A DNA stretch of 64,000 bases, taken from positions 4,673-68,672 of the forward strand of contig JAPPCZ010000055.1 of NCBI GenBank assembly GCA_028824685.1, in the 5' to 3' direction. The notes under the pieces were generated by a model, which did not search any database, was not told the origin of the DNA, and saw nothing but the letters and a program-made list of their open reading frames with translations. Position numbers and translations under genes: made by a program. The stretch's first letter is position 1. Every line of letters begins with the position of its first letter. The DNA is from Candidatus Poribacteria bacterium (GTDB lineage Bacteria; Poribacteria; WGA-4E; WGA-3G). Positions 1 through 64,000 of this stretch are shown here, piece after piece.

Positions 1-2
1 GA

Positions 3-1364
3 TTGCGAAGGCCATATGCCATCGCCATCGCCAGTCTTTCTCCAGTTAATCCCGCAAAGGAAACGCCTTCCGTCACCGACGATGTCAACGCTGTCCCAGG
101 TTTAGTGGCATACTACCCCTTTGACGGGAACTCAGAAGACACCTCTGGAAATGGAAACCACGGTGAAATCGTAGGTACAACCAGCTATATTGATGGTAAA
201 TTTGGGGATGCGTTAGCACTTGATGGAGATGGCTATGTTGAAATGCAAACCTCAGACTCGCTCCACGGTGACTTTTTCAAAAGGGATCCGTTCTCACTTG
301 CTGTTTGGGTTTATCGGGGAACAGGATATTACGAACACGTCTGGCGGAGTTTACCGATAGAATCCGGCCATAACACCTTGTTCATTTTTCCTCAAGAAGG
401 AATCATCTCTTGGCGCGGATTTGTTGATGGCGTATGGTCATGGGACAATCTCTGTGAGACTGACCCTGGTGTTTTTGAAACGGATACATGGTTACACATA
501 GCCGTCACAAACGATGGTGAAAAATTTAGGATTTATGCTGATGGTGTGAAGGTCGCTGAGACAGATTTTCAAGAAACGGATGGTGGGAACGCCACTTACC
601 GCATTGGTGATTTTGCAAAACATTTAACAGTAGACGATTACGCCGTCTTCTCCAAGGCATTGAGCGAAGAAGAAATCAATTTGATAATGAATACAGGGGT
701 TGCACATTTCTTAAAGACGACACAATCGGAAGATATTGTAGATTTAGGAGTCCCTGAGGATGTCAATGGCGATGGCGTTGTCAACATCCAAGACCTCGTC
801 GCCGTCGCAGCGGCACTCGGAAAACCTGGCGAAAATAATGCGGATGTCAATGGTGATGGTGAGGTCAATATTCAAGACCTCGTCGCCGTCGCAGCGGCAC
901 TCGGAAAAGTCCCAGCAGCACCTTCTATTATCCGTGATCAAGCCGCAGGACAACTGACCTCTGCAGACGTGCAGCACTGGCTCACACAAGCACAACAAGC
1001 AGACCTCACAGATGCAACTTCCGTAAAAGGGATCGTATTCTTGGAGCAGCTGCTGGCAGCGTTAACCCCAAAAAAGACTTCACTCTTGGCAAACTATCCA
1101 AACCCGTTCAATCCGGAAACGTGGATACCGTATCAGTTGGCAAAGGCTGCTGATGTGACGGTGACTATCTATGGAGTGGATGGCACAGTGGTACGCACTA
1201 TAACGGTGGGACACCGACCTGTCGGTATCTATGAGAATCGTACACGGGCTGCACATTGGGATGGCAGAAACGCACACGGCGAACCTGTGGCAAGTGGTGT
1301 GTATTTCTATACACTAAAAGCAGGCGATTTTTCTGCTACACGCAAAATGCTGATTCGGAAATAA
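3..1364 (+). CDS. Secreted LamG/concanavalin-like domain protein (5' truncated by the window edge) with two dockerin-type repeats and a T9SS (Por) C-terminal sorting domain
   Basis: N-terminal LVAYYPFDGNSEDTSGNGNHGEIVG...GKFGDALALDGDGYVEM matches the LamG_3 jelly-roll signature. DVNGDGVVNIQDLVAVAAALG occurs twice (dockerin-like Ca-binding repeat, 20 of 21 residues identical). C-terminal NYPNPFNPETWIPYQL...IYGVDGTVVRTI...WDGRNAHGEPVASGVYFYTLKAG matches the Por_Secre_tail (TIGR04183) pattern. The ORF is open at position 3. Confidence 0.7.
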   Translation: MRRPYAIAIASLSPVNPAKETPSVTDDVNAVPGLVAYYPFDGNSEDTSGNGNHGEIVGTTSYIDGKFGDALALDGDGYVEMQTSDSLHGDFFKRDPFSLAVWVYRGTGYYEHVWRSLPIESGHNTLFIFPQEGIISWRGFVDGVWSWDNLCETDPGVFETDTWLHIAVTNDGEKFRIYADGVKVAETDFQETDGGNATYRIGDFAKHLTVDDYAVFSKALSEEEINLIMNTGVAHFLKTTQSEDIVDLGVPEDVNGDGVVNIQDLVAVAAALGKPGENNADVNGDGEVNIQDLVAVAAALGKVPAAPSIIRDQAAGQLTSADVQHWLTQAQQADLTDATSVKGIVFLEQLLAALTPKKTSLLANYPNPFNPETWIPYQLAKAADVTVTIYGVDGTVVRTITVGHRPVGIYENRTRAAHWDGRNAHGEPVASGVYFYTLKAGDFSATRKMLIRK

Positions 1365-1440
1365 TATTTCACTGCATGGTATGGATTTTGTACTGTGCCA
1401 TACATCCTGTAATGGTTATTTATGAAAGGAGAATTTCACG

Positions 1441-2508
1441 ATGAAAATGAAAAAAACATTGACATTATTTATACTGTTCAGCTTTCTTTCCCTAAACGCT
1501 TTTGCTCAAGTCCAATTGGAAGGGACTCCAGAAGACTTATACACTTTCGCGTTAAGTCCGGATGGTGAAACACTGGCAGGTTGTAATTTCGATGGCACTA
1601 TACATTTGTGGGATACCGCCACAGGAACAGAGAAAGATGTCTTCATAAGCGAGTTCCGCATAGGTGCTAGTGGCGTTCTTACTTTTAGTCCTGATGGCAC
1701 GCTGCTTGCAAGTGGTTCTGAGCAGAGTAGGACGACTTTGTGGGATGTCGCTACCGGAAAAGCAAAATTCGTATTCGAACATGTTGATGCAAACACGATC
1801 TCAAGCATATCTTTCAGTCCAGATGGAACCACGTTGGCAAGTTGTGCTGCCGGAAGATGGGGAACCCGTTCTACGTTTGTATATTTATGGGATGTTGAGA
1901 CGGGAGAGAAGAAATCTGAAATAGAATTACCTGATTTCCCTACGTGTAGTACATATAGTCCAGATGGAACTACTTTGGCAATTGGAACTCTTGGTGAAGA
2001 CGTTTATTTATGGGATATCCACGAAAACATCGAAATAGCAAGACTTAGTACTCGTCTTTTTGATTTTGGTGTCAGGTATGTAGAGTTCAGTCCAGATGGA
2101 ACTACTTTGGCCGCTGGTGGTCATCGCAACAGACAGCTAATAACGTTGTGGGATGTTGTTACAAGAGAAGAAACAGGTCATCTATTCGGGTATTATGGTA
2201 TTGGATGGATCTACGCTTTTGCGTTTAGCCCAGACGGTATGATATTAGCAGGTCCTGGTAGGGATGGGTTTTATTTGTGGAATGTTTCCAACGAGGAAAG
2301 AAGAAAAATCTGTGAACCACCTATGTTTGCTGGGGTTAGTTCAAACGGCACAATCTATGCTGTTGAAAATCAATATGCGATAATAGATGAACACTGGGTG
2401 CCTGATGTATACTTCCTATGGACTATATCGCCTGAAAACGTTCCTATGGAAGTTGCCGCCCACGACAAGTTAACGACAAGTTGGGGGCAAATCAAGCAGG
2501 AACAATAG
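1441..2508 (+). CDS. Secreted WD40/PD40-like beta-propeller repeat protein with C-terminal KLTTSWGQIK tail
   Basis: Signal peptide MKMKKTLTLFILFSFLSLNAFAQVQ. Repeated FSPDGTxLAsg...LWDvxTG blocks typical of WD40/PD40 blades. Strong RBS aaaggagaa upstream. C-terminal tail motif shared with five other proteins in this window. Confidence 0.65.
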   Translation: MKMKKTLTLFILFSFLSLNAFAQVQLEGTPEDLYTFALSPDGETLAGCNFDGTIHLWDTATGTEKDVFISEFRIGASGVLTFSPDGTLLASGSEQSRTTLWDVATGKAKFVFEHVDANTISSISFSPDGTTLASCAAGRWGTRSTFVYLWDVETGEKKSEIELPDFPTCSTYSPDGTTLAIGTLGEDVYLWDIHENIEIARLSTRLFDFGVRYVEFSPDGTTLAAGGHRNRQLITLWDVVTREETGHLFGYYGIGWIYAFAFSPDGMILAGPGRDGFYLWNVSNEERRKICEPPMFAGVSSNGTIYAVENQYAIIDEHWVPDVYFLWTISPENVPMEVAAHDKLTTSWGQIKQEQ

Positions 2509-2630
2509 TCTGATATAGGACAGACACAATTCCTTGTGGGTGCCGTTGGGAAACCAGTGCAAGTCCATTAATATTGAACGACAACAGGTTTCCGACAAAT
2601 TTTCAAAATTTATAGAAGGACATTATCATC

Positions 2631-3260
2631 ATGTTTTTACGAAGAATCATCGAATGGATTAATTCATTGGAGGCAGGTCATCATTTCCGAAAACAGGCAT
2701 CATTTTTTGTCAAAATATCGGGCGTGTTTATTTTGATTGCCTCCTTCGTGTTAGGAATCGTCTTTTTAGTAGTCGCGCTGATGTTTACGAGAACTTCAAG
2801 CGTTGGTGCACAGGCTTTCGTCATCATTGGAACAGTTATCGGTCTTGTCATCATCGGTATCGTTGGCACAACTCTAACGATGCTGTTTTGGAATAGAGCC
2901 AAAAAAATCGTATCAGCTGGTGAAGAATCCCATCTCATATTTGGTCCTATTGCTGGGATCGTCATCCGTCTTTCTGGCGAAGCCGCCTTCATCGGGTTCA
3001 TCGGGGGCGGACTTCTATGCCTTGTTTGTTCAATCTTCGGTGCCGCCGCGTTCGGATGGCTCGCCCTCATTTCGCTCGTTTTTGCTTTCCTCTTGCCGCT
3101 CATAGCAGTAGTAAGTTTGCAATTTTCTTATCTCATCTCGGAATACGCCAGTTTGATCGGGGATATCGCAACGAATATCAAGAAGATAGAGACAGCCTTG
3201 TCAACCGATGCAACTGCTGCCCCAACATCCGAAACGGTAGCATCAGAAAAAGATTTATAA
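2631..3260 (+). CDS. Hypothetical integral membrane protein (several predicted TM helices)
   Basis: 209-aa ORF with long hydrophobic stretches (VFILIASFVLGIVFLVVALMF, VIIGTVIGLVIIGIVGTTL, LALISLVFAFLLPLIAVV). No recognisable family. Confidence 0.4.
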   Translation: MFLRRIIEWINSLEAGHHFRKQASFFVKISGVFILIASFVLGIVFLVVALMFTRTSSVGAQAFVIIGTVIGLVIIGIVGTTLTMLFWNRAKKIVSAGEESHLIFGPIAGIVIRLSGEAAFIGFIGGGLLCLVCSIFGAAAFGWLALISLVFAFLLPLIAVVSLQFSYLISEYASLIGDIATNIKKIETALSTDATAAPTSETVASEKDL

Positions 3261-3323
3261 AAAAGTAAAGCACTCGCGTATACCGCTGGACAAATGTATT
3301 GAAATCAAAAGGAGACAATTTTT

Positions 3324-4439
3324 ATGAAATCTCATGTCAATCTATTTTTCCTTATATATTTTGGTATCGCATCCGTTTTTCTCATAAATATAATTGGCTG
3401 TGATACAGAAGATGAAATAGAGGAAACCCCAATCAAGTTTGTTGAGGCGACTCCCGTAGACGGTAGCACTATCCAAACAAATTCGCAGATAATCGTCACC
3501 TTCGACGGTACTCCGATAGACCTAAGCGTAACAGGAGCGGAATTTTCAGTTTCCGATACCAATGTAACAATAATTGGTCCGTTTACCCCTGGCACGTTAA
3601 AACTTGAACTCGCGTGGTCAGATGGTGAGATAACACTTACCTATACAGTTGAAATTCCGCCGCCTCCCAAAGATATGGTGCTTATCCCCGCAGGCGAATT
3701 TGAGATGGGGCATCACCACAATGAGGAGGATCCGAGAATAAATGATCTTTTCTCCTCTGCACGTCCTGTTCACACCGTTTATGTTGATGCTTTTTACATG
3801 GACAAATATGAGGTGACAATGGCACAATTTGTTGAGTTCCTCAATGCTGTGGGGAAACCTGCACACGCTGGACACTTATTGATAAATGAACATAGCGTAG
3901 CACACTTACTTGATGATGGTGCCTACCGTATCGTCGATGGGGCAGAAAATTTTGCTATGGGGGGTGTGACGTGGTACGGCGCGATGGCTTACGCAATATG
4001 GGCAGGGAAACGTTTGCCAACGGAAGCCGAATGGGAGAAAGCCGCACGCGGAGGTTTGGAAGGTTTACGCTATCCATGGGGCAACGACTATGATACCAAT
4101 TATGTAGATAACCGGATATCATCAGTTATTGGAGAATTCCCACCGAATGGTTACGGGTTATATGATATGGTTGGTAATGTGCAAGAGTGGTGTCTGGACG
4201 AGTACGATTCAAACTTCTATGCAAATTCTCCGACCCATAATCCGTTAGCTGGTGATGTCAGTGTGACGTGGTTAATAGATAATTTTACAGAAATCTACAC
4301 GCATCGCGTCTTGCGAGGCGGATCCGGTTGGGGCCATGTAAAATACTGGCAAACGGTTTCCCATCGATACGGAGGATTGCCTCCTACCCATACTGATCCT
4401 GTTAACGGTTTTCGTTGTGTGAAGGAAATATCGCCTTAA
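3324..4439 (+). CDS. Formylglycine-generating enzyme (FGE/SUMF1) sulfatase-modifying domain protein with N-terminal Ig-like domain
   Basis: RBS aaaggagac. Signal peptide or lipoprotein-like N-terminus. FGE-sulfatase hallmarks: MVLIPAGEFEMG, VYVDAFYMDKYEVT, GVTWYGAMAYAIWAGKRLPTEAEWEKAARGG, NGYGLYDMVGNVQEWCLDEY, RVLRGGSW-like RGGSGWG. Confidence 0.8.
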   Translation: MKSHVNLFFLIYFGIASVFLINIIGCDTEDEIEETPIKFVEATPVDGSTIQTNSQIIVTFDGTPIDLSVTGAEFSVSDTNVTIIGPFTPGTLKLELAWSDGEITLTYTVEIPPPPKDMVLIPAGEFEMGHHHNEEDPRINDLFSSARPVHTVYVDAFYMDKYEVTMAQFVEFLNAVGKPAHAGHLLINEHSVAHLLDDGAYRIVDGAENFAMGGVTWYGAMAYAIWAGKRLPTEAEWEKAARGGLEGLRYPWGNDYDTNYVDNRISSVIGEFPPNGYGLYDMVGNVQEWCLDEYDSNFYANSPTHNPLAGDVSVTWLIDNFTEIYTHRVLRGGSGWGHVKYWQTVSHRYGGLPPTHTDPVNGFRCVKEISP

Positions 4440-4857
4440 TCTTCACGCTTTTACCTTTCTCATTCCAAATCGTGGTTTCCCATAGAAGCAACGAAACTCC
4501 TTTTACACTTTCAAGTGAAATCACTAACGAAGGTATGATACCAAACTAACTCAATCCCACTGGTAGGCTCCGAATCATGCTGAATGCCATACGCGCAATC
4601 AGCCAAGCCGCATTTGGCGTTGATTTGGTGCTTTTCAGCATGCCTAATGCTAAAAATAAGATAAATCCGTTTATTTAGCATGAATTGCAAACTATGGCAA
4701 AAGCATATTGATTGAAATTAATCCCATTGATTTATGCATACAATTCATTTTTAATTGGCATTCCTCTCAAAATTGTGTAAAATTAAATCGTAAACAACTT
4801 ATAAAAAAAGACGTTAAGTCTATTATAGTGAATTATAGAATATGTTGACACATCTTC

Positions 4858-4923
4858 TGTAGGAGCGATCTCCGAATCGTGATTAAATACTTTGATAGTC
4901 GGGAATCGGAGTTTCTTCCTACA
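4858..4923. repeat. Palindromic dispersed repeat, family 1 (tgtaggagcgatctccgaatcg ... cgggaatcggag..tcctaca), copy A
   Basis: Inverted-repeat arms tgtaggagcgatctccgaatcg and cgggaatcggagtttcttcctaca. The same element recurs at 28070-28126, and variant forms at 14193-14234, 31898-31923 and 32013-32076. Confidence 0.7.
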
Positions 4924-5005
4924 AATCAAACTGTCAAATTAATTGTAAATTCCACTATAGCAATTCTTGGAACTTACACAAATGAAAATGTGAGAGTAAC
5001 CCACA

Positions 5006-6793
5006 ATGCCAGAATCCAATCAACCCGTAGACTATTTAGAACGGCTTCGTCATTCTACCGCACACATTATGGCGTATGCCGTGCAACAACTGTTTCCTGA
5101 CGGTGAACATACCGTCAAACTTGCAATCGGTCCTCCAATAGAAAACGAATTCTATTACGATATGGAGGTGCCGCGTCCAATTACGCCTGACGATTTTCCT
5201 GAAATCGAAAAGCACATGAAGGCGATGATTAAAGCCAATGTGCCTTTTGTACAGGAAACTTGGACTTTTGAACAAGCACGTGAGTGGTTTGCTGAACGCA
5301 ACCAAACATTTAAACTTGAATTAATAGATGGTATTTCTGACCGCGAAGTCAGCGCGTCTGATGAAGGCGTTGCTGACGAAGGTGTCTCTATTTATCACAA
5401 CGGAGATTTTACTGATCTTTGTAAGGGACCGCATATTGAAAAAACAGGTGAATGCAGACATTTCAAGCTGCTCCGTGTTTCAGGTGCGTATTGGCGTGGT
5501 GATAGCAATCGTGAGCAGTTACAGCGGATATACGGCACAGCGTGGGAAACAAAAAACGACCTACAGGCATATCTGAAACAACGTGAAGAGGCAGCAAAAC
5601 GTGACCATCGGAAATTGGGACGCGAATTGGAACTTTTTCAGATGCACCCCGAATCTCCGGGTAGTGTGTTTTGGCTTCCAAAAGGTGCGTTTATTTACAA
5701 TCATTTGTCCGAAAAAGTGAGAAAACTCTATCTCAGTGAAGGTTACCAAGAGGTTCGGACACCGCTCATCTATGATAGCAGTTTATGGGAAACTTCGGGA
5801 CATTGGGAGCACTTCAAAGACGATATGTTCCTGATTGAAAATGAAGAAGGCGATCCAACGAGTGCGCTGAAACCGATGAATTGTCCGGCACACATGTTAA
5901 TTTATAAAAGCGTACGCCACAGCTATCGTGATTTACCATATCGGTTATATGACCAAGGTGTGTTGCATCGGAATGAAGCAACAGGAACGTTGAGCGGTTT
6001 ATCTCGTGTTCGTCAATTGTGTCAAGACGATGCACACAATTTCGTTACCGAAGACCAAATTGCAGATGAATATGAACGCATCCTTGGGCTTTTCCAACGT
6101 ATCTACGGCACATTTGATCTGCCGTTCCGATGCGATTTCAGCACACGCAATCCTGATAAATTTATGGGGGATGTAGATGTCTGGAATCGTGCTGAAGATA
6201 TACTTGAATCGGTGTTAAAAAACAATCAGATTGAGTACACTGTAGACCCAGGAGAGGCAGCGTTTTATGGACCAAAACTTGATTTTCAGGTTCGGGACTC
6301 GCTCAACCGAGATGTGCAATGTGCTACTGTCCAACTCGATTTTCAGTTACCCGAACGGTTTGACTTAATTTACATTGCTCCTGATGGTTCTGAAAAGAGA
6401 CCTGTAGTTATCCATCGTGCGATTTGTGGGAGTTTTGAAAGGTTCATTGCTATGCTCATTGAGCATTATGCGGGTGCTTTCCCCACATGGCTTTCCCCTA
6501 TTCAATGTGTTGTTATGACAATCAGTCAAAAATTCGTAGATTACGCGACAGAAATTCAGCAGATTTTGTTACAGAAAAACTGCCGTGTTGTGTTAGATAA
6601 TAGTGATCATAAAATTGGAGCGAAAATACGTCAAGCCCGTTTGCAACGGGTGCCGTATATGTTAATCATTGGTGAACGTGAACAACAAAATCGAACTGTC
6701 AGTGTCCGAAGCCGTGATGAAGGAGACATCGGTGCAATGCCGCTCGATAGTTTCGTTGACAGAATTGTTCGTGAAGCTGATTTAGATTTCTAA
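5006..6793 (+). CDS. thrS: Threonine--tRNA ligase (ThrRS), short form lacking the N-terminal TGS domain
   Basis: Class II aaRS motifs and the ThrRS-specific catalytic core (RDHRKLGRELELF, KPMNCPAHMLIYK, RDLPYRLYDQGVLHRNE, RVRQLCQDDAHNF). The N-terminal editing-domain start RLRHSTAHIMAYA begins right after the Met. An in-frame stop at 4997-4999 precludes an upstream TGS domain. Confidence 0.9.
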   Translation: MPESNQPVDYLERLRHSTAHIMAYAVQQLFPDGEHTVKLAIGPPIENEFYYDMEVPRPITPDDFPEIEKHMKAMIKANVPFVQETWTFEQAREWFAERNQTFKLELIDGISDREVSASDEGVADEGVSIYHNGDFTDLCKGPHIEKTGECRHFKLLRVSGAYWRGDSNREQLQRIYGTAWETKNDLQAYLKQREEAAKRDHRKLGRELELFQMHPESPGSVFWLPKGAFIYNHLSEKVRKLYLSEGYQEVRTPLIYDSSLWETSGHWEHFKDDMFLIENEEGDPTSALKPMNCPAHMLIYKSVRHSYRDLPYRLYDQGVLHRNEATGTLSGLSRVRQLCQDDAHNFVTEDQIADEYERILGLFQRIYGTFDLPFRCDFSTRNPDKFMGDVDVWNRAEDILESVLKNNQIEYTVDPGEAAFYGPKLDFQVRDSLNRDVQCATVQLDFQLPERFDLIYIAPDGSEKRPVVIHRAICGSFERFIAMLIEHYAGAFPTWLSPIQCVVMTISQKFVDYATEIQQILLQKNCRVVLDNSDHKIGAKIRQARLQRVPYMLIIGEREQQNRTVSVRSRDEGDIGAMPLDSFVDRIVREADLDF

Positions 6794-6884
6794 TAAATAT
6801 ATTATTTATTGATGCAGGTTACTCGCCTGCTGTAGGAGTAGATGATTTATCTACTCCTAAAAAAACATTAAAAGGAGTAATGAA

Positions 6885-7487
6885 ATGTATAAAGTATTGT
6901 CTTGCCTAATGCTGATCGGGATTATCATATTCAGCGGGTGTGGTCCCTCCAAACAGGTTACCCGTATTGATAGCGATACCGTCGTTGACCTCTCAGGTAG
7001 ATGGAACGATACAGATTCCCGTATGGTCGCTGAAAATATGATTGCTGACTGTTTAAGCCACATTTGGATTAACAATCACAATAAGTCATCTGGTGAAAGA
7101 CCCGTTGTGATTGTAGGTGGAATCCGTAATAAGAGTACAGAACATATCCCCACACAAACGTTCATCGGTGATATTGAACGAGCATTCGTCAATTCGGGAA
7201 AGGTTGAGGTTGTTGCCAGTAGTAGCGAACGTAGTGAACTTCGAGAGGAACGTGCGGATCAGAGTGAAAACGCAGCCATTGAAACTATCAAACAGATGGG
7301 GCGTGAAGAGGGTGCTGATTACATGTTGACAGGCGAAATCAATACCATTGAGGATCGCGAAGGTGGAAAACAAATCGTGTTTTATCAGACTGATCTCACA
7401 TTGACAAATATTGAAAGCAATATAAAAGTTTGGATCGGGGAGAAAGAAATTAAAAAGTTTATTGGTAAAGGCAAGTTCAAATTGTAA
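6885..7487 (+). CDS. Lipoprotein, LpoB-like (penicillin-binding protein activator LpoB/COG3417-like) candidate
   Basis: Lipobox LIGIIIFSGC. About 200 aa. Central region VVIVGGIRNKS...FIGDIERAFVNSGKVEVVAS and C-terminal GADYMLTGEIN resemble the LpoB family pattern. RBS aaaggagtaa. The assignment is from memory, not alignment. Confidence 0.4.
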   Translation: MYKVLSCLMLIGIIIFSGCGPSKQVTRIDSDTVVDLSGRWNDTDSRMVAENMIADCLSHIWINNHNKSSGERPVVIVGGIRNKSTEHIPTQTFIGDIERAFVNSGKVEVVASSSERSELREERADQSENAAIETIKQMGREEGADYMLTGEINTIEDREGGKQIVFYQTDLTLTNIESNIKVWIGEKEIKKFIGKGKFKL

Positions 7488-7568
7488 ATCTTTTTGTATG
7501 AACTTTCCTGTTGAAGTATCGGGCGGGTGCGTATGCCCGCCCATTATAATTTAAAAACCTGAAATACA

Positions 7569-8912
7569 ATGACCAAAATTTATTCTTTTCTATTTATTAT
7601 TTTTTTAGCAACAGGGTGCGCTGGCTATAAGTTTCAAGATGTTAAAACCGACTTGGAAACAGGTAAGCCAGCAGATGCCTACAACTATCTTAAAAAACAT
7701 GCACCGAAAAAATCGGATATTCCACATCATTATGAATTGGGATTGACTTCTCATTACGCGAACTTATTTCCAGAAAGCAGTAAAGCATTTGAACAAGCAG
7801 AAATGATCGCAGAGGATCGCTTCACCAAAAGTGTTTCAAAAGAGGCTTTATCGCTTATTACCACTGATAAACTCCGCCCTTATGCTGGCACCCAATACGA
7901 GAGGTTGTTGAGTCACTATTACCATGCCCTAAACTATTTCTATCTGAATAAGTTGGACGATGCGTTGGTAGAATGCCGCCGTGCTACCAATTTAATTCAA
8001 TATTTCAAAGGTGAAGATAACGAATATAATTACTTTGGAACAGGATTTTTGGCGTGCTTTTCTGGCATGGTATTTGAAGCAGCGGGAGAGTGGAATGATG
8101 CTTTTATATCATATAGGCAGGCAGAAGAATACTATAAAAATGCTGCAAAGATAACTGGTGTACCAATGCCTAAAGATGTTGGTCATTCTTTGGTGCGTCT
8201 ATCACGCAAACTCGGTTTTACTGAGGAATATGAGCGTTACCGAAAACAATATAACGAGCCGTCACGAATTCCTGAAAACCATGGCGAGTTGATCCTCTTT
8301 TATGAAACAGGTTATGTCCCACGTAAACGCGAGGAGACCTTAACCTTTCCTATCCTCAAAACCGATAAAGTTGACAAAGATAATGCCAGTGAGTTTGCTG
8401 TCACGCTTAGAACACGCGAAGGGTTAGTTGTTGAGGAAATAAAATTGGAATATCTTTTACACGTGGCAGTGCCAGTAATGCGTTCCAATCGTCCACAGTT
8501 CGCTGGGATTCGAGTTTCTGCTGGAGAAGAGATAGCCGATGGTGTGTTAATAGAAGATATTGAGACCATCGCAATTGAAACACTTGAAGCTGAACGTCCT
8601 ATAACCCTTATTCGAACTTTAGTGCGTGCCATACTAAAATACTTAACATTCCGTGAAGCAAAGAAGCAAAATAAGGTTTTAGGAGCAGTTGTTAATCTCG
8701 CGGGTGTGCTGACTGAAAGTGCGGATACACGTTCATGGCAAACACTGCCAAATCAGATTTTCATGGTGCGGATGTCACTGCCTGCTGGTACTCACAAGGT
8801 CAATCTCTCTTTTTTAAATGCTAACAGAAATATTAGAAAAAGTGAGACTTTACAAGAAATTAAAGTTTCTTCAAATCAGATTTCGTTTCTCAATTACCGA
8901 ACATATAGATGA
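7569..8912 (+). CDS. Hypothetical lipoprotein (447 aa, TPR-like N-terminal region), possibly COG3014-like partner of the preceding lipoprotein
   Basis: Lipobox FLATGC. Sits directly downstream of the LpoB-like gene on the same strand. No catalytic motifs recognised. Confidence 0.35.
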   Translation: MTKIYSFLFIIFLATGCAGYKFQDVKTDLETGKPADAYNYLKKHAPKKSDIPHHYELGLTSHYANLFPESSKAFEQAEMIAEDRFTKSVSKEALSLITTDKLRPYAGTQYERLLSHYYHALNYFYLNKLDDALVECRRATNLIQYFKGEDNEYNYFGTGFLACFSGMVFEAAGEWNDAFISYRQAEEYYKNAAKITGVPMPKDVGHSLVRLSRKLGFTEEYERYRKQYNEPSRIPENHGELILFYETGYVPRKREETLTFPILKTDKVDKDNASEFAVTLRTREGLVVEEIKLEYLLHVAVPVMRSNRPQFAGIRVSAGEEIADGVLIEDIETIAIETLEAERPITLIRTLVRAILKYLTFREAKKQNKVLGAVVNLAGVLTESADTRSWQTLPNQIFMVRMSLPAGTHKVNLSFLNANRNIRKSETLQEIKVSSNQISFLNYRTYR

Positions 8913-8956
8913 ACCTATCTTAATAACAGAAATCTAATCTCAATAGAACGAAAGAC

Positions 8957-10117
8957 ATGCAACGTATTTACCTTGATTACAATGCCACAACCCCACTACG
9001 CCCTGAAGTCCGAGATGCGATGATGCCGTTTCTGACAGAGGCATTCGGTAATGGCTCCAGCATTCACGCTTATGGGCGTGAAGCACGCAACGCAATTGAT
9101 ACAGCGCGTGAACAGGTAGCAGAACTCATCGGTGCTAAAAGTCCCAGTGAAATTGTGTTTACCGGAAGTGGCACCGAAGCAGATAACCACGCGATTAAAG
9201 GACTAACCGAGCTGCAAAAGAGTCGGGGAGAAGGAAATCACATCATCACTTCGTCAGTGGAACATCACGCTGTTTTGCATACCTGCCAATATCTGGAGCA
9301 GCGCGGTTTTGAGGTAACATATCTTCCGGTAGATAGATACGGGCGGATTCAAATTGAGCAACTCAGTTCTGCTATTCGCGATAGCACAATTCTGATTTCT
9401 ATTATGCATGTCAACAACGAAAACGGTACTATCCAACCGCTGGAAGAAATTTGTCAGGTAGGACAAGAACACGAAATTCCCGTGCATACCGATGCTGTGC
9501 AATCAATTGGTAAATTGGACGTTAATGTGCAGGGACTTGGTGTTAACCTATTGACTCTTTCTGGACACAAAATATATGCGCCAAAAGGTATTGGCGTATT
9601 ATACATCCGCCGTGGTGCTCGTTTAGCAAACCTTGTTCACGGGGGTTCACATGAACGCAATAGACGTGCGGGGTCTGAAAATGTACCTGCTATCGTTGGA
9701 GTTGGCGTTGCAGCAGAACTTGCAAAACGAGAACGTGACGTATACGCTAAACACTTGAACAAATTAACCCATCGGTTACGCGAAGGGCTTGACACACACA
9801 TTGAGCGATTGCACTACAATGGACATCCCGAATACTGCGCCCCTGGTACACTTAACGTCTCTTTTGAGGCAGTGGAAGGTGAAAGTCTTATCTTGCGACT
9901 GGATATGGAAGGAATTTGTGTGTCAACAGGGTCCGCGTGTACGTCAGGGTCTATGGAACCGTCACATGTGCTTGCTGCCCTTGGATTACCTCCCAGATTA
10001 GCACAAGGTACAGTTAGATTTTCGCTCGGAAGAAATACGACTGAAGAAGAAATAGATACTGTAATCGCTAAACTACCTAAAGTGATAAAACAGATGCGGA
10101 CGTTGTATAGAAGTTGA
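8957..10117 (+). CDS. Cysteine desulfurase, NifS/IscS family (PLP-dependent class V aminotransferase)
   Basis: LDYNATTP N-terminus, SSVEHHAVL, HTDAVQSIGK (PLP lysine region), LTLSGHKIYAPKGIGVLY, and SGSACTSGS active-site Cys loop near the C-terminus. Confidence 0.85.
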   Translation: MQRIYLDYNATTPLRPEVRDAMMPFLTEAFGNGSSIHAYGREARNAIDTAREQVAELIGAKSPSEIVFTGSGTEADNHAIKGLTELQKSRGEGNHIITSSVEHHAVLHTCQYLEQRGFEVTYLPVDRYGRIQIEQLSSAIRDSTILISIMHVNNENGTIQPLEEICQVGQEHEIPVHTDAVQSIGKLDVNVQGLGVNLLTLSGHKIYAPKGIGVLYIRRGARLANLVHGGSHERNRRAGSENVPAIVGVGVAAELAKRERDVYAKHLNKLTHRLREGLDTHIERLHYNGHPEYCAPGTLNVSFEAVEGESLILRLDMEGICVSTGSACTSGSMEPSHVLAALGLPPRLAQGTVRFSLGRNTTEEEIDTVIAKLPKVIKQMRTLYRS

Positions 10118-10243
10118 TAGAAACCTATAAACTAAAAGTATTAAACATCGTAATAGATGAATTTCATTGCTACACAAGTTTTTGCATGGTATGATAATTA
10201 TGATAGGATTGCAACTTGGACATACATTATAAAGGAAATTCAG

Positions 10244-10729
10244 ATGAAACCTGCAAACAAATTATCATCTGCAGAAACATATTTTCAGTCAGGAAATAAA
10301 AAGAGTGAGCTGGGTGATTATAAGGGTTCTATAATTGATTATGATTCGGCAATCAATCTAAAACCAGATTTTGCGTATGCATATTACAACCGAGGAAGTG
10401 CAAAAGATAAATTGGGACAGATTTGTGAGGCGGAGTCGGATTTTCAAATCGCTGGCGATTTAGCAAAACAAACTGGCGATGTTGCTCTCAAAATCACAAT
10501 TGAACAACGGCTGCGATTAAGTCGAATTACTTTGAATCCACAGCAGTGTGGTGGACGTCCTTGCATTCGAGGCATGAGAATTCGAGTTACAGATGTCTTG
10601 GGATTGCTTGCAAGCGGACTCTCCTTTAATGAGATTCTTGAAGAGATGCCGGATCTGGAATCTGAAGATATCTTCGCGTGTTTGCAGTTCGCTGCAAATA
10701 AAATGGACGTTCCCATACTTACCGCATGA
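10244..10729 (+). CDS. TPR-repeat plus DUF433 domain protein (putative antitoxin-like component)
   Basis: Start chosen at MKPANK, preceded by the RBS aaggaa; the longer track ORF starts at 10157. TPR-like AYAYYNRGSAKDKLGQ. C-terminal LNPQQCGGRPCIRGMRIRVTDVLGLLASGLSFNEILEEMPDLESEDIFACLQFAA matches DUF433. Confidence 0.55.
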   Translation: MKPANKLSSAETYFQSGNKKSELGDYKGSIIDYDSAINLKPDFAYAYYNRGSAKDKLGQICEAESDFQIAGDLAKQTGDVALKITIEQRLRLSRITLNPQQCGGRPCIRGMRIRVTDVLGLLASGLSFNEILEEMPDLESEDIFACLQFAANKMDVPILTA

Positions 10730-11067
10730 AGTTTTGGATTGATGCCCAACTTTCACCAGCACTTGCACCTTGGATCAGTGACACTTTTGCTATTGAAGCA
10801 TTCTCTGTTCAACGGCTTGGGCTACGAAACGCAAGTGATGAAGAAATCTTCTTTGCCGCACGGACCGAAAAGGTAGTTGTGTTAACAAAGGATAGTGATT
10901 TTCTCAATTTATTACAACGATTTGGACCCCCACCGCAGATTGTTTGGATTACATGCGGCAATATTCCAAATGCTGTTATGCGCGAAATTCTGCACCAACA
11001 CCTCCCAAATGTCATTTCGCGTTTACAAACTGGTACTTCCTATATACAAATCCCTGAATTCACATAA
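10726..11067 (+). CDS. DUF5615 (PIN-like) domain protein, putative toxin partner of the DUF433 protein
   Basis: Overlaps the upstream gene by 4 nt (ATGA). 113 aa: MKFWIDAQLSPALAPWI...VVVLTKDSDF is typical of DUF5615, which is genomically paired with DUF433. Confidence 0.5.
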   Translation: MKFWIDAQLSPALAPWISDTFAIEAFSVQRLGLRNASDEEIFFAARTEKVVVLTKDSDFLNLLQRFGPPPQIVWITCGNIPNAVMREILHQHLPNVISRLQTGTSYIQIPEFT

Positions 11068-11082
11068 CCAGCACTAACACCA

Positions 11083-13785
11083 CTATACTTTCTTTGGATT
11101 CCAGAATGCACTGATTATAGCGGTAATCGGAATTGCTAATACCAAACCGAGTGTGCCCGCAAGCAATCGCACGATCTCTGCAGATATTACTCCAATACTT
11201 AGTAACTGTACTGTAGGCTCTTTAAAGAATTCAAGCTGTACTGCTGGCTCTTTAAAAAGGAATTCAAGAAGGAATTCAAGATTTGGTGCTGCTATCGCTA
11301 TCACTAACAACAACTCTGCACCGAGATAGGCAAATACTAACGTATTTATCATTGTTCCCAGAATATCCGTACCAACATTGAGACCAGAAGCAATCAATCG
11401 CCATGTCGGCATATTTGGATTTGCTCGCCGAATCTCCTCCATACTTGATGCCACCTCAATCGCACCGTCAACGGCTACACCTAATACTCCCATCAACATT
11501 CCTGCCAACAGAATTTGCACAAAATCAAAAGGTGGTGTTCGGGTCGCCTCAACAATATCTGCAGCAATTGCACTCTCTAACCCAGTAAAATGTAACTGCT
11601 TTTGTGCAAACAAGACAATCAGACCTGCAACAAGGATGCCACCCATTGTTCCCAACACAGCGGAATAGGTTTTCCGACTCGGACCAATCACAAACACTAA
11701 CGACACAAAAGCGACTACCCCTGAAGTTAATGTTACAACGAGAACCGCGTTCATGCCCTGTGAGATTAACGGTAGCATAAAGAAGTAGATGACCGCACCA
11801 GAAATCAGCATTGCACAAACCGTACGGATGCCTTCTATTCTACCGACAAGAATAATTAGTAGAAACATCCCACCAACAAACCAAATAAGATATTTATCGC
11901 GCGCATATTCTTGCACAATGTTTACAAGACTAATCTGTTTAGAGTCACCACCAATCTTACAAAGTACAATATCCCCTGGCTCCGCAGGAATACTTAACAA
12001 CGGCATGCTGTGGTTCACAATATTTCGTAACACTAAATGTTCGCCTTTATACATACCACTAAGCATTTTAACTTCAAGTACGTGGTGTTCCGTTTCCGAA
12101 TCATATACATTAAGACTGTCTGTTCCATCTTGTGCAGTGCGAATGCTGTAAGTCTGTTCGTACTCTGCATCGGAAATCAGCCAACGACTGTCTTTCCACG
12201 GTTTTATTGAGATAGTCACATCATCAGATAAATTGATTCTATTGTTAACAAATGTCTCTCGTAATGCCGAAGGCACAATTCTCTTGTCTAAATCAGTTGT
12301 ATTAGTTCCATCAATAGTAAACAGAAGATTCCCAGTTGATTCAAGCAATCGGATTACCTTACCCTTCGCATACTCCGATTTGTCAGTAAGTTGTCCTTGT
12401 TCGTCCTTGTATTCCAAAATTGTAGCAGAGAGCCCGCTTGTGCGATAGTAAACAAACGTTGTCCCGATCAACACAAAAATCAATGCAATTGGTACTGCAA
12501 CTCGACTGGAAAAAACTCGATATCTGCCATGTGCTGTTTCACCACCGAATAATTCTTCTAACTCCTCCTCCGTAGGTAAATTTTCGTGTATTTCTGATCG
12601 CTTTACCCTTGTATATTTTGTAAGGAAACCTGCAACTGTGGCAGCAATCGGAACGGTAAGAACAAGTCCAATAGTTCCGACAACCGCCTGAATAATAGCA
12701 ACAGTTGTCGCCTCTTCATTGACCAATCGCAGAAACGGATATAAGAAACCTGCTTCAGGAAAATCGATGCGTGGCAGCAACATCGTGATCATGTGTGCAC
12801 CGAGATAGGCGAAAATGAGTGTATCTGCCATCGTCCCCATAATATCTCGTCCGACATTCAAACCTGCTTGTATCGATTGTCGGACGCTTATATTCGGATT
12901 TACCTGTTTAACCTCATGCACACTTGAGGAGATGGACATGCTAACATCCATCATTGCACCGACTGCTCCCAAAATGATTCCAGCTGACAGGATGCCAGTG
13001 AAATTCCAATGGTGTGAACCTGGTGTGCGCCAGAGTGAAATGCCGAGTTCCAGAAAACCGAATTCCTGTGCTAAACCTGTCAACGCCATCAGATGTTGGC
13101 TGATGATAGATAGAACAGCAACTGCTGTTAAACCTCCGAGTGTTCCAATTACTCCAGATATAACTTTGAAACTAAATCCTGTGATGAGTAGGAAGGTCAC
13201 TAATGTAAGAAATGAAGCGATCAACAACGCCACTGCAATCGGATTGTAACCTCTGATAGTCAATGGAACAAGGAGATAAAGTATAGAAAGCGCAGTAACA
13301 AACAGTGTCAAAATTGCTCGGACACCCTTCATTCCTGCAACAAGTATCATCAAAATCCCTAACGTTCCAGCAAGATAAAGCAGAAATGGGGTGCGAAAAT
13401 AATGACCCATGGAAACAGTGTTGATTTTCGGATTGTTGGGATCTCGGATCGGAATGTCCAGAAAAAGCACATCGCCTTTGCTCAACACACGGTCGCTGAA
13501 AGCACGTCCGATCCAGATATTATCTACTTGGACTGTTTCGCCACGAAACTGTCCTGAAAGAATTCTAAAAGTCAGTATTTGGTCTGCCTCATCACTTGTA
13601 TCTATGTTAATTACCCGTCCTAAGCATACCAGAACCTGCAACTCACCATCTTTTGTGATCTCAGCGAAACGATAAAGTTTCACATGTAAAAAGGCAACGC
13701 AAAATAGAATAAGTAAAATACCGATAAATTTGATGTGTGTTTCGCGCATATTCTCACTCAAAGTTTTTGTGTGATCTAATATCAA
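11083..13785 (-). CDS. Fused tandem YibE/F-like integral membrane protein (900 aa)
   Basis: Two homologous halves. Each has an N-terminal TM helix, a soluble domain (GELQVLVCLGRV..FRGETVQVDNIW / DGTDSLNVYDSE..MYKGEHLVLRN) and a polytopic domain with the YibE/F-like pattern (GxLxAGxxLGAVGAxMDVSMSIxSS / AGMLMGVLGVAVDGAIEVASSM, NVGRDIMGTMADTLIFAYLGA / NVGTDILGTMINTLVFAYLGA). Confidence 0.5.
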   Translation of the reverse strand: MILDHTKTLSENMRETHIKFIGILLILFCVAFLHVKLYRFAEITKDGELQVLVCLGRVINIDTSDEADQILTFRILSGQFRGETVQVDNIWIGRAFSDRVLSKGDVLFLDIPIRDPNNPKINTVSMGHYFRTPFLLYLAGTLGILMILVAGMKGVRAILTLFVTALSILYLLVPLTIRGYNPIAVALLIASFLTLVTFLLITGFSFKVISGVIGTLGGLTAVAVLSIISQHLMALTGLAQEFGFLELGISLWRTPGSHHWNFTGILSAGIILGAVGAMMDVSMSISSSVHEVKQVNPNISVRQSIQAGLNVGRDIMGTMADTLIFAYLGAHMITMLLPRIDFPEAGFLYPFLRLVNEEATTVAIIQAVVGTIGLVLTVPIAATVAGFLTKYTRVKRSEIHENLPTEEELEELFGGETAHGRYRVFSSRVAVPIALIFVLIGTTFVYYRTSGLSATILEYKDEQGQLTDKSEYAKGKVIRLLESTGNLLFTIDGTNTTDLDKRIVPSALRETFVNNRINLSDDVTISIKPWKDSRWLISDAEYEQTYSIRTAQDGTDSLNVYDSETEHHVLEVKMLSGMYKGEHLVLRNIVNHSMPLLSIPAEPGDIVLCKIGGDSKQISLVNIVQEYARDKYLIWFVGGMFLLIILVGRIEGIRTVCAMLISGAVIYFFMLPLISQGMNAVLVVTLTSGVVAFVSLVFVIGPSRKTYSAVLGTMGGILVAGLIVLFAQKQLHFTGLESAIAADIVEATRTPPFDFVQILLAGMLMGVLGVAVDGAIEVASSMEEIRRANPNMPTWRLIASGLNVGTDILGTMINTLVFAYLGAELLLVIAIAAPNLEFLLEFLFKEPAVQLEFFKEPTVQLLSIGVISAEIVRLLAGTLGLVLAIPITAIISAFWNPKKV

Positions 13786-13913
13786 TTCTGAATAATGGTA
13801 TTACACTATTTCATACTATAGTTTGGACAATTCTTGTCTCGTGGATGTTGAGTTTTAACGGAAAATCTATTTTTCTACGAGTTCGCATATCAATGAAACA
13901 CAGCGAAAATACC

Positions 13914-14054
13914 GCACTCCAGCGGAGTGCTATGTGTCGGAAATCACATACCGCTCCGCCAAATCAACGGTATGAATGCCATTTAGGCATTCCCCGGAGC
14001 GGATATGTCGGTTCATATTGTGACTATAAACATATTGCTCCGCTGGAGCAAAGA
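13914..14054. repeat. Dispersed repeat family 2 (gcactccagcggagtgctatgtg ... cacataccgctccgc ... ctataaacatattgctccgctggagcaaaga), copy 1
   Basis: Near-identical shorter copy at 50788-50893. Internal inverted repeats (ctccagcggag / ctccgctggag) suggest a MITE-like foldback element. Confidence 0.65.
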
Positions 14055-14192
14055 AAGTTTCCATTTTGTCTGTCGTGTGTTGATTTAGCAACATAAATCG
14101 TGAACTAATTTTTAAAATCAACTCACGTATGAAGAAATTGTCCAAACTATAGTATTTCATAAATCGGTTAGAAAAATGCAATACTTTCTTTT

Positions 14193-14234
14193 GTAGGAGC
14201 GACCTCCTGGTAGCGACCGGGAGGTCGCTCCTAC
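14193..14234. repeat. Palindromic dispersed repeat family 1, copy B (variant tgtaggagcgacctcc ... ggaggtcgctcctaca)
   Basis: Perfect 16-bp inverted arms around a 10-nt centre. Shares the tgtaggagcga / tcctaca termini with copies at 4858, 28070, 31898 and 32051. Confidence 0.7.
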
Positions 14235-14449
14235 AGAGAAACTCAAAATCGGAATGACACTTTGCCAATTAGAAATGGTATAATGAGAATTCTAAGCAAA
14301 TTATATGCCAATACAAAAATATCGTGCTTCCGAGAAAACGCACTTAAGCACTCACTACAGTTGCACGATAAGGGGCAGAACAAATTAAAAAGCACAAATT
14401 CGGGCAGCTTTATCAGATTAGAACAGAATAAGGTATCAGATTTATAATT

Positions 14450-16321
14450 TCAGAGATGTTTTCGGATATTTTCGGCGACGCTACGAGGAATCCCTTTCAC
14501 AGAGAGAAGTTTATCTAAACTTGCTTGTCTAATTGCATCAATCGAACCAAATTTTTGCAGTAAAACTTGTTTCCGCTTCGGGCCAATATTTGGAATTTCG
14601 TCAAGGACAGATTCACTCAGAGCTTTCTGTCGTAGTTTTCGATGATATGTAATTGCAAACCGGTGTGCTTCATCCCGTAAACGTTGAATTAAGTGTAAAG
14701 TAGGATTATCTTCTCGTAACACAATTGGGTCAGGATTTCCCGGAACGAAAATTTCCTCAATCCGTTTTGCCAATGCAATCATCGGAATCTGTGTGGGAAC
14801 AGGATTCAAATTCACTTCAGCAAATGGTTGAAGTGCAGCTTGTGCAGCACTGAGTTGTCCCTTGCCACCATCAATCAACATTAAGTCCGGTAATTTACTA
14901 AATTTCTTATCTCCTGTTTCAGCACGCCGAAAGCGCCGTGTAATCACCTCTTGCATCATTGCGTAATCGTTCTGCCCAACAACATCTCGAATCCGAAACT
15001 GACGATATTCACTTGAAGCCGGTTTGCCATCTTCTAAAACTACCATAGAACCAACAGCATATCTATCGCCGAGATTAGAAATATCATACGCCTCAATCCG
15101 TCTGAGCGGACGATTGATTTCAAGGAGTTCCTGTAGTTCTACCAGTGCCGGGTCCACATCGCTGCTATAAACTACGCTTTGTTCGCGCTGTATCAGAAGT
15201 ACTTCAGCATTTTTCATTGCCAAATTTTGCAGTCGTCTGAGTCTCCCTGCCCGTGGCACGTGCAAAGAGACATGGTTTCCACGTTTCTCGCTAAGCCACT
15301 TTTCAATCAGTTCCACCGATTCAATTGGCATTGGTAATGCAATCGTTTTTGGCACCAAAACAGCATTTTGATAATATTGAGAGACGAATGCACTGATAGC
15401 AGTCGGTATTAATTCTGGATGTACATCATTCAAATAATAATGCTCACGTTCCAAGAGTTTTCCATCTCGAATGTGCAACACTTGTACACAGGCAATATCT
15501 CCAAGACGACTTTGCACACCATGCTGAAAAGCGGTTGCAATACCGATAACATCTTCATCCACAGTTGAAACATTGTCAAGGCTCTGTTGGGTAGTGACTG
15601 CCTGTTGGACATCCTTAAGCATATCTCGATACTTTGCAGCTGTCTCAAAATCTAATGCTTTTGATGCGGCTTCCATCTGCTGATGCAACTCTTTTACAAC
15701 AGCATTAGTATTGCCACCTAAGAACTGGCATACTTTACGAACAATCTTTTTATAATCCTGAACGCTTATCTTATTCGCACAAGGCGCGGGACATCTACCA
15801 ATGTGGTAATCGAGACATGCGCGGTATTTATTTCCCGTTTCTACAAGCGGTAATGTACAGGTGCGAATGGGGAATAATTTTGTCAACTGTTTAACTACCT
15901 GTCGAGTGGAACGAACGCGGACAAAAGGGCCGAAATAGCGCGTCCCGTCATTTTCTGTTTTGCGCGTAATCATAATGCGCGGAAAGGGTTCATTCGTTGT
16001 TACTCGCAGAAACGGATAGCGTTTATCATCTTTTAGTTTTACGTTGTATCGTGGTTGATGTGCTTTAATTAGATTATTTTCCAGAATCAGTGCTTCTATC
16101 TCAGTACTCGTGACGATATAATCTACCTCTGTCACATACCGCATCATCTGTGCTGTGAGAGGGTTTTCAGTGAGTCCACTTTGCTGAAAATAGGAGCGCA
16201 CACGGTTCCGCAGGTTTACTGCCTTACCGATGTAAATAGGGGAGCCATCGGAGGCTTTCATCAGATAAACGCCAGGTGCCCCTGGGAGAGATTGCCACAT
16301 TTTCGGTTGGTTTTCCTTCAT
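14450..16321 (-). CDS. uvrC: Excinuclease ABC subunit C
   Basis: GIY-YIG N-terminus (GVYLMKASDGSPIYIGKAVNLRNRVRSYF), UvrBC-interaction region, and C-terminal RNaseH-like plus HhH (LDEIPNIGPKRKQVLLQKFGSIDAIRQASLDKLLSVKGIPRSVAENI). Confidence 0.9.
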   Translation of the reverse strand: MKENQPKMWQSLPGAPGVYLMKASDGSPIYIGKAVNLRNRVRSYFQQSGLTENPLTAQMMRYVTEVDYIVTSTEIEALILENNLIKAHQPRYNVKLKDDKRYPFLRVTTNEPFPRIMITRKTENDGTRYFGPFVRVRSTRQVVKQLTKLFPIRTCTLPLVETGNKYRACLDYHIGRCPAPCANKISVQDYKKIVRKVCQFLGGNTNAVVKELHQQMEAASKALDFETAAKYRDMLKDVQQAVTTQQSLDNVSTVDEDVIGIATAFQHGVQSRLGDIACVQVLHIRDGKLLEREHYYLNDVHPELIPTAISAFVSQYYQNAVLVPKTIALPMPIESVELIEKWLSEKRGNHVSLHVPRAGRLRRLQNLAMKNAEVLLIQREQSVVYSSDVDPALVELQELLEINRPLRRIEAYDISNLGDRYAVGSMVVLEDGKPASSEYRQFRIRDVVGQNDYAMMQEVITRRFRRAETGDKKFSKLPDLMLIDGGKGQLSAAQAALQPFAEVNLNPVPTQIPMIALAKRIEEIFVPGNPDPIVLREDNPTLHLIQRLRDEAHRFAITYHRKLRQKALSESVLDEIPNIGPKRKQVLLQKFGSIDAIRQASLDKLLSVKGIPRSVAENIRKHL

Positions 16322-16333
16322 TTCCGACCTACC

Positions 16334-16915
16334 TCAAAACTGAACCTTCGCGTAAATTGCTCGTAAAGCCAATTTACATTCTATTGACGCTATTTGGAAG
16401 ACATCATCAAGTGAACGGAATTCTCTCAAAGTCCAGTTTCCATTTTGACGTATATACTGTTCAACATGCACACCACTCTGCGAAACAAGGATATATTCTT
16501 GTAGAGATTCAAGGGTCTGGTAGGACAAAAACTTGTCATGCCGATCATAATCTTCGGTTGATGGCGAAAGCACCTCTACGATGACAGTTGGATTGAGAAG
16601 TGTATCAACGTGGTTGTCTTCAAAGCACGGTTCATCACATACAACGACAACATCCGGATATGTGTATAAACCGCTATCGCTAACCTTCACACGCATATCG
16701 TTGGTATAAACTTCACATGTCCTATCCAGAAATTGTATAAAGATGTGACCAAATATATTTCCTGATATTAGGTTATGCGGGCGACTTGCACCAGGCATTG
16801 CGACAATCTGTCCGTTCCGATACTCACTTTTGAATTCTGCTTTTCGTTCTTTCACAAGATATTCTTCTGGTGTAATAAGAGTTTTTGCCGCTACAGTTGC
16901 CATTGTTTTCTCCAT
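16334..16915 (-). CDS. Uma2-family (DUF820) putative restriction-endonuclease-like protein
   Basis: ITPEEYL...ERKAEF..G.IVAMPGAS..H.LI..NI, ...YPDVVVVCD: the typical Uma2 layout with PD-(D/E)xK-like residues. Confidence 0.7.
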   Translation of the reverse strand: MEKTMATVAAKTLITPEEYLVKERKAEFKSEYRNGQIVAMPGASRPHNLISGNIFGHIFIQFLDRTCEVYTNDMRVKVSDSGLYTYPDVVVVCDEPCFEDNHVDTLLNPTVIVEVLSPSTEDYDRHDKFLSYQTLESLQEYILVSQSGVHVEQYIRQNGNWTLREFRSLDDVFQIASIECKLALRAIYAKVQF

Positions 16916-16918
16916 ATA

Positions 16919-17635
16919 TTATTGCGATTTCTCATAAACCGCCCGATAGATTTTCCTACCTTCTGAACGGTACTTCATTTCAAAGTTTGTAGCGATGTGT
17001 TCGTAACCACTCAGATTCAATGGGACAGATTTTAACGATGTCAAATCTGCAAGCCTTTCTTGGATTTCGCTATAATATTCTGCAAAATCTGTGGCAACAT
17101 ACAATTTTCCACCATCTAACACAAGTGTTCGCGTGATGGCTGAGAGGAATTCCTTATTGCGAAAAATTCTCCGCTTTTGCTGCCGTGCTTTCGGCCACGG
17201 GTCGGGGAAATAGATATGATACGCTTGCACCGATTCATCAGGCACATATCGTGTCAAAAAGTAATTGGCATCAGTCCACGCGAGGCGTACATTCTCAAAC
17301 ATACCCGAATTCCTGTCTATTGAGAAATGCCGCGTGTATTTCCTAAACCTTTCACGTGTGATTTCCACATACTTTTGTGCACGTTCTACACCGATATAGT
17401 TTATTTTCGGAAACTGCTTTGATGCTTCCAACAAAAATCGCCCTTTGCCGGGACCGATCTCAATTTCTACCGGATGTGAATTGCCAAAGAATCTTTGCCA
17501 GTCAATTGGAGATGTTAGATCGTGTAAAGAGACCGCATTATCTTGTACCGCGTGAATTATCTGCGAGTGGGAAGTTGTACATTTATAATAGATGTCGTTG
17601 TAACGAGGTTCCGCGTTCATTCTTCGTTCTGCCAA
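16919..17635 (-). CDS. trmB: tRNA (guanine46-N7)-methyltransferase
   Basis: IEIGPGKGRFLLEASKQFPKINYIGVE SAM motif; HIYFPDPWPKARQQKRRI, the characteristic TrmB motif. Confidence 0.85.
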   Translation of the reverse strand: MAERRMNAEPRYNDIYYKCTTSHSQIIHAVQDNAVSLHDLTSPIDWQRFFGNSHPVEIEIGPGKGRFLLEASKQFPKINYIGVERAQKYVEITRERFRKYTRHFSIDRNSGMFENVRLAWTDANYFLTRYVPDESVQAYHIYFPDPWPKARQQKRRIFRNKEFLSAITRTLVLDGGKLYVATDFAEYYSEIQERLADLTSLKSVPLNLSGYEHIATNFEMKYRSEGRKIYRAVYEKSQ

Positions 17636-18378
17636 AATTTGTGTAGATGTGTCTTAATCAAGTTGTCTTGTGGTTCGTAACCTAACACTTCAACCGCACC
17701 ACTGATGTCAAGAAAACTCTGTTGATGCCCATCTGAATTCGCTGAGCGACCATATGTTATCAGATATTTGACAGGTCCATCGTAATCCACAGCTAACCCG
17801 AATAGTTGCACGCAATCGCGCGGCGTCAGGAGTGTGCTGCAATGTCGGAGTCCGTTCGGTTCATAAGTGCCGTTGAAGCTGCCAATACGGATACTGATAA
17901 ATCGCATACCGTGTGCATCAACAAGGTATCGTCCTGCAATTTCTGCCATGCCTTTCATCGCTCCATACCAACCATCAGGTCTGAATTGATCGCCGGTAGA
18001 GAACTTTGGCGGTGAACTCAATCGCTCATTCCATCCTGACACATGATTTGTGCTAGCGTATACGATTTTTTGAATACCACCTTCACGTGCTGCTTCAAAC
18101 AGATTCATTGACGCACCGATGTCACTGACTTCACATGGATTTTTGCCAAGTGAATCTTGACGGATGTAAGCAAGATGCACTAAAACATCTTGTTCTTGGC
18201 ACAACGCTAGCATCGTAGTATAGTCCCGAATATCAGCTTGTTCCACGCGAGATGCCGATCCCCCAATCGGATTGATGTCCATCAAGGTTAGCGTGTATAA
18301 ATCTTGTTTTTCCCACGCTTGCCAGAGGGTTGAACCCACCGTTCCCGCTGCACCTGTGATAAGTACTCGTTGTTTCAT
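17617..18378 (-). CDS. NAD-dependent epimerase/dehydratase family (short-chain dehydrogenase fold) protein
   Basis: N-terminal Rossmann motif VLITGAAGTVGSTL and the typical atypical-SDR layout. No specific substrate can be called. Confidence 0.55.
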   Translation of the reverse strand: MKQRVLITGAAGTVGSTLWQAWEKQDLYTLTLMDINPIGGSASRVEQADIRDYTTMLALCQEQDVLVHLAYIRQDSLGKNPCEVSDIGASMNLFEAAREGGIQKIVYASTNHVSGWNERLSSPPKFSTGDQFRPDGWYGAMKGMAEIAGRYLVDAHGMRFISIRIGSFNGTYEPNGLRHCSTLLTPRDCVQLFGLAVDYDGPVKYLITYGRSANSDGHQQSFLDISGAVEVLGYEPQDNLIKTHLHKFWQNEE

Positions 18379-18504
18379 CTATTTCTCCAACCCGATAGGG
18401 CAGGACTTATGCGTAAATCTTTTCATAAATTGACGCATAATGTGCTGTTTCAAACCGAACTTACAGCCACGTATTAACATATTTTGGATTTCACTAATTA
18501 GGTA

Positions 18505-19272
18505 TTAGGTGCGGGCTTGCAAGCGCGCGAGTTGTTCTCGGAGTTTTGCGGCTTCCGCTTCTGCCTGTTCAGCGCGTGCTTCGGCAGTTTCTGCGCGTGT
18601 GATTTCCTGTTCAGCGCGTGCTTCGGCAGTTTCTGCGCGTATGGCTTCTTGTTCAGCAAGCGATAGCGCTGACTCCGCAGGTGTCTGAAGCCAATCATTT
18701 GCAGCTGGGTCATAAATACCTAAACCCACATTATCAACATGGAAGTCTAAACCCAGAGCAGAAGAACGTAAACCGCCAGTCTGACCTGCTGAAATCGGAA
18801 CATACACATTATCAACCAACTCAAAACCCATCAGGGCAGAGGGTAAATACAATCCCTCCGCATCATATAAAAAGTAGTCTTGTATACCCAATAAACCGTA
18901 AAGTTCCAACTTTTTACCTAAGTCGTTTCGGTATGTGTTTTCGCTTGAAAACTCCATCGCGAAATCAGGCACTTTCCCTTCTTCCCAGACCTTATACGTC
19001 CGCCGGAGTTTCTTACCTAAACCGAAAGTGACCAGAACATCTGGCGCAACTGATTTACGCGGGTCTCCCTCCACATAATACATCAGTATATCACCAGACA
19101 CATAGACTTCCGGTCTTTCTTCAAAATGCGTATCAAGAACTTGTAATGTTCGGATAAGGATTCGTCTGTGAAGGTCGCTGACTGCCATCGGCTTTCCGTC
19201 CGTTTCTGGATAAATGTCTGACTCATCTGTAGGTACGGCAGGGATATCAAGTCCTTTTAGATAAGTAGTCAT
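18505..19272 (-). CDS. Uma2-family (DUF820) protein with C-terminal Ala/Glu-rich tandem-repeat tail
   Basis: Uma2 core (YPETDGKPMAVSDLHRRI...VYVSGDILMYY..PDVLVTFG). C-terminal AETAEARAEQE(I/A)TRAETAEARAEQ encoded by a 42-bp tandem DNA repeat at about 18564-18650. Confidence 0.65.
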   Translation of the reverse strand: MTTYLKGLDIPAVPTDESDIYPETDGKPMAVSDLHRRILIRTLQVLDTHFEERPEVYVSGDILMYYVEGDPRKSVAPDVLVTFGLGKKLRRTYKVWEEGKVPDFAMEFSSENTYRNDLGKKLELYGLLGIQDYFLYDAEGLYLPSALMGFELVDNVYVPISAGQTGGLRSSALGLDFHVDNVGLGIYDPAANDWLQTPAESALSLAEQEAIRAETAEARAEQEITRAETAEARAEQAEAEAAKLREQLARLQART

Positions 19273-19665
19273 CGGTATTTCTCCTTTGCCACAAGATGTG
19301 TGAAAATAGAGTCGGAGGTTGATACACAGTTTACATTATGTGTTAATTGTAACTGAAAATTGAGAAGGTGTCAAGCACATTTAGAAGCATAGTGTGTGTA
19401 AAGTTTTCGTACAAAGAAAGCATCTTGTCGGTTGAGTTTCGCTTCGCCCTCTACGATCTACATATTGAATTAGGACGTTTCACATCACATTTAGGACGTT
19501 TTGCACGTCCTAGTGACGTGCAGAAGTCAATCAGGACAAGGATTGTGACGTGGATTTTGAGATTTTTTGTTTTTTCTTCTCTTTTTCTTTAGAAATTTTG
19601 CGTATATTGAAAACATTATTTAATTGTGTGATAATAATATTAACATAAACATGTTACAGCGTATC

Positions 19666-20172
19666 TCATAAATATTTTAATGACATACGTATGCAAGCAA
19701 GAAGGACAAAACCTAAATAATTTTCGGCATGATATTCCCACCGCACAACCAAACGCCGGAAGTCTTCACACCAACTGAAAAAACGCTCCACTTTGAAACG
19801 GCGTTTATACCGGCGTAGACGACGACCATCCTGTGTCGCAGACCGCTTCCGATTCTTTTTATGCGGTGCTACCATTTCAACACCCCGACACCGCAACAAC
19901 GCATCTAAAGGATCCGAGTCATAGGCTTTGTCCCCAATCAACACCGCAGGGTTTTCAGATGTCCAACACGCATCCAATACAGGTTCAACCAAGCGCACTT
20001 CATGACAAGAAGCATCTGTAATCAGAACACTCACAGGTCTACCAGACTTCTCTGTAATCGCTACCAGTTTCGTCCCTTTGCCACACTTCGTCTTGCCTAC
20101 ACACTCACCACCTTTCTTCGCAGGAACGAACTTCGCATCAATACAGCACTCACTCATATTTATTTTTTTTTC
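19666..20172 (-). CDS. IS5-family transposase OrfB (DDE catalytic part, -1 frame relative to OrfA)
   Basis: DDE_Tnp_1-like: VAITEKSGRPVSVLITDASCHEV...VLIGDKAYDSDPLDALLRCRGVEMVAPHKKNRKR...RRYKRRFKVERFFSWCEDFRRLVVRWE. The 5' limit is set at the frameshift tract; the six-frame track extends it to 20328. Confidence 0.7.
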   Translation of the reverse strand, partial: EKKINMSECCIDAKFVPAKKGGECVGKTKCGKGTKLVAITEKSGRPVSVLITDASCHEVRLVEPVLDACWTSENPAVLIGDKAYDSDPLDALLRCRGVEMVAPHKKNRKRSATQDGRRLRRYKRRFKVERFFSWCEDFRRLVVRWEYHAENYLGFVLLACIRMSLKYL

Positions 20173-20431
20173 GTTTTTCAAGCATTTCTGTGAGTGCCAT
20201 TTGAACTTTTTCAAGCGTTCCATCCAATGACCATTGCTGAAAACGACGATGACAAGTTTGATAGGGGGGATACTTTTCTGGTAAATCCCGCCAAGGTGCC
20301 CCTGTTCGCAACACCCAGAGTATCGCATCTAACACTTCTCTATTACCACGCCAAGGTCTCCCGGGTTTACCCGATGGCGGTTCGTCCAATAGTGGTTCAA
20401 TAATCTCCCATTCCTTATCACTTAATTCCAT
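20150..20431 (-). CDS. IS5-family transposase OrfA (N-terminal DNA-binding part; joins OrfB by programmed -1 frameshift)
   Basis: MELSDKEWEIIEPLL...GRPWRGNREVLDAILWVLRTGAPWRDLPEKYPPYQTCHRRF is typical of IS5/IS427-group OrfA. Ends in an A-rich slippery tract. Confidence 0.75.
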   Translation of the reverse strand: MELSDKEWEIIEPLLDEPPSGKPGRPWRGNREVLDAILWVLRTGAPWRDLPEKYPPYQTCHRRFQQWSLDGTLEKVQMALTEMLEKRKKNKYE

Positions 20432-20618
20432 TCAAATCATCTCCTAACTCTTAGTAGAAATAGATAGAGTCTAACAGAAATGATCGATAATTAAAAGAAA
20501 TTTGACACCAGTTAATATTTATGAGATACGCTGTACTTATTGCGAATCATTTTATACTTAAAATCAGCGTAATCTGTGAAATCCGTATAATCCGTGATTC
20601 AGACAAAATACCACCCGA

Positions 20619-22493
20619 CTATAGAAAAGGATTGTCAACATCATAAAAGTACGCAGGTTCTTCCACGGAAACTTTACTGTCCATAGTCAATCGGATAGGT
20701 GAAGAAAATTGATCAAGGATCTCCTTACGGGAAAGCCATTCACACGCCATACAAATCCATAGCTGACGATGACCGAAGTGATCGTAAATGTCTGACAGTG
20801 ATTGTTCCCCTCCTGCATCCTCTAAGAAATCGAGTAGCGGTTTAAAAAACGTCTGTGCGTTATCTTCTAAGTATGTGTCAATCAGTTGCAACACCTCGCC
20901 AAGGTTTTCCTCATTTTTCGGTACATTGATAATATTGGTAAAGATAGCGTTAAAAAACTCTGGATTGTGCTTGAGTGCTTGATAAATCACTTTACGTTTA
21001 GGGGTTTCACCATGCCTGATGGTTTCAAGACGGGCTAATTCTTTCACTGCGGACATTAAATAATGGAACGTGTAATTGTAATCTTTCTTGACATAGAACC
21101 ATTTTTCTGCTTTGTCAAGTACTGTAGTTACACCGCTGGCTGCGTTAAATAGTTGAGATTCTTTATCACGTTTACCGATAACATCAAGGTCTTTATGCAA
21201 ATCAGTAAGAGACGGGTCTTTAGTAAAAAGTATCTCACTTTGGGACATGATAGAAAAGATTCCACTCCCCTGTAAGTTCCTTTCCAACAACTTTTTATAG
21301 GCACTTCGATTTTGGAGTCTTACGCGGATCGGTATCCCGTCCTCTATTACTTGATATTCTCTTTGCTGAAATTTCGTGCCGTCTCTCATAATGAGCGAAA
21401 TATTTATATTCGTCTTTTCCCAAACGTTGTCTTCTGCTAAATTACTGGTAAGAATAGCCGCAACGATGTAACGATCCTCCGCAATAGTATCTGTAAACCT
21501 TTCTACTGCATTTTCAATATCGGAATGAATATCAGATTTGAGACGTGATGGATGTAATTCGGGTTCGGAATCATCAAAATAATAAGCGGGTTCCTCTACT
21601 GCAATTTGGCTTTTGACAGTAAGCTTCATCGGGGCAGAAACCTGCTTGATAATTCCTTTCCATGTCAACCATTGGCATATTATATCAACGGATGCATCGC
21701 GGAATTTTGAATGGAAATGAGCATTCATCTCAGAATTTGTCCGCGGTCCTTTCTGCTCTGCAAGGTAGTCCAGAATCGGTTGAAAGATAAACTGACGCTC
21801 GTCAATGTAGGCATTGATTGCATCCAGTACTTCTTGAAGAACTCGCTCGTTTTTTTCACAATTAATTAGGTCAGTATAAACATGATTGAAGAAATCGGGG
21901 TTGTATTCAAGGGCAGGTTGGATAACTTCTCGCGCGGGGATTTGGTTGTTTAATAGCACCTCTATCCGTGCTAATCCTTGCACAACACCAAGAAGTGACA
22001 AGAAAGAAGTTATCATATCTTCATTAACGTAAAGCTGTTTTTCGGCATAGATAAGCGATGGCAAGGTTTCAGCGATGACGTTTAGTACTTGGAGTTGTTT
22101 ATCTCGTTCCCCGATACTATCACGGCTTGCATTTTTATCGTACCATTCATTGATTGAGTCATCGCGTGAGAATAGAAGCGTGCTGTAAGAAAAGTAGGAG
22201 TGCATGAATGAACCCTGCTGTGCACTCTCAATAGATCGTTTAAAAGAACTACGCGGAGACAAACCTGCGTGTATGTTCACACCATTTTCCACAAGTGAGA
22301 AAAACGATTGGGTTGGACGAATGCCATCTTGCCCGATGATTTCAACGTCCAAATCCGATCTTTCCCACACCTGCGCATGGGAGAAACTTCCTGCAACTAT
22401 CGCTGCGAGGATATACGGATCTTCTTGTACCTTTTCAACAAGCGAATCAACAGCTTCATAATACTGTTGTTCAACAGCATCTTGGGATTTCAT
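20619..22493 (-). CDS. Hypothetical protein with an internal duplication of a nucleotidyltransferase-like domain
   Basis: Two homologous halves of about 300 aa. The first has a Pol-beta-type NTase motif (AGSFSHAQVWERSDLDVEII). The second is a degenerate equivalent (LTSNLAEDNVWEKTNINISLI). Both are followed by similar helical regions (FFNHVYTDLINCEKNE.VLQEVLD.I / FFNAIFTNIINVPKNEENLGEVLQLI). Confidence 0.35.
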   Translation of the reverse strand: MKSQDAVEQQYYEAVDSLVEKVQEDPYILAAIVAGSFSHAQVWERSDLDVEIIGQDGIRPTQSFFSLVENGVNIHAGLSPRSSFKRSIESAQQGSFMHSYFSYSTLLFSRDDSINEWYDKNASRDSIGERDKQLQVLNVIAETLPSLIYAEKQLYVNEDMITSFLSLLGVVQGLARIEVLLNNQIPAREVIQPALEYNPDFFNHVYTDLINCEKNERVLQEVLDAINAYIDERQFIFQPILDYLAEQKGPRTNSEMNAHFHSKFRDASVDIICQWLTWKGIIKQVSAPMKLTVKSQIAVEEPAYYFDDSEPELHPSRLKSDIHSDIENAVERFTDTIAEDRYIVAAILTSNLAEDNVWEKTNINISLIMRDGTKFQQREYQVIEDGIPIRVRLQNRSAYKKLLERNLQGSGIFSIMSQSEILFTKDPSLTDLHKDLDVIGKRDKESQLFNAASGVTTVLDKAEKWFYVKKDYNYTFHYLMSAVKELARLETIRHGETPKRKVIYQALKHNPEFFNAIFTNIINVPKNEENLGEVLQLIDTYLEDNAQTFFKPLLDFLEDAGGEQSLSDIYDHFGHRQLWICMACEWLSRKEILDQFSSPIRLTMDSKVSVEEPAYFYDVDNPFL

Positions 22494-22678
22494 CAGTCGT
22501 TACTCCTATTCCAATTCAAAATCTTATGTATCAGCGAAGCATAAAAAATACATCATTTGGGAGTGATGGCGTTTGTAGTCGCGCAATTCATTGCGCCTCT
22601 TTAGATCCGACTACGGCACGCGGAGCGTGCCTACTACTTTTAAAGCACATTTGACATTAAATCATTTATATATACACA

Positions 22679-23830
22679 TCAGATAATTGTATGCTTTTGC
22701 CGATATACCTGGCCACCTTTTATAACTACGATGGGTTCAAGTTTTTGTCTACAGATTTTAGCCTTGCCGCGGGCATCAACCAATTGGAATTCACCCTCGC
22801 GCATTTCGAATATAACGGCATCTCCCCACGCACCTGCATCCAACGTTCCAACTTGCCCTGGCATCAAAATCGTGTCTGCTGGAATGCTGGTGACTTTTGC
22901 CAACGCATCGTCAAGCGACATGCCGAGGTAAAGGAATTTGTTTACAACATTGACCAGATCGTAAACCGGACCGTTTATATTATAGACATGTAAATCCGAT
23001 GAAATCGTTGTTGGTTCGACCCCCTGTTCCATCGCTTTTTCAACAACATCCCAACTGAAAGAGCCTGCACCATGTCCAACGTCAAAGATAACACCGCGTT
23101 CAATCGCTGCGTGTACAGAATCTCGGATTTTACCATTTTCATCTAAAATACCGCATGCCATATCGTGGAAGCAGTGTGTAAGGATATCCCGCTTACCCAT
23201 GACTGCCAATATATCGTCTATGGACTGACACCAAGCGTCTTGTGGATGAACCATCATTGGAAGCCCAGCAGCATCTGCAGCCTCACGTGCTTTATGCAGT
23301 GGTTGCATACCAGCACGTTCTCCAACAATAGAATTGCGTGTCAACCTTACCTTGACACCAAGAATTATATCACGATGCTGCTCTATCATTCGGCATGCCT
23401 TGTCTACATCTGCATAGTCTGGATTTTCTAATTCGCCAATTTCCCGTGTTAACATCCCTTGTGACGAGATATTCAACTGTGCAAGGATCCGTGTGTCGCT
23501 TACGTCTATAACATACTTACGGAATCCCGGAAAAGTGTCTGCACCTGCTGAACCAGCATCAACAACTGTCGTCGCGCCGCGCGCTAAGCAGGTCGGATCA
23601 GGTTCAATCCCGAAGTGACTAACACCGTGGAACACATGCACGTGCAAATCAATTAAACCAGGGGTAACATAACACCCATCGGCGTTTATCACGTCTCGTG
23701 CTTCAGAAGTTGGAATGTCGGCACCTACATTTGAAACACAACCATTCGCGAACGCTACATCTTTTTGGGCATGGATTTCTTGTGCAGGATCAATTAAAGT
23801 TCCATTTTTGATAATCAGATCATATTTCAT
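22679..23830 (-). CDS. Amidohydrolase-family metal-dependent hydrolase (deacylase/dihydroorotase-like)
   Basis: MKYDLIIKNGTLIDP...ADGCYVTPGLIDLHVHVFHG: the classic amidohydrolase HxH metal site, with downstream His/Asp ligands (VHPQDAW, FDVGHGAGSF). Confidence 0.7.
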   Translation of the reverse strand: MKYDLIIKNGTLIDPAQEIHAQKDVAFANGCVSNVGADIPTSEARDVINADGCYVTPGLIDLHVHVFHGVSHFGIEPDPTCLARGATTVVDAGSAGADTFPGFRKYVIDVSDTRILAQLNISSQGMLTREIGELENPDYADVDKACRMIEQHRDIILGVKVRLTRNSIVGERAGMQPLHKAREAADAAGLPMMVHPQDAWCQSIDDILAVMGKRDILTHCFHDMACGILDENGKIRDSVHAAIERGVIFDVGHGAGSFSWDVVEKAMEQGVEPTTISSDLHVYNINGPVYDLVNVVNKFLYLGMSLDDALAKVTSIPADTILMPGQVGTLDAGAWGDAVIFEMREGEFQLVDARGKAKICRQKLEPIVVIKGGQVYRQKHTII

Positions 23831-24588
23831 CAGGAATTGTCCTCATTCTCCTCAATTGGTAGTTTTAACTCTGCACGAACTGCTTGACGCACCATTTCAC
23901 AGGTTTGCATGGCATGCAACGCATCTTCAGCAGTTGGCGTTTGACCTACATATCGCGTGTCCACTGCATGTTTTGAGAGCGTCGAAAGATCAACTTTCCA
24001 ACTATGCCAAACTGGAATAGACGGTAGAATCAAGCTTAACAATTCTTCTAAATTGTGTGTCCTTGGAATAGGGATATTATTTTCTTGAAGCCATGCCTTT
24101 AGATATTTTTCAGCACACTGCTGAGCATGGAAACACATACCGTTCCGCATCGCCAGCTGCTCTCGTTGAATTAATTTTGCTATTGCATAATCTTCCTCTG
24201 CTAATTCAATCCACTCCAAAGTCAAAGGATTCATTTCGGTATTCTCATTTTTTTCAGGGTTGATATAGAAATCGTCAGATTCATACAGTACTTCCCCCTT
24301 TTCAGTGACTTCTCGGAGAAACCAATCGTTGTGTGAAATACGGTAAGCAATTTCTTCAGGTGAACGCACGATAAGGTCCATACTGAATCGGCGTGGAATA
24401 CGTTCTCGAATTTCCGATGCTTGGCGGCGCGCTTCAGATTTCTCTACTGGCATCACGACTAAGAGATCAACATCCGAATATTCGGAAGGCACGCCGTAAG
24501 CATACGATCCAAATAGAATTACTTGCAGCGGCGCAAATTCACGTACAATGTCATCACATGTGGCTTGGATGTCTTTGCGGGTTACCAT
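23830..24588 (-). CDS. Nucleotidyltransferase-HEPN fusion protein
   Basis: N-terminal minimal NTase (ILFGSYAYGVPSEYSDVDLLVVM). C-terminal HEPN-like helical domain with an R-x4-HN motif (IPIPRTHNLEELL). Confidence 0.65.
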   Translation of the reverse strand: MVTRKDIQATCDDIVREFAPLQVILFGSYAYGVPSEYSDVDLLVVMPVEKSEARRQASEIRERIPRRFSMDLIVRSPEEIAYRISHNDWFLREVTEKGEVLYESDDFYINPEKNENTEMNPLTLEWIELAEEDYAIAKLIQREQLAMRNGMCFHAQQCAEKYLKAWLQENNIPIPRTHNLEELLSLILPSIPVWHSWKVDLSTLSKHAVDTRYVGQTPTAEDALHAMQTCEMVRQAVRAELKLPIEENEDNS

Positions 24589-24869
24589 CTTTTCACCTTA
24601 CTTGTACAGTTTGCAAGGTCACTTTGCTTGCAATTCATCAACAAATGTGTTATCTCAAGTTGTATTAATTATGCTATATATCTGTTATACTTGCAAGGCA
24701 ATTTCACGAATTATAAATGTTTCAAATTGACTTTACTCTAAAAAAATGTTAGCATATTTTACAATTACACTGATGGTAACACACGGTATTGAAGATTTGC
24801 TTTAAGCCTCTGAAACATTATTTAGGTAAAATCTCTTACTTTCACACAACCCTAAAATGGAGATACGTT

Positions 24870-25904
24870 ATGACACATTTTATCTCAAATTCCCAGAGAA
24901 TATTGTGTTTAAGTCTTTTTCTTTTGTGTAGTATTTTCATAGTAAATCCTGTTCCTGCAGAAGAAATAATCTATGCATCATTAAATCCTCAGAATAGAAA
25001 AATTGAGATACGAATTAGCGATGTCAATGGGAACAATGCTCGCAAATTGTTTAGCCCACCGGTTCTTGTCCAAGAGATTTCAATACTAAAGGGCGACAGA
25101 TACATCCTATGTGTTGGTGAGGGTGTAGGAAATGAAACTGGATTTGATGCATATCTTTTTGACACTGAACAATTGAATTATGGCATGAAAGATTTAACCT
25201 ATGGACGGTTTAGTTTTATTTTAGACGCAGCGATTTCATCTAACGGAGATATTGTATTTGCAAATTCTATCTATTTTGAATATTCTGATGGTATCTATTT
25301 TATACCAAATGACGAGATTCATGAACCAATTCCAAAGGCGGAAAAACTTTTTGATGGACCCGCAGGGTATGTAGACTGGTCTCCAAATGGGAAAGATGTT
25401 GTGTTTTCTAATAAGGAGGGGATTTTTCTTCTTGATACTTTTACAAAAGAGGTGACACAGATACTTGATTACGGGTTACGTCCTGCTTTCTCACCCGATG
25501 GAACAAAGTTAGCATTTTATGTTTATACACCAAAAGAAAATAATCAAAAATGGGTTTGGGAAGTCGGCGTAATCTCTCTTCAGGATCCACAAAATGTGAA
25601 GGTTTTTGAAAAGACAAAGACCGACCTATTTCTAAAATATCTCACGTGGACACCGGATGGAAAGTCAATTGCTTATGCATTAGTTAATGACAAACTGGAT
25701 AAGCAAAGAGGTGTTTGGGAATATTTAAATTTCGCTGTGTCGGTTGAAGATGGAAAAATACGACCTATTTTTGAAGATATTGAAGGAGGCATCCGAGTTT
25801 GGGAATGGACAAAAGAATCATTTCCACTTATACCTGTGGCGAAGTTGACTACGACATGGGGCAAATTAAAACGTGATACAGGCAACGGAGGTCAAAATGA
25901 ATAG
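24870..25904 (+). CDS. Secreted PD40/WD40-like beta-propeller protein with C-terminal KLTTTWGKLK tail
   Basis: Start set at MTHFISN (RBS ggag 7 nt upstream; the track ORF begins at 24789). Signal peptide. TolB/PD40-like repeats (DWSPNGKDVVFSNKEGIFLLD, FSPDGTKLAFYV, WTPDGKSIAYAL). Conserved tail. Confidence 0.55.
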   Translation: MTHFISNSQRILCLSLFLLCSIFIVNPVPAEEIIYASLNPQNRKIEIRISDVNGNNARKLFSPPVLVQEISILKGDRYILCVGEGVGNETGFDAYLFDTEQLNYGMKDLTYGRFSFILDAAISSNGDIVFANSIYFEYSDGIYFIPNDEIHEPIPKAEKLFDGPAGYVDWSPNGKDVVFSNKEGIFLLDTFTKEVTQILDYGLRPAFSPDGTKLAFYVYTPKENNQKWVWEVGVISLQDPQNVKVFEKTKTDLFLKYLTWTPDGKSIAYALVNDKLDKQRGVWEYLNFAVSVEDGKIRPIFEDIEGGIRVWEWTKESFPLIPVAKLTTTWGKLKRDTGNGGQNE

Positions 25905-26925
25905 GATATTTCAAATCTACGGCCGTCTATGTCTTTTCTGCATTGGTTTGTTTTTCGTGCTAACACCTGTTTGCGCTGCTCCGACAGGTGAATTCATTTT
26001 TGTACATCCAGTATCACGGAGTGAAATTTGGATTTCCAACGCGGAAGGCACAACAGCGCGTAAACTATTTCGCCAGGCGTTTTCTGATATTGATAAAATT
26101 GAAGTTCAGGAAAATGGAAATTATGTGCTTGTTGTTGCCGGCAAAGCGATATTTGAAGGTAATAATATTCAAGTATTTTCTGGTTTTGAACTATTTTTGT
26201 TGGATCAACAACACCCTGGTAGAAAGGCAAAGAACCTTACACTTGGGAGAATTACAGATTTCGTAGATGCAGATATTTCGAAAAACGGTGATGTCGCCTT
26301 TATAAGGCGTCCTGGGATAAGACTTATTCGAAACGAAGAACTTGCCAAACCTGAACCCAAAATTGAACTCCTCTTTGATGCTATGATGGAGTGGAATTCG
26401 AATTTATTTGATATAGAATGGTCCCCTGATGGAAAACACATTGCTTTTACTACACATGACGGGTTATATCTTTTAGATGTTGGAACAAAGGACGTCTTTC
26501 GTATAACTGAAAAAGATGCATATAACCCCGTTTTTTCACCCAATGGAAAACAGATTGCTTATAGTACCGTTCTTGCCCGAAATGGCAAGTTGTGGACAAC
26601 GGCTATTGCAGTCATCTCCGTGCAACCCGATGCAAAACCGGAAATTGTGCACACAAAAAAGGATTATGTCTATGACGTTGATTCTTGGTCGCCTGATGGA
26701 AAGTTCATTGCATATAGATCTTATACACACAAGGAACTCGTAAACATTGAAATATTCCGCACACTTGGTAACTTTGTTATTCCAGCGACAGGCGGTGAAC
26801 CTGAACCTATTCTGATTACTATGAAGGACACAGTGCTTTCGCTGGATTGGGATAATAAAACCTACCCCGTTGAACCTGCTGATTCTCTTGTAACAACGTG
26901 GGGGAAATTGAAGGCACAAAAATAG
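25897..26925 (+). CDS. Secreted PD40/WD40-like beta-propeller protein (paralog of the previous gene) with C-terminal LVTTWGKLKAQK tail
   Basis: Start at MNRIF with the RBS ggagg; overlaps the previous stop (ATGAATAG). Signal peptide. Repeats WSPDGKHIAFTTHDGLYLLD, FSPNGKQIAYST, WSPDGKFIAYRS. Conserved tail. Confidence 0.55.
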   Translation: MNRIFQIYGRLCLFCIGLFFVLTPVCAAPTGEFIFVHPVSRSEIWISNAEGTTARKLFRQAFSDIDKIEVQENGNYVLVVAGKAIFEGNNIQVFSGFELFLLDQQHPGRKAKNLTLGRITDFVDADISKNGDVAFIRRPGIRLIRNEELAKPEPKIELLFDAMMEWNSNLFDIEWSPDGKHIAFTTHDGLYLLDVGTKDVFRITEKDAYNPVFSPNGKQIAYSTVLARNGKLWTTAIAVISVQPDAKPEIVHTKKDYVYDVDSWSPDGKFIAYRSYTHKELVNIEIFRTLGNFVIPATGGEPEPILITMKDTVLSLDWDNKTYPVEPADSLVTTWGKLKAQK

Positions 26926-27050
26926 ACTGAACTAACTATCAATCAGTCAAGCCAGACGCATATAAATTTAAAAGGGATGACCTACTGTAGTGAATCTACA
27001 CTTGGTCATCCCTTCGTGCTTAAGATGGCTTTATGGCTAACCATTTGATG

Positions 27051-28001
27051 TTACGCATGCGGTGTATTGTCAGGGTCTGCCAACTGATTAATATATGCTT
27101 CTTGATAGGTCTCCCAATTATCAGTAGGTGGAATATTAAAAAGTCCAGAGGTCCAAACTTCAGGCTTCTTTTGAATCCGCATCAACATATCGCGAGCATT
27201 AAGATAACGGCAATAATCATCAAGATTTTCTATAGTGATATTTTTCTCCAGAAAAGTTTGAAGCCACTCACTGCGTGGATAACGTTCGTCCATTTCAGGA
27301 AGTGATAGCAATTTTCCACTGTACTTCAAAACCTCAACACCGTTCATCACATAAGAGTTGCTTATTGTAGTCGCTGCATGCCGTTCGTTGTACTGCTTAT
27401 CAAAACGTCCTATCAGTGATTGCACTCTATTGGGTGCGGTGGGTTGTTCAACCGATCTATGGGTTTCAATATGAACTCTTTCTGAATGGTTATCAGCAGC
27501 ATCTCTGAGTTCTTCAATCCGTTCACGAATTCTTTCTATTCGTTCATCCGAATTATCCCGGTATTCCTCCGCTTTTTCACGAATTCTCTCAATCTGTTCT
27601 TCCGCCGCTTCAGCGTTTTGTTCAATCTGTTCGTGAATTCTTTCAATCTGCTGTTCGGCGTTTTCTCTGGTTTGTTCAAGCCTCTCCTGAATTCTTTCAA
27701 CATCTTCTTCAATTTTATGAGCGTATTCTTCTGATTCTTCTTGAAGTTTCTGAATCTGTTCTTCAACAGTTCTCCGATGTTCTTCCAAACCATCATGTAA
27801 CCTTCGGATATCTTCTTCTGCCGATTCCGCTTCCTGATGAATCTGATTTTGAATTCTCTCAATCTGTTCTTCAGCAGCGTTTCTATGTTCCTCTAATTGA
27901 TTGTGGATTTTCTCAACGGATTCTTCCGCAGTCCTTTCGTTTTCCTCCAATCGATTTTGAACTTCGTTGATTAGTTCCTCTGCATGTTCAAAGATGTTCA
28001 T
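27051..28001 (-). CDS. Hypothetical coiled-coil protein with about 10 tandem E-x-Q-I-E-R-I-type repeats and a C-terminal globular domain
   Basis: Repeats EEQIERIQNQIHQ, EEQIQKLQEESEE, EQQIERIHEQIEQ, EEQIERIREKAEE, DERIERIRERIEE. No enzymatic motif. Confidence 0.4.
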   Translation of the reverse strand: MNIFEHAEELINEVQNRLEENERTAEESVEKIHNQLEEHRNAAEEQIERIQNQIHQEAESAEEDIRRLHDGLEEHRRTVEEQIQKLQEESEEYAHKIEEDVERIQERLEQTRENAEQQIERIHEQIEQNAEAAEEQIERIREKAEEYRDNSDERIERIRERIEELRDAADNHSERVHIETHRSVEQPTAPNRVQSLIGRFDKQYNERHAATTISNSYVMNGVEVLKYSGKLLSLPEMDERYPRSEWLQTFLEKNITIENLDDYCRYLNARDMLMRIQKKPEVWTSGLFNIPPTDNWETYQEAYINQLADPDNTPHA

Positions 28002-28069
28002 AACTATTCTCCATATTGCAAAATAAATTAAGAAAGGGTGCGATTCGTTTTAAACGATTTGCCGACTCT

Positions 28070-28126
28070 TGTAGGAGCGATCTCCGAATCGCGACATATA
28101 ATCGGGAATCGGAGTTCCCTCCTACA
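28070..28126. repeat. Palindromic dispersed repeat family 1, copy C
   Basis: tgtaggagcgatctccgaatcgcgac...atcgggaatcggagttccctcctaca; near-identical arms to copy A at 4858-4923. Confidence 0.7.
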
Positions 28127-28169
28127 CTACAGACAATATGTCGGGAGTTAGACAAATGTCACGACTACT

Positions 28170-29699
28170 TTAAAATGTGCTTTCGCTGTTGGTAATAGGA
28201 CACCATCGCGCCATGAGTAGATAATCAAAAAGGACTGATTCTGCTTCTGGTGTGCTAATCCGTTTGAGCGCATGGATAGAATTGTCCCTCACGTACCGGT
28301 TTTTATCCGAAAGCGAATCCTTTAAAACAGGAATCGCATCACTTGAAGCAGGACCAATTTGTGCTAATGCTAATGCAGACTCAAAACGGACTTGGACATC
28401 ATCATCGTTCGCTAATCTATCAATCAACGTTGGCACTGCAGGCGCTGCAGATGCACCTATTGCCCCGAAGGCTTCTGGAATATAACGTCTGACTTCAACG
28501 TTGCTATCCTCAGACCTTTCTATCAATGCAGAAACCGCTGACTCTGCTGTACTTCCGATCTGTGCTAAAGCGTAAGTTGCTTCAACTCGCACCCCATCAT
28601 TTTCATGTTCCAATGCTTCGCAGAGTGCTGGCACTGCGGGCTCTCCAACTGCTGCTAACCCATACGCCGCCATACGGCGCGTCGGACCATTTTCATCAGC
28701 AAGTTTTTCAATCAATGCCGACACAGCAGGTTCACCAATCGCACCCAACGTATAGGCGGCATTCAAACGAGCAGGTTCATAGTTGTTCCGCAAGGTTTCA
28801 CTCAACATCGGAATTGCATCGGCTGCGGATTCCCCTAATAACCCCAATTCATCGGCAGCATCAGAACGGACAGTAGGATCTTCATCGCTCAATGCTTCAA
28901 TATGTTTTGCCAAATTGCCGTTAGCCTGCTGTCCTGCATATCCATTAGAATTGCCAGTCATCCATTTCCAAACATGCCGCCATGTCGTTTCATGTCTTTT
29001 AGCAGCAAGGTTACCATTTACATCAAGTCCATCGGTTTCCCACTTTGTATTTTCCACGTTCCATTCCGGTTCTCGTGGTTCATCCAAGCGGATAAACTGA
29101 AACTTCATCATGTAGCGAGTCTTATCGGTATGATTTGCCATTGCACGATGCCACAAATCAAAGTGAATGATTGATACCGTCCCCGCTTCACCGTTCAGTG
29201 CAGTTTCACCATCGTTGTTTTCAGTAATCCTGTTACTGTAGTATTGCGTTCCCGATAGGATTGCTGAGGGACCGATTTCAACTGGCGTATCCTGTGGATA
29301 GTAGAACGCCATCGCCCAGCGAGGTAGGTGATGCCGAACCTTCTGATGTCCCCAGTAGCTATCTTTATGGAAACCTTGTCCACCACTGTGTGCTGCATTC
29401 CGATGTGGATGCCGATGTGAATGCATCACATAGTTCTGTCCTAAAATACTGGTAAATGCACCGCGAACCACAGGGTCATCAAACACTGCTTGTAACTCTG
29501 GCACTCTCGGGAAGATATTATTTCCCAAGTTACCTTCTTTTTCTGTATATTCCTGTGTTTTACGATAGATTGTCTCGTGAACACTGCGCGGCAAATCCGT
29601 TTTCACTGTAACATACCCGTTTACAATGAAATCCCGCATCTGTTCATCGCTGAATAAATTAAAATGTGTTTGCATCATCAAATCTCCGTTTCTTATCAA
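28170..29699 (-). CDS. PhyH-like (phytanoyl-CoA dioxygenase-type Fe(II)/2OG oxygenase) domain fused to C-terminal HEAT/PBS-lyase repeats
   Basis: N-terminal PhyH-like region with His ligands (HRHPHRNAAHSGG...HKDSYWGH). C-terminal about 7 HEAT-like repeats (DPTVRSDAADELGLLGESAADAIP, EPARLNAAYTLGAIGEPAVSALI, NGPTRRMAAYGLAAVGEPAVPAL, NDGVRVEATYALAQIGSTA). Confidence 0.6.
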   Translation of the reverse strand: MIRNGDLMMQTHFNLFSDEQMRDFIVNGYVTVKTDLPRSVHETIYRKTQEYTEKEGNLGNNIFPRVPELQAVFDDPVVRGAFTSILGQNYVMHSHRHPHRNAAHSGGQGFHKDSYWGHQKVRHHLPRWAMAFYYPQDTPVEIGPSAILSGTQYYSNRITENNDGETALNGEAGTVSIIHFDLWHRAMANHTDKTRYMMKFQFIRLDEPREPEWNVENTKWETDGLDVNGNLAAKRHETTWRHVWKWMTGNSNGYAGQQANGNLAKHIEALSDEDPTVRSDAADELGLLGESAADAIPMLSETLRNNYEPARLNAAYTLGAIGEPAVSALIEKLADENGPTRRMAAYGLAAVGEPAVPALCEALEHENDGVRVEATYALAQIGSTAESAVSALIERSEDSNVEVRRYIPEAFGAIGASAAPAVPTLIDRLANDDDVQVRFESALALAQIGPASSDAIPVLKDSLSDKNRYVRDNSIHALKRISTPEAESVLFDYLLMARWCPITNSESTF

Positions 29700-29924
29700 G
29701 ATTAGGTGATTTTGTCACTATTACGCGATATTGCGATAGTGTACTTGAATTTATCTGTTACTATTTTACTTGACTTTTAGTTATTTGTCATATAATTTTT
29801 CAATAAAATCCCGAATTTATTACCATAATAGCAAAACAGTTTACAGAACCCTATATTTTGTGTATGATTAACGCAGAGTCAGATTTCCGCTTCAAATTCC
29901 TACCGACACGAAAGTGAGCACATA

Positions 29925-31841
29925 TTGATTCAACAACGAACCCGGACAAGTCTATCTTGGCGCGCAGTAATCATTGGCTTGATGTGTGCCACATTAGAAT
30001 GTCTCCTCGCCCCCTACAATGATTATGTCATTCGCAATATTTTCCTTGCCGGCGGACACTTTCCTGTCGGTCCCTTCTTTGTGCTTACTGTATTTGTTTT
30101 GGGAATTAACGTTATCTTAAAGCAGATTAATCCCAAATCTGCGTTTTCACCGGGTGAACTGATAACAATCTGGTGCATCATGCTTGCACCTGCAGGTATC
30201 CCGTCTTCGGGTATGATGCGCTATGCGCTCAGTCCGATGATTGCTTACAAGTATCTTGCTACACCAGAAAACGATTGGGAGTCATTGTTTTACCACTACA
30301 TTCCACACTGGCGTGTTGTGCACGATGAAGCCGCAATTAGCTCTTTTTATGAGGGATTATTTGCTGGAGAGGTGGTGCCGTGGGGTGCTTGGATAACACC
30401 GATACTCGTCTGGAGTGCTTATGTCATCGTCATCTACTTCGTGATGATCTGCCTCTCTGTATTACTGCGTAAGCAGTGGGTAGAATATGAACGCTGCGCT
30501 TTTCCACTTGTCAAACTACCGGTTGAGATGGCAGTGCAAGGCAGCGGTAGACTCGGACCGCTCTTTAAGAACAGCGTGTTCTGGTTTGGCGTTGCATTTC
30601 CAGTGTTTCTTCATACGATGAATGGACTCCATACGTTTTTCCCATCCGTTCCACATATCCCGCGCGATTTTTGGCTCAATCACTATTTCAACGAAAGACC
30701 GTGGACTGCATTGCGTCCATTTCAAGTCGTCATTTTTTGGTCTATGGTGGGGTTTAGTTATCTGCTTACTTTAGAAGTCTCGTTCAGTATCTGGTTTTTC
30801 TTTGTGTTTTACAAGCTGCAATGTCTGATAGGTGTAATGCTCGGTTTTCAACTGACTTCCGGGCCGGGTGTGCAATGGACAGGAAAATCTTTTAGTGCTG
30901 CACAGGAGGCAGGGGCATGTTTAGTATTTGTCGCCATTGCATTATGGAAAACGCGGCATCATATCAAAAACATGTTCCAGAAAAGTTCCTCTGATGAGGC
31001 ACTGCCCTACGGTGTTACGGTCTTTGGTCTAATTGGAGGAATCTGTGTTCTCGTGTTTTTCAATCACCTGATGGGCATGTCTATACTTTTTGCTATCGGT
31101 TTTGTCTTGTTCCTGCTTGCTATGTATGTCGTTTTAACATGGCAGGTAATTAACGGTGGTATTCCATTTATCAATCCATCTTTTTCACCACAAAGTTTTT
31201 TTCTAACGACACTTGGCACTTCAAGAATACACCCATCAACATTAACATCGTTAATGATGCATCCCGTCTGTTTAACGCTTGACCTACGCGAATTTATGAT
31301 GCCAAACATCATGAATGGACTAAAAGCAACAGACGAAGCACGCGTCAAGCGACGACAGCTGCTCATCGCTATGGCGGTTGCGATGGTCATCGGTCTGGGC
31401 GTTTCTTATTATTCAGCGATCAAAGTTGGGTATGCCCACGGCGCGCCTTATATGGGTGGCGGATGGTTTATGCGGCAACTCGAAGGATTACTCACAAGTC
31501 CAAAAACCAGCACCAATTGGACAAATACTGGATTTATCTTGTTCGGAGGTGGGTTCACAGGGTGGTTAATGTGGATGCGGCAGACGTTTGTTTGGTGGCC
31601 CCTGCACCCTCTCGGCTATACGATGTTAAGTTCATGGGCAACGTTCAAACTGTGGTTTTCAATCTTTTTAGGATGGGGAATGAAATTTGCGATTGTGAAA
31701 TACGGCGGACTGAAGGCATATCGCCAAGCGCGACCGGCATTCCTCGGTTTGGTCATCGGAGAGATGTTGTGTGCTGGTTTATGGGCAATTGTTGGAATGT
31801 CAACTGGGATTAGTAGTGGATACAGGATATTGCCCGATTGA
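29925..31841 (+). CDS. Hypothetical polytopic integral membrane protein (638 aa, at least 12 predicted TM helices)
   Basis: Long hydrophobic segments throughout; Trp/Tyr-rich loops. No transporter signature recognised. Confidence 0.4.
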   Translation: MIQQRTRTSLSWRAVIIGLMCATLECLLAPYNDYVIRNIFLAGGHFPVGPFFVLTVFVLGINVILKQINPKSAFSPGELITIWCIMLAPAGIPSSGMMRYALSPMIAYKYLATPENDWESLFYHYIPHWRVVHDEAAISSFYEGLFAGEVVPWGAWITPILVWSAYVIVIYFVMICLSVLLRKQWVEYERCAFPLVKLPVEMAVQGSGRLGPLFKNSVFWFGVAFPVFLHTMNGLHTFFPSVPHIPRDFWLNHYFNERPWTALRPFQVVIFWSMVGFSYLLTLEVSFSIWFFFVFYKLQCLIGVMLGFQLTSGPGVQWTGKSFSAAQEAGACLVFVAIALWKTRHHIKNMFQKSSSDEALPYGVTVFGLIGGICVLVFFNHLMGMSILFAIGFVLFLLAMYVVLTWQVINGGIPFINPSFSPQSFFLTTLGTSRIHPSTLTSLMMHPVCLTLDLREFMMPNIMNGLKATDEARVKRRQLLIAMAVAMVIGLGVSYYSAIKVGYAHGAPYMGGGWFMRQLEGLLTSPKTSTNWTNTGFILFGGGFTGWLMWMRQTFVWWPLHPLGYTMLSSWATFKLWFSIFLGWGMKFAIVKYGGLKAYRQARPAFLGLVIGEMLCAGLWAIVGMSTGISSGYRILPD

Positions 31842-31897
31842 GACGGGACAGTGATTGTAGAACGGTTCCAGGATATTCAGTTCAGAGAATCCTCTTC

Positions 31898-32076
31898 TGT
31901 AGGAGCGACCTCCTGGTCGCGACACCAACATATAAAAACTATGGTAGAGATTAGAATTAACGCTACATTCCTGAACTGTGAATCAACGCAGAATGCGCTT
32001 TTGGCATTCTGCGGGAGGGAACTCCGATTCCCGACTGCTCCTAAGTTTCTGTCGCGATTCGGAGATCCCTCCTACA
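31898..32076. repeat. Composite/degenerate cluster of family-1 repeat fragments plus a perfect 9-bp-stem hairpin
   Basis: tgtaggagcgacctcctggtcgcgac (31898-31923). Hairpin gcagaatgc-gcttttg-gcattctgc (31988-32012). gggagggaactccgattcccgac (32013-32036) and gtcgcgattcggagatccctcctaca (32051-32076). Lies between convergent genes. Confidence 0.6.
31988..32012. terminator. Candidate bidirectional stem-loop between convergent genes (9-bp perfect stem)
   Basis: gcagaatgc / gcattctgc stem with a 7-nt loop; no canonical U-tract, so an intrinsic terminator function is uncertain. Confidence 0.25.
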
Positions 32077-32137
32077 GAGGAAATGTAGAATTATTTCTAT
32101 AGTCCACTATAGATAGTCCTGGAACCTATTCTAAGGA

Positions 32138-32902
32138 TTATTTGGCTTTGAGTGCCCCCCATTGCGTGGCAAGTTTGCCTTGAGGTTCAACCGGTGTTAA
32201 TGCTTGGAGTTCTAAGGTCTCAATTTCGCCTGCTGTTAAAGCGACATTGTAAATTCGGGATTCTTCAATATGGGCGTTGAGATCACCAGGACCGCTAAGT
32301 CCATTCACATGACGTTTACCCCAAATCGCTTCTGAATCACCAGCCTCCCAAGTTCTGAGATCGCCTCTTTTGAAACTTCCCATGCTCTCACCGTTACGGT
32401 AACCCGTGATCTCATATTGGTTGTTGTCGTTCTTGTACGTGATAGCGATGAAAACCCTGTCACCAGTTTCAGGTTCAGTGACTGCATTGGGAAAATCTGC
32501 TGTACGCCTAAAATGACTGCTCCCGGGCATCCACTGTTTTACGACCCTTTCTGCCCAAACGATTCCACAAAATTGATCTGTTGACACCTCATCTAATGTG
32601 AGCGCGGAACCGTTTGTCTTCGCGTAACTATCTAAACTCACCCAAGATGCTAAGGTTAATTCTGTGATGTCAGGACCGGTATAATCCAGTGAATGTGCCC
32701 ATTTTCCATTAGCAACAACTAATTGTCCATCTTCTATTGTGGCACCGTGTAGGACAACATCTCCAAAGTTACCTGTTTCTTCCTTCGCACTATCAAATCG
32801 CCACCAACCGACGAGATTGTCTTCTTGTACTTGTGCAAAAACTGACATCGGCATGCCAACCATTAACAACACAGCACATACACAGTAAATTTTTGTTCTC
32901 AT
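32138..32902 (-). CDS. Secreted LamG/concanavalin-like domain protein with C-terminal KLATQWGALKAK tail
   Basis: Signal peptide ...MPMSVFAQVQ. LVGWWRFD...TGNFGDVVLHGATIEDGQLVVANGKWAHSLDYTGPDITELTLASWVSLD (LamG_3-like). Conserved tail. Tandem paralog of 32994-33764. Confidence 0.6.
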   Translation of the reverse strand: MRTKIYCVCAVLLMVGMPMSVFAQVQEDNLVGWWRFDSAKEETGNFGDVVLHGATIEDGQLVVANGKWAHSLDYTGPDITELTLASWVSLDSYAKTNGSALTLDEVSTDQFCGIVWAERVVKQWMPGSSHFRRTADFPNAVTEPETGDRVFIAITYKNDNNQYEITGYRNGESMGSFKRGDLRTWEAGDSEAIWGKRHVNGLSGPGDLNAHIEESRIYNVALTAGEIETLELQALTPVEPQGKLATQWGALKAK

Positions 32903-32993
32903 GTGAACAACTCCTTTTTATTTGGTTTAATGGTTTACCTAAGTGAGTTGACTTAGGTAAACCGTATAACTTATCTTGAACTGCTGCAAAAGA

Positions 32994-33764
32994 CTATTTC
33001 CTTTTCATCTTTGCCCAACGGGTAGCGAGTTTACCGCGTGGTTCTACTGGAAGATCCCCTTGGTACATAGCTTTAACATCGTCATGCGACAATGCAACGT
33101 TATAGATACGAGATTCTTCAATGTCAGCAGTTATAGAATTGCTAACTCTACCATCAACACCACCGGAATGCCTTGCTCCCCAAATAGCTTCAGCATTTTC
33201 CTTTGTCCAGGTCCTTTTATCTCCTTTTTTGAAACTCCCCATACTCTTATCGTTACGGTAGCCAGTAATCTCGTATTGACCACCATCAAGTTCATAAGTG
33301 ATGGTTAGTAATACCATCTCCCCTTCTTTGTCTTCATTCACTACGTTAGGGAAGTCATTCGTACGTCTAAAATGGCTACTACCAGGCATCCATTGTTTCG
33401 CCTGTCTTTCAGCATAAACAATCGCAACAAACTGATCAATATCCGTTCTATCCAATGTAAGGGCGGAACCGTGTGTATGTCCCAGATCATTTAATGTTAC
33501 CCAACTCGCTAAAGTTATATCAGTGATATCTGGCCCATCGTATTCAATGGAATTCGCCCAATTGTCACGCGTACAGACCAGTTGTCCATCTTTAATTTCG
33601 GCACCACGGAGGATGATTTCCCCCCAATTGCCAGTTTCCTCTGTTTTGTCATCAAAAAGCCACCAACCAACAAGGTTTTTTTCTTGCACCTGTGCAAAAA
33701 CTGACATTGAAACAGTCAACATCAGCAACACTACAAGCACACCCAAAATGCTATGAACTTTCAT
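32994..33764 (-). CDS. Secreted LamG/concanavalin-like domain protein with C-terminal KLATRWAKMKRK tail (tandem paralog)
   Basis: Signal peptide ...VSMSVFAQVQ. LVGWWLFDD..EETGNWGEIILRGAEIKDGQLVCTRDNWANSIEYDGPDITDITLASWVTLN. Same architecture and tail as the neighbouring gene. Confidence 0.6.
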   Translation of the reverse strand: MKVHSILGVLVVLLMLTVSMSVFAQVQEKNLVGWWLFDDKTEETGNWGEIILRGAEIKDGQLVCTRDNWANSIEYDGPDITDITLASWVTLNDLGHTHGSALTLDRTDIDQFVAIVYAERQAKQWMPGSSHFRRTNDFPNVVNEDKEGEMVLLTITYELDGGQYEITGYRNDKSMGSFKKGDKRTWTKENAEAIWGARHSGGVDGRVSNSITADIEESRIYNVALSHDDVKAMYQGDLPVEPRGKLATRWAKMKRK

Positions 33765-34109
33765 TTCCAGAATTCTCCTTTTTTCTTCTTATTTTGCAGT
33801 TTTAACATCTGCATTTCCTAAAAAGTTACGGGAACTATCAAATCTTTCTACCTATCATATTTTAATATGATAACAGATACTCTATTAAGAATTCAAACTT
33901 TTTAAATCTAAAGTCCACACAAGCATTTGCGAAGTCTATCCCAATAAGCGTGAGCAACTGTCAATCATAAGTATAATATAACATATCTGACAAAACGAAA
34001 CAAGATAAATTCTCATGATTCAGAATCATTACGCTTGCATAGTGGTTAGGAAGGGACAGGGCACTCTAAATCACTCTAATGGTTTTACATTTTTCATCTT
34101 AATGTGTTA

Positions 34110-34118
34110 TGATATAAT
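34110..34118 (+). promoter_or_regulatory. Candidate extended -10 promoter element (TGaTATAAT) upstream of the WD40 gene array
   Basis: tgatataat lies about 180 bp upstream of the first array gene in an AT-rich 530-bp intergenic region; no clear -35 box. Confidence 0.3.
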
Positions 34119-34297
34119 CGGAGTTTGATAATAAGAACCCAAGTGTAGATGGAGGTTGGATTAAACAGTATGTAATCTTTAGGCATCAATTAGTTCCTTA
34201 CTTTTCTTGTTGAAGGCTTTGTAAGCCCGAAATTTCTTGATTTCATGTTTGATTACCTGCGGTTTAGCATACCTCACCAAAAATCTTAGTTGGTATT

Positions 34298-35488
34298 TTG
34301 AAAGAAAATATGAAAACTCAAAAAATTTTGATCCTATTCTTTGCGATTGTTGTTGCTGTAGTGCTTTTAATGTTTTCAACGTGGCATCAATGGAGCGACA
34401 ATCAAAAAACGACAAAGGAACGGTTGAGACCGGTTCCTCCAATTGCTGAGTTTAATCATGGTACTTCAATAAGTGATGTTGCTTTTTCTTCCACGAATCC
34501 GGAACTATTTGCAAGTGCTGGAGCAGGGAACACTGTAAAAATTTGGAACGTAAACAATCAAGATAGTCCTCAAATAACGCTGGAAGTTCAGGAAGACAAT
34601 GATGGTTCTACCAACCTGAACGGTATAGCTTTTTCACCAACAGATAAATGGTTAGCCAGTAAAACTTTCCGAACACTTGAATTTTGGGATGTTTCATCAG
34701 GTAGGAAAATTGACTTTATGAAGATTCCAGCATCTACATTCGCTATTTCTCCTGAAGGACGTTATCTTGCAACAGCGGCAAGAGAATTGAAATTGTGGGA
34801 TATTAGTAATCCAAAAGACATTAAAGGATTAGTTTTATTACCGCCAGAGATAGGTTGGAAGCCTCTATCTCTGGAAGAGATAAGTGTACCCGGTCCTACT
34901 TCTGATCCGCTAACAAAATATCACATGTTACCTAATAAATACCATCATGCAACAGACAACCAGTTTTATGATTCAATTGATTTTTCAAATAACGGCAAAT
35001 GGCTTGCAGCTGGAGGAGATGTAGATGACAAAATCAAGAAAAAAAGGATTGGTATAATAAAAGTTTGGGATTTACGAAGTAAACAACTTATCAAGCTAAT
35101 AAAGAGGGACAGAAAAGTTGCAGAAGGTGCTAAACCTAAAGAATTTATCAATAGTATCCGTGCCATCAATTTCTCGCCAGACAACCGTTTTTTTGCTGTC
35201 GCGGCTAACAATGGGTTAACTATATGGTCTCTACCTGAATGGAATATCTATCATGAAGTACTGGATCAACGCATAAGAGATATAGCGTTTTCACCAGATG
35301 GCACGATGTATGCAGTTGCAGATGTCAAGGGAATCACCCTCTGGTCAGTGGAAAATATTACCCCTATTGCTTTGCTAAGAGGAAAAGGTCTTTTTGCCAG
35401 TGTTTCAATAATTGCGTTTTCTGCAGATGGCAGCATGATTGCTGGTGGGAATTACGATGGTGTTCTTCGTCTCTGGGATTTGAGGTAA
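34298..35488 (+). CDS. N-terminally membrane-anchored WD40 beta-propeller protein, array copy 1
   Basis: N-terminal TM anchor (KILILFFAIVVAVVLLMFSTW), then the conserved linker RPVPPIAEFNHG and WD40-like blades (GNTVKIWNVNN, LEFWDVSSG, LKLWDISNP, IKVWDLRSKQLIK, LTIWSLPEWNIYHE, ITLWSVEN, GVLRLWDLR). Confidence 0.65.
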   Translation: MKENMKTQKILILFFAIVVAVVLLMFSTWHQWSDNQKTTKERLRPVPPIAEFNHGTSISDVAFSSTNPELFASAGAGNTVKIWNVNNQDSPQITLEVQEDNDGSTNLNGIAFSPTDKWLASKTFRTLEFWDVSSGRKIDFMKIPASTFAISPEGRYLATAARELKLWDISNPKDIKGLVLLPPEIGWKPLSLEEISVPGPTSDPLTKYHMLPNKYHHATDNQFYDSIDFSNNGKWLAAGGDVDDKIKKKRIGIIKVWDLRSKQLIKLIKRDRKVAEGAKPKEFINSIRAINFSPDNRFFAVAANNGLTIWSLPEWNIYHEVLDQRIRDIAFSPDGTMYAVADVKGITLWSVENITPIALLRGKGLFASVSIIAFSADGSMIAGGNYDGVLRLWDLR

Positions 35489-35492
35489 TTAA

Positions 35493-36668
35493 ATGAACGG
35501 TAAAAAAATCTTTCTGTTGTTCTTAGCTATTATAGTTGCTGGTGTTCTGTTAGCGTCTTCAACTTGGCGGCAGTGGAACGACAATCAAAAGACTCTTTTG
35601 GAACGAACAGGACCGATTCTACCTATTGCAGAATTTAATCATGGTGCCATGGTTGATGACGTTGAATTTTCTCCATCAAATCAAGATATCATTGCAAGTG
35701 TAGGTGATGACAATAACATAAAAATTTGGAACACAAACAACCCAAGTACCCTTACGAAAACCCTGCATGATAATGAAGAAACTCTCGTCTCATTAGATTT
35801 TCTAAACAACGGAGAATTGCTTTTATGTAAAGGGCTGCATAGGAAGATGATATTATGTGATGCATCTTCATGGGAAAGAATAATTTTACCTCAGGAACAG
35901 TACTGTTGGGATGCTGAAATTTCACCATCTGCGGATTACCTTGCGAACGTCTATTCGCAACGATTAGAGTTGTGGGACATTCGGAATCCAAATGAGATCA
36001 CTGAGATAACCGAAATAACAGAGATTCATCATACTAAATATGCCAATTCCATGCGATGTGCTGACTTTTCACCTAACGGAAAATGGCTTGCCATTGGATT
36101 TGAAAACGGTGACATAAAATTTTGGGATTTAGAACAAAAGCAATTTATCAAGACGCTATCCGTTCCACATGAAAGTCACGAGCACTTGAAAGATATAATC
36201 TTTTCGCCTGATGGACGTTGGATTGCCGCTGCTGAACATAGCAGTTTGTCATTATGGGATGTTCAGCAAAGTCGACGTGTAAAGTTATTGGAGGATACCT
36301 ACATAGGTTTTCTCCGAGATGTAAAGTTTTCTCCTGATGGAAGATATATCGGCATAAAAACCCAGGATAAAATGAACAGATATACTATATGGAGTTTACC
36401 AGAAGTGCAAATCTACCATGAGGGGAGTGGTCGATACGTCACTGATCTTGCATTTTCGCCTGATGGGAAGATTCTTGCAATTTCAGATGCTGGTGAGGTA
36501 ACTCTTTTATCTATTGAAAATCTTACACCTATTGCCCTGCTGCAAGGTAAAGGCTTTTTAGGTGGAGCTATGGAACTTTCATTTTCACAAGATGGTAGTA
36601 TGCTTGCAGGTGGAGGTTATGGTGGTGTTCTTCGTCTCTGGGATATAGGGAAACTAAATGAACGGTAA
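35493..36668 (+). CDS. N-terminally membrane-anchored WD40 beta-propeller protein, array copy 2
   Basis: MNGKKIFLLFLAIIVAGVLLASSTWRQWNDNQKTLLERTGPILPIAEFNHG (identical to copy 3 over about 50 aa). Blades end in GVLRLWDIGKLNER. The 3' end overlaps the next start (ctaAATGAACGGTAA). Confidence 0.65.
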   Translation: MNGKKIFLLFLAIIVAGVLLASSTWRQWNDNQKTLLERTGPILPIAEFNHGAMVDDVEFSPSNQDIIASVGDDNNIKIWNTNNPSTLTKTLHDNEETLVSLDFLNNGELLLCKGLHRKMILCDASSWERIILPQEQYCWDAEISPSADYLANVYSQRLELWDIRNPNEITEITEITEIHHTKYANSMRCADFSPNGKWLAIGFENGDIKFWDLEQKQFIKTLSVPHESHEHLKDIIFSPDGRWIAAAEHSSLSLWDVQQSRRVKLLEDTYIGFLRDVKFSPDGRYIGIKTQDKMNRYTIWSLPEVQIYHEGSGRYVTDLAFSPDGKILAISDAGEVTLLSIENLTPIALLQGKGFLGGAMELSFSQDGSMLAGGGYGGVLRLWDIGKLNER

Positions 36669-37836
36669 AAAAATCTTTCTGTTGTTTTTAGCGATTATAG
36701 TTGCTGGAGTTCTGTTAGCGTCTTCAACTTGGCGGCAGTGGAACGACAATCAAAAGACTCTTTTGGAACGAACAGGACCGATTCTACCTATTGCAGAATT
36801 TAATCATGGTGTCCGGATCCATGCTATTGCTTTTTCACCAAGAAATCCTAACCTCATTGTTACTACGGGTGAAGACTACACCATAAAAGTTTGGGATAGG
36901 CACAACACACAAGCACCAGAAGTTGTATTGACCGGTATGCTTGCGCATGATGGTAGTGGGGACACTTATTCTGTTGAATGTATATCGTTTTCACCAACAG
37001 GTGAATGGCTTATAAGAAAAATAAATTGGATGCTGGAATTCTGGGATGTGTCTTCAAAAAAGAAATTGAATTCTTTTGATATCGGTCCTTCAAATGCAGC
37101 TATTTCTCCTGCCAATCACTTACTCGCAACTGCCTTTAACGATGTAAGACTATGGAATATCAGCAACCCAAATGAAATAATAGGAATGTTTGTGTTACCA
37201 CCACTGATAGGCGAACAAGCATTATCACACGAAGATGTGAGATTGTCTAAACATCATCACACTGATCTTGCAGTTAAACATCACAATGAGACGCTTAACC
37301 AAAATTATCGTATGGTTGATATCTCAAATGATGGAAAGTGGGTAGCCGCAGGAGGAGGTATATATGACAAAACGATCAGAAGATACTTTGATAAGGTAAA
37401 AGTCTGGAACTTACAAAGCAAGCAACTTGTTAAGATTATAGAGAGAAAGATACCGGATGACCGTAGACCTGGAGAATATCGTCAAGATATTCAATTTATT
37501 TGTTTTTCCCTTGACAACCGTTTTTTTGCCGTCGCAGGTGAGAGTGAATTGACTATTTGGTCTTTGCCTGAGTGGAATATCTATCACAAATTACCATGTC
37601 AACACATCAGCGATATGGCGTTTTCGCCAAGTGGAAAGATATTTGCCATTGTAGATGTGAAGGGAATAACCCTCTGGTCAGTAGACAATATGACCTCAAT
37701 TGCATTACTTAAGAGAAAAAGTCTTTGGGACAGTGTTACGAAAATTGCGTTTTCACCTGAGGGTAACATGCTCGCGGGTACTGAATATGATGGAATTCTG
37801 AGTCTTTGGGATTTGAGGGAACTAAATGAACGGTAA
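36658..37836 (+). CDS. N-terminally membrane-anchored WD40 beta-propeller protein, array copy 3
   Basis: Same N-terminal 50 aa as copy 2. Blades (TIKVWDRHN, LEFWDVSSK, VRLWNISNP, VKVWNLQSKQLVK, LTIWSLPEWNIYHK, ITLWSVDN, GILSLWDLRELNER). Overlaps the next gene's start. Confidence 0.65.
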   Translation: MNGKKIFLLFLAIIVAGVLLASSTWRQWNDNQKTLLERTGPILPIAEFNHGVRIHAIAFSPRNPNLIVTTGEDYTIKVWDRHNTQAPEVVLTGMLAHDGSGDTYSVECISFSPTGEWLIRKINWMLEFWDVSSKKKLNSFDIGPSNAAISPANHLLATAFNDVRLWNISNPNEIIGMFVLPPLIGEQALSHEDVRLSKHHHTDLAVKHHNETLNQNYRMVDISNDGKWVAAGGGIYDKTIRRYFDKVKVWNLQSKQLVKIIERKIPDDRRPGEYRQDIQFICFSLDNRFFAVAGESELTIWSLPEWNIYHKLPCQHISDMAFSPSGKIFAIVDVKGITLWSVDNMTSIALLKRKSLWDSVTKIAFSPEGNMLAGTEYDGILSLWDLRELNER

Positions 37837-39046
37837 AAAAGTGATCTTGTTGTTTTTAGCGATTATAGTTGCTGGAGTTCTCTTAGCATTTTCTACATGG
37901 CGGCACTGGAACAACAATCAAAAAACGATACTCGAAAGAATGAGGCCGATTCCTCCAATTGCTGAGTTCAATCATGGTAGCTCAATAAGAAGTATTGCTT
38001 TTTCTCCCAAGAATCCAGACCATATTGCAAGTGCAGGAGAGGGGAATAAAGTAAAGGTATGGAACATAAACAACACAAAATTACCTGAAAAGGTGCTGAT
38101 AGCTCACCCTCCCAAAGAAGGTGGTATTCCTTTATTTGTAAATTTCATCACTTTTTCGCCTACAGGGAAATGGTTTGTCAGTAATTGCATTCGGAAGTTT
38201 TCATTTTGGGATATCTCCTCATGGAAGGAAATTAATTCTATAGAGATACCCGCAGGAGATTTAGTTATTTCTCCAAAGGGCACATATTTTGCATCAGCAT
38301 CTAACGATGTAAAATTGCTGAAAATTAGTGATCCAAATAAAGTGTGCGAAATTATCTTATTACCACCTAAGATCGGCTGGGAATCTGTTGCACTGGAAGA
38401 TTTAAATATAGCAAATTCTAAATCTGAAAGAACCATAATTAAAAATCAAAATACCATTACAAAATATAGAAATGCATCGTTGACTCAACAATATAAAGCA
38501 ATTGACTTTTCACATGATGGAAAATGGATCGCTGCTGCTGGACAGATGTATGATTTTACCAGTGAAAAATGGACCCACAAAATAAAAATATGGGATTTAC
38601 ATCGGAAACAGCTATTTAAGATTATTGAGAGATATATTACCGAAAAACCCCAAACCAAGAATGACACAAATCGATTATATCAGCCTTTTTACTCCAGTGA
38701 TATTCGATCAATTAAGTTTTCTCCTGATAATCGTTTTTTTGCTGTTGGGGCTCGGAATGGGTTGACGATATGGTCTATACCAGAGTGGAATATTTACCAC
38801 GAAATCTTGCATCAACAAATATGGGATATCGCCTTTTCACCAGATAGTACGATGTATGCAGTTACAAATGTTAAAGGGATAACCCTATGGTCGGTAGAAA
38901 CTCTCACGCCTATCGTGCTGCTTACGGGATCGGGTTTATACGGTAATAGCCTAATTGAGTTTTCACCCGATGGCAGTACGCTTGCTGGCGGCGGCATGGA
39001 TGGGGTTGTCCGACTTTGGGATGTGAGGAATATAAATGAAAAATAA
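37826..39046 (+). CDS. N-terminally membrane-anchored WD40 beta-propeller protein, array copy 4
   Basis: MNGKKVILLFLAIIVAGVLLAFSTWRHWNNNQKTILERMRPIPPIAEFNHG. Blades (KVKVWNINN, FSFWDISSW, IKIWDLHRKQLFK, LTIWSIPEWNIYHE, ITLWSVETL, GVVRLWDVRNINEK). Confidence 0.65.
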   Translation: MNGKKVILLFLAIIVAGVLLAFSTWRHWNNNQKTILERMRPIPPIAEFNHGSSIRSIAFSPKNPDHIASAGEGNKVKVWNINNTKLPEKVLIAHPPKEGGIPLFVNFITFSPTGKWFVSNCIRKFSFWDISSWKEINSIEIPAGDLVISPKGTYFASASNDVKLLKISDPNKVCEIILLPPKIGWESVALEDLNIANSKSERTIIKNQNTITKYRNASLTQQYKAIDFSHDGKWIAAAGQMYDFTSEKWTHKIKIWDLHRKQLFKIIERYITEKPQTKNDTNRLYQPFYSSDIRSIKFSPDNRFFAVGARNGLTIWSIPEWNIYHEILHQQIWDIAFSPDSTMYAVTNVKGITLWSVETLTPIVLLTGSGLYGNSLIEFSPDGSTLAGGGMDGVVRLWDVRNINEK

Positions 39047-41060
39047 AAACATCTTACTTCTATCAGTAATCTTGATTATAGCAGTTGTCGGTGTTGTATT
39101 GTATTTCATTTTACGTCTGCCGCCGCAGGAATTGTTCCCACAGATATTCGCGCAGCTACCTGAAAAACCGAAACTCATAGCGGAATTCAATCATGGTGCA
39201 ACGCTTGATTCTGACGCGATTCCTTTTGAGGGTTTTACTCTCACAGACGCTACACCAATTTATTCTGTCGCCTTCTCCCCGATAGATGCTTCTCTCATAG
39301 CAAGCGTTAATGCAAACGGTTCCATAAAGTTATGGAACATAAACAACACCAAAGAACCTGTAAAAATTCTTAGACATCCTGGTGTATATCCAATCATCCG
39401 TTTTTCTCCCACAGGTGAACTGCTTGCAAGTGCGGGTTATGGAAAACTGGTATTTTGGGATGTTGCTTCTGGAACAAAGCTTAATTCACTTGAAGCAGCT
39501 GGTGGAGATTTTGCTCTTTCCCCGAATGGTCAACTCGCGACAACCCCGGATGATGTGAAACTCTGGGATATTCGGAATCCAAAGGAGATAAAAGAAGTAG
39601 CGACACTACCGTTCGACGAAGAGCATAAAATCAGAAGTTGGGCATGTGCAGTAGCTATCTCAACAGATGGTAAATTGATTGCCGCTGGATACGCCAATGG
39701 TTATGTGAATGTTTGGAATCTACAGACCAAACAGCATGTGAAAACTTTAAAAACACCCTTTATAGAAATGAGATATTTAAAGTTTTCAACTAATCGCAAA
39801 TACTTGGTCAGTGGAGGTAATGAATGGAAACATAGCGGCCCGAGAGGTTACGTTATGTGGGAATTACTAAGTTGGCAACGTCACGGCGAAGTGCAACGTG
39901 GACACATCGAAAATTTGGCGTTCTCACCAGACGGAAAGATATGTGCAAGTGCCAATCATCAGTCCTATTCTGGAAGAGGGGTAGAACTCTGGACAGTTAA
40001 GAGCGGTGCACCAATTACTGTATTACCAACTGCAAGGGATGTATCGTTTTCGCAAGATGGGAAAAGGATCGCAAGCGGTAACGATGATGGCATTGTCCAA
40101 TTATGGGAACTTACGTCTCAGCAATTAGCGTTAGCCTCTATCCCCACCGACATGGTGCGGTTAATTTATGTCCCGTCAGAAGATGAAGAACCTCCGCCAG
40201 ACATTACAGTAAAATTAGATAAATCAATAAGAGAGGCACAAGACTTCTACGCGGATGAGATGGAACGACACGGTTTCGGCAGAAAAACTTTTACGTTTGA
40301 AACTGATGAGAATGGAAAAGCCAAGATATATCATGGTAAATACAATCAAACCAATATCGATCTGTCAAACGACATCTGGCTAATAATTGGAGGAGATGAA
40401 TCACAGATTTTCCCGTCAGATCCGACATCACTCTATATTGATCATTATGATACATTCTCTTATACTCGTAATGACGGATATTCCACTAAAAACAATGTAT
40501 GGAGAGAGAAAATAAAAGGAATCATCAAGGCAACACATGTTCAGGCATCCGTTAAATTCCTTGATCGGAAATCTGTTGCGTATGCTCTTAGAAGTGCTTT
40601 TAGTGTGCCTGGTATCCACACAGAGCCTGAGCCAAACGCTTTAAAACGTCTTTTCTCCCGTGTTAACGACAAGATGCCTTGGGGAAAAAGATGGGCAAAA
40701 CTGTCCAGATGTGAGGCTGAATGGTTAGATAAAAGCCGCTACTTTAACCCAAACCAACCTTTTTTTGATAAAGCACCAAAGATGGAGATGCGTGTATCCG
40801 TTCCTAAAGATAACGGTCTGCGGCACTTCATATTTGATGTTGCAGATGAAGATGGTATGCACCATGCACAACTGTTTGTAATTCAAAGGTGGAAATTGAA
40901 GTTTCATAATTGCCAAGCTCTAAACGGTAAACAAGAAGCAACCATTGCATTTGAAATCACAGATGCGAAAATAAAGACGGTTAAACTTCGGATGATTGAT
41001 ATGCATGGAAACATCGCAGCACGTGATTTCCAAATTCAGGAAAAAACAGATGAAAAATAA
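39036..41060 (+). CDS. N-terminally membrane-anchored WD40 beta-propeller protein with additional about 270-aa C-terminal domain of unknown function, array copy 5
   Basis: MKNKNILLLSVILIIAVVGVVLYF anchor. PEKPKLIAEFNHG linker. Blades (SIKLWNINN, LVFWDVASG, VKLWDIRNP, VNVWNLQTKQHVK, GIVQLWELTSQQ). C-terminal domain VRLIYVPSEDEEPPPDITVKLDKSIREAQDFYADEMERHGFGRKTFTFETDENGKAKIYHGKY ... PWGKRWAKLSRCEAEWLDKSRYFNPNQPFFDK ... MIDMHGNIAARDF. Confidence 0.65.
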   Translation: MKNKNILLLSVILIIAVVGVVLYFILRLPPQELFPQIFAQLPEKPKLIAEFNHGATLDSDAIPFEGFTLTDATPIYSVAFSPIDASLIASVNANGSIKLWNINNTKEPVKILRHPGVYPIIRFSPTGELLASAGYGKLVFWDVASGTKLNSLEAAGGDFALSPNGQLATTPDDVKLWDIRNPKEIKEVATLPFDEEHKIRSWACAVAISTDGKLIAAGYANGYVNVWNLQTKQHVKTLKTPFIEMRYLKFSTNRKYLVSGGNEWKHSGPRGYVMWELLSWQRHGEVQRGHIENLAFSPDGKICASANHQSYSGRGVELWTVKSGAPITVLPTARDVSFSQDGKRIASGNDDGIVQLWELTSQQLALASIPTDMVRLIYVPSEDEEPPPDITVKLDKSIREAQDFYADEMERHGFGRKTFTFETDENGKAKIYHGKYNQTNIDLSNDIWLIIGGDESQIFPSDPTSLYIDHYDTFSYTRNDGYSTKNNVWREKIKGIIKATHVQASVKFLDRKSVAYALRSAFSVPGIHTEPEPNALKRLFSRVNDKMPWGKRWAKLSRCEAEWLDKSRYFNPNQPFFDKAPKMEMRVSVPKDNGLRHFIFDVADEDGMHHAQLFVIQRWKLKFHNCQALNGKQEATIAFEITDAKIKTVKLRMIDMHGNIAARDFQIQEKTDEK

Positions 41061-42879
41061 AAAAATATTACTCTTTTTTTTAATTTTGGCAGTAGCAGTT
41101 GTTGGGATTGTAGTATATTTCATCTCACGTCCGCCGCAGCATCAGGAATTGCTCCCACAGACATTCGCGCAGCTGCCTGAAAAACCGAAACTCATAGATG
41201 AATTCCATCATGGACTCTGGGTTTATTCCGTAGCAATTTCACCTACTGATCCATCCCTTGTTGCGGGTGTAGATCAAGATGGCACTATAAAGCTATGGAA
41301 CAGAAACGACACAAAGAAAATATTCAAATTCTTCAGACATCCTGAAAAAATTCCGTCCATTGGTTTCTCACCCATAGGTAAATTGCTTGCGTGTGCTGGC
41401 TATGGAACACTTACAATATGGGATGTTGTTTCAGGAACAAAGATCAATTCACTTGAGACATCATACCGTCAATTCGCTTTTTCGCCAGATGGGCAAAAAC
41501 TGGTGACAATTCGGGATAACAGAAAAGGAATACATGAACCAGGAGTGAAAATCTGGGATATCCGGAATCCTAAGAAAATAACGGAAATTGCTATCATCAA
41601 TATACCACATGCAACCAAAGGTTCGACATGCGCGATTGACATTTCGCCCGATGATAAATGGATCGCTGCCGGATATTCTAACGGAACTATACACGTATGG
41701 GATTTAAGTACCAAACAACTTGTCAAAACATTAGAAACATCTTTTTATCAGATGGATTATTTAAAGTTTTCCCCTAACAACAAATATATGGTCGCTGGTG
41801 GACGTGATCAGGAGGGGTATATCAATTATTCTGTGAAGTGGTTCATCATGTGGGAATTGCTAAGTTGGCAACGTTTGGGTGAGGTGCTTCGAGGAAATGT
41901 TGAAAATATGGTGTTCTCCCCAGATGGGAAGATATGCGTGGGGGCAAATGATTGGTCTCATCACGGACGGGGTGTTGAAATCTGGTCAACTACGAATGGT
42001 GAGCCAATTTCTTCATTACCAACGGAGGCAACGGATGTTTCATTTTCACATGATGGCAACCTTCTCGCCACTGGAGGCAAGGATGGTTTTGTTCGAGTGT
42101 GGGAGCTTACGCAATCGCAATTAAATTTAGACAAAGTCCGCAACGATGTCGTGCGATTAATTTACTACTTACCGAAAGATAAAGAACCCTCCCCAAACAT
42201 TACACAAAAAATAGATAAAACTATAAGAAAGGTTCAAAAGCACTACGCAGATGAGATGGAACGACACGGTTTCGGCAGAAAAACTTTTACTTTTGAAACC
42301 GATGAGAATGGAAAAGCCAAGATATATCACATGAAAGAAATACCGATCGGAGCACATGATTTGCAGTTGAACGATATCTGGCTTGTTTTTGTTGATTATG
42401 AGAACGATATTCAGTCAGTTCTTATTGATAACATGTTAAGACAGTTCAAATCAGCTGGGCGCAATTATCATCATTATGATAATACATTCACATTCCCTAC
42501 AAGGAGGAAGGGGGTTTTTAAAGACAAAATTGGGATGTATGATATTAAGGGATTCACAGGAGATGGCAGTTTTGTCTATGCTAAAAAGAAGGGCATTGAT
42601 TGGAAATTAATAGTATACTCACTTAAGCATAAATTTGACGTATTACATCGGAGACATCATTTACCTAAGTATGAACCTAACGTAGTTAAAAGGGTTTTCA
42701 AGGGTATTAACAGTATTATGCCATGGGGCAAGAGTTGGGTGAAATTGTCTAAGTGTGAAGCAGAATGGTTGGATAAGAGTCGTTTCTTCAACCCAAACCA
42801 ACCTTTCTTTGACAAACGACCAGATATTGAAATAAGCATAATAAAAACTGATATTGGTTCAAAAAAAAATTCCAGTTAA
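41050..42879 (+). CDS. N-terminally membrane-anchored WD40 beta-propeller protein with C-terminal extra domain, array copy 6 (reading frame interrupted at an A9 tract; the C-terminal 84 codons continue in another frame to 43130)
   Basis: Start at MKNKKILLFF (overlaps the copy 5 stop; the track ORF begins at 40996). Paralog of copy 5 throughout (same ADEMERHGFGRKTFTFETDENGKAKIYH block; PWGKSWVKLSKCEAEWLDKSRFFNPNQPFFDK). The frame breaks at the A9 run at 42861-42869. Confidence 0.6.
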   Translation: MKNKKILLFFLILAVAVVGIVVYFISRPPQHQELLPQTFAQLPEKPKLIDEFHHGLWVYSVAISPTDPSLVAGVDQDGTIKLWNRNDTKKIFKFFRHPEKIPSIGFSPIGKLLACAGYGTLTIWDVVSGTKINSLETSYRQFAFSPDGQKLVTIRDNRKGIHEPGVKIWDIRNPKKITEIAIINIPHATKGSTCAIDISPDDKWIAAGYSNGTIHVWDLSTKQLVKTLETSFYQMDYLKFSPNNKYMVAGGRDQEGYINYSVKWFIMWELLSWQRLGEVLRGNVENMVFSPDGKICVGANDWSHHGRGVEIWSTTNGEPISSLPTEATDVSFSHDGNLLATGGKDGFVRVWELTQSQLNLDKVRNDVVRLIYYLPKDKEPSPNITQKIDKTIRKVQKHYADEMERHGFGRKTFTFETDENGKAKIYHMKEIPIGAHDLQLNDIWLVFVDYENDIQSVLIDNMLRQFKSAGRNYHHYDNTFTFPTRRKGVFKDKIGMYDIKGFTGDGSFVYAKKKGIDWKLIVYSLKHKFDVLHRRHHLPKYEPNVVKRVFKGINSIMPWGKSWVKLSKCEAEWLDKSRFFNPNQPFFDKRPDIEISIIKTDIGSKKNSS

Positions 42880-43130
42880 CTGCATCTGATGATGATGGAA
42901 TACATCAACTTCAACTGTTTGTCACTGAGAAATCAGAAAAACATTATTGGTTACACAAACTTCAAGGGTGTCAAGCACTAAACGGTAAAAAGAAGGCGAC
43001 CGTTGAATTTGGAATATCCAATCCCAAAATTGAGGAAGGTGAAATTCGGATGATTGATATGTATGGAAATATCGCATCACGAGAATTCAGATTTTTGGAG
43101 AAAACATCAGAACAAGATAAAGAACCGTAG
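42874..43130 (+). pseudogene. Out-of-frame continuation of array copy 6 (C-terminal about 84 codons homologous to the copy 5 C-terminus)
   Basis: Translation QLTASDDDGIHQLQLFVTEKSEKHYWLHKLQGCQALNGKKKATVEFGISNPKIEEGEIRMIDMYGNIASREFRFLEKTSEQDKEP aligns with copy 5 FIFDVADEDGMHHAQLFVIQRWKLKFHNCQALNGKQEATIAFEITDAKIKTVKLRMIDMHGNIAARDFQIQEKTDEK. Adding one A to the A9 run would restore a single ORF 41050-43130. Confidence 0.6.
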
Positions 43131-43152
43131 AATATACAAGAAAGGAGTACAG

Positions 43153-43665
43153 ATGTCTAAAAGAATTGCAATCTTCCCAGCAAGTTTCGACCCGATCACG
43201 CTCGGTCATGTGGACTTAATTGATCGGGTTTGCAAACTTGACGTGTTTGATGAACTCGTCATCGTTATCGGTGTGAACCCGGCAAAACAGGAACGGTTCA
43301 CGATTGAAGAACGCATCCAGATGCTTGACGAGGTCATCAAACCTTATCCGAAAGCTACTATTGCGGGGGACGCTGGGTTGATGGTGCATTACGCGCAAAC
43401 ACGTGGGGCATGTGCTATCATTCGCGGACTACGCGAAATCTCCGATTTTGAATGGGAATTCAAAATGGCACGGATGAATCAACAAATCGCTCCAGAAATT
43501 GATACGCTCTTTATGGTTGCAAATAAACAATACGCACATATCAGCTCAACACTCGTGATGGAGGTTGTGGAGATGGGGCAAGGCAAATTGAGTGAAGAGA
43601 AATTGTTGGAGATGGTGCCACCGGTTGTCGTTGAATTTATCAAGCAGAAATATCATGTCCAGTAA
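43153..43665 (+). CDS. coaD: Phosphopantetheine adenylyltransferase
   Basis: Start at MSKRIAIFPASFDPITLGHVDLI with the RBS aaaggag; the track ORF is extended upstream to 43054. H/TxGH nucleotidyltransferase motif and ISSTLVMEVVEMG, typical of CoaD. Confidence 0.9.
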   Translation: MSKRIAIFPASFDPITLGHVDLIDRVCKLDVFDELVIVIGVNPAKQERFTIEERIQMLDEVIKPYPKATIAGDAGLMVHYAQTRGACAIIRGLREISDFEWEFKMARMNQQIAPEIDTLFMVANKQYAHISSTLVMEVVEMGQGKLSEEKLLEMVPPVVVEFIKQKYHVQ

Positions 43666-43705
43666 TTTGCAGGCACCATTGAAATCCCATCTGAAAATAA
43701 ATCAA

Positions 43706-46051
43706 CTAAAACCGATTATCTAAACTCACGCTTACATTGAAGCCCGGTGCATTCACGCCAGACCCATGTGGACGATACCGACGATCCAACAGGTTTTCAA
43801 GTGATAATGTCAAACGCGTATAGTCAAAGAGTTTAACACCACAGCGTACGTTGAGTGTCCACCATCCCGGTGTGCCTGCATCAACTGCATTGCTGTTGTC
43901 GTCAAATTCAACTTCCTGAGGGTTGCGTGTTTTTCCTTGTATCCGCGGGTCGCGGATGTCACTCCGATTTAGGCGTCTCTGTTCCGCAGCACCCCGCATA
44001 AACAACGTTGCCCAATACTGCGTATTTACCGGTTCCCACTGGATTCCTACAATACCGTTCAAAGGTGGTTCTCTCCGAGTGCGTGCTTCCCAAGGTTTAT
44101 CAGGATCGGGTTCTACACCGTTAATCAAAAGCACTTCCCCACGCAGCAACGCAGCATTCCCATAGATTGACAATGAAGAACCAATCGGTACCACTCCTGC
44201 TAACTCAACTCCCTGAAACTGCGCCTCATCAACGTTGTCAAACACGAGTACGTCAATACCTTCGTATTCCTTGATTAGGTCTTGAAGGAGTTTAGGAATT
44301 TCGTCTTCTTTGTATGCCTCTTGGACAGGTCTACGCGTAACTAAACCGTTGACCCTGCTGTGGAACAGTGTTAATGCACCACGAAAAGAGGCATGTTTCG
44401 CCTTGAGACCTCCCTCAACTGTCCACGAAGTCTCCGCTTCAAGGTCGGGACTCGGTGCCGTTACCCCCTCATTCGTCACCTCTACTGCTGTTGTATCGTT
44501 CAACGATGGCGCGCGAAACGCTGTGGCAAAACTACTCACAAAATTTAGATAATCTATCAAACCGACAACTATCCCCGCACTTCCTGTCAGACTACTGTCG
44601 GATTCATTGAATTCATCAAAAACCTCAGATCGTAGAGACAGGTCCGCATCGGTTTGATAAAGTGTTGCTCGTCCGCCAAGGATAAGTTCAACTCGTTCAT
44701 GTATCGTTATTTCATCTTGTAGGAACAGACTTGCATCCCAAAACTGCGAACCGTTGATAAATCGTCCAAAATTCTCATCAACAGTTTCTTTCCCTGTCTC
44801 AAGATCAGTTTCGACAGTCCGGCTTTGCAGCATGTCTAAGTAAAAATCACCACCACCCACCAAACGTTGCTGTGGAAGAATACTACTAACTATCTGCGCG
44901 CTTAAACCGATGGTATTAACCGTATCGTCCCGCTGTCTACGTGAAGTCGCATCGCGTTTTACCTCGTTCCGTCCTTCTTTCTGTCGGTGAAAAGAACCTG
45001 TGAATCTATATAGGTCAATGCTGGAGATTTCAGGATTCGCTACATAGTTAACGTATACAAGGTCGCGATTTTGCGGTTCAAAAAAGAATTCACTAAACTC
45101 CTGTGGTGCGATTTTATCATAACGTGGTGTTTGTGGTTGCCGCCACATTTGATAAGCAACATTGAGAGTTCTTCTTTCGTCAATTTGGTAAGCAACTTTA
45201 GCATCGGCATCGTAGGCTCTCCAACCCAGGGGGCCTTCATTGTCTACAAGCCATCTATCAGGAATATCATCTTTTGACAACTCACTCACTTCATCATAGT
45301 CATAAAGTTGCACACCGCTCGGCATTTCGTCTACTATTTCAAATTTACGGTTTTTGTAGTGAAGGTCGTATCCACCGCCAGGATTTAGATCTCCGTAGAA
45401 TCGCACTCCACCGCCAACACTGAATCCAAATCGTCTTTGGCTGCCAGTCACCTCTAACCTACCGATTCGTTCCTGTGTAGCGGTGGTATAGCGAGCAAGA
45501 AGTCGAGGATGTATTTCCCATGTTTCCTGCGCTGGATTTAGCGGGATTGCTTTCGTAAAGAAACTCACAACGCCCCCCATGGCACCGCTCCCATATAGTA
45601 CAGAACTTGATCCGAGTAGCACCTCTGCGCGGTCAAGGTTTTCCGGTGCTATGGTTGCAGTATATTGGTTTGGACCAGAGCGAAATGTTGAGTTATTGAG
45701 TCGAACCCAATCGACTTGAATTACTGTTTGATAGCCGGTTAAACTTCGGAGCATCGGTGAACCTTGACCGACAGTTGTTTGCTGTGCGATGACACCAACA
45801 GAATCCTGAAGTAGATTGGACGCTATATCTGCATTGGTCCGTTCTAATTGTTTTAAATTGAGTACAGTGATAGTGTTCGGTGTTTTAAATGGTTCTTTCT
45901 CGGCACGTGTGGCTGTCACCGTTATCTCCTGCATTTCCACAACGTTTTCGTCATTATATTCTTTAAGTTTCACTTTTGCGCCTGCATGGGGTTGCCAAAT
46001 TACAAAGAGTGCTATACTAAAAATAAGAAAAAGATAAAAGGGCTTTTGCAT
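43706..46051 (-). CDS. TonB-dependent outer-membrane receptor
   Basis: Signal peptide. Plug domain (ITVTATRAEKEP...VLNLKQLERTNADIASNLLQDSVGV...GSPMLRSLTGYQTVIQVDWVRLNNS). Long beta-barrel. C-terminal ...SVSLDNRF terminal aromatic. Confidence 0.85.
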   Translation of the reverse strand: MQKPFYLFLIFSIALFVIWQPHAGAKVKLKEYNDENVVEMQEITVTATRAEKEPFKTPNTITVLNLKQLERTNADIASNLLQDSVGVIAQQTTVGQGSPMLRSLTGYQTVIQVDWVRLNNSTFRSGPNQYTATIAPENLDRAEVLLGSSSVLYGSGAMGGVVSFFTKAIPLNPAQETWEIHPRLLARYTTATQERIGRLEVTGSQRRFGFSVGGGVRFYGDLNPGGGYDLHYKNRKFEIVDEMPSGVQLYDYDEVSELSKDDIPDRWLVDNEGPLGWRAYDADAKVAYQIDERRTLNVAYQMWRQPQTPRYDKIAPQEFSEFFFEPQNRDLVYVNYVANPEISSIDLYRFTGSFHRQKEGRNEVKRDATSRRQRDDTVNTIGLSAQIVSSILPQQRLVGGGDFYLDMLQSRTVETDLETGKETVDENFGRFINGSQFWDASLFLQDEITIHERVELILGGRATLYQTDADLSLRSEVFDEFNESDSSLTGSAGIVVGLIDYLNFVSSFATAFRAPSLNDTTAVEVTNEGVTAPSPDLEAETSWTVEGGLKAKHASFRGALTLFHSRVNGLVTRRPVQEAYKEDEIPKLLQDLIKEYEGIDVLVFDNVDEAQFQGVELAGVVPIGSSLSIYGNAALLRGEVLLINGVEPDPDKPWEARTRREPPLNGIVGIQWEPVNTQYWATLFMRGAAEQRRLNRSDIRDPRIQGKTRNPQEVEFDDNSNAVDAGTPGWWTLNVRCGVKLFDYTRLTLSLENLLDRRYRPHGSGVNAPGFNVSVSLDNRF

Positions 46052-46338
46052 GTTATTATTCTCCGTTCAATATTATTGTTCGTAATATTGTGTAAGGCTT
46101 CGTAGTATTTCAAAATTATATTTTATCAACTTAAGCAAATTTTATGCCATATATAATCCTAACAAAAACCGTGAATTTCAACCAGTTTTGGACAGAATTT
46201 GAATTAGAGTGTTCATTTTTTGAACAGTTGACAAATTGTAAGAACAGATTTCTAAATTATGCCGAACAGAATTAATTTCTTGATTTTTGTAATAGGGCGT
46301 GGTAACTTAAAGCAAAAAGAATTGAATGAGGAACATAC

Positions 46339-47340
46339 ATGGCTAAACAGAAATTAAAATTTGGATTCATCGGATGTGGTGGTAACTCACGGGGGCATGG
46401 ACGTAGTGTTTCAGGTGTTGAAAACGTAGAGATTGTCGCCCTTGCTGACCCAAGCGAAAACGCACTCAAAGGATTTAAAGAGACCGTCGGTTTAGACGAT
46501 TCAATCCCTATCTACGCAGACCATGTTGAAATGTTAACCGCTGCGAAACCAGATGCGGTTGTCATCAGTTCGCCGCACGGGCTGCATTTTGATCATATCA
46601 TGTCTGCGCTTGATGCAGGTTGCCACGTGCATACCGAAAAACCGATGGTGTGCACAGTAGACCACGCAAAACAGGTGATGGCAAAAGTCGAAGAGACCGG
46701 TTTGCATCTGATGATCGGCTACCAGCGTCATTTGAGTCCTACCTATCAATATTGCCGCAAAGTCGTGCAAAGTGGCGAACTTGGCAAAGTGAACTTTGTT
46801 GCTGCCCATCAATCACAGAATTGGTATCGGAATCAGCAAGGGAAATGGCGGCAAGACCCGTTCCTCGGCGGTGGTGGTCAACTGAACGATTCTGGCAGTC
46901 ATCTCATAGACATCCTCCTATGGGTACTTGAAGCAAGCCCAGACACAGTGTTTGCAATGATAGATAATTTGGATATTGAGGTAGATGTCCTTACAGCAAT
47001 GTCAATCAAATTTGATACAGGCGCGCTGTGTAATATCAGTATCGTTGGGCATGCCCATGGTGGTGTCCAAGAAGATTTTTCTATTTGGCTGGAAGATGGC
47101 GCGCTCTTTTTACGCGCGGGGCAATTATACCGTCAAGGGACTGGAGGCAAACCAGAACAGGTTGATGAATCTGAGCTACCTAAAGGCGGTAACAAAGATG
47201 CTGCCTTTATTGAACTTATCCGTGGCGAACGGACAGAGAATCCTATCGGTGTTGAAAACGGATTGCGAGTTATTCAATTAACCGAAGCTGCATGGCAGTC
47301 TGCGGACCTTGGCAGATCTGTCAAGGTTGATCTCAGTTAA
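46339..47340 (+). CDS. Gfo/Idh/MocA-family NAD(P)-dependent oxidoreductase
   Basis: KLKFGFIGCGGNSRGH Rossmann N-terminus; EKPMVCTVDHAKQVM consensus for the family. Confidence 0.85.
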   Translation: MAKQKLKFGFIGCGGNSRGHGRSVSGVENVEIVALADPSENALKGFKETVGLDDSIPIYADHVEMLTAAKPDAVVISSPHGLHFDHIMSALDAGCHVHTEKPMVCTVDHAKQVMAKVEETGLHLMIGYQRHLSPTYQYCRKVVQSGELGKVNFVAAHQSQNWYRNQQGKWRQDPFLGGGGQLNDSGSHLIDILLWVLEASPDTVFAMIDNLDIEVDVLTAMSIKFDTGALCNISIVGHAHGGVQEDFSIWLEDGALFLRAGQLYRQGTGGKPEQVDESELPKGGNKDAAFIELIRGERTENPIGVENGLRVIQLTEAAWQSADLGRSVKVDLS

Positions 47341-47404
47341 GATACTGTGGTTATACGAAATGGAAACAAATACTTATTTTTTGCCTCATAATTAGAGATA
47401 CAAT

Positions 47405-47650
47405 ATGAATCAAAGAGAGGCTCTGTTTGAAAAAGCGCAACAAAACCCAAACGGATTGAAGTATTCCGAGTTTGAACGGCTTATGCGCGGATGTGGATGG
47501 ACGCAACGCCGACAAAGAGGTAGTCATCGGATTTGGTATTCTCCCAAAGGATATAGATTATCAATTCAACCGAACAAGTCAATGGCTAAAGGTTACCAAG
47601 TAAGGCAATTTTTAGCACAATACAACAAGGAAAATGAAGATGAAGAATAA
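47405..47650 (+). CDS. hicA: HicA-family toxin (type II TA)
   Basis: 81 aa. LKYSEFERLMRGCGWTQRRQRGSHRIWYSPKG matches the HicA/YcfA double-stranded-RNA-binding-like fold with the conserved GSH motif. Confidence 0.7.
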   Translation: MNQREALFEKAQQNPNGLKYSEFERLMRGCGWTQRRQRGSHRIWYSPKGYRLSIQPNKSMAKGYQVRQFLAQYNKENEDEE

Positions 47651-47993
47651 TCATGACGATTTTGACGGATTTACTATAAAGATATTTCTTGACGAAGACG
47701 GTGATTATCTCGCTCATTTCATTGAACTTCCAAATGTCTCTGCTTTCGGACCTACGCCTGCACAAGCATTAATTGAATTGAAAACAGCGTGGGAGTTGAT
47801 GAAAGAGTGTTATCAAGAGGATAATGTTCCCATTCCAAAACCACCAGCGCGAGAATTGAATGACGTGCCGTTTAATGTCTCTGTTGATCCACACCTATAT
47901 CACCGCTTAACAGATGAAGCCGCAAAAGCTGGAATGAGTCTCAACGCACTCGTAGAACAGAAATTAGCTGAAACAACAAGTGTTGATACCTGA
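47634..47993 (+). CDS. hicB: HicB-family antitoxin (UPF0150 plus C-terminal RHH-like)
   Basis: Overlaps hicA by 17 nt. FTIKIFLDEDGDYLAHFIELPNVSAFGPTPAQALIELKTAW is a HicB-like RNaseH-fold N-terminus. C-terminal LTDEAAKAGMSLNALVEQKLAE is ribbon-helix-helix-like. Confidence 0.65.
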   Translation: MKMKNNHDDFDGFTIKIFLDEDGDYLAHFIELPNVSAFGPTPAQALIELKTAWELMKECYQEDNVPIPKPPARELNDVPFNVSVDPHLYHRLTDEAAKAGMSLNALVEQKLAETTSVDT

Positions 47994-48021
47994 TGAATAT
48001 GAGCAACTCGGGAGATTTTAA

Positions 48022-48795
48022 TTGCTTGATGTCTACAACCTTAGCAAATCTATTGACAAGAAACCGTTTCTCTCAGAACTCACTTTTCAGGTGGCAGCTG
48101 GGGAGTCTCTCATCCTACTCGGTAGAAATGGTGCTGGAAAAACACTTTTGCTCAACATCTTGGCAACCTTGGTTGAACCGACATCAGGTTCTATTTTTAT
48201 TTCTGGAATAGACGCATTTTCCAACTTGAAACGGGTTCGTCCACACATCGGATATATACCTGTTGATTTTGAAGGATACCCTGAATTATCTGTTGTTGAC
48301 TACCTCCAATTTTTTGCTGCTGCATACAAATTAGAGAAACAGGAACGCACCGCTGCAATTGATGCTGTGATTGAATTGATGGATATTCCGCATCTTCGTG
48401 ACATGAAAATCGGGGCTTTATCAACGGGAGAACGTCAACGACTTCTGTTTGCCAAAACCTTTCTTCATGAACCACAGTTGTGGTTACTTGATGAACCGTT
48501 AGCACCGCTTGACCCACGTGGACAAATTGAGATGGTAGAATTGTTCAATGAACTCCAGATGATGGGAAAAACACTTGTAATCGCTACCAATCGTCTGGAA
48601 GATGTATCAAAACTATGTGGTATAGGAACTGAAACCGAACCAAATACCAATCTTCTCGGTATTCTCAACGATGGAAAGTTCGCTGTATTCAATACAATAA
48701 GGCAAATACAATACGAATTTAAAGTAAAAAATAAGTCAGAAAATCTAAAGCCGAATTGGCTTGCTGAACTCTATTTGGAGGTTACAAAATCATAA
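48022..48795 (+). CDS. ABC transporter ATP-binding protein (orphan, no adjacent permease)
   Basis: Walker A LLGRNGAGKTLLLNIL; signature LSTGERQRL; Walker B LWLLDEPLAPLD. Confidence 0.75.
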   Translation: MLDVYNLSKSIDKKPFLSELTFQVAAGESLILLGRNGAGKTLLLNILATLVEPTSGSIFISGIDAFSNLKRVRPHIGYIPVDFEGYPELSVVDYLQFFAAAYKLEKQERTAAIDAVIELMDIPHLRDMKIGALSTGERQRLLFAKTFLHEPQLWLLDEPLAPLDPRGQIEMVELFNELQMMGKTLVIATNRLEDVSKLCGIGTETEPNTNLLGILNDGKFAVFNTIRQIQYEFKVKNKSENLKPNWLAELYLEVTKS

Positions 48796-49568
48796 TGTCA
48801 GACATTGGACAATTTTTTCATGAAAACGGATACTATTTCGCAAAAGGTGTCTATTCGCCTGAAGAGATCAAATTAATGGAACATGATTTTGACCGTGTGG
48901 TAGACCAGTTGCTCAAAAGCGATGAAAACGTCAATGCACGTTGGGGCGGTAGATTGATGGATGCGCTTGATGGCGGGGAATCTGTTATTATTCATACCCA
49001 TAATATTCAGAGTTTTTCTGCTGTGTGGATGCAGGCATTTCTGCAAGAAAAGTTTCTCAACGTTGCTGAAGATATACTCGGACCAGATATTATGCTCCAC
49101 CATTCTAAACTTTTTTGCAAACCGCCAGAGAAAGGCTCACCCTTTCCGATGCATCAGGATTGGCAGTATTTTCCGTCAGTTAAGGACACGATGATAGCCT
49201 CCATCATATATGTATCGGATGCTACAGATGAGATGGGGTGTGTTCGCGTATACCCAGGTTCTCATAGGGAACTGGGACGAATGGATGGTATGATGGGGAG
49301 AGGAGATAATGAAGAAATTACGGATAGATACCCGATTGAGGATGCTACCGTATTAGAGGCGGAACCGGGGGATGTGCTTTTCTTTAGCTACTTCACACTG
49401 CACGGGTCAATGCCGAACCGTTCAAATAAGACGCGAAAGAGCGTGCTTGTCCAAATGCATGCAGGTGATGATCAGATTGAGGGTGAAAATCGACACACCA
49501 ACGTGAAATTAGTGCTTCGTGGTTGGAATCATTTCGCTACCCGCTCTTCTGTCGGAAGAATTGTATAG
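48795..49568 (+). CDS. PhyH-family Fe(II)/2-oxoglutarate dioxygenase
   Basis: HxD...H facial triad context (PMHQDWQYFP ... RVYPGSHR ... FTLHGSMPNRS) and overall phytanoyl-CoA dioxygenase-like layout. Overlaps the upstream ABC gene stop (ATAATG). Confidence 0.8.
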   Translation: MSDIGQFFHENGYYFAKGVYSPEEIKLMEHDFDRVVDQLLKSDENVNARWGGRLMDALDGGESVIIHTHNIQSFSAVWMQAFLQEKFLNVAEDILGPDIMLHHSKLFCKPPEKGSPFPMHQDWQYFPSVKDTMIASIIYVSDATDEMGCVRVYPGSHRELGRMDGMMGRGDNEEITDRYPIEDATVLEAEPGDVLFFSYFTLHGSMPNRSNKTRKSVLVQMHAGDDQIEGENRHTNVKLVLRGWNHFATRSSVGRIV

Positions 49569-49684
49569 ACATCTTTGTAACCGTGCTTTGCAAGCGCGTT
49601 ATCAACTATATCCGAGTAGGCGCGTTTTGTAACGCGCTGTTAACAAAGTTTGAGGAATAATCAGTATTTTTAAAGGAGAATTAA

Positions 49685-50680
49685 ATGATTAAAGTAGCAA
49701 AAATTAGTATGGCGCATGTCCACGCAGGTGGATATGCACGACAGATTCACGAAAACCCCGAAACCGAACTCGTTGCCGTTTGGGACGAGGAAGAATACGG
49801 TGGCAAAGCAGCTGCAGAACAATACGAAGTTCCCTTCTATTCCGACCTTGACGAAATGTTAAGTCGTGATGACGTTGACGCAGTTGCTGTTGATGCAGTT
49901 ACGTCTGACCATCCGCGTGTAATGATCGCCGCTGCTGAAGCTGGCAAACATATCTTCACCGAAAAAGCACTCGCTATCACAGTCGCAGAATGTGATCCGA
50001 TTATTGAGGCAGTTGAAAAAGCAGGCGTGAAGTTTATGATTTCACTACCTTCGCGAGCCAATTCTGAGATTCTATTCGCCAAAAAAGCAATTGATGATGG
50101 ACTACTCGGCGACATAACGTTCGGTAGAGGACGGATTGCACATTCCGCCGCGCTGGATAGCTGGTTCAGCGGCACAAGTGCTTGGTTTGCAGACCCGGTA
50201 CGTGCAGGTGGGGGTGCTCTCTTTGACTTAGGATGTCACCGTGTTGATGTGATTCGTTGGTTGATGGGTGAACCGAAAAGTGCAATCGCGAAGATAAACA
50301 ATTTCACTGGTAACTTCCCAATTGACGACAATAGTGTTTCTGTCGTGGAATTTGCAAACAAAGCACTCGGTGTAATTGATGTTGCATGGACACACCGCTC
50401 TGGTCCGAATATGCTTGAGATTTACGGCACGGAAGGGTCGTTTGCTGCGGGACACGGTGAGATGCATTTCCAAACCCGCAAACTCTCTGATGAAGAGAAA
50501 GCAAAGTACATTGAAGATGCGCCCGCAGCACCACCGTCACCGATGCAGCAGTGGATCAATGCCATCCTCCGCGATGAACCGATGACAATTACAATGCAAG
50601 ATGGACGTAATTTAACAGAGTTGATGCAGGCATTCTATATGTCCTCTGAACAAGGAAAAGCGATAGAATTCCCGCTCTAA
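49685..50680 (+). CDS. Gfo/Idh/MocA-family NAD(P)-dependent oxidoreductase
   Basis: Rossmann N-terminus IKVAKISMAHVHAGGYARQ (atypical); EKALAITVAECDPIIEAVEKAGVKFMI; C-terminal alpha/beta dimerisation domain. RBS aaaggagaa. Confidence 0.8.
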   Translation: MIKVAKISMAHVHAGGYARQIHENPETELVAVWDEEEYGGKAAAEQYEVPFYSDLDEMLSRDDVDAVAVDAVTSDHPRVMIAAAEAGKHIFTEKALAITVAECDPIIEAVEKAGVKFMISLPSRANSEILFAKKAIDDGLLGDITFGRGRIAHSAALDSWFSGTSAWFADPVRAGGGALFDLGCHRVDVIRWLMGEPKSAIAKINNFTGNFPIDDNSVSVVEFANKALGVIDVAWTHRSGPNMLEIYGTEGSFAAGHGEMHFQTRKLSDEEKAKYIEDAPAAPPSPMQQWINAILRDEPMTITMQDGRNLTELMQAFYMSSEQGKAIEFPL

Positions 50681-50787
50681 GTTGCTATATTAAACTCACG
50701 TTATATAACGTGAGTCCGACATAAGAGTTAGAAAAATCCGACACAATTTATCATTTTTATCACAAATTTGATGACGGACATGTTCCT

Positions 50788-50893
50788 GCACTCCAGCGGA
50801 GTGCTATGTGTGATAATATCACATACCGCTCCGCTGGAGCGGAAACACTGGTTCGGATGATTGCTATAAACATATTGCTCCGCTGGAGCAAAG
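50788..50893. repeat. Dispersed repeat family 2, copy 2
   Basis: gcactccagcggagtgctatgtg...acataccgctccgctggagcgg...ctataaacatattgctccgctggagcaaaga; matches 13914-14054 with an internal deletion. Confidence 0.65.
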
Positions 50894-50991
50894 ATGGTGT
50901 TTTGGGTTGCGTTGGAACTATTTTTCGTTCAATTGAATCCACGTGATGAACCAATTTCTTATATCGAACTCAAGTTTATATACTTGGATGT

Positions 50992-51276
50992 GTGAAAGGC
51001 ATGAAAATAAATAAAGACGAACAGGTTACCAGTATATCTCAGGCACTAACTCTGGAGGAGATAGCCGATTATTGGGACACACATAGTTTGGCTGACCACT
51101 GGGATGAAACGCATGCAGTCGATTTTGAGGTTCGGATGCAGCGCAAGTGTCGTGTAACGCTTACCCCAGAGATCTATGAAAAAATTGAAAAGCAAGCGCT
51201 GGAACAGGGAATCTTACCGGAAACTTTGGTTAACTTGTGGTTAGCTGAACGTCTCCAAGCGATGGAATCATCGTAA
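50992..51276 (+). CDS. brnA: BrnA-like (CopG/RHH-type) antitoxin, orphan (no BrnT/DUF497 toxin gene seen upstream)
   Basis: 94 aa. EEIADYWDTHSLADHWDE...VDFEVRMQRKCRVTLTPEIYEKIEKQALEQGI..ETLVNLWLAE fits the BrnA antitoxin family pattern; the assignment is from memory of the family. Confidence 0.5.
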   Translation: MKGMKINKDEQVTSISQALTLEEIADYWDTHSLADHWDETHAVDFEVRMQRKCRVTLTPEIYEKIEKQALEQGILPETLVNLWLAERLQAMESS

Positions 51277-51378
51277 ATGATAGAAAACGCTAAATTTTGT
51301 CAAATGACACACCCATTTAGCGTTGATTTAGCAAATTTTCAGACCAAAATAGGGCAAAAACTTTTGTAAGGAGAATCT

Positions 51379-53547
51379 ATGAAAGCTACCGAAACACCTA
51401 TACTTAGATTTTTACAAGGTCCGAAACAGTTTGTTGTTCCAATTTTTCAACGTAGGTACAGTTGGGAACAAAAACAATGTCAGAAACTCTGGGATGATGT
51501 GCTAAAGGCTGGTGAAAATGATGAGATTAAGTGGCATTTTCTCGGCTCAATTGTATACATGGAACCAGAGGAAGAACAGCATACTGTCAGCATTCCAAGA
51601 CACCAAGTAATTGACGGTCAACAGCGATTAACGACTTTATCGCTCTTATTATTAGCACTCAGCCGTGCAATAAAAGAAGATAGTGACATTGATATAACCC
51701 CGAAACAACTGGTGAATTATTATCTTTTCAACGATGGGGAAAGGGAAGAATTCCGTCACAAACAAGTTCTCACAAAAGGGGATAAAGATACACTCATCTA
51801 TCTGTTGGAGAGTAAAGAAATCCTTCCTCAAGATCCTTCTCCATTTTTGGTAAAGAATTACCGATTTTTTGAAAGGAAAGTCAAAGATGTTGATCTTAAA
51901 ACTTTATATACGGGACTTGGAAAGTTGATGATTGTGGACATCGTTTTGAATCGGGAAGGAGCAAATCCGCAATTGATTTTTGAGAGTCTTAATTCGACTG
52001 GGGTCGAGCTCACAGAAGCAGACAAAATTCGGAACTATGTCCTCATGGGACAACCATTTAGTTTCCAAAATAGACTGCACGAGAATTTTTGGTTTCCTAT
52101 GGAACAGTATTTTGGTAAAAAGGAATACACAAAACGCCTTGACAGTTTCATGCGAGATTATCTCACATTAAAAACTGAGCGGATCCCCACCCGTAAGAAA
52201 ATTTACGAAAAATTTAAAGCATATCTTCCTGAATATATGTTCAACAAGCCAGAAAACGCTGAGCAAATTGTCAGTGAGATTTCACGTTATGGGAAGCACT
52301 ACGTTAACATTACACAGAAAGAAGAAGATCCGGAACTTAAGGTTTGTTTAGAGGATATAAGGGAGCTGCGTGCCGAAGTTGTCTATCCGTTCTTACTTGA
52401 AGTTTATGATTATTATAGACGAGGTGATATAGAGAAATCGGAAGTCATAAAAACGCTTCGATTGGTTGAGAGTTACGTTTTTCGGCGTTCTATATGCGAA
52501 TTGTCAGGTAAATTTCTCAATCATACGTTTGTTAAAATTTTGAAAGAGATGTCTAAGAAGAACATTAAGGATTATATTAAATCTTTTAATGATACTTTAT
52601 TGTTTATGCCCTTTATTAGTCGTTTCCCTAAAGATGATGAATTCAAAGAAGCATTGTTGAAAAAAGACATTTATACTGCTCAGTCTGGTCGCGTCTGCAA
52701 ATATATGCTACGAAAACTGGAGAACTATGGACATAAAGAACCTATCAATGTTGACGACTATACGATTGAACATGTAGTGCCGCAGACACCCACTCCAGAA
52801 TGGCGAAAGGAATTAAGTGAAGACTTTAGCGAAATATATGATAAATTCCTTCACACTATTGGCAACCTTACACTTACCGCTTACAATTCAGAATATAGCA
52901 ATTCTCCTTTCAAAGAGAAACGGGACATGGAAAAAGGATTTTGCCAGAGTCACTTATATTTGAATGAAAGTCTTGCACGTGCAGAACAATGGAACTTATC
53001 TGCTATCCTAACAAGAGCAAAGTTACTTGCAGAGAAAGCTTGCGAAATCTGGATTTATCCTGAAGTCGACGATGATCTATCTATTGAGAGGAACGATAAT
53101 TTTCCATCTTCTCAACAAAAACTTGCTGCTACAACGAGTGTAACAACAGCCGGATATGGCACATCTTCAAATTCAACTTCCATGGCTGACTGGTCGGAAT
53201 GGGAACAAGAATTAGGTTGGATTATCATTGAGATGCTTGAGTATAAGGATCCTGCAGGTTTAATGATATTTGAACCAAGGGATATTCAAGATTATTATCC
53301 TCGGCTAAAAGAAAAGTGGCCGAATAATAATAGTATAAGTGAAACTGTAAGTAAGATGTTGGGTTCATTGGTAAATCGTGGAGAACTTGAAAAGCCAAAC
53401 TGGGGCGAATATAGGCTTGTTGAAGGTGAGCTTTTGCATCTTCATTTAAAACTGCGAATTGCAGAAAAAGAACTTACAAAGAACAAGCAAAAATCCGCTG
53501 AGTTAGAAGATAAACTTACTGAATTGGAAGACGAACTTACTGAGTAA
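51379..53547 (+). CDS. GmrSD-like DUF262/DUF1524 nuclease (type IV restriction / BrxU-like defence protein) with C-terminal wHTH-like and coiled-coil extension
   Basis: N-terminal DUF262/ParB-like: FVVPIFQRRYSWEQKQCQKLWDD, GSIV, IDGQQRLTTLSLLLLAL. C-terminal DUF1524 His-Me finger: DDYTIEHVVPQTP...FLHTIGNLTLTAYNSEYSNSPFKEK. Tail LEDKLTELEDELTE is coiled coil. RBS taaggagaa. Confidence 0.75.
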   Translation: MKATETPILRFLQGPKQFVVPIFQRRYSWEQKQCQKLWDDVLKAGENDEIKWHFLGSIVYMEPEEEQHTVSIPRHQVIDGQQRLTTLSLLLLALSRAIKEDSDIDITPKQLVNYYLFNDGEREEFRHKQVLTKGDKDTLIYLLESKEILPQDPSPFLVKNYRFFERKVKDVDLKTLYTGLGKLMIVDIVLNREGANPQLIFESLNSTGVELTEADKIRNYVLMGQPFSFQNRLHENFWFPMEQYFGKKEYTKRLDSFMRDYLTLKTERIPTRKKIYEKFKAYLPEYMFNKPENAEQIVSEISRYGKHYVNITQKEEDPELKVCLEDIRELRAEVVYPFLLEVYDYYRRGDIEKSEVIKTLRLVESYVFRRSICELSGKFLNHTFVKILKEMSKKNIKDYIKSFNDTLLFMPFISRFPKDDEFKEALLKKDIYTAQSGRVCKYMLRKLENYGHKEPINVDDYTIEHVVPQTPTPEWRKELSEDFSEIYDKFLHTIGNLTLTAYNSEYSNSPFKEKRDMEKGFCQSHLYLNESLARAEQWNLSAILTRAKLLAEKACEIWIYPEVDDDLSIERNDNFPSSQQKLAATTSVTTAGYGTSSNSTSMADWSEWEQELGWIIIEMLEYKDPAGLMIFEPRDIQDYYPRLKEKWPNNNSISETVSKMLGSLVNRGELEKPNWGEYRLVEGELLHLHLKLRIAEKELTKNKQKSAELEDKLTELEDELTE

Positions 53548-53568
53548 AACCAACAAAGGAAACATATC

Positions 53569-56064
53569 ATGAAAGACTATCAACCTATATCTCTTACCGA
53601 TTTATGTAATGTAGACGCAGAAATAATCGGTGCAAACACAACGCCAACCTTGGGACAGCAAACATTTCACGGACTTCCCTTCCACATCTCCGAAGGCGAA
53701 AAATGTTTCTTAGGTTTCGGTGAAGGTGTCCATACAGACTCCATCCAAATTCCAATCAATTCTAATCCAAAGCGGGTTATCATAGTACATCGGCTGCTTG
53801 AGTCCCGCATCCATGAAGGTGAACCGATTGGAAAACTTATTGCCAATTATGTTTTCCACTACGCCGATGGCGAAAAGGAAAGTGTTCCAATTCGTGAACG
53901 TTTTGAGATTGGCAGCGTGCCGCAGGGATGGGGACAACAGACCTTCATTGCTGTCCCTGATACCAAAGAAGGTTTGCATGCTCGGCATCAAGGGCCGTGG
54001 GGTTCTGCCGGACAACGTCAAACAGAGGCAACGCAGTGTGTTCCGCGCAACTACTATCTATGGATATGGAAAAATTCCAATCCTGATGTTGAGGTGACAT
54101 CAATAGAAATTCAGCCGCAGGAACGTAAGTTTATCGTAGCGGCGATTACGCTCGGTTACCTTGATGAGGATCCAATCCCGCGGCACCCGAACCGTGAGGT
54201 TAAAATCACACTTCCGCAAGCAGAAGATGCTGACAAACCGTTTGACATGGAAGTGAATGTTGACCGTGGCACTGCGACTTATCCGTATCCGTTGCCAGAA
54301 AATCCATCCGATGCATTTATGAATGACGATTTCAAAGGATGGGGAGAATTCCAAAATAACAAAAGCAGCCCTGCATATACTGAGATATCCGCGACACCAT
54401 CCGCGACCGTTGAAATTAAAAATCAAGGTGAAACGCTTGGCAATGTCAACTGGGGAGAGCTTCAAGAAAGTGGAAGTGTCCAACCGAATGAACGGGTCAA
54501 GATAGAAGTCATTGATACTGGCAGAAACTGGGTACATACCACCGTGATTGACGAAGACACGAATAAGCCCGTGCCGTGTCGTATCCACTTTCGTTCACAG
54601 CACGGTGTGCCGTACGCCCCGCATGGACACCACGCACATGTCAATTCAAACATGGGCACGTGGCACATAGACGTCGGTGGTGATGTGCGGCTGGGTCAGA
54701 TTAGTTATGCTTATATTGATGGCACATGTCAGGGATGGTTACCTCGCGGTGATGTTATCGTTGATATTGCGCGCGGCTTTGAATATACGCCTTTGCGGAC
54801 CACCGTCAACATTAAACCCGGACAACGCGAGTTGAACCTGCGGATAAAACGGTGGTGCGATATGAACGCCGAACGCTATTTTAGCGGCGACACACACGTC
54901 CACTTCCTTTCAACACAAGGCGCACATACCGAAGCACAAGGTGAAGACCTTGGCGTTGTCAATCTTCTCCTTTCGCAGTGGGGGCATCTCTTCACAAATA
55001 CAGAGGAATTCATCGGAAGACCGACGGTTTCTGCCGATGGAAGAAGCATTGTCTATGCCACGCAGGAGAACAGGCAACATGTGCTTGGACATCTTACGCT
55101 GCTCGGTTTAAAGGAACAGGTGGCACCGTGGTGTTCGGATGGACCGGGTGAGGCAGAACTTGGCGGAAACCTGGAGGTCACGCTCTCGCATTGGGCAGAT
55201 GCATGCCATGCACAAGGCGGCACCGTAGTTCTACCGCACATTCCTAATCCAAATTGCGAACCTGCAACGCTCATCGCTACAGGGCGCGTTGACGCTGTTG
55301 AATATCTCACTAACGCGATGTATGGACATATTGAATATTACCGTTATCTCAACTGTGGATATAAATTACCCCTTGTCGGTGGCACAGACAAGATGACAGC
55401 GGATGTGCCAGTAGGTGTTTATAGAACGTATGTTCATATCCCCGAAAATGAAGAATTCAACTACGACAACTGGTGCAAATATATGAGTGCTGGTAATACG
55501 TTTCTCAGCGGCGGTCCAATGATTCGCCTTACCGTAAATGGACAACCGATAGGCAGTACTATTAACCTACCCGGTAACGGCGGCACTGTTGAAGTTGAAG
55601 CATCCGCTGATTCCATCTTCCCCATTCATACTTTACAAATTGTGCAAGCAGGAGAAGTTGTTGCCTCTACAGAGGAAAACAACGGATCACACAAGTTACG
55701 CCTTAAAGCAAATCTAAAAGTTGATAAACATTCGTGGATTGCTGCTCGATGTGGTGGGCCAAACTACGCAGAAGCAGTTCCACATCACGATGGGTGGCGG
55801 CGTGGCATCATCGCACACACGTCTCCAATTTACGTCGCTGTCGGTGGCGAATGGTGGATGTTCGATCCAGAAACGGCAAACTATATGCTCACCTTGATTG
55901 AAGGTGGATTGTCCTATATTCAACAATCAGCACGCCACCATGAACCCGGCACGGTTACGCACCATCACGGTGAGGAGGATCATCTGGAATACCTTTCTCG
56001 TCCGTTCCAAGAGGCACGAGAGGCGATTCACCGTCGCATGCATCAATTGGGCATTCCACATTAA
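53569..56064 (+). CDS. Large hypothetical protein (831 aa) with a C-terminal PHP/CehA-McbA-like metal-dependent phosphoesterase/hydrolase motif
   Basis: Separated from the upstream GmrSD-like gene by only 21 bp. C-terminal half contains YFSGDTHVHFLSTQG (HxH metal motif), VVLPHIPNPN and further His/Asp-rich segments. The N-terminal half has no recognisable family. Confidence 0.4.
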   Translation: MKDYQPISLTDLCNVDAEIIGANTTPTLGQQTFHGLPFHISEGEKCFLGFGEGVHTDSIQIPINSNPKRVIIVHRLLESRIHEGEPIGKLIANYVFHYADGEKESVPIRERFEIGSVPQGWGQQTFIAVPDTKEGLHARHQGPWGSAGQRQTEATQCVPRNYYLWIWKNSNPDVEVTSIEIQPQERKFIVAAITLGYLDEDPIPRHPNREVKITLPQAEDADKPFDMEVNVDRGTATYPYPLPENPSDAFMNDDFKGWGEFQNNKSSPAYTEISATPSATVEIKNQGETLGNVNWGELQESGSVQPNERVKIEVIDTGRNWVHTTVIDEDTNKPVPCRIHFRSQHGVPYAPHGHHAHVNSNMGTWHIDVGGDVRLGQISYAYIDGTCQGWLPRGDVIVDIARGFEYTPLRTTVNIKPGQRELNLRIKRWCDMNAERYFSGDTHVHFLSTQGAHTEAQGEDLGVVNLLLSQWGHLFTNTEEFIGRPTVSADGRSIVYATQENRQHVLGHLTLLGLKEQVAPWCSDGPGEAELGGNLEVTLSHWADACHAQGGTVVLPHIPNPNCEPATLIATGRVDAVEYLTNAMYGHIEYYRYLNCGYKLPLVGGTDKMTADVPVGVYRTYVHIPENEEFNYDNWCKYMSAGNTFLSGGPMIRLTVNGQPIGSTINLPGNGGTVEVEASADSIFPIHTLQIVQAGEVVASTEENNGSHKLRLKANLKVDKHSWIAARCGGPNYAEAVPHHDGWRRGIIAHTSPIYVAVGGEWWMFDPETANYMLTLIEGGLSYIQQSARHHEPGTVTHHHGEEDHLEYLSRPFQEAREAIHRRMHQLGIPH

Positions 56065-56119
56065 AGTAGTAGGCACACTCCGTGTGCCGTTAAACATTTA
56101 AGGAGAGAAAGGAGAAAAA

Positions 56120-57094
56120 ATGCCAAAAGAATTAGTAGCAGTTGCCCCGCGGCAACCCGTTTTGCAAGAATATGAAGATGGTCCTGTTTCTGCCGATAGC
56201 GTCCGTGTCCAAGTCGAATTCGGTGCCCCGAAACGCGGCACCGAACTGACTGCGTACTACGGATACAACAACCCAAATTTTCCACTGAGACTTGGAAATA
56301 TGTGTGTCGGAAAAATTATTGAAATTGGCGATAATGTGGATGGCTTTGAGATTGGAGAACGTGTCGCCAACCACGGACACCTCAAGGAGACGCACACGTG
56401 GCGCGCGGGAAGTGTCCTTAAAATGCCCAACCACATGACGTGGAAAGAGGCAGTCTGCTATGATCCAGCACACTTCGCAATGTCCGCAATTCGCGATGGA
56501 AAAGTCCGTGTTGGCGAACGAGTTGCTGTCTTTGGACTTGGTGCAATTGGGTTGATGACAGTGCAAATGGCACGGATCGCTGGGGCTGACTTCGTCGCTG
56601 CCGTAGACCCGCTTGAAAGACGGCGGAAAGTTGCTGAAAAGACTGGAGCGGAACTTGTCATTGATCCAACTGCCTGCAATGTCGGTGAGGTGCTTAAAGA
56701 AGCGACTGGCGGACTTGGCGTTGATGTGGCTGTAGAAACAAGCGCAGTTTACGAAGCACTTGATGATGCCCTTCGCAGCGTCACTTTTGAAGGAACAATC
56801 GTCTACGCTGGACGCGCGAAAGCGTGTACTGGAGGACTTGACCTCGGTGCTGTTGCGCATGTCAACATTCCGAATATAATCTTTGCGCGTGCCAACAGCG
56901 ATCCGAATCGCGACCACCCTCGTTGGAATTTCCGACGTATCGTTGATACTTGTTGGAAGTGGCTTGTCGAAGGACGATTTGAATGTGAAGATGTTGTTGA
57001 TCCCGTTGTGCCGTTTGAAGATTCTGTAGAGGCTTATATTGAGATGGACAACCACCCTGAACGGAGTGTCAAGTTAGGCGTCTCTTTCAAATAA
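56120..57094 (+). CDS. Medium-chain dehydrogenase/reductase (zinc-type alcohol/polyol dehydrogenase-like) family protein
   Basis: GERVAVFGLGAIGLMTVQMARIAGADFVAAVDPLERRRKVAEKTGAELVIDP is the MDR Rossmann nucleotide-binding segment. RBS aaggagagaaaggag. Confidence 0.7.
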   Translation: MPKELVAVAPRQPVLQEYEDGPVSADSVRVQVEFGAPKRGTELTAYYGYNNPNFPLRLGNMCVGKIIEIGDNVDGFEIGERVANHGHLKETHTWRAGSVLKMPNHMTWKEAVCYDPAHFAMSAIRDGKVRVGERVAVFGLGAIGLMTVQMARIAGADFVAAVDPLERRRKVAEKTGAELVIDPTACNVGEVLKEATGGLGVDVAVETSAVYEALDDALRSVTFEGTIVYAGRAKACTGGLDLGAVAHVNIPNIIFARANSDPNRDHPRWNFRRIVDTCWKWLVEGRFECEDVVDPVVPFEDSVEAYIEMDNHPERSVKLGVSFK

Positions 57095-57180
57095 TACAAA
57101 ACTTGTAGAACTTCTGTACCCTGTCATATTCTATTGAATGCGTTGTATTTCAGCCAATGGTTCTGCTGTGGAGGAGAAAA

Positions 57181-60170
57181 TGAACAAATTAATTTCTGTT
57201 GTAGTTGCAATCCTTATGTTTTCTTCTTGTGGAAATCCAGAGAAACCAGCTACTGAAAAATCAACTACAATAGTAGAACGCGATTTCACTATCAACACTG
57301 CTACAGAGATTGGACATGAATTTGGTGAAGGGGAATTACGTGTATCAAAATTAAAGAATCTATTGGCATTAGACTCCTTGAGTTTTTCGCAGACAAAAAT
57401 GATTCCCGATGCTATGCGTGTCCTGTTTGTAAATGTCGCTGCCCGATACGACGGAAAAATGTTCCAATTTCCACTCACTGTGGGAAAAACTTGGAAATAT
57501 AGATGGGATGGAGAAACACAAATAACCATTGAAAACCCTGAAGATATTGAAATTGCTGCTGGGACTTTCCCGAATTGTCTCAAGCATAAATCTGTATTGA
57601 TAGGTGCAGATAACGGAACAGAATTGGAACACGCTCTTATTAACGGCACACGCTATCTTTGGTTTGCCAAGGGAGTCGGATTAGTGAAAATGCGGTATGA
57701 ACATTCAAACGGGATCATTACTGAAGCTGAATTGATTGAACATAATTTAGCCAAACAAAGTAAAGACTACTTCCCCGTCAGTTTAGGCTCGACTTGGACT
57801 TACAAGTGGAAGAATAACTATTACAACGAGGTATTTTTTGAAAATGTAACAGTTGGCGAAAATCGCAGCAAAGCTAATCTCTATAAAGGAAAACATGAAC
57901 TCAAAGTGATAGTTTCATCTGAAAATGGTGAAATGTTGGGGCAAAGAGATTTTTATGTCGATAAAACAAAAAGGCATTTAGGATTGCGGCAGTCAAGTTC
58001 AAGACAGGGAATAAAATCGAGTCAAACAGTTCCGAATACAACCAGTTTATTCTTTGGCATGATTGGCTATTTCTATGGTGTTGAAATCTTCAAGTTTCCT
58101 ATAACAGTTGGAAAATCATGGACATACCAAGGGCCAATTGGTTCAGAGGCACATGTAACTGTAGAACCGTATGAACAGGTTGAGTTATCAACAGGCACTT
58201 ACCAGAAATGCCTAAAACATAAAACTGTCTTTAAGGGTGAATCCTCTGACACTGATACTGATACCGATTTAGTTAATGGCACCCGCTATTTATGGTTTGC
58301 AAAAGGGGTAGGTTTGGTAAAGATGCGATATGAACATTCAAACGGAACTGTCACCGAAGCTGAATTGATTGAATACAGTGTGCAGGGAAAAAGCGAAGAA
58401 TACTTACCACTGAATCTCGATACTACTTGGACCTATAAATGGCAAAATGACTATTTCAAACCGATAATAGAAAAAATAAAAGTGGTTGAAGCTGGAAGCG
58501 GTCATGAAACACCTTTTCAAAAAGCACAATATACAGTAATTATTTCTGACGACCAACCTGGAGAAGCACAGGTTGTTTGCAAGTTGACACCAAAAAAATT
58601 GAGTGGAAAGAAAATTCGGTTACGCACCGATGGTCGTGGATATTATATTCCAAGTCATACTGTAAAGATAAAGGATTCCTCCAATAGAATCCCGAATCGT
58701 CGGTCAGGCAATTGGGAGTACGAATTTCGTAAACCATACAAATCTCCTCTAACACTAACCTACAATGTATCCCTAAAACATGATGAAGAAACAAGGGGAT
58801 ATTTGGAATCACGCGAAGGATCAAAGTCTGAACGTGATACTGCAACATTTCCTTATCTTAGACCAGACTGCACGTTTTGGACAGGTTATCACTTATTTAT
58901 AATTGGTGGGACAAATCCTGATATTGAAGTGGAATTTGACCTCCCGAAAGGGTGGCGTGTTTCAACGCCTTGGAAACGTCTTGGTAAAACGCGAAATAAG
59001 TTTTCTGTCAAAAACCAGAGAGAGTTAACGGACTCTGCGATTCTGATTGGTCAGCATGCTGAAGGCGTAGCAAAATTGGGTAAGACTGAGGTGATGCTTG
59101 CTGTTGGTGGTAACTTGAAAACATCAATAGATAAGATGCAGAATACCACATCAAATTTTTTAAACAAATATGCAGAAATGTTTAATGGCGGTCCGACTCA
59201 GCCAGTTCTGTTTATCATTAATCCTTTTGAAGATTTACGAATGGATCGACTTAAAGGTCGTGCCATAGGATATAGTGTCAGTATTCTGATGAACAGCAAT
59301 TTAGATGAAGAAACTAAACACCTGTGGGGTCCATTCTTAGGACATGAGGTATTTCATATCTGGAACGGTATTACAGCATTAAAGCAATTTAGCCTGAAGG
59401 AACATTGGTTTCTTGAAGGTATCACCAGTTATTACACAGAAATTGCATCGGTTGACATGGGGTACATTACAGAGCAAGAATTTTTTGAGCGGTTAGAACG
59501 GACATGTGAATCATATTTGTCTTCCTCTTCCGATGCAACTATCGGAGGAAGTTCAAAAACATCCGCGCTGGGTTATAATGGAGGAAGTGTAACTGCTATA
59601 TCCCTGGACCTACAAATTCGTCATCTTACGGAGAATAGGAAACATTTAGATCACGTCATGCAGCAACTTTATCAAAAATTTGGTAACATTCAGAAAAAAT
59701 ACACACAGCGTGATGTCATTGATGCTGTCAATAAGGTGTCCAAAGAAAATTTTGAACCGTTCTTCAAAACCTATGTCACAGGAAAAGAGCGTTTCCCACT
59801 CTCTGAATATTTCAACTATGCAGGTTTAGATGTACAGATAGAATACAGCGAGGAATTACCTACAACCGATTATATAATTGATGTGCTTAAAACAAGTTTA
59901 CAGAAAGAAAAGTGGCGTTTGATCTCTGTAAACGGTGTAAAAGTTAATGCATTTGCTGACCTTCGCGAAAGTGCGAAAAGCTGGAAATCTGGGGACGCAC
60001 TAACGGTAACAATCGAAGAAAATGATGAAACACTCACTCTACCCGTCACACTAAGTGGAATTTTCGATAATCCACCAACGACAAGAGATGTAAGTGTCCG
60101 TATCACTAAAAAGGCAGAAACAAATCGGTTACAACGCGCTATTTTAGCAGGCATTTTAGGAAACAATTAA
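57181..60170 (+). CDS. Lipoprotein metallopeptidase, M61 (glycyl aminopeptidase)-like HExxH domain plus C-terminal PDZ, with an internally duplicated N-terminal region
   Basis: Lipobox ILMFSSCG (start at MNKLISV; the track ORF begins at 57138). Two homologous about 220-aa N-terminal modules (GTFPNCLKHKSVL...NGTRYLWFAKGVGLVKMRYEHSNGIITEAELIEHN / GTYQKCLKHKTVF...NGTRYLWFAKGVGLVKMRYEHSNGTVTEAELIEYS). Zinc site GHEVFHIWNG. C-terminal PDZ-like WRLISVNGVKVNAFADLRESAKSWKSGDALTVTIE. Confidence 0.6.
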
Positions 60171-60739
60171 CTTATGATAAGGAGGCAACAATGTTTAACA
60201 AACCGAAACGAAACTTGATATTTGTGATTGCATTTGGATTGCTGGCATTGACAGCAACCGTTACCCTAACCCAAGAATCATGGTTCCCTCTGAGTGGGGA
60301 GCAGATGACCGGCGCGGTGCAGCAAACCGATTAACATCGCAAAAAGTGCGACAAGCCGCTACACCAGTTATTCATCGTCAAACACGGCATCTACAATCTT
60401 GAAAATATGATCACTGAAGAGTTAGCGAAAGTGCACGAATTTGCTTTCAGTTTTGCTCCGCTTCGTCTGAAAGGTGCAACAGGTTCTCCCAGCAATCCGA
60501 TCGCCATTCGATAACCTTCCACAGGACAGCTTTGCTGCTGTCCCACAATCCCTCCATTTTCTTTCCACATCTGCACAAAATTGTACATATTATTTCCCGT
60601 TTGCCCCTTTTCGTGCAATTCAAACGTTGAAACACTGCCCTTATCAGCATCTTTATGTATCTGACATTGGCACGTAAATTGCTATCTATCTGACATAATG
60701 ACGCAAATTGTTACTTCCAAACTAAGAAGGAACTTGACA

Positions 60740-61192
60740 ATGAACATTTTTAAATTCCTCCCCTATTTTGCTTTTACCATAAGCATTTTAATGGTTGCCT
60801 GTTCAACACCGACGTTTTTGATGAATGAACAGAAGGCAAGCCCTTTATCAACAGATGAAAAAGTTCAACAAACCGTAAAAACGTTGAATGCTAAACCCAT
60901 TTCAACAGTAATTCAGAAGTGGGGGAGACCGCATGGTCTCAGTGACGATGATGCAGGATCACGTGTCTACATCTGGCAGATACCTGCCCGAGAATTCCTT
61001 TCCACACACGATAGTGGCAATTTCTCCCGACATACAAAAGTCGTGACCAAAACTACAGAGAAACTATTGCCAACAGATGAAATTTACGAACTTATTTTTT
61101 ATACGCAACCAGATGGTGTAATATACAAAATAAACACAAAAAAGGATATCGTATCAGCGATTTCTTTTGACCATAATCACACATTAAAATAA
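60740..61192 (+). CDS. Hypothetical small lipoprotein
   Basis: MNIFKFLPYFAFTISILMVACS lipobox-like signal (start at the internal Met of track ORF 60698). No family recognised. Confidence 0.35.
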   Translation: MNIFKFLPYFAFTISILMVACSTPTFLMNEQKASPLSTDEKVQQTVKTLNAKPISTVIQKWGRPHGLSDDDAGSRVYIWQIPAREFLSTHDSGNFSRHTKVVTKTTEKLLPTDEIYELIFYTQPDGVIYKINTKKDIVSAISFDHNHTLK

Positions 61193-61193
61193 C

Positions 61194-62054
61194 ATGACGA
61201 ACTTACCCACAATATCCATTGCATCACATCGCATCACACGCCTTATAATCGGTGGTAATCCGTATAGCGGCATCTCGCATCAATCGCCTGCTGCATCCAA
61301 AACGATGGAGGATTACTATACGACACACCAAATTATGGCGGACCTCGCACAAGCAGAGCAGAACGGAATTAACACCGTGCTTGCCCGTGCAGACAAACAC
61401 ATCATGCGAACGCTCAACGAATATTGGAACGCAGGCGGCACAATCCAGTGGATTGCCCAAACGCCAAAGTCGACAGAATATGGCAATCTCAACGACTACC
61501 TCAAGATTATCGCACACTACAAACCAATTGCCATTTATCATCACGGTGGCACCACTGATCAGTTATATGCGGAAGGCAAACTTGATTCACTTTGCGGTAG
61601 TCTCAAACGTATCCGTGACCTCGGATGTGCAGTCGGTATCGGCACGCACGATCCACAAATCCTTAAATACTGCTACACAGAAGGATATGATGTTGACTTT
61701 TACGTTTGTGCATTATATAATCATACTCGGCATAGGGAATTATATCTGCCAGATGACCGTGACTCAGCAGTTGCTACCATTCAAGCAATACCGCTGCCTA
61801 TCATTGCCATAAAAGTCTTAGCGGCAGGTAGAAATGAACCTTATAATGCCTTTCAGTTTGCACTTGAAAACATAAAACCGATTGACGCGATGGCGGTTGG
61901 GATGTATACCCAATTTCAGCCTGACCAGATTCGTCAAAACGCGCTGACTGTCGCTAAACTTATCAGGGAATTAGAGAATGAACCGAATTGTAGAACCAGA
62001 AGTGATGGACACAGTGGAAGCCGCCGAGGCTTACGATGCGATGGAACACGGTGA
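61194..62054 (+). CDS. Hypothetical protein (286 aa), no recognised family
   Basis: ORF immediately follows the lipoprotein gene (TAA then ATG) and has coding-like composition. The 3' end overlaps the next gene by 77 nt, so the true stop or the downstream start may differ. Confidence 0.35.
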   Translation: MTNLPTISIASHRITRLIIGGNPYSGISHQSPAASKTMEDYYTTHQIMADLAQAEQNGINTVLARADKHIMRTLNEYWNAGGTIQWIAQTPKSTEYGNLNDYLKIIAHYKPIAIYHHGGTTDQLYAEGKLDSLCGSLKRIRDLGCAVGIGTHDPQILKYCYTEGYDVDFYVCALYNHTRHRELYLPDDRDSAVATIQAIPLPIIAIKVLAAGRNEPYNAFQFALENIKPIDAMAVGMYTQFQPDQIRQNALTVAKLIRELENEPNCRTRSDGHSGSRRGLRCDGTR

Positions 62055-62631
62055 GGTTGATGAGGCTTTTGTTAATCGGGTTATAGAACTCGGTGCGAAC
62101 GATGGAAATTTCCTTGATGTTGGCACAGGTCCCGCCCAAATTCCAATCCTACTTGCACAACGTTGTCCCAATATCCACATCACCGCTATTGACCTGTCTG
62201 AAGAGATGCTAAAGATAGCAAAACGCCACGTCGCAGATGCTAATCTTAACGATCAGATAACACTTGAATATGTTGATGCCAAAACCCTACCCTATCCCGA
62301 CAACACCTTTGACGGACTCATCTCTAATAGTATTGTACATCATATCCACGATTCGTTGCGTGCTTTAAAAGAGATGGGTAGAGTTGCCAAACCTGAAGGT
62401 GTGGTTTTAATTCGTGACCTCATCCGTCCTGAAACACCAGCAGATGCGCAAGCATTCGTTGGCCGTTATGCCGCAGATGATACCCCCTACCAACAAAAAC
62501 TCTATTACGATTCCTTCCTTGCCGCCTTCACACTTGCCGAAGTCAATGAGATGTTGACACAGATGGATATGCCGGGTGCGGTTGCTGTTCAAAGCACTGA
62601 TAGGCATTGGTCTATTGAGCGCAGTATATAA
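61978..62631 (+). CDS. Class I SAM-dependent methyltransferase
   Basis: N-terminal PEVMDTVEAAEAYDAM. Motif I FLDVGTGPAQIPILLAQR; ITAIDLSEEML (post-I acidic); LPYPDNTFDGLISNSIVHH (motif II/III). Confidence 0.7.
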   Translation: MNRIVEPEVMDTVEAAEAYDAMEHGEVDEAFVNRVIELGANDGNFLDVGTGPAQIPILLAQRCPNIHITAIDLSEEMLKIAKRHVADANLNDQITLEYVDAKTLPYPDNTFDGLISNSIVHHIHDSLRALKEMGRVAKPEGVVLIRDLIRPETPADAQAFVGRYAADDTPYQQKLYYDSFLAAFTLAEVNEMLTQMDMPGAVAVQSTDRHWSIERSI

Positions 62632-63007
62632 TACCACTTCTGAGTGAAAACCTCTCATTTACAAAAAACGCGTTTAATGTGAATGTCGGACGCACATTCA
62701 CCAAGCGCAATTCATTACGCCTCTTTAAATTCTCACTGCACGATGACCATGCCAATTACCTTTGGCACATATTTAAGATCAATGATTCACACATATTTTC
62801 AATTTACGATCCTACCAATTTTCAGAGTCACTCTGAAATAACCTCTACCTTAAACCTCCCATAAACCTATACCCGGACTAAGTTTTTCTCTACTTCTTGA
62901 TTTATTGCTTTTTCTCATTTACTCTAAAAACTCTAAAATTTTCTATCTCTCCTATCCATAAAATTCTAAACAATTTCTCATTTTAATTCCCACCAACCCA
63001 AAAAACA

Positions 63008-63016
63008 TGGTATAAT
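63008..63016 (+). promoter_or_regulatory. Candidate extended -10 promoter element TGgTATAAT upstream of the LamG gene
   Basis: Perfect TATAAT preceded by TG, 54 bp upstream of the start codon at 63070; the RBS aaaggagaa follows. Confidence 0.35.
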
Positions 63017-63069
63017 ATTAATGCATCCCACGATATAAACCGAAATTCACTTTACAAAGGAGAATCACA

Positions 63070-63813
63070 ATGCCAAAAGTTACTTTTGTGTTGTTACTAT
63101 GCTCACTAATTATCACGAGTCTAAGTATAGCTTATGCGGTTGAGGACGGACTTGTCGCGTACTGGCCATTTAACGAGGGTGCTGGCAAAACGGCAGTAGA
63201 TGTTACCGGCAATGGACATGACGGTAAATTTGAAGGAGCACCCAAATGGGTTGATGGAAAATTTGGCACTGCACTCGAATTTGACGGTGCAGGTGACCAT
63301 GTTGTAGTTGCCGATGACGGTGCATTAGACCTAACAGAAAATATCACACTGATGGCATGGTTTAGTCCAAACGATGTCCTAACAAGTCGCCGTTTGATGG
63401 TAAAAAACGACTCCATATTCGTCATTTTTGACTTTGGAAATAAAAACAGCATTGATTTCCTCGTAAAACCAAACAACACCCATGCCGAATCTACAACAAC
63501 AGATTGGAAAGTTGGCGAATGGTATCATTTCGCAGGGACGTTTGATGGGAAGACGATGAAGGTATACATAAACGGTAAATTAGAAGGTGAAAAAGCGAAT
63601 GATGTTCCAATAGCGCCATCCGATTTAGAATTATGGATCGGTGGTGATGATTATGGTCGTCCAACTGACTGGTTTCCCGGTAAAATCGATGAAGTTCGGC
63701 TTTATGATAAAGCTTTGAGCGAGGCACAAATTCAAAAAACTATGAATACACCGCAGGACGTGCAAGCACGTGGCAAACTTACCACAACGTGGGCAAAAAT
63801 CAAAGGTTTATAA
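63070..63813 (+). CDS. Secreted LamG/concanavalin-like domain protein with C-terminal KLTTTWAKIKGL tail
   Basis: Signal peptide MPKVTFVLLLCSLIITSLSIAYA. LVAYWPFNEGAGKTAVDVTGNGHDGKFEGAPKWVDGKFGTALEFDGAGDHVVVAD is the classic LamG_3 signature. Conserved tail. Confidence 0.65.
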   Translation: MPKVTFVLLLCSLIITSLSIAYAVEDGLVAYWPFNEGAGKTAVDVTGNGHDGKFEGAPKWVDGKFGTALEFDGAGDHVVVADDGALDLTENITLMAWFSPNDVLTSRRLMVKNDSIFVIFDFGNKNSIDFLVKPNNTHAESTTTDWKVGEWYHFAGTFDGKTMKVYINGKLEGEKANDVPIAPSDLELWIGGDDYGRPTDWFPGKIDEVRLYDKALSEAQIQKTMNTPQDVQARGKLTTTWAKIKGL

Positions 63814-63822
63814 GGAATTTGT

Positions 63823-64000
63823 ATGACAAGCCAGCAAAAACGCCCTGTCGTTCTCATCATTCGAGATGGATGGGGCAATAATCCGTATCCTGAATTTCAG
63901 GATGTCAACGCTGTTCATCTGGCAAAAACACCTGTAGATGATTGGTTGCGGCAAAACTATCCGCATGTCCAAATTCACACCTCTGGCGAGGATGTCGGTT
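63823..64000 (+). CDS. gpmI: 2,3-bisphosphoglycerate-independent phosphoglycerate mutase, N-terminal fragment (runs off the window)
   Basis: MTSQQKRPVVLIIRDGWGNNPY...VNAVHLAKTPVDDWL matches the iPGM N-terminal metal-binding region (xPVxLIIxDGWG). Confidence 0.65.
   Translation, partial: MTSQQKRPVVLIIRDGWGNNPYPEFQDVNAVHLAKTPVDDWLRQNYPHVQIHTSGEDVG

What the first reader, a model, noticed from the sequence alone, without database searches (positions are those of the whole stretch)
42855..42880. A9 homopolymer interrupts the reading frame of the last WD40 array gene; an A10 tract would restore full length
The ORF 41050-42879 stops immediately after the run ggttcaaaaaaaaattcc at 42861-42869. The +1 frame continues for 84 codons (to 43130) with clear homology to the C-terminus of the upstream paralog: QLFVTEKS...CQALNGKKKATVEFGISNPKIEEGEIRMIDMYGNIASREF against QLFVIQRW...CQALNGKQEATIAFEITDAKIKTVKLRMIDMHGNIAARDF. 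This is either a homopolymer sequencing or assembly error, a recent pseudogenisation, or slipped-strand phase variation of a surface protein.
Basis: seen in the sequence. Interest (0 to 1): 0.5.

Follow-up and report, generated by a model that had tools for sequence, protein, structure and literature searches.

The report
Recent poly-A frameshift truncating a Poribacteria gene
One copy of a multi-copy sponge-symbiont (Poribacteria) membrane protein gene has gained two extra A's in a run of seven, which cuts off its last folded domain; the change is real and recent, but it is an ordinary kind of mutation rather than a new mechanism.

Summary
A9 lies at 42861-42869. The ORF 41050-42879 (609 aa) stops three codons later, and the next 86 codons in the -1 frame encode the conserved C-terminus. 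The repair needs correcting: all nine positional orthologs are in frame with 7 nt at this spot, and one has a pure A7. The window allele is therefore A7+2, and A7 fits the homologs better than A10.

The window comes from a Candidatus Poribacteria contig of an Illumina sponge metagenome. The same A9 appears in four assembly records, so an assembly slip is unlikely.

The tract is not conserved: orthologs have it interrupted or lack it. No RNA structure follows it. All assemblies of this strain show A9. Nothing therefore supports a programmed frameshift or fast phase variation.

The lost segment is the beta-sandwich of a two-domain module shaped like the OgpA O-glycopeptidase. In this subfamily the module has lost its HExxH zinc motif.

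Best reading: a young, apparently fixed slipped-strand frameshift in a decay-prone, recombining gene family. It is probably leaky, because A9 and A_AAA_AAA are known slippage sites, but that is inferred.

Aside: the window's only other 9-base run is an A9 at the orfA/orfB junction of an IS5-family element.

The parts
42861..42869 (+). A9 homopolymer. It equals the orthologous 7-nt stretch (a pure A7 in one ortholog) plus 2 nt. In the zero frame it reads TCA AAA AAA AAT, so it also contains the -1 slippery heptamer A_AAA_AAA (42861-42867).
41050..42879 (+). Truncated ORF of 609 aa. It comprises an N-terminal signal-anchor helix, a WD40 beta-propeller (about residues 50-355), a degenerate metzincin-like domain and the first strand of the C-terminal beta-sandwich, and it ends KKNSS*.
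42870..43130 (+). Out-of-frame remainder: 86 codons plus TAG in the -1 frame. It encodes the rest of the C-terminal beta-sandwich domain. It has no stop codons, and its first in-frame start codon is at 43050, so it is unlikely to be translated on its own.
39036..41060 (+). Intact tandem paralog (674 aa, 51% identical). It overlaps the start of the frameshifted gene by 11 nt.
34298..39046 (+). Four short (391-406 aa) signal-anchor + WD40 genes. They form the upstream part of the six-gene co-directional array.
43153..43665 (+). coaD-like cytidylyltransferase gene. With the TonB-dependent receptor (43706-46051, minus strand) it is the synteny anchor that identifies positional orthologs.

Best explanation
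This is a genuine and evolutionarily young frameshift allele. The orthologous 7-nt stretch became a pure A7, a state seen in one ortholog. Slipped-strand mispairing during replication then lengthened it by 2 nt to A9; alternatively it went to A10 and lost one A.

The gene now ends three codons after the tract. Its product is a 609-aa membrane-anchored protein with a WD40 propeller and a degenerate metalloprotease-like domain. It lacks the roughly 85-residue C-terminal beta-sandwich. In the structurally closest solved enzyme, OgpA, that beta-sandwich forms one wall of the substrate cleft.

The allele appears fixed, or at least dominant, in this Poribacteria strain. The gene belongs to a tandemly duplicated, recombining family restricted to Poribacteria, in which other copies also carry frameshifts and a nonsense codon. 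The most likely status is therefore a nascent pseudogene or truncated variant, not a regulated switch.

Shown here:
- the tract, the frame break, and the in-frame 7-nt state in orthologs;
- reproducibility of A9 across assemblies;
- the domain that is lost.

Inferred:
- the replication-slippage origin;
- the functional consequence;
- partial rescue. A9 and A_AAA_AAA are slippage-prone for RNA polymerase and ribosomes, so a minority of full-length SKKKFQL... protein is probably still made.
For: - Tract and frame break.
- Positional orthologs. Nine are followed by coaD, and by the TonB receptor wherever the contig extends that far. They are L008 (88% nt identity), L007, L009, L006, L011, L010, L002, L004 and L005. 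All are in frame with exactly 2 nt fewer. L009 has a pure A7 (GSKKFQL), L007 has AAATAAA, L010 has CAAAAA and L002 has GAAAAA.
- Reproducibility. The exact 609-aa product is in the ENA scaffold and in NCBI as MDE0483016.1 on a 108,791-bp contig. L161 and L162 are 100% identical to the window and carry A9. A parallel case (P0023) shows that ENA 'ROBB21' records and NCBI JAPP... MAGs are paired assemblies of the same project. That project used Illumina reads and metaSPAdes.
- No general tract inflation. The window still holds ten A7, nine T7 and one T8.
- Youth. The 86 downstream codons have no stop and only 4 window-unique codons, against 25 of 250 upstream. Locally the window is 95-97% nt-identical to intact orthologs.
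- Family decay. Other copies carry lesions: L002/L003 an in-frame TAA, L016 and L028 frameshifts, L157 a 1-nt insertion, and L163/L164 and L165 an apparent single-base shortening of a short A run in both, at the same codon position.
- The lost domain. The AF2 model of the paralog's C-terminal region has pLDDT 77 and pTM 0.78. It shows a catalytic-like domain plus a beta-sandwich at residues 220-305, and the break falls after the first strand. The best structural match is OgpA 6z2d at E 5e-12. OgpA has a catalytic domain followed by a beta-sandwich, with the substrate bound between them.
Against: - No reads were available. Minority tract lengths, or a systematic read-level artefact shared by all assemblies, cannot be ruled out.
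- The four assembly records may derive from overlapping libraries. Robbins 2021 sponge samples were sequenced through the Earth Microbiome Project, and 'SHAF22' may be the same material.
- The downstream frame is perfectly open and well conserved. That is equally what a still-functional, recoded gene would look like.
- The window's only other 9-base run is also an A9 on its coding strand, and it also sits at a frame junction. This could hint at something systematic about A9 in this genome or dataset.
Confidence: 0.6

Rival explanations
1. Phase variation. The A tract is a contingency locus whose length flips by replication slippage, switching between a full-length protein and one lacking the beta-sandwich.
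For: An A9 tract is long enough to be hypermutable. Tract length differs between relatives: A7 in L009 and A9 here. The product is an envelope-anchored member of an expanded symbiont gene family.
Against: The tract is not maintained. It is interrupted in L007, L010 and L002 and absent in L008, L006, L004, L005 and the paralog. All four assembly records of this strain show A9. The tract lies 87% of the way into the gene, so the 'off' state keeps most of the protein. No other array gene carries a long tract.
Confidence: 0.12
2. Selected recoding. The A9 is used to make two isoforms from one gene, either by RNA-polymerase slippage (as at the A9 of T. thermophilus dnaX or the A11 of C. rodentium tssM1) or by -1 ribosomal frameshifting on A_AAA_AAA.
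For: Nine A's is the length at which transcriptional slippage becomes efficient in many bacteria, and it is the dnaX tract length. tssM1 has the same layout, with a poly-A just before a premature stop and the C-terminal domain in another frame. The zero frame gives a perfect X_XXY_YYZ heptamer, and a -1 slip yields the same SKKKFQL product as A10. The downstream frame is intact. Three of five frameshifted family members, this one included, break at canonical heptamers.
Against: The site and the two-frame layout are conserved in none of nine orthologs. The 81 nt downstream fold no better than shuffles (z -0.99). No SD-like motif lies upstream. Indels concentrate in homopolymers, which automatically look like slippery heptamers.
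Confidence: 0.12
3. Sequencing or assembly artefact. The true tract is A7 or A10 and the gene is intact.
For: Homopolymers are the classic site of length miscalls. Both 9-base runs in the window are out of frame relative to homologs: this one by +2, and the IS one by +1. The assemblies may share reads.
Against: Four assembly records built with at least two assemblers agree. The data are Illumina, where a consensus error of +2 at A9 is very unlikely. Ten A7, nine T7 and one T8 remain at their lengths. No other split gene was found among the suspicious ORF pairs checked. The A7- and A10-repaired proteins are absent from a collection of about 15 billion proteins.
Confidence: 0.1

Closest known systems
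Citrobacter rodentium tssM1 poly-A transcriptional frameshifting (Gueguen et al. 2014, PMC4256274)
   Same: A poly-A run lies immediately before a premature stop. The C-terminal domain is encoded in another frame. A truncated and a full-length variant are both possible.
   Different: tssM1 has A11 and the slippage was shown experimentally. The phenomenon recurs in Yersinia and both forms are required. Here the tract is A9, unique to one strain, with no expression data.
Thermus thermophilus dnaX A9 transcriptional slippage, and the 9A/9T survey of Baranov et al. 2005 (PMC1088944)
   Same: [quoted passage not shown] Nine nucleotides is the length at which selection against slippery runs appears. 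Disrupted ORFs with 9A/9T are listed there as possibly restored by slippage.
   Different: In dnaX the templated A9 is the in-frame state and slippage makes the shorter product. Here the templated A9 is out of frame and slippage would be needed to make the longer product.
Slipped-strand frameshift pseudogenes and 'savior' slippage in symbiont genomes (reviewed in Atkins et al. 2016, PMC5009743; Blochmannia example PMC3017870; listed and otherwise from my own knowledge)
   Same: A homopolymer indel sits in a host-associated bacterium. The gene is otherwise intact, and polymerase infidelity could plausibly rescue it.
   Different: Poribacteria have large genomes (about 5-6.7 Mb chromosomes among the loci) that are not strongly AT-biased (42% GC here). 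The affected gene is one of many paralogs rather than an essential single-copy gene.
Simple-sequence contingency loci (phase-variable genes of Haemophilus, Neisseria and Campylobacter; from my own knowledge)
   Same: A mononucleotide tract lies inside the coding sequence of an envelope-associated protein.
   Different: Contingency tracts are maintained by selection, usually lie near the 5' end, and vary within populations. None of these holds here.
OgpA O-glycopeptidase of Akkermansia muciniphila (PDB 6z2d; Trastoy et al. 2020, PMC7518263)
   Same: The C-terminal 310 residues of this family model as a metzincin-like domain followed by a beta-sandwich. The top Foldseek hit is OgpA at E 5e-12, and there is a weak Pfam PF12044 match.
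   Different: The module is fused behind a signal anchor and a WD40 propeller. In this subfamily the HExxHxxGxxH motif is lost: the window gene reads YSLKHKFDVLHRRHH and the paralog YALRSAFSVPGIH. More distant Poribacteria relatives keep HELGHxFGLxHDF.

Membership tests
Frameshift pseudogene / truncated allele | The reading frame is broken relative to intact orthologs at the same genomic position. | tested here: met
   Nine syntenic orthologs are in frame; the window has +2 nt.
Frameshift pseudogene / truncated allele | Relaxed constraint or secondary lesions downstream of the break. | tested here: inconclusive
   There are no stops in 86 codons. Four window-unique codons are present (3 non-synonymous, 1 synonymous), against 12 and 13 upstream. 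The counts are too small, and at about 5% divergence only about 0.3 new stops would be expected (my own rough estimate).
Sequencing/assembly artefact | Not reproducible between independent assemblies, or from a platform prone to homopolymer errors. | tested here: not met
   A9 appears in four assembly records. The data are Illumina. Whether the underlying reads are independent could not be tested.
Phase-variable contingency locus | A hypermutable simple repeat inside the gene or its promoter. | tested here: met
   A9 lies within the coding sequence.
Phase-variable contingency locus | Tract length polymorphic within the population or among close strains. | tested here: not met
   All 100%-identical contigs have A9. 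This is consensus level only; read-level variation is not testable here.
Phase-variable contingency locus | The repeat is maintained across orthologs. | tested here: not met
   The tract is interrupted or absent in 8 of 9 orthologs.
Programmed -1 ribosomal frameshift | Slippery heptamer X_XXY_YYZ in the zero frame. | tested here: met
   A_AAA_AAA lies at 42861-42867, and a -1 slip gives SKKKFQL.
Programmed -1 ribosomal frameshift | A stimulatory element: a downstream hairpin or pseudoknot, or an upstream SD-like sequence. | tested here: not met
   The 81 nt downstream have z -0.99 against shuffles. No SD-like motif lies in the 30 nt upstream.
Programmed -1 ribosomal frameshift | Shift site and two-frame layout conserved in orthologs. 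| tested here: not met
   All orthologs are a single ORF.
Programmed transcriptional slippage (dnaX / tssM type) | A run of at least 9 A or T in the sense strand at the frame junction. | tested here: met
   A9 is present.
Programmed transcriptional slippage (dnaX / tssM type) | Heterogeneous tract length in mRNA, with both protein forms made. | not testable with these tools
   This needs a metatranscriptome, a proteome or a reporter assay.
OgpA-like (PF12044 / metzincin) O-glycopeptidase | Catalytic-domain fold followed by a beta-sandwich. | tested here: met
   The AF2 model plus Foldseek gives E 5e-12 to 6z2d. The model is of the paralog, not of the frameshifted gene itself.
OgpA-like (PF12044 / metzincin) O-glycopeptidase | HExxHxxxxxH zinc-binding and catalytic motif. 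| tested here: not met
   The motif is lost in the window gene and its paralog but kept in distant Poribacteria homologs. This suggests a likely non-catalytic, pseudo-enzyme module.

The most novel reading that the evidence does not exclude
The A9 is not decay but a newly arisen recoding site. Poribacterial RNA polymerase and ribosomes would slip efficiently on A9, so the gene would produce a set ratio of two isoforms, with and without the beta-sandwich, as C. rodentium TssM1 does. On this reading, the same property is exploited by the IS5-family element 22 kb upstream. That element has lost its family's canonical -1 site and instead has an A9 at its orfA/orfB junction. It would also explain why several frameshifted family members break at slippery heptamers and yet stay otherwise intact.
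Probability: 0.1. Interest if true: 0.5.

Novelty: new member of a known kind. Interest (0 to 1): 0.2.

Why it matters
The practical consequence concerns annotation. NCBI lists the 609-aa product (MDE0483016.1) as an ordinary hypothetical protein. It is in fact a truncated copy of a gene of about 692 aa, and this affects domain and gene-family counts in Poribacteria.

Biologically, the finding is one data point showing that the Poribacteria-specific WD40/OgpA-like tandem family evolves by duplication, recombination and frequent inactivation. If the frameshift proves leaky, it would be a natural example of a tolerated 'savior' slippage site in an uncultured symbiont. The frameshift itself is a familiar event.

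Tried and rejected
- JGI scan. I scanned JGI metagenomes for the site with a variable tract, using GGTTCAN{5,9}ATTCCAGTTARCTGCATCTGATGATGATGG. There were 0 hits, so this gave no population data.
- Repaired proteins. An exact look-up of the A7- and A10-repaired proteins in the collection of about 15 billion proteins found neither.
- Motif chaining. A regex census of family copies missed many copies and was replaced by a tblastn census. Three apparent 'in-frame stops' from that census (L038, L010, L040) proved to be natural gene ends and were dropped.
- Sorting-signal idea. I tested whether the lost C-terminal piece is a T9SS sorting domain, as reported for Poribacteria WD40 proteins. NCBIfam and Pfam give no hit for this protein. 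Only a distant relative (P0046) has FlgD_ig / Por_Secre_tail matches.
- Downstream RNA structure as a frameshift stimulator was not significant.
- Other overlapping same-strand ORF pairs in the window (24789/25873, 61194/61978) were checked as possible further frameshifts. They are separate genes.
- The N:S comparison upstream and downstream of the break has counts too small to decide.
- Not examined at DNA level: the split pairs P0035/P0013, P0032/P0017 and P0037/P0015, and the truncated protein P0025.
Full report
**1. Observation**

The sequence at 42860-42879 is C-A9-TTCCAGTTAA, so the A9 occupies 42861-42869 and a TAA stop lies at 42877-42879. The ORF starting at ATG 41050 gives 609 aa and ends ...TDIGSKKNSS*. 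The frame offset by -1 is open from 42852 to TAG 43128-43130. After the tract it encodes FQLTASDDDGIHQLQLFVTEK...IDMYGNIASREFRFLEKTSEQDKEP.

Adding one A gives a 693-aa ORF. That ORF aligns over its full length with the upstream paralog (39036-41060, 674 aa) at 51% identity. It is the only A run of 8 or more in the window. Composition predicts about 0.75 such A runs and 0.55 T runs per 64 kb. The tract alone is therefore unremarkable. Its coincidence with the frame jump is the real feature.

**2. What the gene is**

The window is part of ENA ERZ23496516, scaffold ROBB21-1_SAMN13943212_METAG-scaffold_249 (94.8 kb). The gene is called there as 609 aa.

The gene is the last of six co-directional, mostly overlapping genes. 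Four are short (391-406 aa) and two are long (674 aa and the frameshifted one). All begin with a basic N-terminus plus a hydrophobic helix followed by a WD40 propeller.

The long genes carry an extra module of about 330 residues. Homologs of that module come almost only from Candidatus Poribacteria. All 71 GTDB loci found are Poribacteria MAGs, apart from four loci from two 'uncultured bacterium' MAGs.

More distant members keep a HELGHxFGLxHDF metzincin motif. The window gene reads YSLKHKFDVLHRRHH and its paralog YALRSAFSVPGIH at that position, so the catalytic motif is lost.

An AlphaFold model of the paralog's C-terminal 312 residues has pLDDT 77 and pTM 0.78. It shows an alpha/beta domain (about residues 10-205) followed by a beta-sandwich (220-305). 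Its best PDB matches are the Akkermansia O-glycopeptidases OgpA (6z2d, E 5e-12) and Amuc_1438. OgpA consists of a catalytic domain followed by a beta-sandwich, with the substrate bound in the cleft between them.

The frameshift maps just after the first strand of that beta-sandwich. The 609-aa product therefore lacks essentially the whole last domain. The remainder has no in-frame start codon before 43050, so it cannot plausibly be made separately.

**3. Comparative evidence at the site**

Nine positional orthologs were recovered. Each is followed by coaD, and by the TonB-dependent receptor wherever the contig extends that far. They are L008 (88% nt identity over about 6 kb), L007, L009, L006, L011, L010, L002, L004 and L005.

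All nine are in frame across the site, and all have exactly 2 nt fewer than the window. The closest local relatives read as follows:

| Locus | Sequence between GGTTC and TTCCAG | Peptide |
|---|---|---|
| L009 | AAAAAAA (A7) | GSKKFQL |
| L007 | AAATAAA | GSNKFQL |
| L010 | ACAAAAA | GSQKFQL |
| L002 | AGAAAAA | GSEKFQL |

L008, L006, L004, L005 and the paralog have unrelated codons at this spot. The window allele is therefore the 7-nt state plus two A's, or A10 minus one. The homopolymer is not a conserved feature of the gene.

**4. Is it real?**

- The exact 609-aa protein also exists in NCBI as MDE0483016.1 (OXI67_10595, Poribacteria MAG) on a 108,791-bp contig. That is a different assembly from the 94,822-bp ENA scaffold.
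- Two further ENA assemblies contain contigs 100% identical to the window over 4,395 bp and 2,317 bp. They are ERZ27277388 k141_55714 and ERZ23499966 SHAF22-1_SAMEA7724353 scaffold_12322. Both show GGTTC-A9-TTCCAG.
- A parallel case (P0023) shows that ENA 'ROBB21' records and NCBI JAPP... MAGs are paired assemblies of one project. I read the ROBB21 label as that project, Robbins et al. 2021, which used Illumina HiSeq, NovaSeq and NextSeq with metaSPAdes.
- The window retains ten A7, nine T7 and one T8. Other suspicious ORF pairs are not split genes.

An assembly error is therefore unlikely. A shared read-level artefact, or non-independence of the libraries, cannot be excluded without reads.

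**5. Age and selection**

The gene is a mosaic. In 50-codon windows, nt identity to individual orthologs ranges from 59% to 100%. One segment is 99-100% identical to L008, while the segment holding the tract is 95-97% identical to L007 and L009. This points to recombination.

Downstream of the tract there are no stops and only four window-unique codons (R>W, E>G at a position that is Glu in all six full-length orthologs compared, P>Q, and one synonymous). Upstream in the same module there are 25 unique codons in 250. The lesion is thus young. The counts are too small to show relaxed constraint. At this divergence (about 5%) roughly 0.3 new stops would be expected, by my own rough estimate, so an open frame is uninformative.

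**6. Programmed event or switch?**

- In the zero frame the tract reads TCA AAA AAA AAT. This contains a perfect A_AAA_AAA heptamer, and a -1 slip gives the same SKKKFQL product as A10.
- The 81 nt downstream fold no better than shuffles (z -0.99). No SD-like motif lies upstream. The two-frame layout is unique to this strain.
- Nine A's is the length at which transcriptional slippage becomes efficient in many bacteria. It is the tract used by T. thermophilus dnaX. C. rodentium tssM1 shows the same layout with A11. Some full-length protein is therefore likely, but this is inference.
- For phase variation, the tract is not maintained in orthologs. All assemblies of the strain agree on A9. The site is 87% of the way through the gene.

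**7. Family context**

A tblastn census of the fetched loci found about 105 full-length copies of the C-terminal module. Genuinely disrupted copies are few but varied:

- L002/L003 carry an in-frame TAA. This is the nearest PANK22 ortholog, and the stop is seen in two assemblies.
- L016 is frameshifted in a T run (T_TTT_TTA).
- L028 looks like GAAACA shortened to GAACA.
- L157 has a 1-nt insertion outside any homopolymer, in an assembly whose contig name suggests hifiasm (long reads; my inference). Its single long gene is a hybrid of the two window paralogs.
- L163/L164 and L165 both read A4 where homologs imply A5, at the same MPWGK codon position. The first is identical in its ENA and NCBI assemblies.

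All five frameshifts compared by frame (the window, L016, L028, L163/L164 and L165) need a -1 correction. Three of the five, including the window, lie on canonical heptamers. This is largely expected, because indels target homopolymers. The picture is a duplicating, recombining family prone to decay.

**8. Verdict**

This is a real, recent, apparently fixed slipped-strand frameshift (confidence about 0.6). It removes the terminal beta-sandwich of one paralog, and leaky rescue is plausible but untested.

| Rival | Confidence |
|---|---|
| Phase variation | about 0.12 |
| Selected recoding | about 0.12 |
| Artefact | about 0.10 |

It is a new instance of a well-known kind of event, and its interest is low to moderate.

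**9. Side observation**

The window's only other 9-base run is T9 at 20163-20171, which is an A9 on the minus coding strand. It lies at the junction of orfA (DUF4096, 20431-20150) and orfB (DDE_Tnp_1, 20328-19666). These belong to an 881-bp IS5-family element with perfect 22-bp inverted repeats.

An A8 would fuse the two ORFs at the same length as the closest relative, L078. Of 80 relatives, 59 instead use a -1 layout, whose GCA_AAA_AAA_GGGG site was read in four of them, in the FVPAKKG motif further downstream. In the window copy that site is fused in frame. Baranov et al. reported IS genes as the main users of 9A/9T slippage.

Noticed in passing
window 19655-20535 (minus strand); A9 = T9 at 20163-20171: An 881-bp IS5-family insertion sequence with perfect 22-bp inverted repeats. 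The window's only other 9-base run, an A9 on the coding strand, sits exactly at the junction of orfA (DUF4096) and orfB (DDE_Tnp_1). An A8 would fuse the two ORFs. The canonical -1 site of its relatives (GCA_AAA_AAA_GGGG in FVPAKKG; 59 of 80 relatives have the -1 layout) is fused in frame here. The recoding site seems to have moved, or this copy is frameshifted.
   Followed up: partly
window 40122-41057 and 42130-43127; alignment A2: The C-terminal module of the long WD40 genes models as an OgpA-like O-glycopeptidase (metzincin-like domain plus beta-sandwich). In this subfamily it has lost the HExxHxxGxxH motif that more distant Poribacteria homologs keep (HELGHxFGLxHDF). It is likely a non-catalytic binding module. 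The WD40 + OgpA-like fusion appears restricted to Poribacteria.
   Followed up: partly
window 41050-43130 versus L006-L011: The gene is strongly mosaic. In 50-codon windows, nt identity to individual orthologs swings between 59% and 100%: one segment is 99-100% identical to L008, and another is 95-97% identical to L007/L009 but only 77-81% to L008. This indicates recombination or gene conversion between strains or paralogs.
   Followed up: partly
window about 41862-41899; L159, L161, L162: Contigs from two other assemblies of the same strain break within about 40 bp of each other inside the WD40 part of this gene. This is consistent with an assembly-graph branch caused by paralog or strain repeats.
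   Followed up: no
L157 (ENA ERZ21862620 ctg116722l) 3827-5864: A related genome has only one long gene before coaD. It is a hybrid of the two window paralogs (like 39036-41048 at the 5' end and 42969 onwards at the 3' end), which suggests unequal crossover. It is itself frameshifted by a 1-nt insertion that is not in a homopolymer.
   Followed up: partly
L002 1590-1625 and L003 (same sequence): The PANK22 positional ortholog carries an in-frame TAA (KIYQINEN*VVIHDLQLNDIW) between the WD40 part and the C-terminal module. The stop is seen in an ENA assembly and a Logan assembly.
   Followed up: partly
L163/L164 about 3205-3215; L165 about 3165-3175; L016 about 1745: Two family members from different studies are frameshifted at the same codon position, MPWGK|(K/R)W, where both read A4 and homologs imply A5. 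One of them forms a G_GGA_AAA heptamer. A third member is frameshifted at T_TTT_TTA. All need a -1 shift, as the window gene does.
   Followed up: partly
proteins P0035/P0013, P0032/P0017, P0037/P0015, P0025: Several further homologs are split or truncated in the variable linker around the NDIWL motif of the C-terminal module. They were not examined at DNA level.
   Followed up: no
window 41074-41081: A T8 run lies in the signal-anchor-coding part (LLFFL) of the same frameshifted gene. It is in frame, and it is the third-longest homopolymer in the window.
   Followed up: no
NCBI MDE0483016.1 (= window 41050-42879): The public MAG annotation lists the truncated 609-aa product as an ordinary hypothetical protein, not as a frameshifted pseudogene.
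   Followed up: no
window 47405-47993 and 51379-53547: Downstream of the array there is a HicA-toxin-like gene with an adjacent small ORF, and a GmrSD_N/GmrSD_C gene, according to the precomputed Pfam hits.
   Followed up: no

What the first reader, a model, noticed from the sequence alone, without database searches (positions are those of the whole stretch)
50681..56064. Defence-like islet: orphan BrnA antitoxin, GmrSD-like DUF262/DUF1524 nuclease, and a tightly coupled 831-aa protein with a PHP-like HxH metal motif
A BrnA-type antitoxin (50992-51276) is followed by a 722-aa DUF262 (DGQQR) plus DUF1524 (His-Me finger) protein with a coiled-coil tail. This architecture is that of GmrSD type IV restriction enzymes and BrxU. 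Just 21 bp downstream is an 831-aa protein whose C-terminal half carries GDTHVHF and further His-rich segments reminiscent of PHP/CehA-McbA metallophosphoesterases; its N-terminal half is unassignable. The short spacing argues for co-transcription. If the large protein is functionally coupled to the GmrSD-like nuclease, this would be an undescribed two-component defence configuration. The downstream genes are metabolic, so the large protein could equally belong to the oxidoreductase cluster.
Basis: inference. Interest (0 to 1): 0.6.

Follow-up and report, generated by a model that had tools for sequence, protein, structure and literature searches.

The report
Restriction gene inserted into metabolic operon
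A stand-alone GmrSD-type restriction enzyme and a leftover antitoxin sit in a fast-changing insertion slot inside a conserved Poribacteria metabolic operon, and the 831-aa hydrolase next to them belongs to that operon, not to a new two-part defence system.

Summary
They are a BrnA-like antitoxin (50992-51276), a 722-aa GmrSD-family protein with intact DGQQR and EH..N motifs (51379-53547), and, 21 bp downstream, an 831-aa protein whose C-terminal half is a CehA/McbA-type PHP metallohydrolase (53569-56064).

In 72 Candidatus Poribacteria genomes the backbone Gfo/Idh/MocA-ABC-PhyH-Gfo/Idh/MocA-[slot]-831aa-Zn-ADH is conserved. The slot ranges from 22 to 6808 bp. Only 2 of the 72 hold a GmrSD, and 20 have the flanking genes under 100 bp apart.

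Other genomes fill the same slot with BrnT/BrnA, a 1600-aa PDC-S37/Hhe-like helicase-nuclease, DNA methyltransferases, transposases, or TPR and GNAT proteins. Empty-site genomes align up to the Gfo2 stop and again from 3-16 bp before the 831-aa ATG, which delimits a 2.86-kb indel of low GC (37% against 48-50%). Six family members in unrelated gene neighbourhoods, including Planctomycetota, Caldilineae and Latescibacteria, have no GmrSD neighbour.

The GmrSD is best read as a single-gene restriction enzyme of the HEC-06/DndI/SspE/BrxU kind. This is a new member of a known kind, of modest interest. The operon-embedded defence and toxin-antitoxin hot spot is the only mildly novel aspect.

The parts
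49685..50680 (+). Gfo/Idh/MocA oxidoreductase ('Gfo2'). This conserved operon gene forms the left flank of the variable slot.
   Evidence: Pfam GFO_IDH_MocA plus its C-terminal domains. Orthologue at 86-99% aa identity in 72 Poribacteria loci, always upstream of the 831-aa gene.
50689..53552 (.). The 2.86-kb segment absent from empty-site genomes. It is the slot content in this genome: spacer, BrnA and GmrSD.
   Evidence: blastn against L001 and L078 (empty slots): homology ends at window 50680-50688 and resumes at 53553-53566. GC is 37.4% for GmrSD against 47.8-50.4% for the flanking operon genes.
50681..50991 (.). Non-coding spacer where BrnT lies in other genomes. It contains REP-like palindromic repeats (50791-50889).
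   Evidence: No BrnT remnant. Inverted repeat 50791-50810 / 50820-50839 plus a third arm at 50870-50889. The motif occurs 3 times in the window against 0.01 expected. It occurs 16 times in 6 of 80 loci against 0.76 expected. The spacer is 81% identical to the same position in L003.
50992..51276 (+). Orphan BrnA-like (CopG/RHH) antitoxin gene, a remnant of a BrnT/BrnA module.
   Evidence: Weak HMM hits. Orthologue in 24 of 72 slots at 84-92% identity. It is preceded by BrnT in 8 of the loci and in L090.
51379..53547 (+). GmrSD-family DUF262 + DUF1524 nuclease (722 aa), read as a single-gene restriction enzyme. DUF262 is at 51406-52041, DGQQR at 51613-51627, DUF1524 at 52624-53034, EHVVP at 52768-52782. 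The winged-helix-like plus long-helix tail is at 53179-53544.
   Evidence: Foldseek hits: DndI E 5e-16, SspE 1e-12, BrxU 1e-5.
53338..53568 (+). GmrSD 3' end plus the 21-bp spacer. This segment persists as a scar upstream of the 831-aa gene in genomes whose slot now holds PDC-S37.
   Evidence: blastn to L003 and L073 resumes at 53338. tblastn of the tail finds remnants in L003, L006, L008, L014, L025, L073 and L080. Junction alignment.
53569..56064 (+). 831-aa CehA/McbA-type PHP metallohydrolase with N-terminal beta-sandwich modules. It is a conserved operon gene and the right flank of the slot. The PHP-type domain is at 54874-55836 and GDTHVHF at 54886-54906.
56120..57094 (+). Zn-dependent alcohol dehydrogenase, a conserved operon gene downstream of the 831-aa gene.
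   Evidence: Pfam ADH_zinc_N and ADH_N. It follows the 831-aa gene in 67 of the 72 loci, with a median gap of 84 bp.
46339..49568 (+). Upstream part of the same conserved operon: Gfo/Idh/MocA (46339-47340), ABC ATPase (48022-48795) and PhyH dioxygenase (48795-49568). A HicA/HicB module (47405-47993) is inserted at the first junction.
   Evidence: Pfam. Synteny in 62-66 loci. HicAB is present in only a few of them.

Best explanation
The region is a composite of two unrelated things.

(1) A conserved Poribacteria catabolic operon. Its order is Gfo/Idh/MocA, ABC ATPase, PhyH dioxygenase, Gfo/Idh/MocA, the 831-aa PHP-type CehA/McbA metallohydrolase and a Zn-ADH, with a divergent TonB-dependent receptor. 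Within it the 831-aa protein is a cytoplasmic metal-dependent hydrolase acting on an unidentified small-molecule ester, carbamate or phosphoester.

(2) A variable insertion slot at the Gfo2|831aa junction. In this genome it carries an orphan BrnA antitoxin, left after BrnT was lost, and a stand-alone GmrSD-family enzyme.

The GmrSD most likely acts alone. Its DUF262 domain (DGQQR) binds and hydrolyses NTP and gates the DUF1524 His-Me-finger nuclease (EH..N), which nicks or cleaves foreign DNA that carries, or lacks, a particular modification. The winged-helix-like and long-helix tail probably adds DNA binding or dimerisation.

The slot turns over quickly. Cargo is gained, lost and swapped, probably by recombination through the conserved flanks. 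The cargo lies on the operon strand, so it is probably transcribed with the operon.

Shown: gene identities, motifs, folds, synteny, indel breakpoints, the scar and the turnover. Inferred: nuclease specificity, read-through transcription, the recombination mechanism and the substrate of the 831-aa enzyme.
For: Synteny and slot size:
- In 72 genomes the slot is 22-6808 bp (median 210). 20 are under 100 bp. GmrSD is present in 2 and BrnA in 24.
- The breakpoints lie at the Gfo2 stop and 3-16 bp before the 831-aa ATG.

Alternative cargo in the same slot:
- PDC-S37/Hhe-like protein of 1600 aa (1949 bits) in 8 genomes.
- D12 and N6_N4 DNA methyltransferases.
- DDE transposases, TPR and GNAT proteins, and BrnT.

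Turnover:
- At least 28 slot-state changes occur on a tree of 73 genomes, and the nearest relative of the window (L001) has an empty slot.
- L002 has 96% identity in the 831-aa protein but only 54% in its GmrSD.
- A GmrSD 3' scar sits in 7 PDC-S37 loci.
- GmrSD GC is 37% against 48-50% for the flanks.

The 831-aa family without GmrSD:
- 6 members in unrelated gene neighbourhoods have no DUF262 neighbour.
- The family is large and keeps its full-length architecture.
- It has no PADLOC hit.

GmrSD on its own:
- Domains and motifs are intact and invariant.
- The fold matches DndI, SspE and BrxU.
- HEC-06, a related single-gene GmrSD-like protein, defends alone and needs its DGQQR and EH residues (bioRxiv 10.1101/2024.01.29.577857).
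- Relatives at 55-58% identity sit at a different locus without the 831-aa gene.

Transcription:
- No +-strand terminator-like site was found between Gfo2 and the 831-aa gene.
Against: - The closest GmrSD relatives (75-86% identity: P0121, P0122, P0124) all lie directly upstream of an 831-aa orthologue. Within this small clade the pair is therefore always adjacent. I read this as inheritance of one old insertion at a fixed site, but adjacency alone cannot exclude a clade-specific interaction.
- The closest solved relatives (DndI, SspE) are sensors of host phosphorothioation, not classical type IV enzymes, so the specificity is open.
- The consensus promoter and terminator scans are not calibrated for Poribacteria.
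- All genomes compared are MAGs or metagenome contigs. Mis-assembly at a variable site is conceivable, although many are complete long-read chromosomes.
- Some slot cargo (TPR, GNAT) is not defence-related.
Confidence: 0.85

Rival explanations
1. One reading: the GmrSD-like nuclease and the 831-aa PHP protein form a co-transcribed two-component defence system.
For: - Both genes are on the same strand with a 21-bp spacing and no predicted terminator between them.
- In all six loci seen with a GmrSD of this clade (window, L002, L009, L088, L089, L090) it lies upstream of the 831-aa gene.
Against: - 70 of 72 Poribacteria genomes keep the 831-aa gene without GmrSD, including the window's nearest relative.
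- The same position is occupied by unrelated genes or by nothing.
- The 831-aa gene is conserved at 81-96% identity regardless of slot content.
- Six family members in unrelated gene neighbourhoods lack any DUF262 neighbour.
- GmrSD relatives occur elsewhere without it.
- There is no PADLOC hit.
- The GC contrast is 37% against 49%.
- The 21-bp junction persists after the GmrSD is deleted.
Confidence: 0.03
2. The GmrSD-like protein is not a modification-dependent (type IV) enzyme. Instead it is a phosphorothioate-sensing effector like DndI or SspE, working with a Dnd or Ssp modification system encoded elsewhere in the genome. Host PT marks switch it off, and unmodified foreign DNA is nicked.
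For: - The best solved relative by sequence is DndI (9jfl, E 7e-9), followed by SspE.
- The best fold matches are DndI at E 5e-16 and SspE at 1e-12, ahead of BrxU at 1e-5.
- PADLOC SspE models hit at 1e-23.
- DndI and SspE share the DUF262/DGQQR plus HNH architecture (PMC11662687).
Against: - No DndB-E or SspB-D hit was found among the 41 other large ORFs of the 64-kb window. The only hit is a generic IscS-like cysteine desulfurase.
- No dnd or ssp gene lies next to the GmrSD in L002, L009, L088, L089 or L090.
- Identity to DndI is only about 16%.
- PADLOC HEC-06 (single-gene, 219 bits) and mREase_IV (110 bits) score higher than SspE (81 bits).
Confidence: 0.15
3. BrnA and the GmrSD form a functional pair, with BrnA acting as a transcriptional regulator or antitoxin of the nuclease.
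For: - BrnA lies 102 bp upstream of the GmrSD on the same strand.
- BrnA precedes the GmrSD in the window, L002, L009 and L090.
Against: - BrnA occurs in 24 of 72 slots, and 22 of those have no GmrSD.
- It pairs with BrnT in 8 loci.
- L089 has the GmrSD preceded by an FGE-sulfatase gene and a 63-aa ORF instead of BrnA.
- BrnA also precedes PDC-S37 in L003, L006, L008, L073, L079 and L080. It is therefore a resident of the slot's left edge, not a partner of a particular cargo.
Confidence: 0.05

Closest known systems
HEC-06 (single-gene GmrSD-like defence protein; Payne et al., bioRxiv 10.1101/2024.01.29.577857) and the PADLOC 'Orf5' DUF262/DUF1524 models
   Same: Single polypeptide of DUF262 (DGQQR) plus DUF1524 (EH..P His-Me finger). 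It aligns end to end with the PADLOC models over residues 11-558 (Orf5 552 bits, HEC-06 219 bits). HEC-06 protects on its own, and its DGQQR and EH mutants lose protection.
   Different: The window protein has an extra tail of about 160 aa: a disordered linker, a winged-helix-like module and a long helix. The models do not cover it. It sits inside a metabolic operon rather than embedded in an Hma system. No activity has been tested. The tool output does not say which system PADLOC's 'Orf5' belongs to.
DndI and SspE (phosphorothioate-sensing DUF262/HNH nickases; PDB 9jfl, 6jiv, 7drs)
   Same: They are the closest solved structures by sequence and fold. They share the same two-domain architecture and the same DGQQR and HNH motifs.
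   Different: Identity is only 15-17%. No dnd or ssp modification genes lie in the neighbourhood or elsewhere in the window. SspE is 771 aa with a different C-terminal region.
GmrSD and BrxU type IV restriction enzymes (Eco94GmrSD; BrxU PDB 7p9k)
   Same: Same Pfam families, GmrSD_N and GmrSD_C. It is a nucleotide-dependent nuclease and a stand-alone gene.
   Different: BrxU is a weaker fold match (E 1e-5). No BREX genes are nearby. Specificity for modified DNA is untested.
CehA and McbA carbamate hydrolases (PHP-like metallohydrolases of about 770-790 aa)
   Same: The NCBIfam CehA_McbA_metalo domain scores above its cut-off. The HxH motif and further invariant His and Asp residues are present. 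The fold is PHP. Essential histidines in the PHP-like domain are reported for McbA and CehA (PMC8292978).
   Different: This is a domain-level match only. The substrate is unknown. The window protein lies in a conserved chromosomal operon of sponge symbionts, not on a transposon or plasmid for pesticide degradation. Whether its N-terminal beta-sandwich half resembles that of CehA or McbA was not compared.
Defence islands and hot spots flanked by core genes (a general concept, cited from my own knowledge of work on core-genome defence hot spots in Pseudomonas, Vibrio and E. coli)
   Same: A fixed chromosomal position between conserved genes holds alternative defence, TA and mobile cargo in related genomes, with rapid turnover.
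   Different: The slot lies within an operon, between two co-oriented metabolic genes only 22-56 bp apart when empty. No integrase or tRNA is present. Every cargo family with a family assignment is co-oriented with the operon. Some cargo is not defence-related.

Membership tests
GmrSD family (DUF262 + DUF1524 nucleases) | N-terminal DUF262/ParB-like domain above the Pfam threshold | tested here: met
   PF03235 GmrSD_N at 120.5 bits against a 33.2-bit cut-off, residues 10-221.
GmrSD family (DUF262 + DUF1524 nucleases) | DGQQR nucleotide-hydrolysis motif | tested here: met
   DGQQR at residues 79-83. It aligns to the DGQQR of SspE and DndI and is invariant in 35 homologues.
GmrSD family (DUF262 + DUF1524 nucleases) | C-terminal DUF1524 His-Me finger with (D/E)H...N | tested here: met
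   PF07510 GmrSD_C at 99.9 bits against a 23-bit cut-off. E464, H465, P468, N496 and N503 are invariant and align to SspE TIEHVAPQ / IGNLTLL.
GmrSD family (DUF262 + DUF1524 nucleases) | Overall fold like solved members | tested here: met
   Foldseek hits: DndI E 4.8e-16 (TMt 0.56), SspE 9.5e-13, BrxU 1.2e-5. Model pLDDT 78.5.
GmrSD family (DUF262 + DUF1524 nucleases) | Modification-dependent DNA cleavage and phage protection | not testable with these tools
   Needs enzymology and plaque assays.
PT-sensing Dnd/Ssp effectors (DndI, SspE) | Linkage to dndBCDE or sspABCD modification genes | tested here: not met
   No DndB-E or SspB-D hit in 41 other ORFs of the window; only an IscS-like protein. 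None lies next to the GmrSD in five related loci. The whole genome was not available.
BrxU (BREX-associated GmrSD) | Location in a BREX locus | tested here: not met
   The flanking genes are metabolic. PADLOC finds no Brx or Pgl hit in the window ORFs scanned.
BrnT/BrnA type II toxin-antitoxin | Antitoxin scores above the family cut-off | tested here: not met
   CopG_antitoxin 22.6 bits against 28; BrnA_antitoxin_add 24.1 bits against 60.
BrnT/BrnA type II toxin-antitoxin | Adjacent upstream BrnT toxin gene | tested here: not met
   No BrnT in the window. It is present upstream of the orthologous BrnA in L008, L012, L015, L019, L030, L031, L055, L067 and L090. The window therefore holds a remnant, not a complete module.
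CehA/McbA family metallohydrolase (PHP-like) | NCBIfam NF038032 domain above its cut-off | tested here: met
   138 bits against 80, residues 436-756, model positions 1-314 of 315.
CehA/McbA family metallohydrolase (PHP-like) | HxH and further metal-ligand His, Asp and Glu residues conserved | tested here: met
   D441, H443, H445, E500, H504, H508, H547, H557, D607, H739, D741 and H750 are invariant in 35 homologues at 63-88% identity.
CehA/McbA family metallohydrolase (PHP-like) | PHP fold | tested here: met
CehA/McbA family metallohydrolase (PHP-like) | Carbamate or ester hydrolase activity | not testable with these tools
   Needs biochemistry; the substrate is unknown.
   2 of 72 Poribacteria loci and 0 of 6 members in unrelated gene neighbourhoods. 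GmrSD relatives occur without the 831-aa gene.
Core-flanked defence hot spot | Alternative defence or mobile cargo at one position between conserved flanks | tested here: met
   The cargo seen is GmrSD, PDC-S37/Hhe, two MTase types, BrnTA and DDE transposases, and some slots are empty. At least 28 state changes occur on the tree.
Core-flanked defence hot spot | Recognisable integration machinery (integrase, tRNA, att sites or target-site duplication) | tested here: not met
   No target-site duplication or flanking repeat was found at the breakpoints. No integrase was seen in the slot cargo; the only mobility genes are DDE transposases in L009.

The most novel reading that the evidence does not exclude
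The junctions of this conserved Poribacteria catabolic operon act as integrase-free docking sites. Defence and toxin-antitoxin genes found there include GmrSD, PDC-S37/Hhe, methyltransferases, BrnTA, HicAB, MNT/HepT and MazF-like modules. They would be inserted co-directionally, ride on the operon's transcription, and be swapped between lineages by recombination through the conserved flanking genes. Operon-embedded 'defence slots' would then be a general feature of sponge-symbiont genomes.
Probability: 0.35. Interest if true: 0.45.

Novelty: new member of a known kind. Interest (0 to 1): 0.25.

Why it matters
- **No new defence system.** This removes a tempting false lead. Tight spacing and shared strand here reflect an insertion into an operon, not a new two-gene defence system.
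- **What the genes are.** The GmrSD is another member of a very large family (more than 8000 relatives) with an unusual winged-helix-like and long-helix tail.
- **An uncharacterised enzyme family.** The 831-aa protein belongs to a large, architecturally conserved CehA/McbA-type hydrolase family. Members at 63-66% identity are named by their sources as Latescibacteria, Planctomycetota, Chloroflexi and Chthonomonadaceae. Its natural substrate in sponge symbionts is unknown and may be worth biochemical study.
- **Operon-embedded cargo.** Four junctions of one metabolic operon carry exchangeable defence or TA cargo across about 70 Poribacteria genomes. This fits reports that sponge symbionts are enriched in defence genes (PMC5649159 and PMC5099237, titles and abstracts only). 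It also offers a convenient natural system for studying defence-gene turnover without mobile-element machinery.

Tried and rejected
- Sequence searches of the 831-aa protein, and of a 35-sequence profile, against PDB sequences found nothing meaningful.
- Pfam on the 831-aa protein gave only sub-threshold PD40 and Cupredoxin hits, which I disregard.
- The search for a BrnT remnant in the window was negative.
- I looked for target-site duplications or flanking repeats at the indel boundaries. Only short, probably chance, repeats were found, plus the REP-like palindrome, which is not at the boundaries.
- The promoter and terminator scan gave fewer promoter-like sites than shuffles and only minus-strand terminator-like sites. 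It is not informative for a phylum with unknown promoter rules.
- The first literature search term, 'CehA/McbA', was rejected by the tool.
- I could not establish which system PADLOC's 'Orf5' belongs to. The term does not occur in the DndI paper.
- BrnA as a GmrSD partner was considered and rejected on co-occurrence counts.


Full report
**Observation**

The ORFs are exactly as described, all on the + strand:
- a 94-aa ORF at 50992-51276
- a 722-aa ORF at 51379-53547
- an 831-aa ORF at 53569-56064, 21 bp downstream
- a 324-aa ORF at 56120-57094

Pfam and NCBIfam identify the neighbours as Gfo/Idh/MocA (46339-47340), HicA/HicB (47405-47993), an ABC ATPase (48022-48795), PhyH (48795-49568), a second Gfo/Idh/MocA (49685-50680) and a Zn-ADH (56120-57094).

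The 722-aa protein carries GmrSD_N (1.3e-34) and GmrSD_C (1.5e-28). It matches PADLOC models 'Orf5' (3e-166), HEC-06 (3e-65), mREase_IV and SspE.

The 831-aa protein has no Pfam family above threshold. It does match NCBIfam CehA_McbA_metalo at 138 bits (cut-off 80) over residues 436-756. PADLOC has no hit for it.

The 94-aa protein is only weakly BrnA/CopG-like and falls below both cut-offs.

**Whose partner is the 831-aa gene?**

A scan of one genome per species found 130 relatives. The best 80 loci are all Candidatus Poribacteria, with 81-96% protein identity. I mapped the window's proteins onto these loci with tblastn.

This shows a conserved backbone: TonB-dependent receptor (minus strand), then Gfo1, ABC, PhyH, Gfo2, a variable slot, the 831-aa gene and the ADH.

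In the 72 loci that contain both Gfo2 and the 831-aa gene, the slot measures 22-6808 bp, with a median of 210 bp:
- 20 loci are under 100 bp, so the two operon genes are effectively adjacent.
- 9 loci are 3 kb or more.
- A GmrSD is present in only 2 of the 72. L002 has a 563-aa form at 54% identity. L009 has a 742-aa form at 62%.
- BrnA is present in 24.

**What else occupies the slot**
- A 1580-1607-aa protein with DUF4011, AAA_11/12, an MTES_1575 REase domain and DUF3320. It matches PADLOC PDC-S37 at 1949 bits (also Hhe) and occurs in 8 genomes.
- A D12-class DNA methyltransferase (L075) and an N6_N4 DNA methyltransferase (L008).
- Two DDE transposases (L009).
- TPR, GNAT and several unassigned proteins.
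- A 94-aa BrnT toxin (PF04365, above cut-off) directly upstream of BrnA, recovered as a called ORF in 7 genomes here and found by tblastn in 8.

Every cargo family with a family assignment lies on the operon strand.

**Breakpoints and composition**

Empty-site genomes (L001, L078) align with the window up to 50680-50688, which is the Gfo2 stop. They align again from 53553-53566, which is 3-16 bp before the 831-aa ATG. The stretch 50689-53552 is therefore a clean 2.86-kb indel.

The GmrSD gene has 37.4% GC (GC3 33%). Gfo2 has 47.8%, the 831-aa gene 48.6% and the ADH 50.4%. The window as a whole is 42.2%.

**Turnover**

I built a neighbour-joining tree from the 831-aa and Gfo2 DNA of 73 genomes. 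On it the slot state needs at least 28 changes. The window's nearest relative (L001, 90.6% nt identity) has an empty slot. L002 has an 831-aa protein 96% identical to the window's but a GmrSD only 54% identical.

Seven of the eight PDC-S37-bearing loci retain a remnant of the long GmrSD's C-terminal tail just upstream of the 831-aa gene; in L003 and L008 it includes the stop codon and the 21-bp spacer. The short spacing is thus a fossil junction of an old insertion that survives even when the GmrSD body has been replaced.

**Reciprocal tests**

Six 831-aa family members at 64-77% identity were examined in unrelated gene neighbourhoods. Three are named Planctomycetota, Caldilineae and Latescibacteria by their sources; the other three have no source name. 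None has a DUF262 neighbour. Their contexts are:
- an Opp-type ABC transporter
- three Gfo/Idh/MocA genes
- a BCCT transporter with a TonB receptor
- creatininase and peptidase genes
- housekeeping genes (two cases)

The family has 602 clusters (at 50% identity) at E <= 1e-30. The full-length architecture is kept down to about 31-35% identity.

On the GmrSD side, the nearest relatives (75-86% identity) all sit in the same Poribacteria slot (L088-L090). That fits inheritance of one insertion. Relatives at 55-58% identity lie at a different locus (PhyH, an AAA_17/Nuc_deoxyrib_tr protein, GmrSD, then RimK and GT4) without the 831-aa gene. One of these is in the same genome as L040, whose slot holds no GmrSD.

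**What the proteins are**

*GmrSD.* DGQQR (79-83), EHVVP (464-468) and GNLTL..N (495-503) are invariant in 35 homologues. They align with the SspE and DndI motifs. The AF2 model (pLDDT 78.5) shows four parts:
- a core at residues 1-560
- a disordered linker at 564-600
- a three-helix plus hairpin module at about 601-680, which looks winged-helix-like
- a long helix at 683-721

Foldseek ranks DndI first (E 5e-16), then SspE (1e-12) and BrxU (1e-5). HEC-06 is a single-gene GmrSD-like protein that protects on its own. It loses protection when its DGQQR or EH residues are mutated. DndI and SspE, in contrast, sense host phosphorothioation.

The rest of the window holds no DndB-E or SspB-D gene, only an IscS-like cysteine desulfurase. 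None of the related loci has such neighbours either. I therefore favour a stand-alone restriction enzyme and keep the PT-sensing reading at about 15%.

The HxH motif and further His, Asp and Glu residues are invariant. A second His-rich loop (HGHHAH, 352-357) is conserved but poorly modelled. CehA and McbA are carbamate-ester hydrolases whose PHP-domain histidines are essential (PMC8292978).

I saw no obvious N-terminal signal-peptide-like stretch when reading the sequence; no predictor was run. I infer a cytoplasmic metal-dependent hydrolase in a conserved catabolic operon. Its substrate is unknown.

**Verdict**

The islet is real and defence-like, but it consists of BrnA and GmrSD only. The 831-aa gene is the right-hand flank of an insertion slot, not a defence partner.

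The GmrSD is a new member of a known kind. The mildly novel aspect is that junctions of one metabolic operon serve as exchangeable slots for defence and TA genes across Poribacteria.

Noticed in passing
window 47405-47993: A HicA/HicB toxin-antitoxin pair is inserted at the Gfo1|ABC junction of the same operon. In 63 related loci this junction has a median length of 65 bp. HicAB is present in only a few of them (L002, L069, L078, L080), and HicB alone in L004 and L023.
   Followed up: partly
L001-L080, junctions PhyH|Gfo2 and P831|ADH (e.g. L014:3131-3481, L079:2016-2360, L030:12952-13356): Other junctions of the operon also carry variable cargo. The ORF cluster of the MNT-type nucleotidyltransferase has 15 members at PhyH|Gfo2, and that of its HepT partner 7. 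The PemK/MazF-like toxin cluster (7 members) and a 119-150-aa partner ORF cluster (6 members) lie at P831|ADH. Other cargo includes a 916-aa WD40 protein (L065) and a BCCT transporter (L079). L015 and L068 carry a minus-strand block of FG-GAP, TPR and FGE-sulfatase genes. In the window itself these two junctions are short (116 and 55 bp).
   Followed up: partly
window 50791-50889; also 13917-14049: A REP-like palindromic repeat (CTCCAGCGGAG ... CTCCGCTGGAG, with 20-nt arms) occupies the place where BrnT lies in other genomes and recurs at about 14.0 kb. The 11-mer occurs 16 times in 6 of 80 related loci against 0.76 expected. These include the same slot position in L003, L073 and L079.
   Followed up: partly
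L003, L006, L008, L014, L025, L073, L079, L080 (e.g. L073:4978-9801): A 1580-1607-aa protein with DUF4011, an SF1 helicase, an MTES_1575 REase domain and DUF3320 occupies the same slot in 8 Poribacteria genomes. It matches PADLOC candidate PDC-S37 at 1949 bits and also Hhe. In L008 it is split into two ORFs (1049 and 545 aa), possibly a pseudogene.
   Followed up: partly
L002:9310-9912 and L036:9461-9937: In L002 the short (563-aa) GmrSD is followed by a separate 200-aa ORF with a charged helical C-terminus and no family hit. L036 keeps that ORF together with a GmrSD C-terminal fragment. This may be an unfused counterpart of the tail that is fused in the window's 722-aa protein, but no sequence similarity between the two was detected.
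   Followed up: no
window 34298-42879: Six consecutive +-strand ORFs of 391-674 aa lie here. Seven ORFs in the window match WD40 beta-propeller families. These are eukaryote-like repeat proteins in tandem.
   Followed up: no
window 57138-60170: The 1010-aa protein downstream of the ADH contains an internal duplication: '...NGTRYLWFAKGVGLVKMRYEHSNG..TEAELIE..' occurs twice, about 200 residues apart. It has only faint Peptidase_M61 and PDZ-like signals. Related loci carry zero, one or two tandem copies at 39-95% identity (L008, L017 and L020 have two).
   Followed up: no
window 53569-56064, residues 340-380: The N-terminal half of the 831-aa hydrolase has a second cluster of invariant histidines (H340, H352, H355, H366; HGHHAH at 352-357). 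They lie in a loop that AlphaFold models with very low confidence (pLDDT 30-45). This may be a second metal site or a substrate-gating loop.
   Followed up: no
window 61194-62631: The 286-aa ORF and the following 217-aa methyltransferase-like ORF overlap by 77 nt. A similar overlap recurs in many related loci (e.g. L001 16276-17133 / 17060-17710), so it is conserved rather than a sequencing artefact.
   Followed up: no
L091 and L092 (GmrSD at 6001-7674 / 6001-7692): GmrSD relatives at 55-58% identity occupy a second conserved position in two different contigs of one sample. The order there is Peptidase_S49, PhyH, an AAA_17/Nuc_deoxyrib_tr protein, GmrSD, small ORFs, RimK and GT4. This may be another slot.
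   Followed up: no
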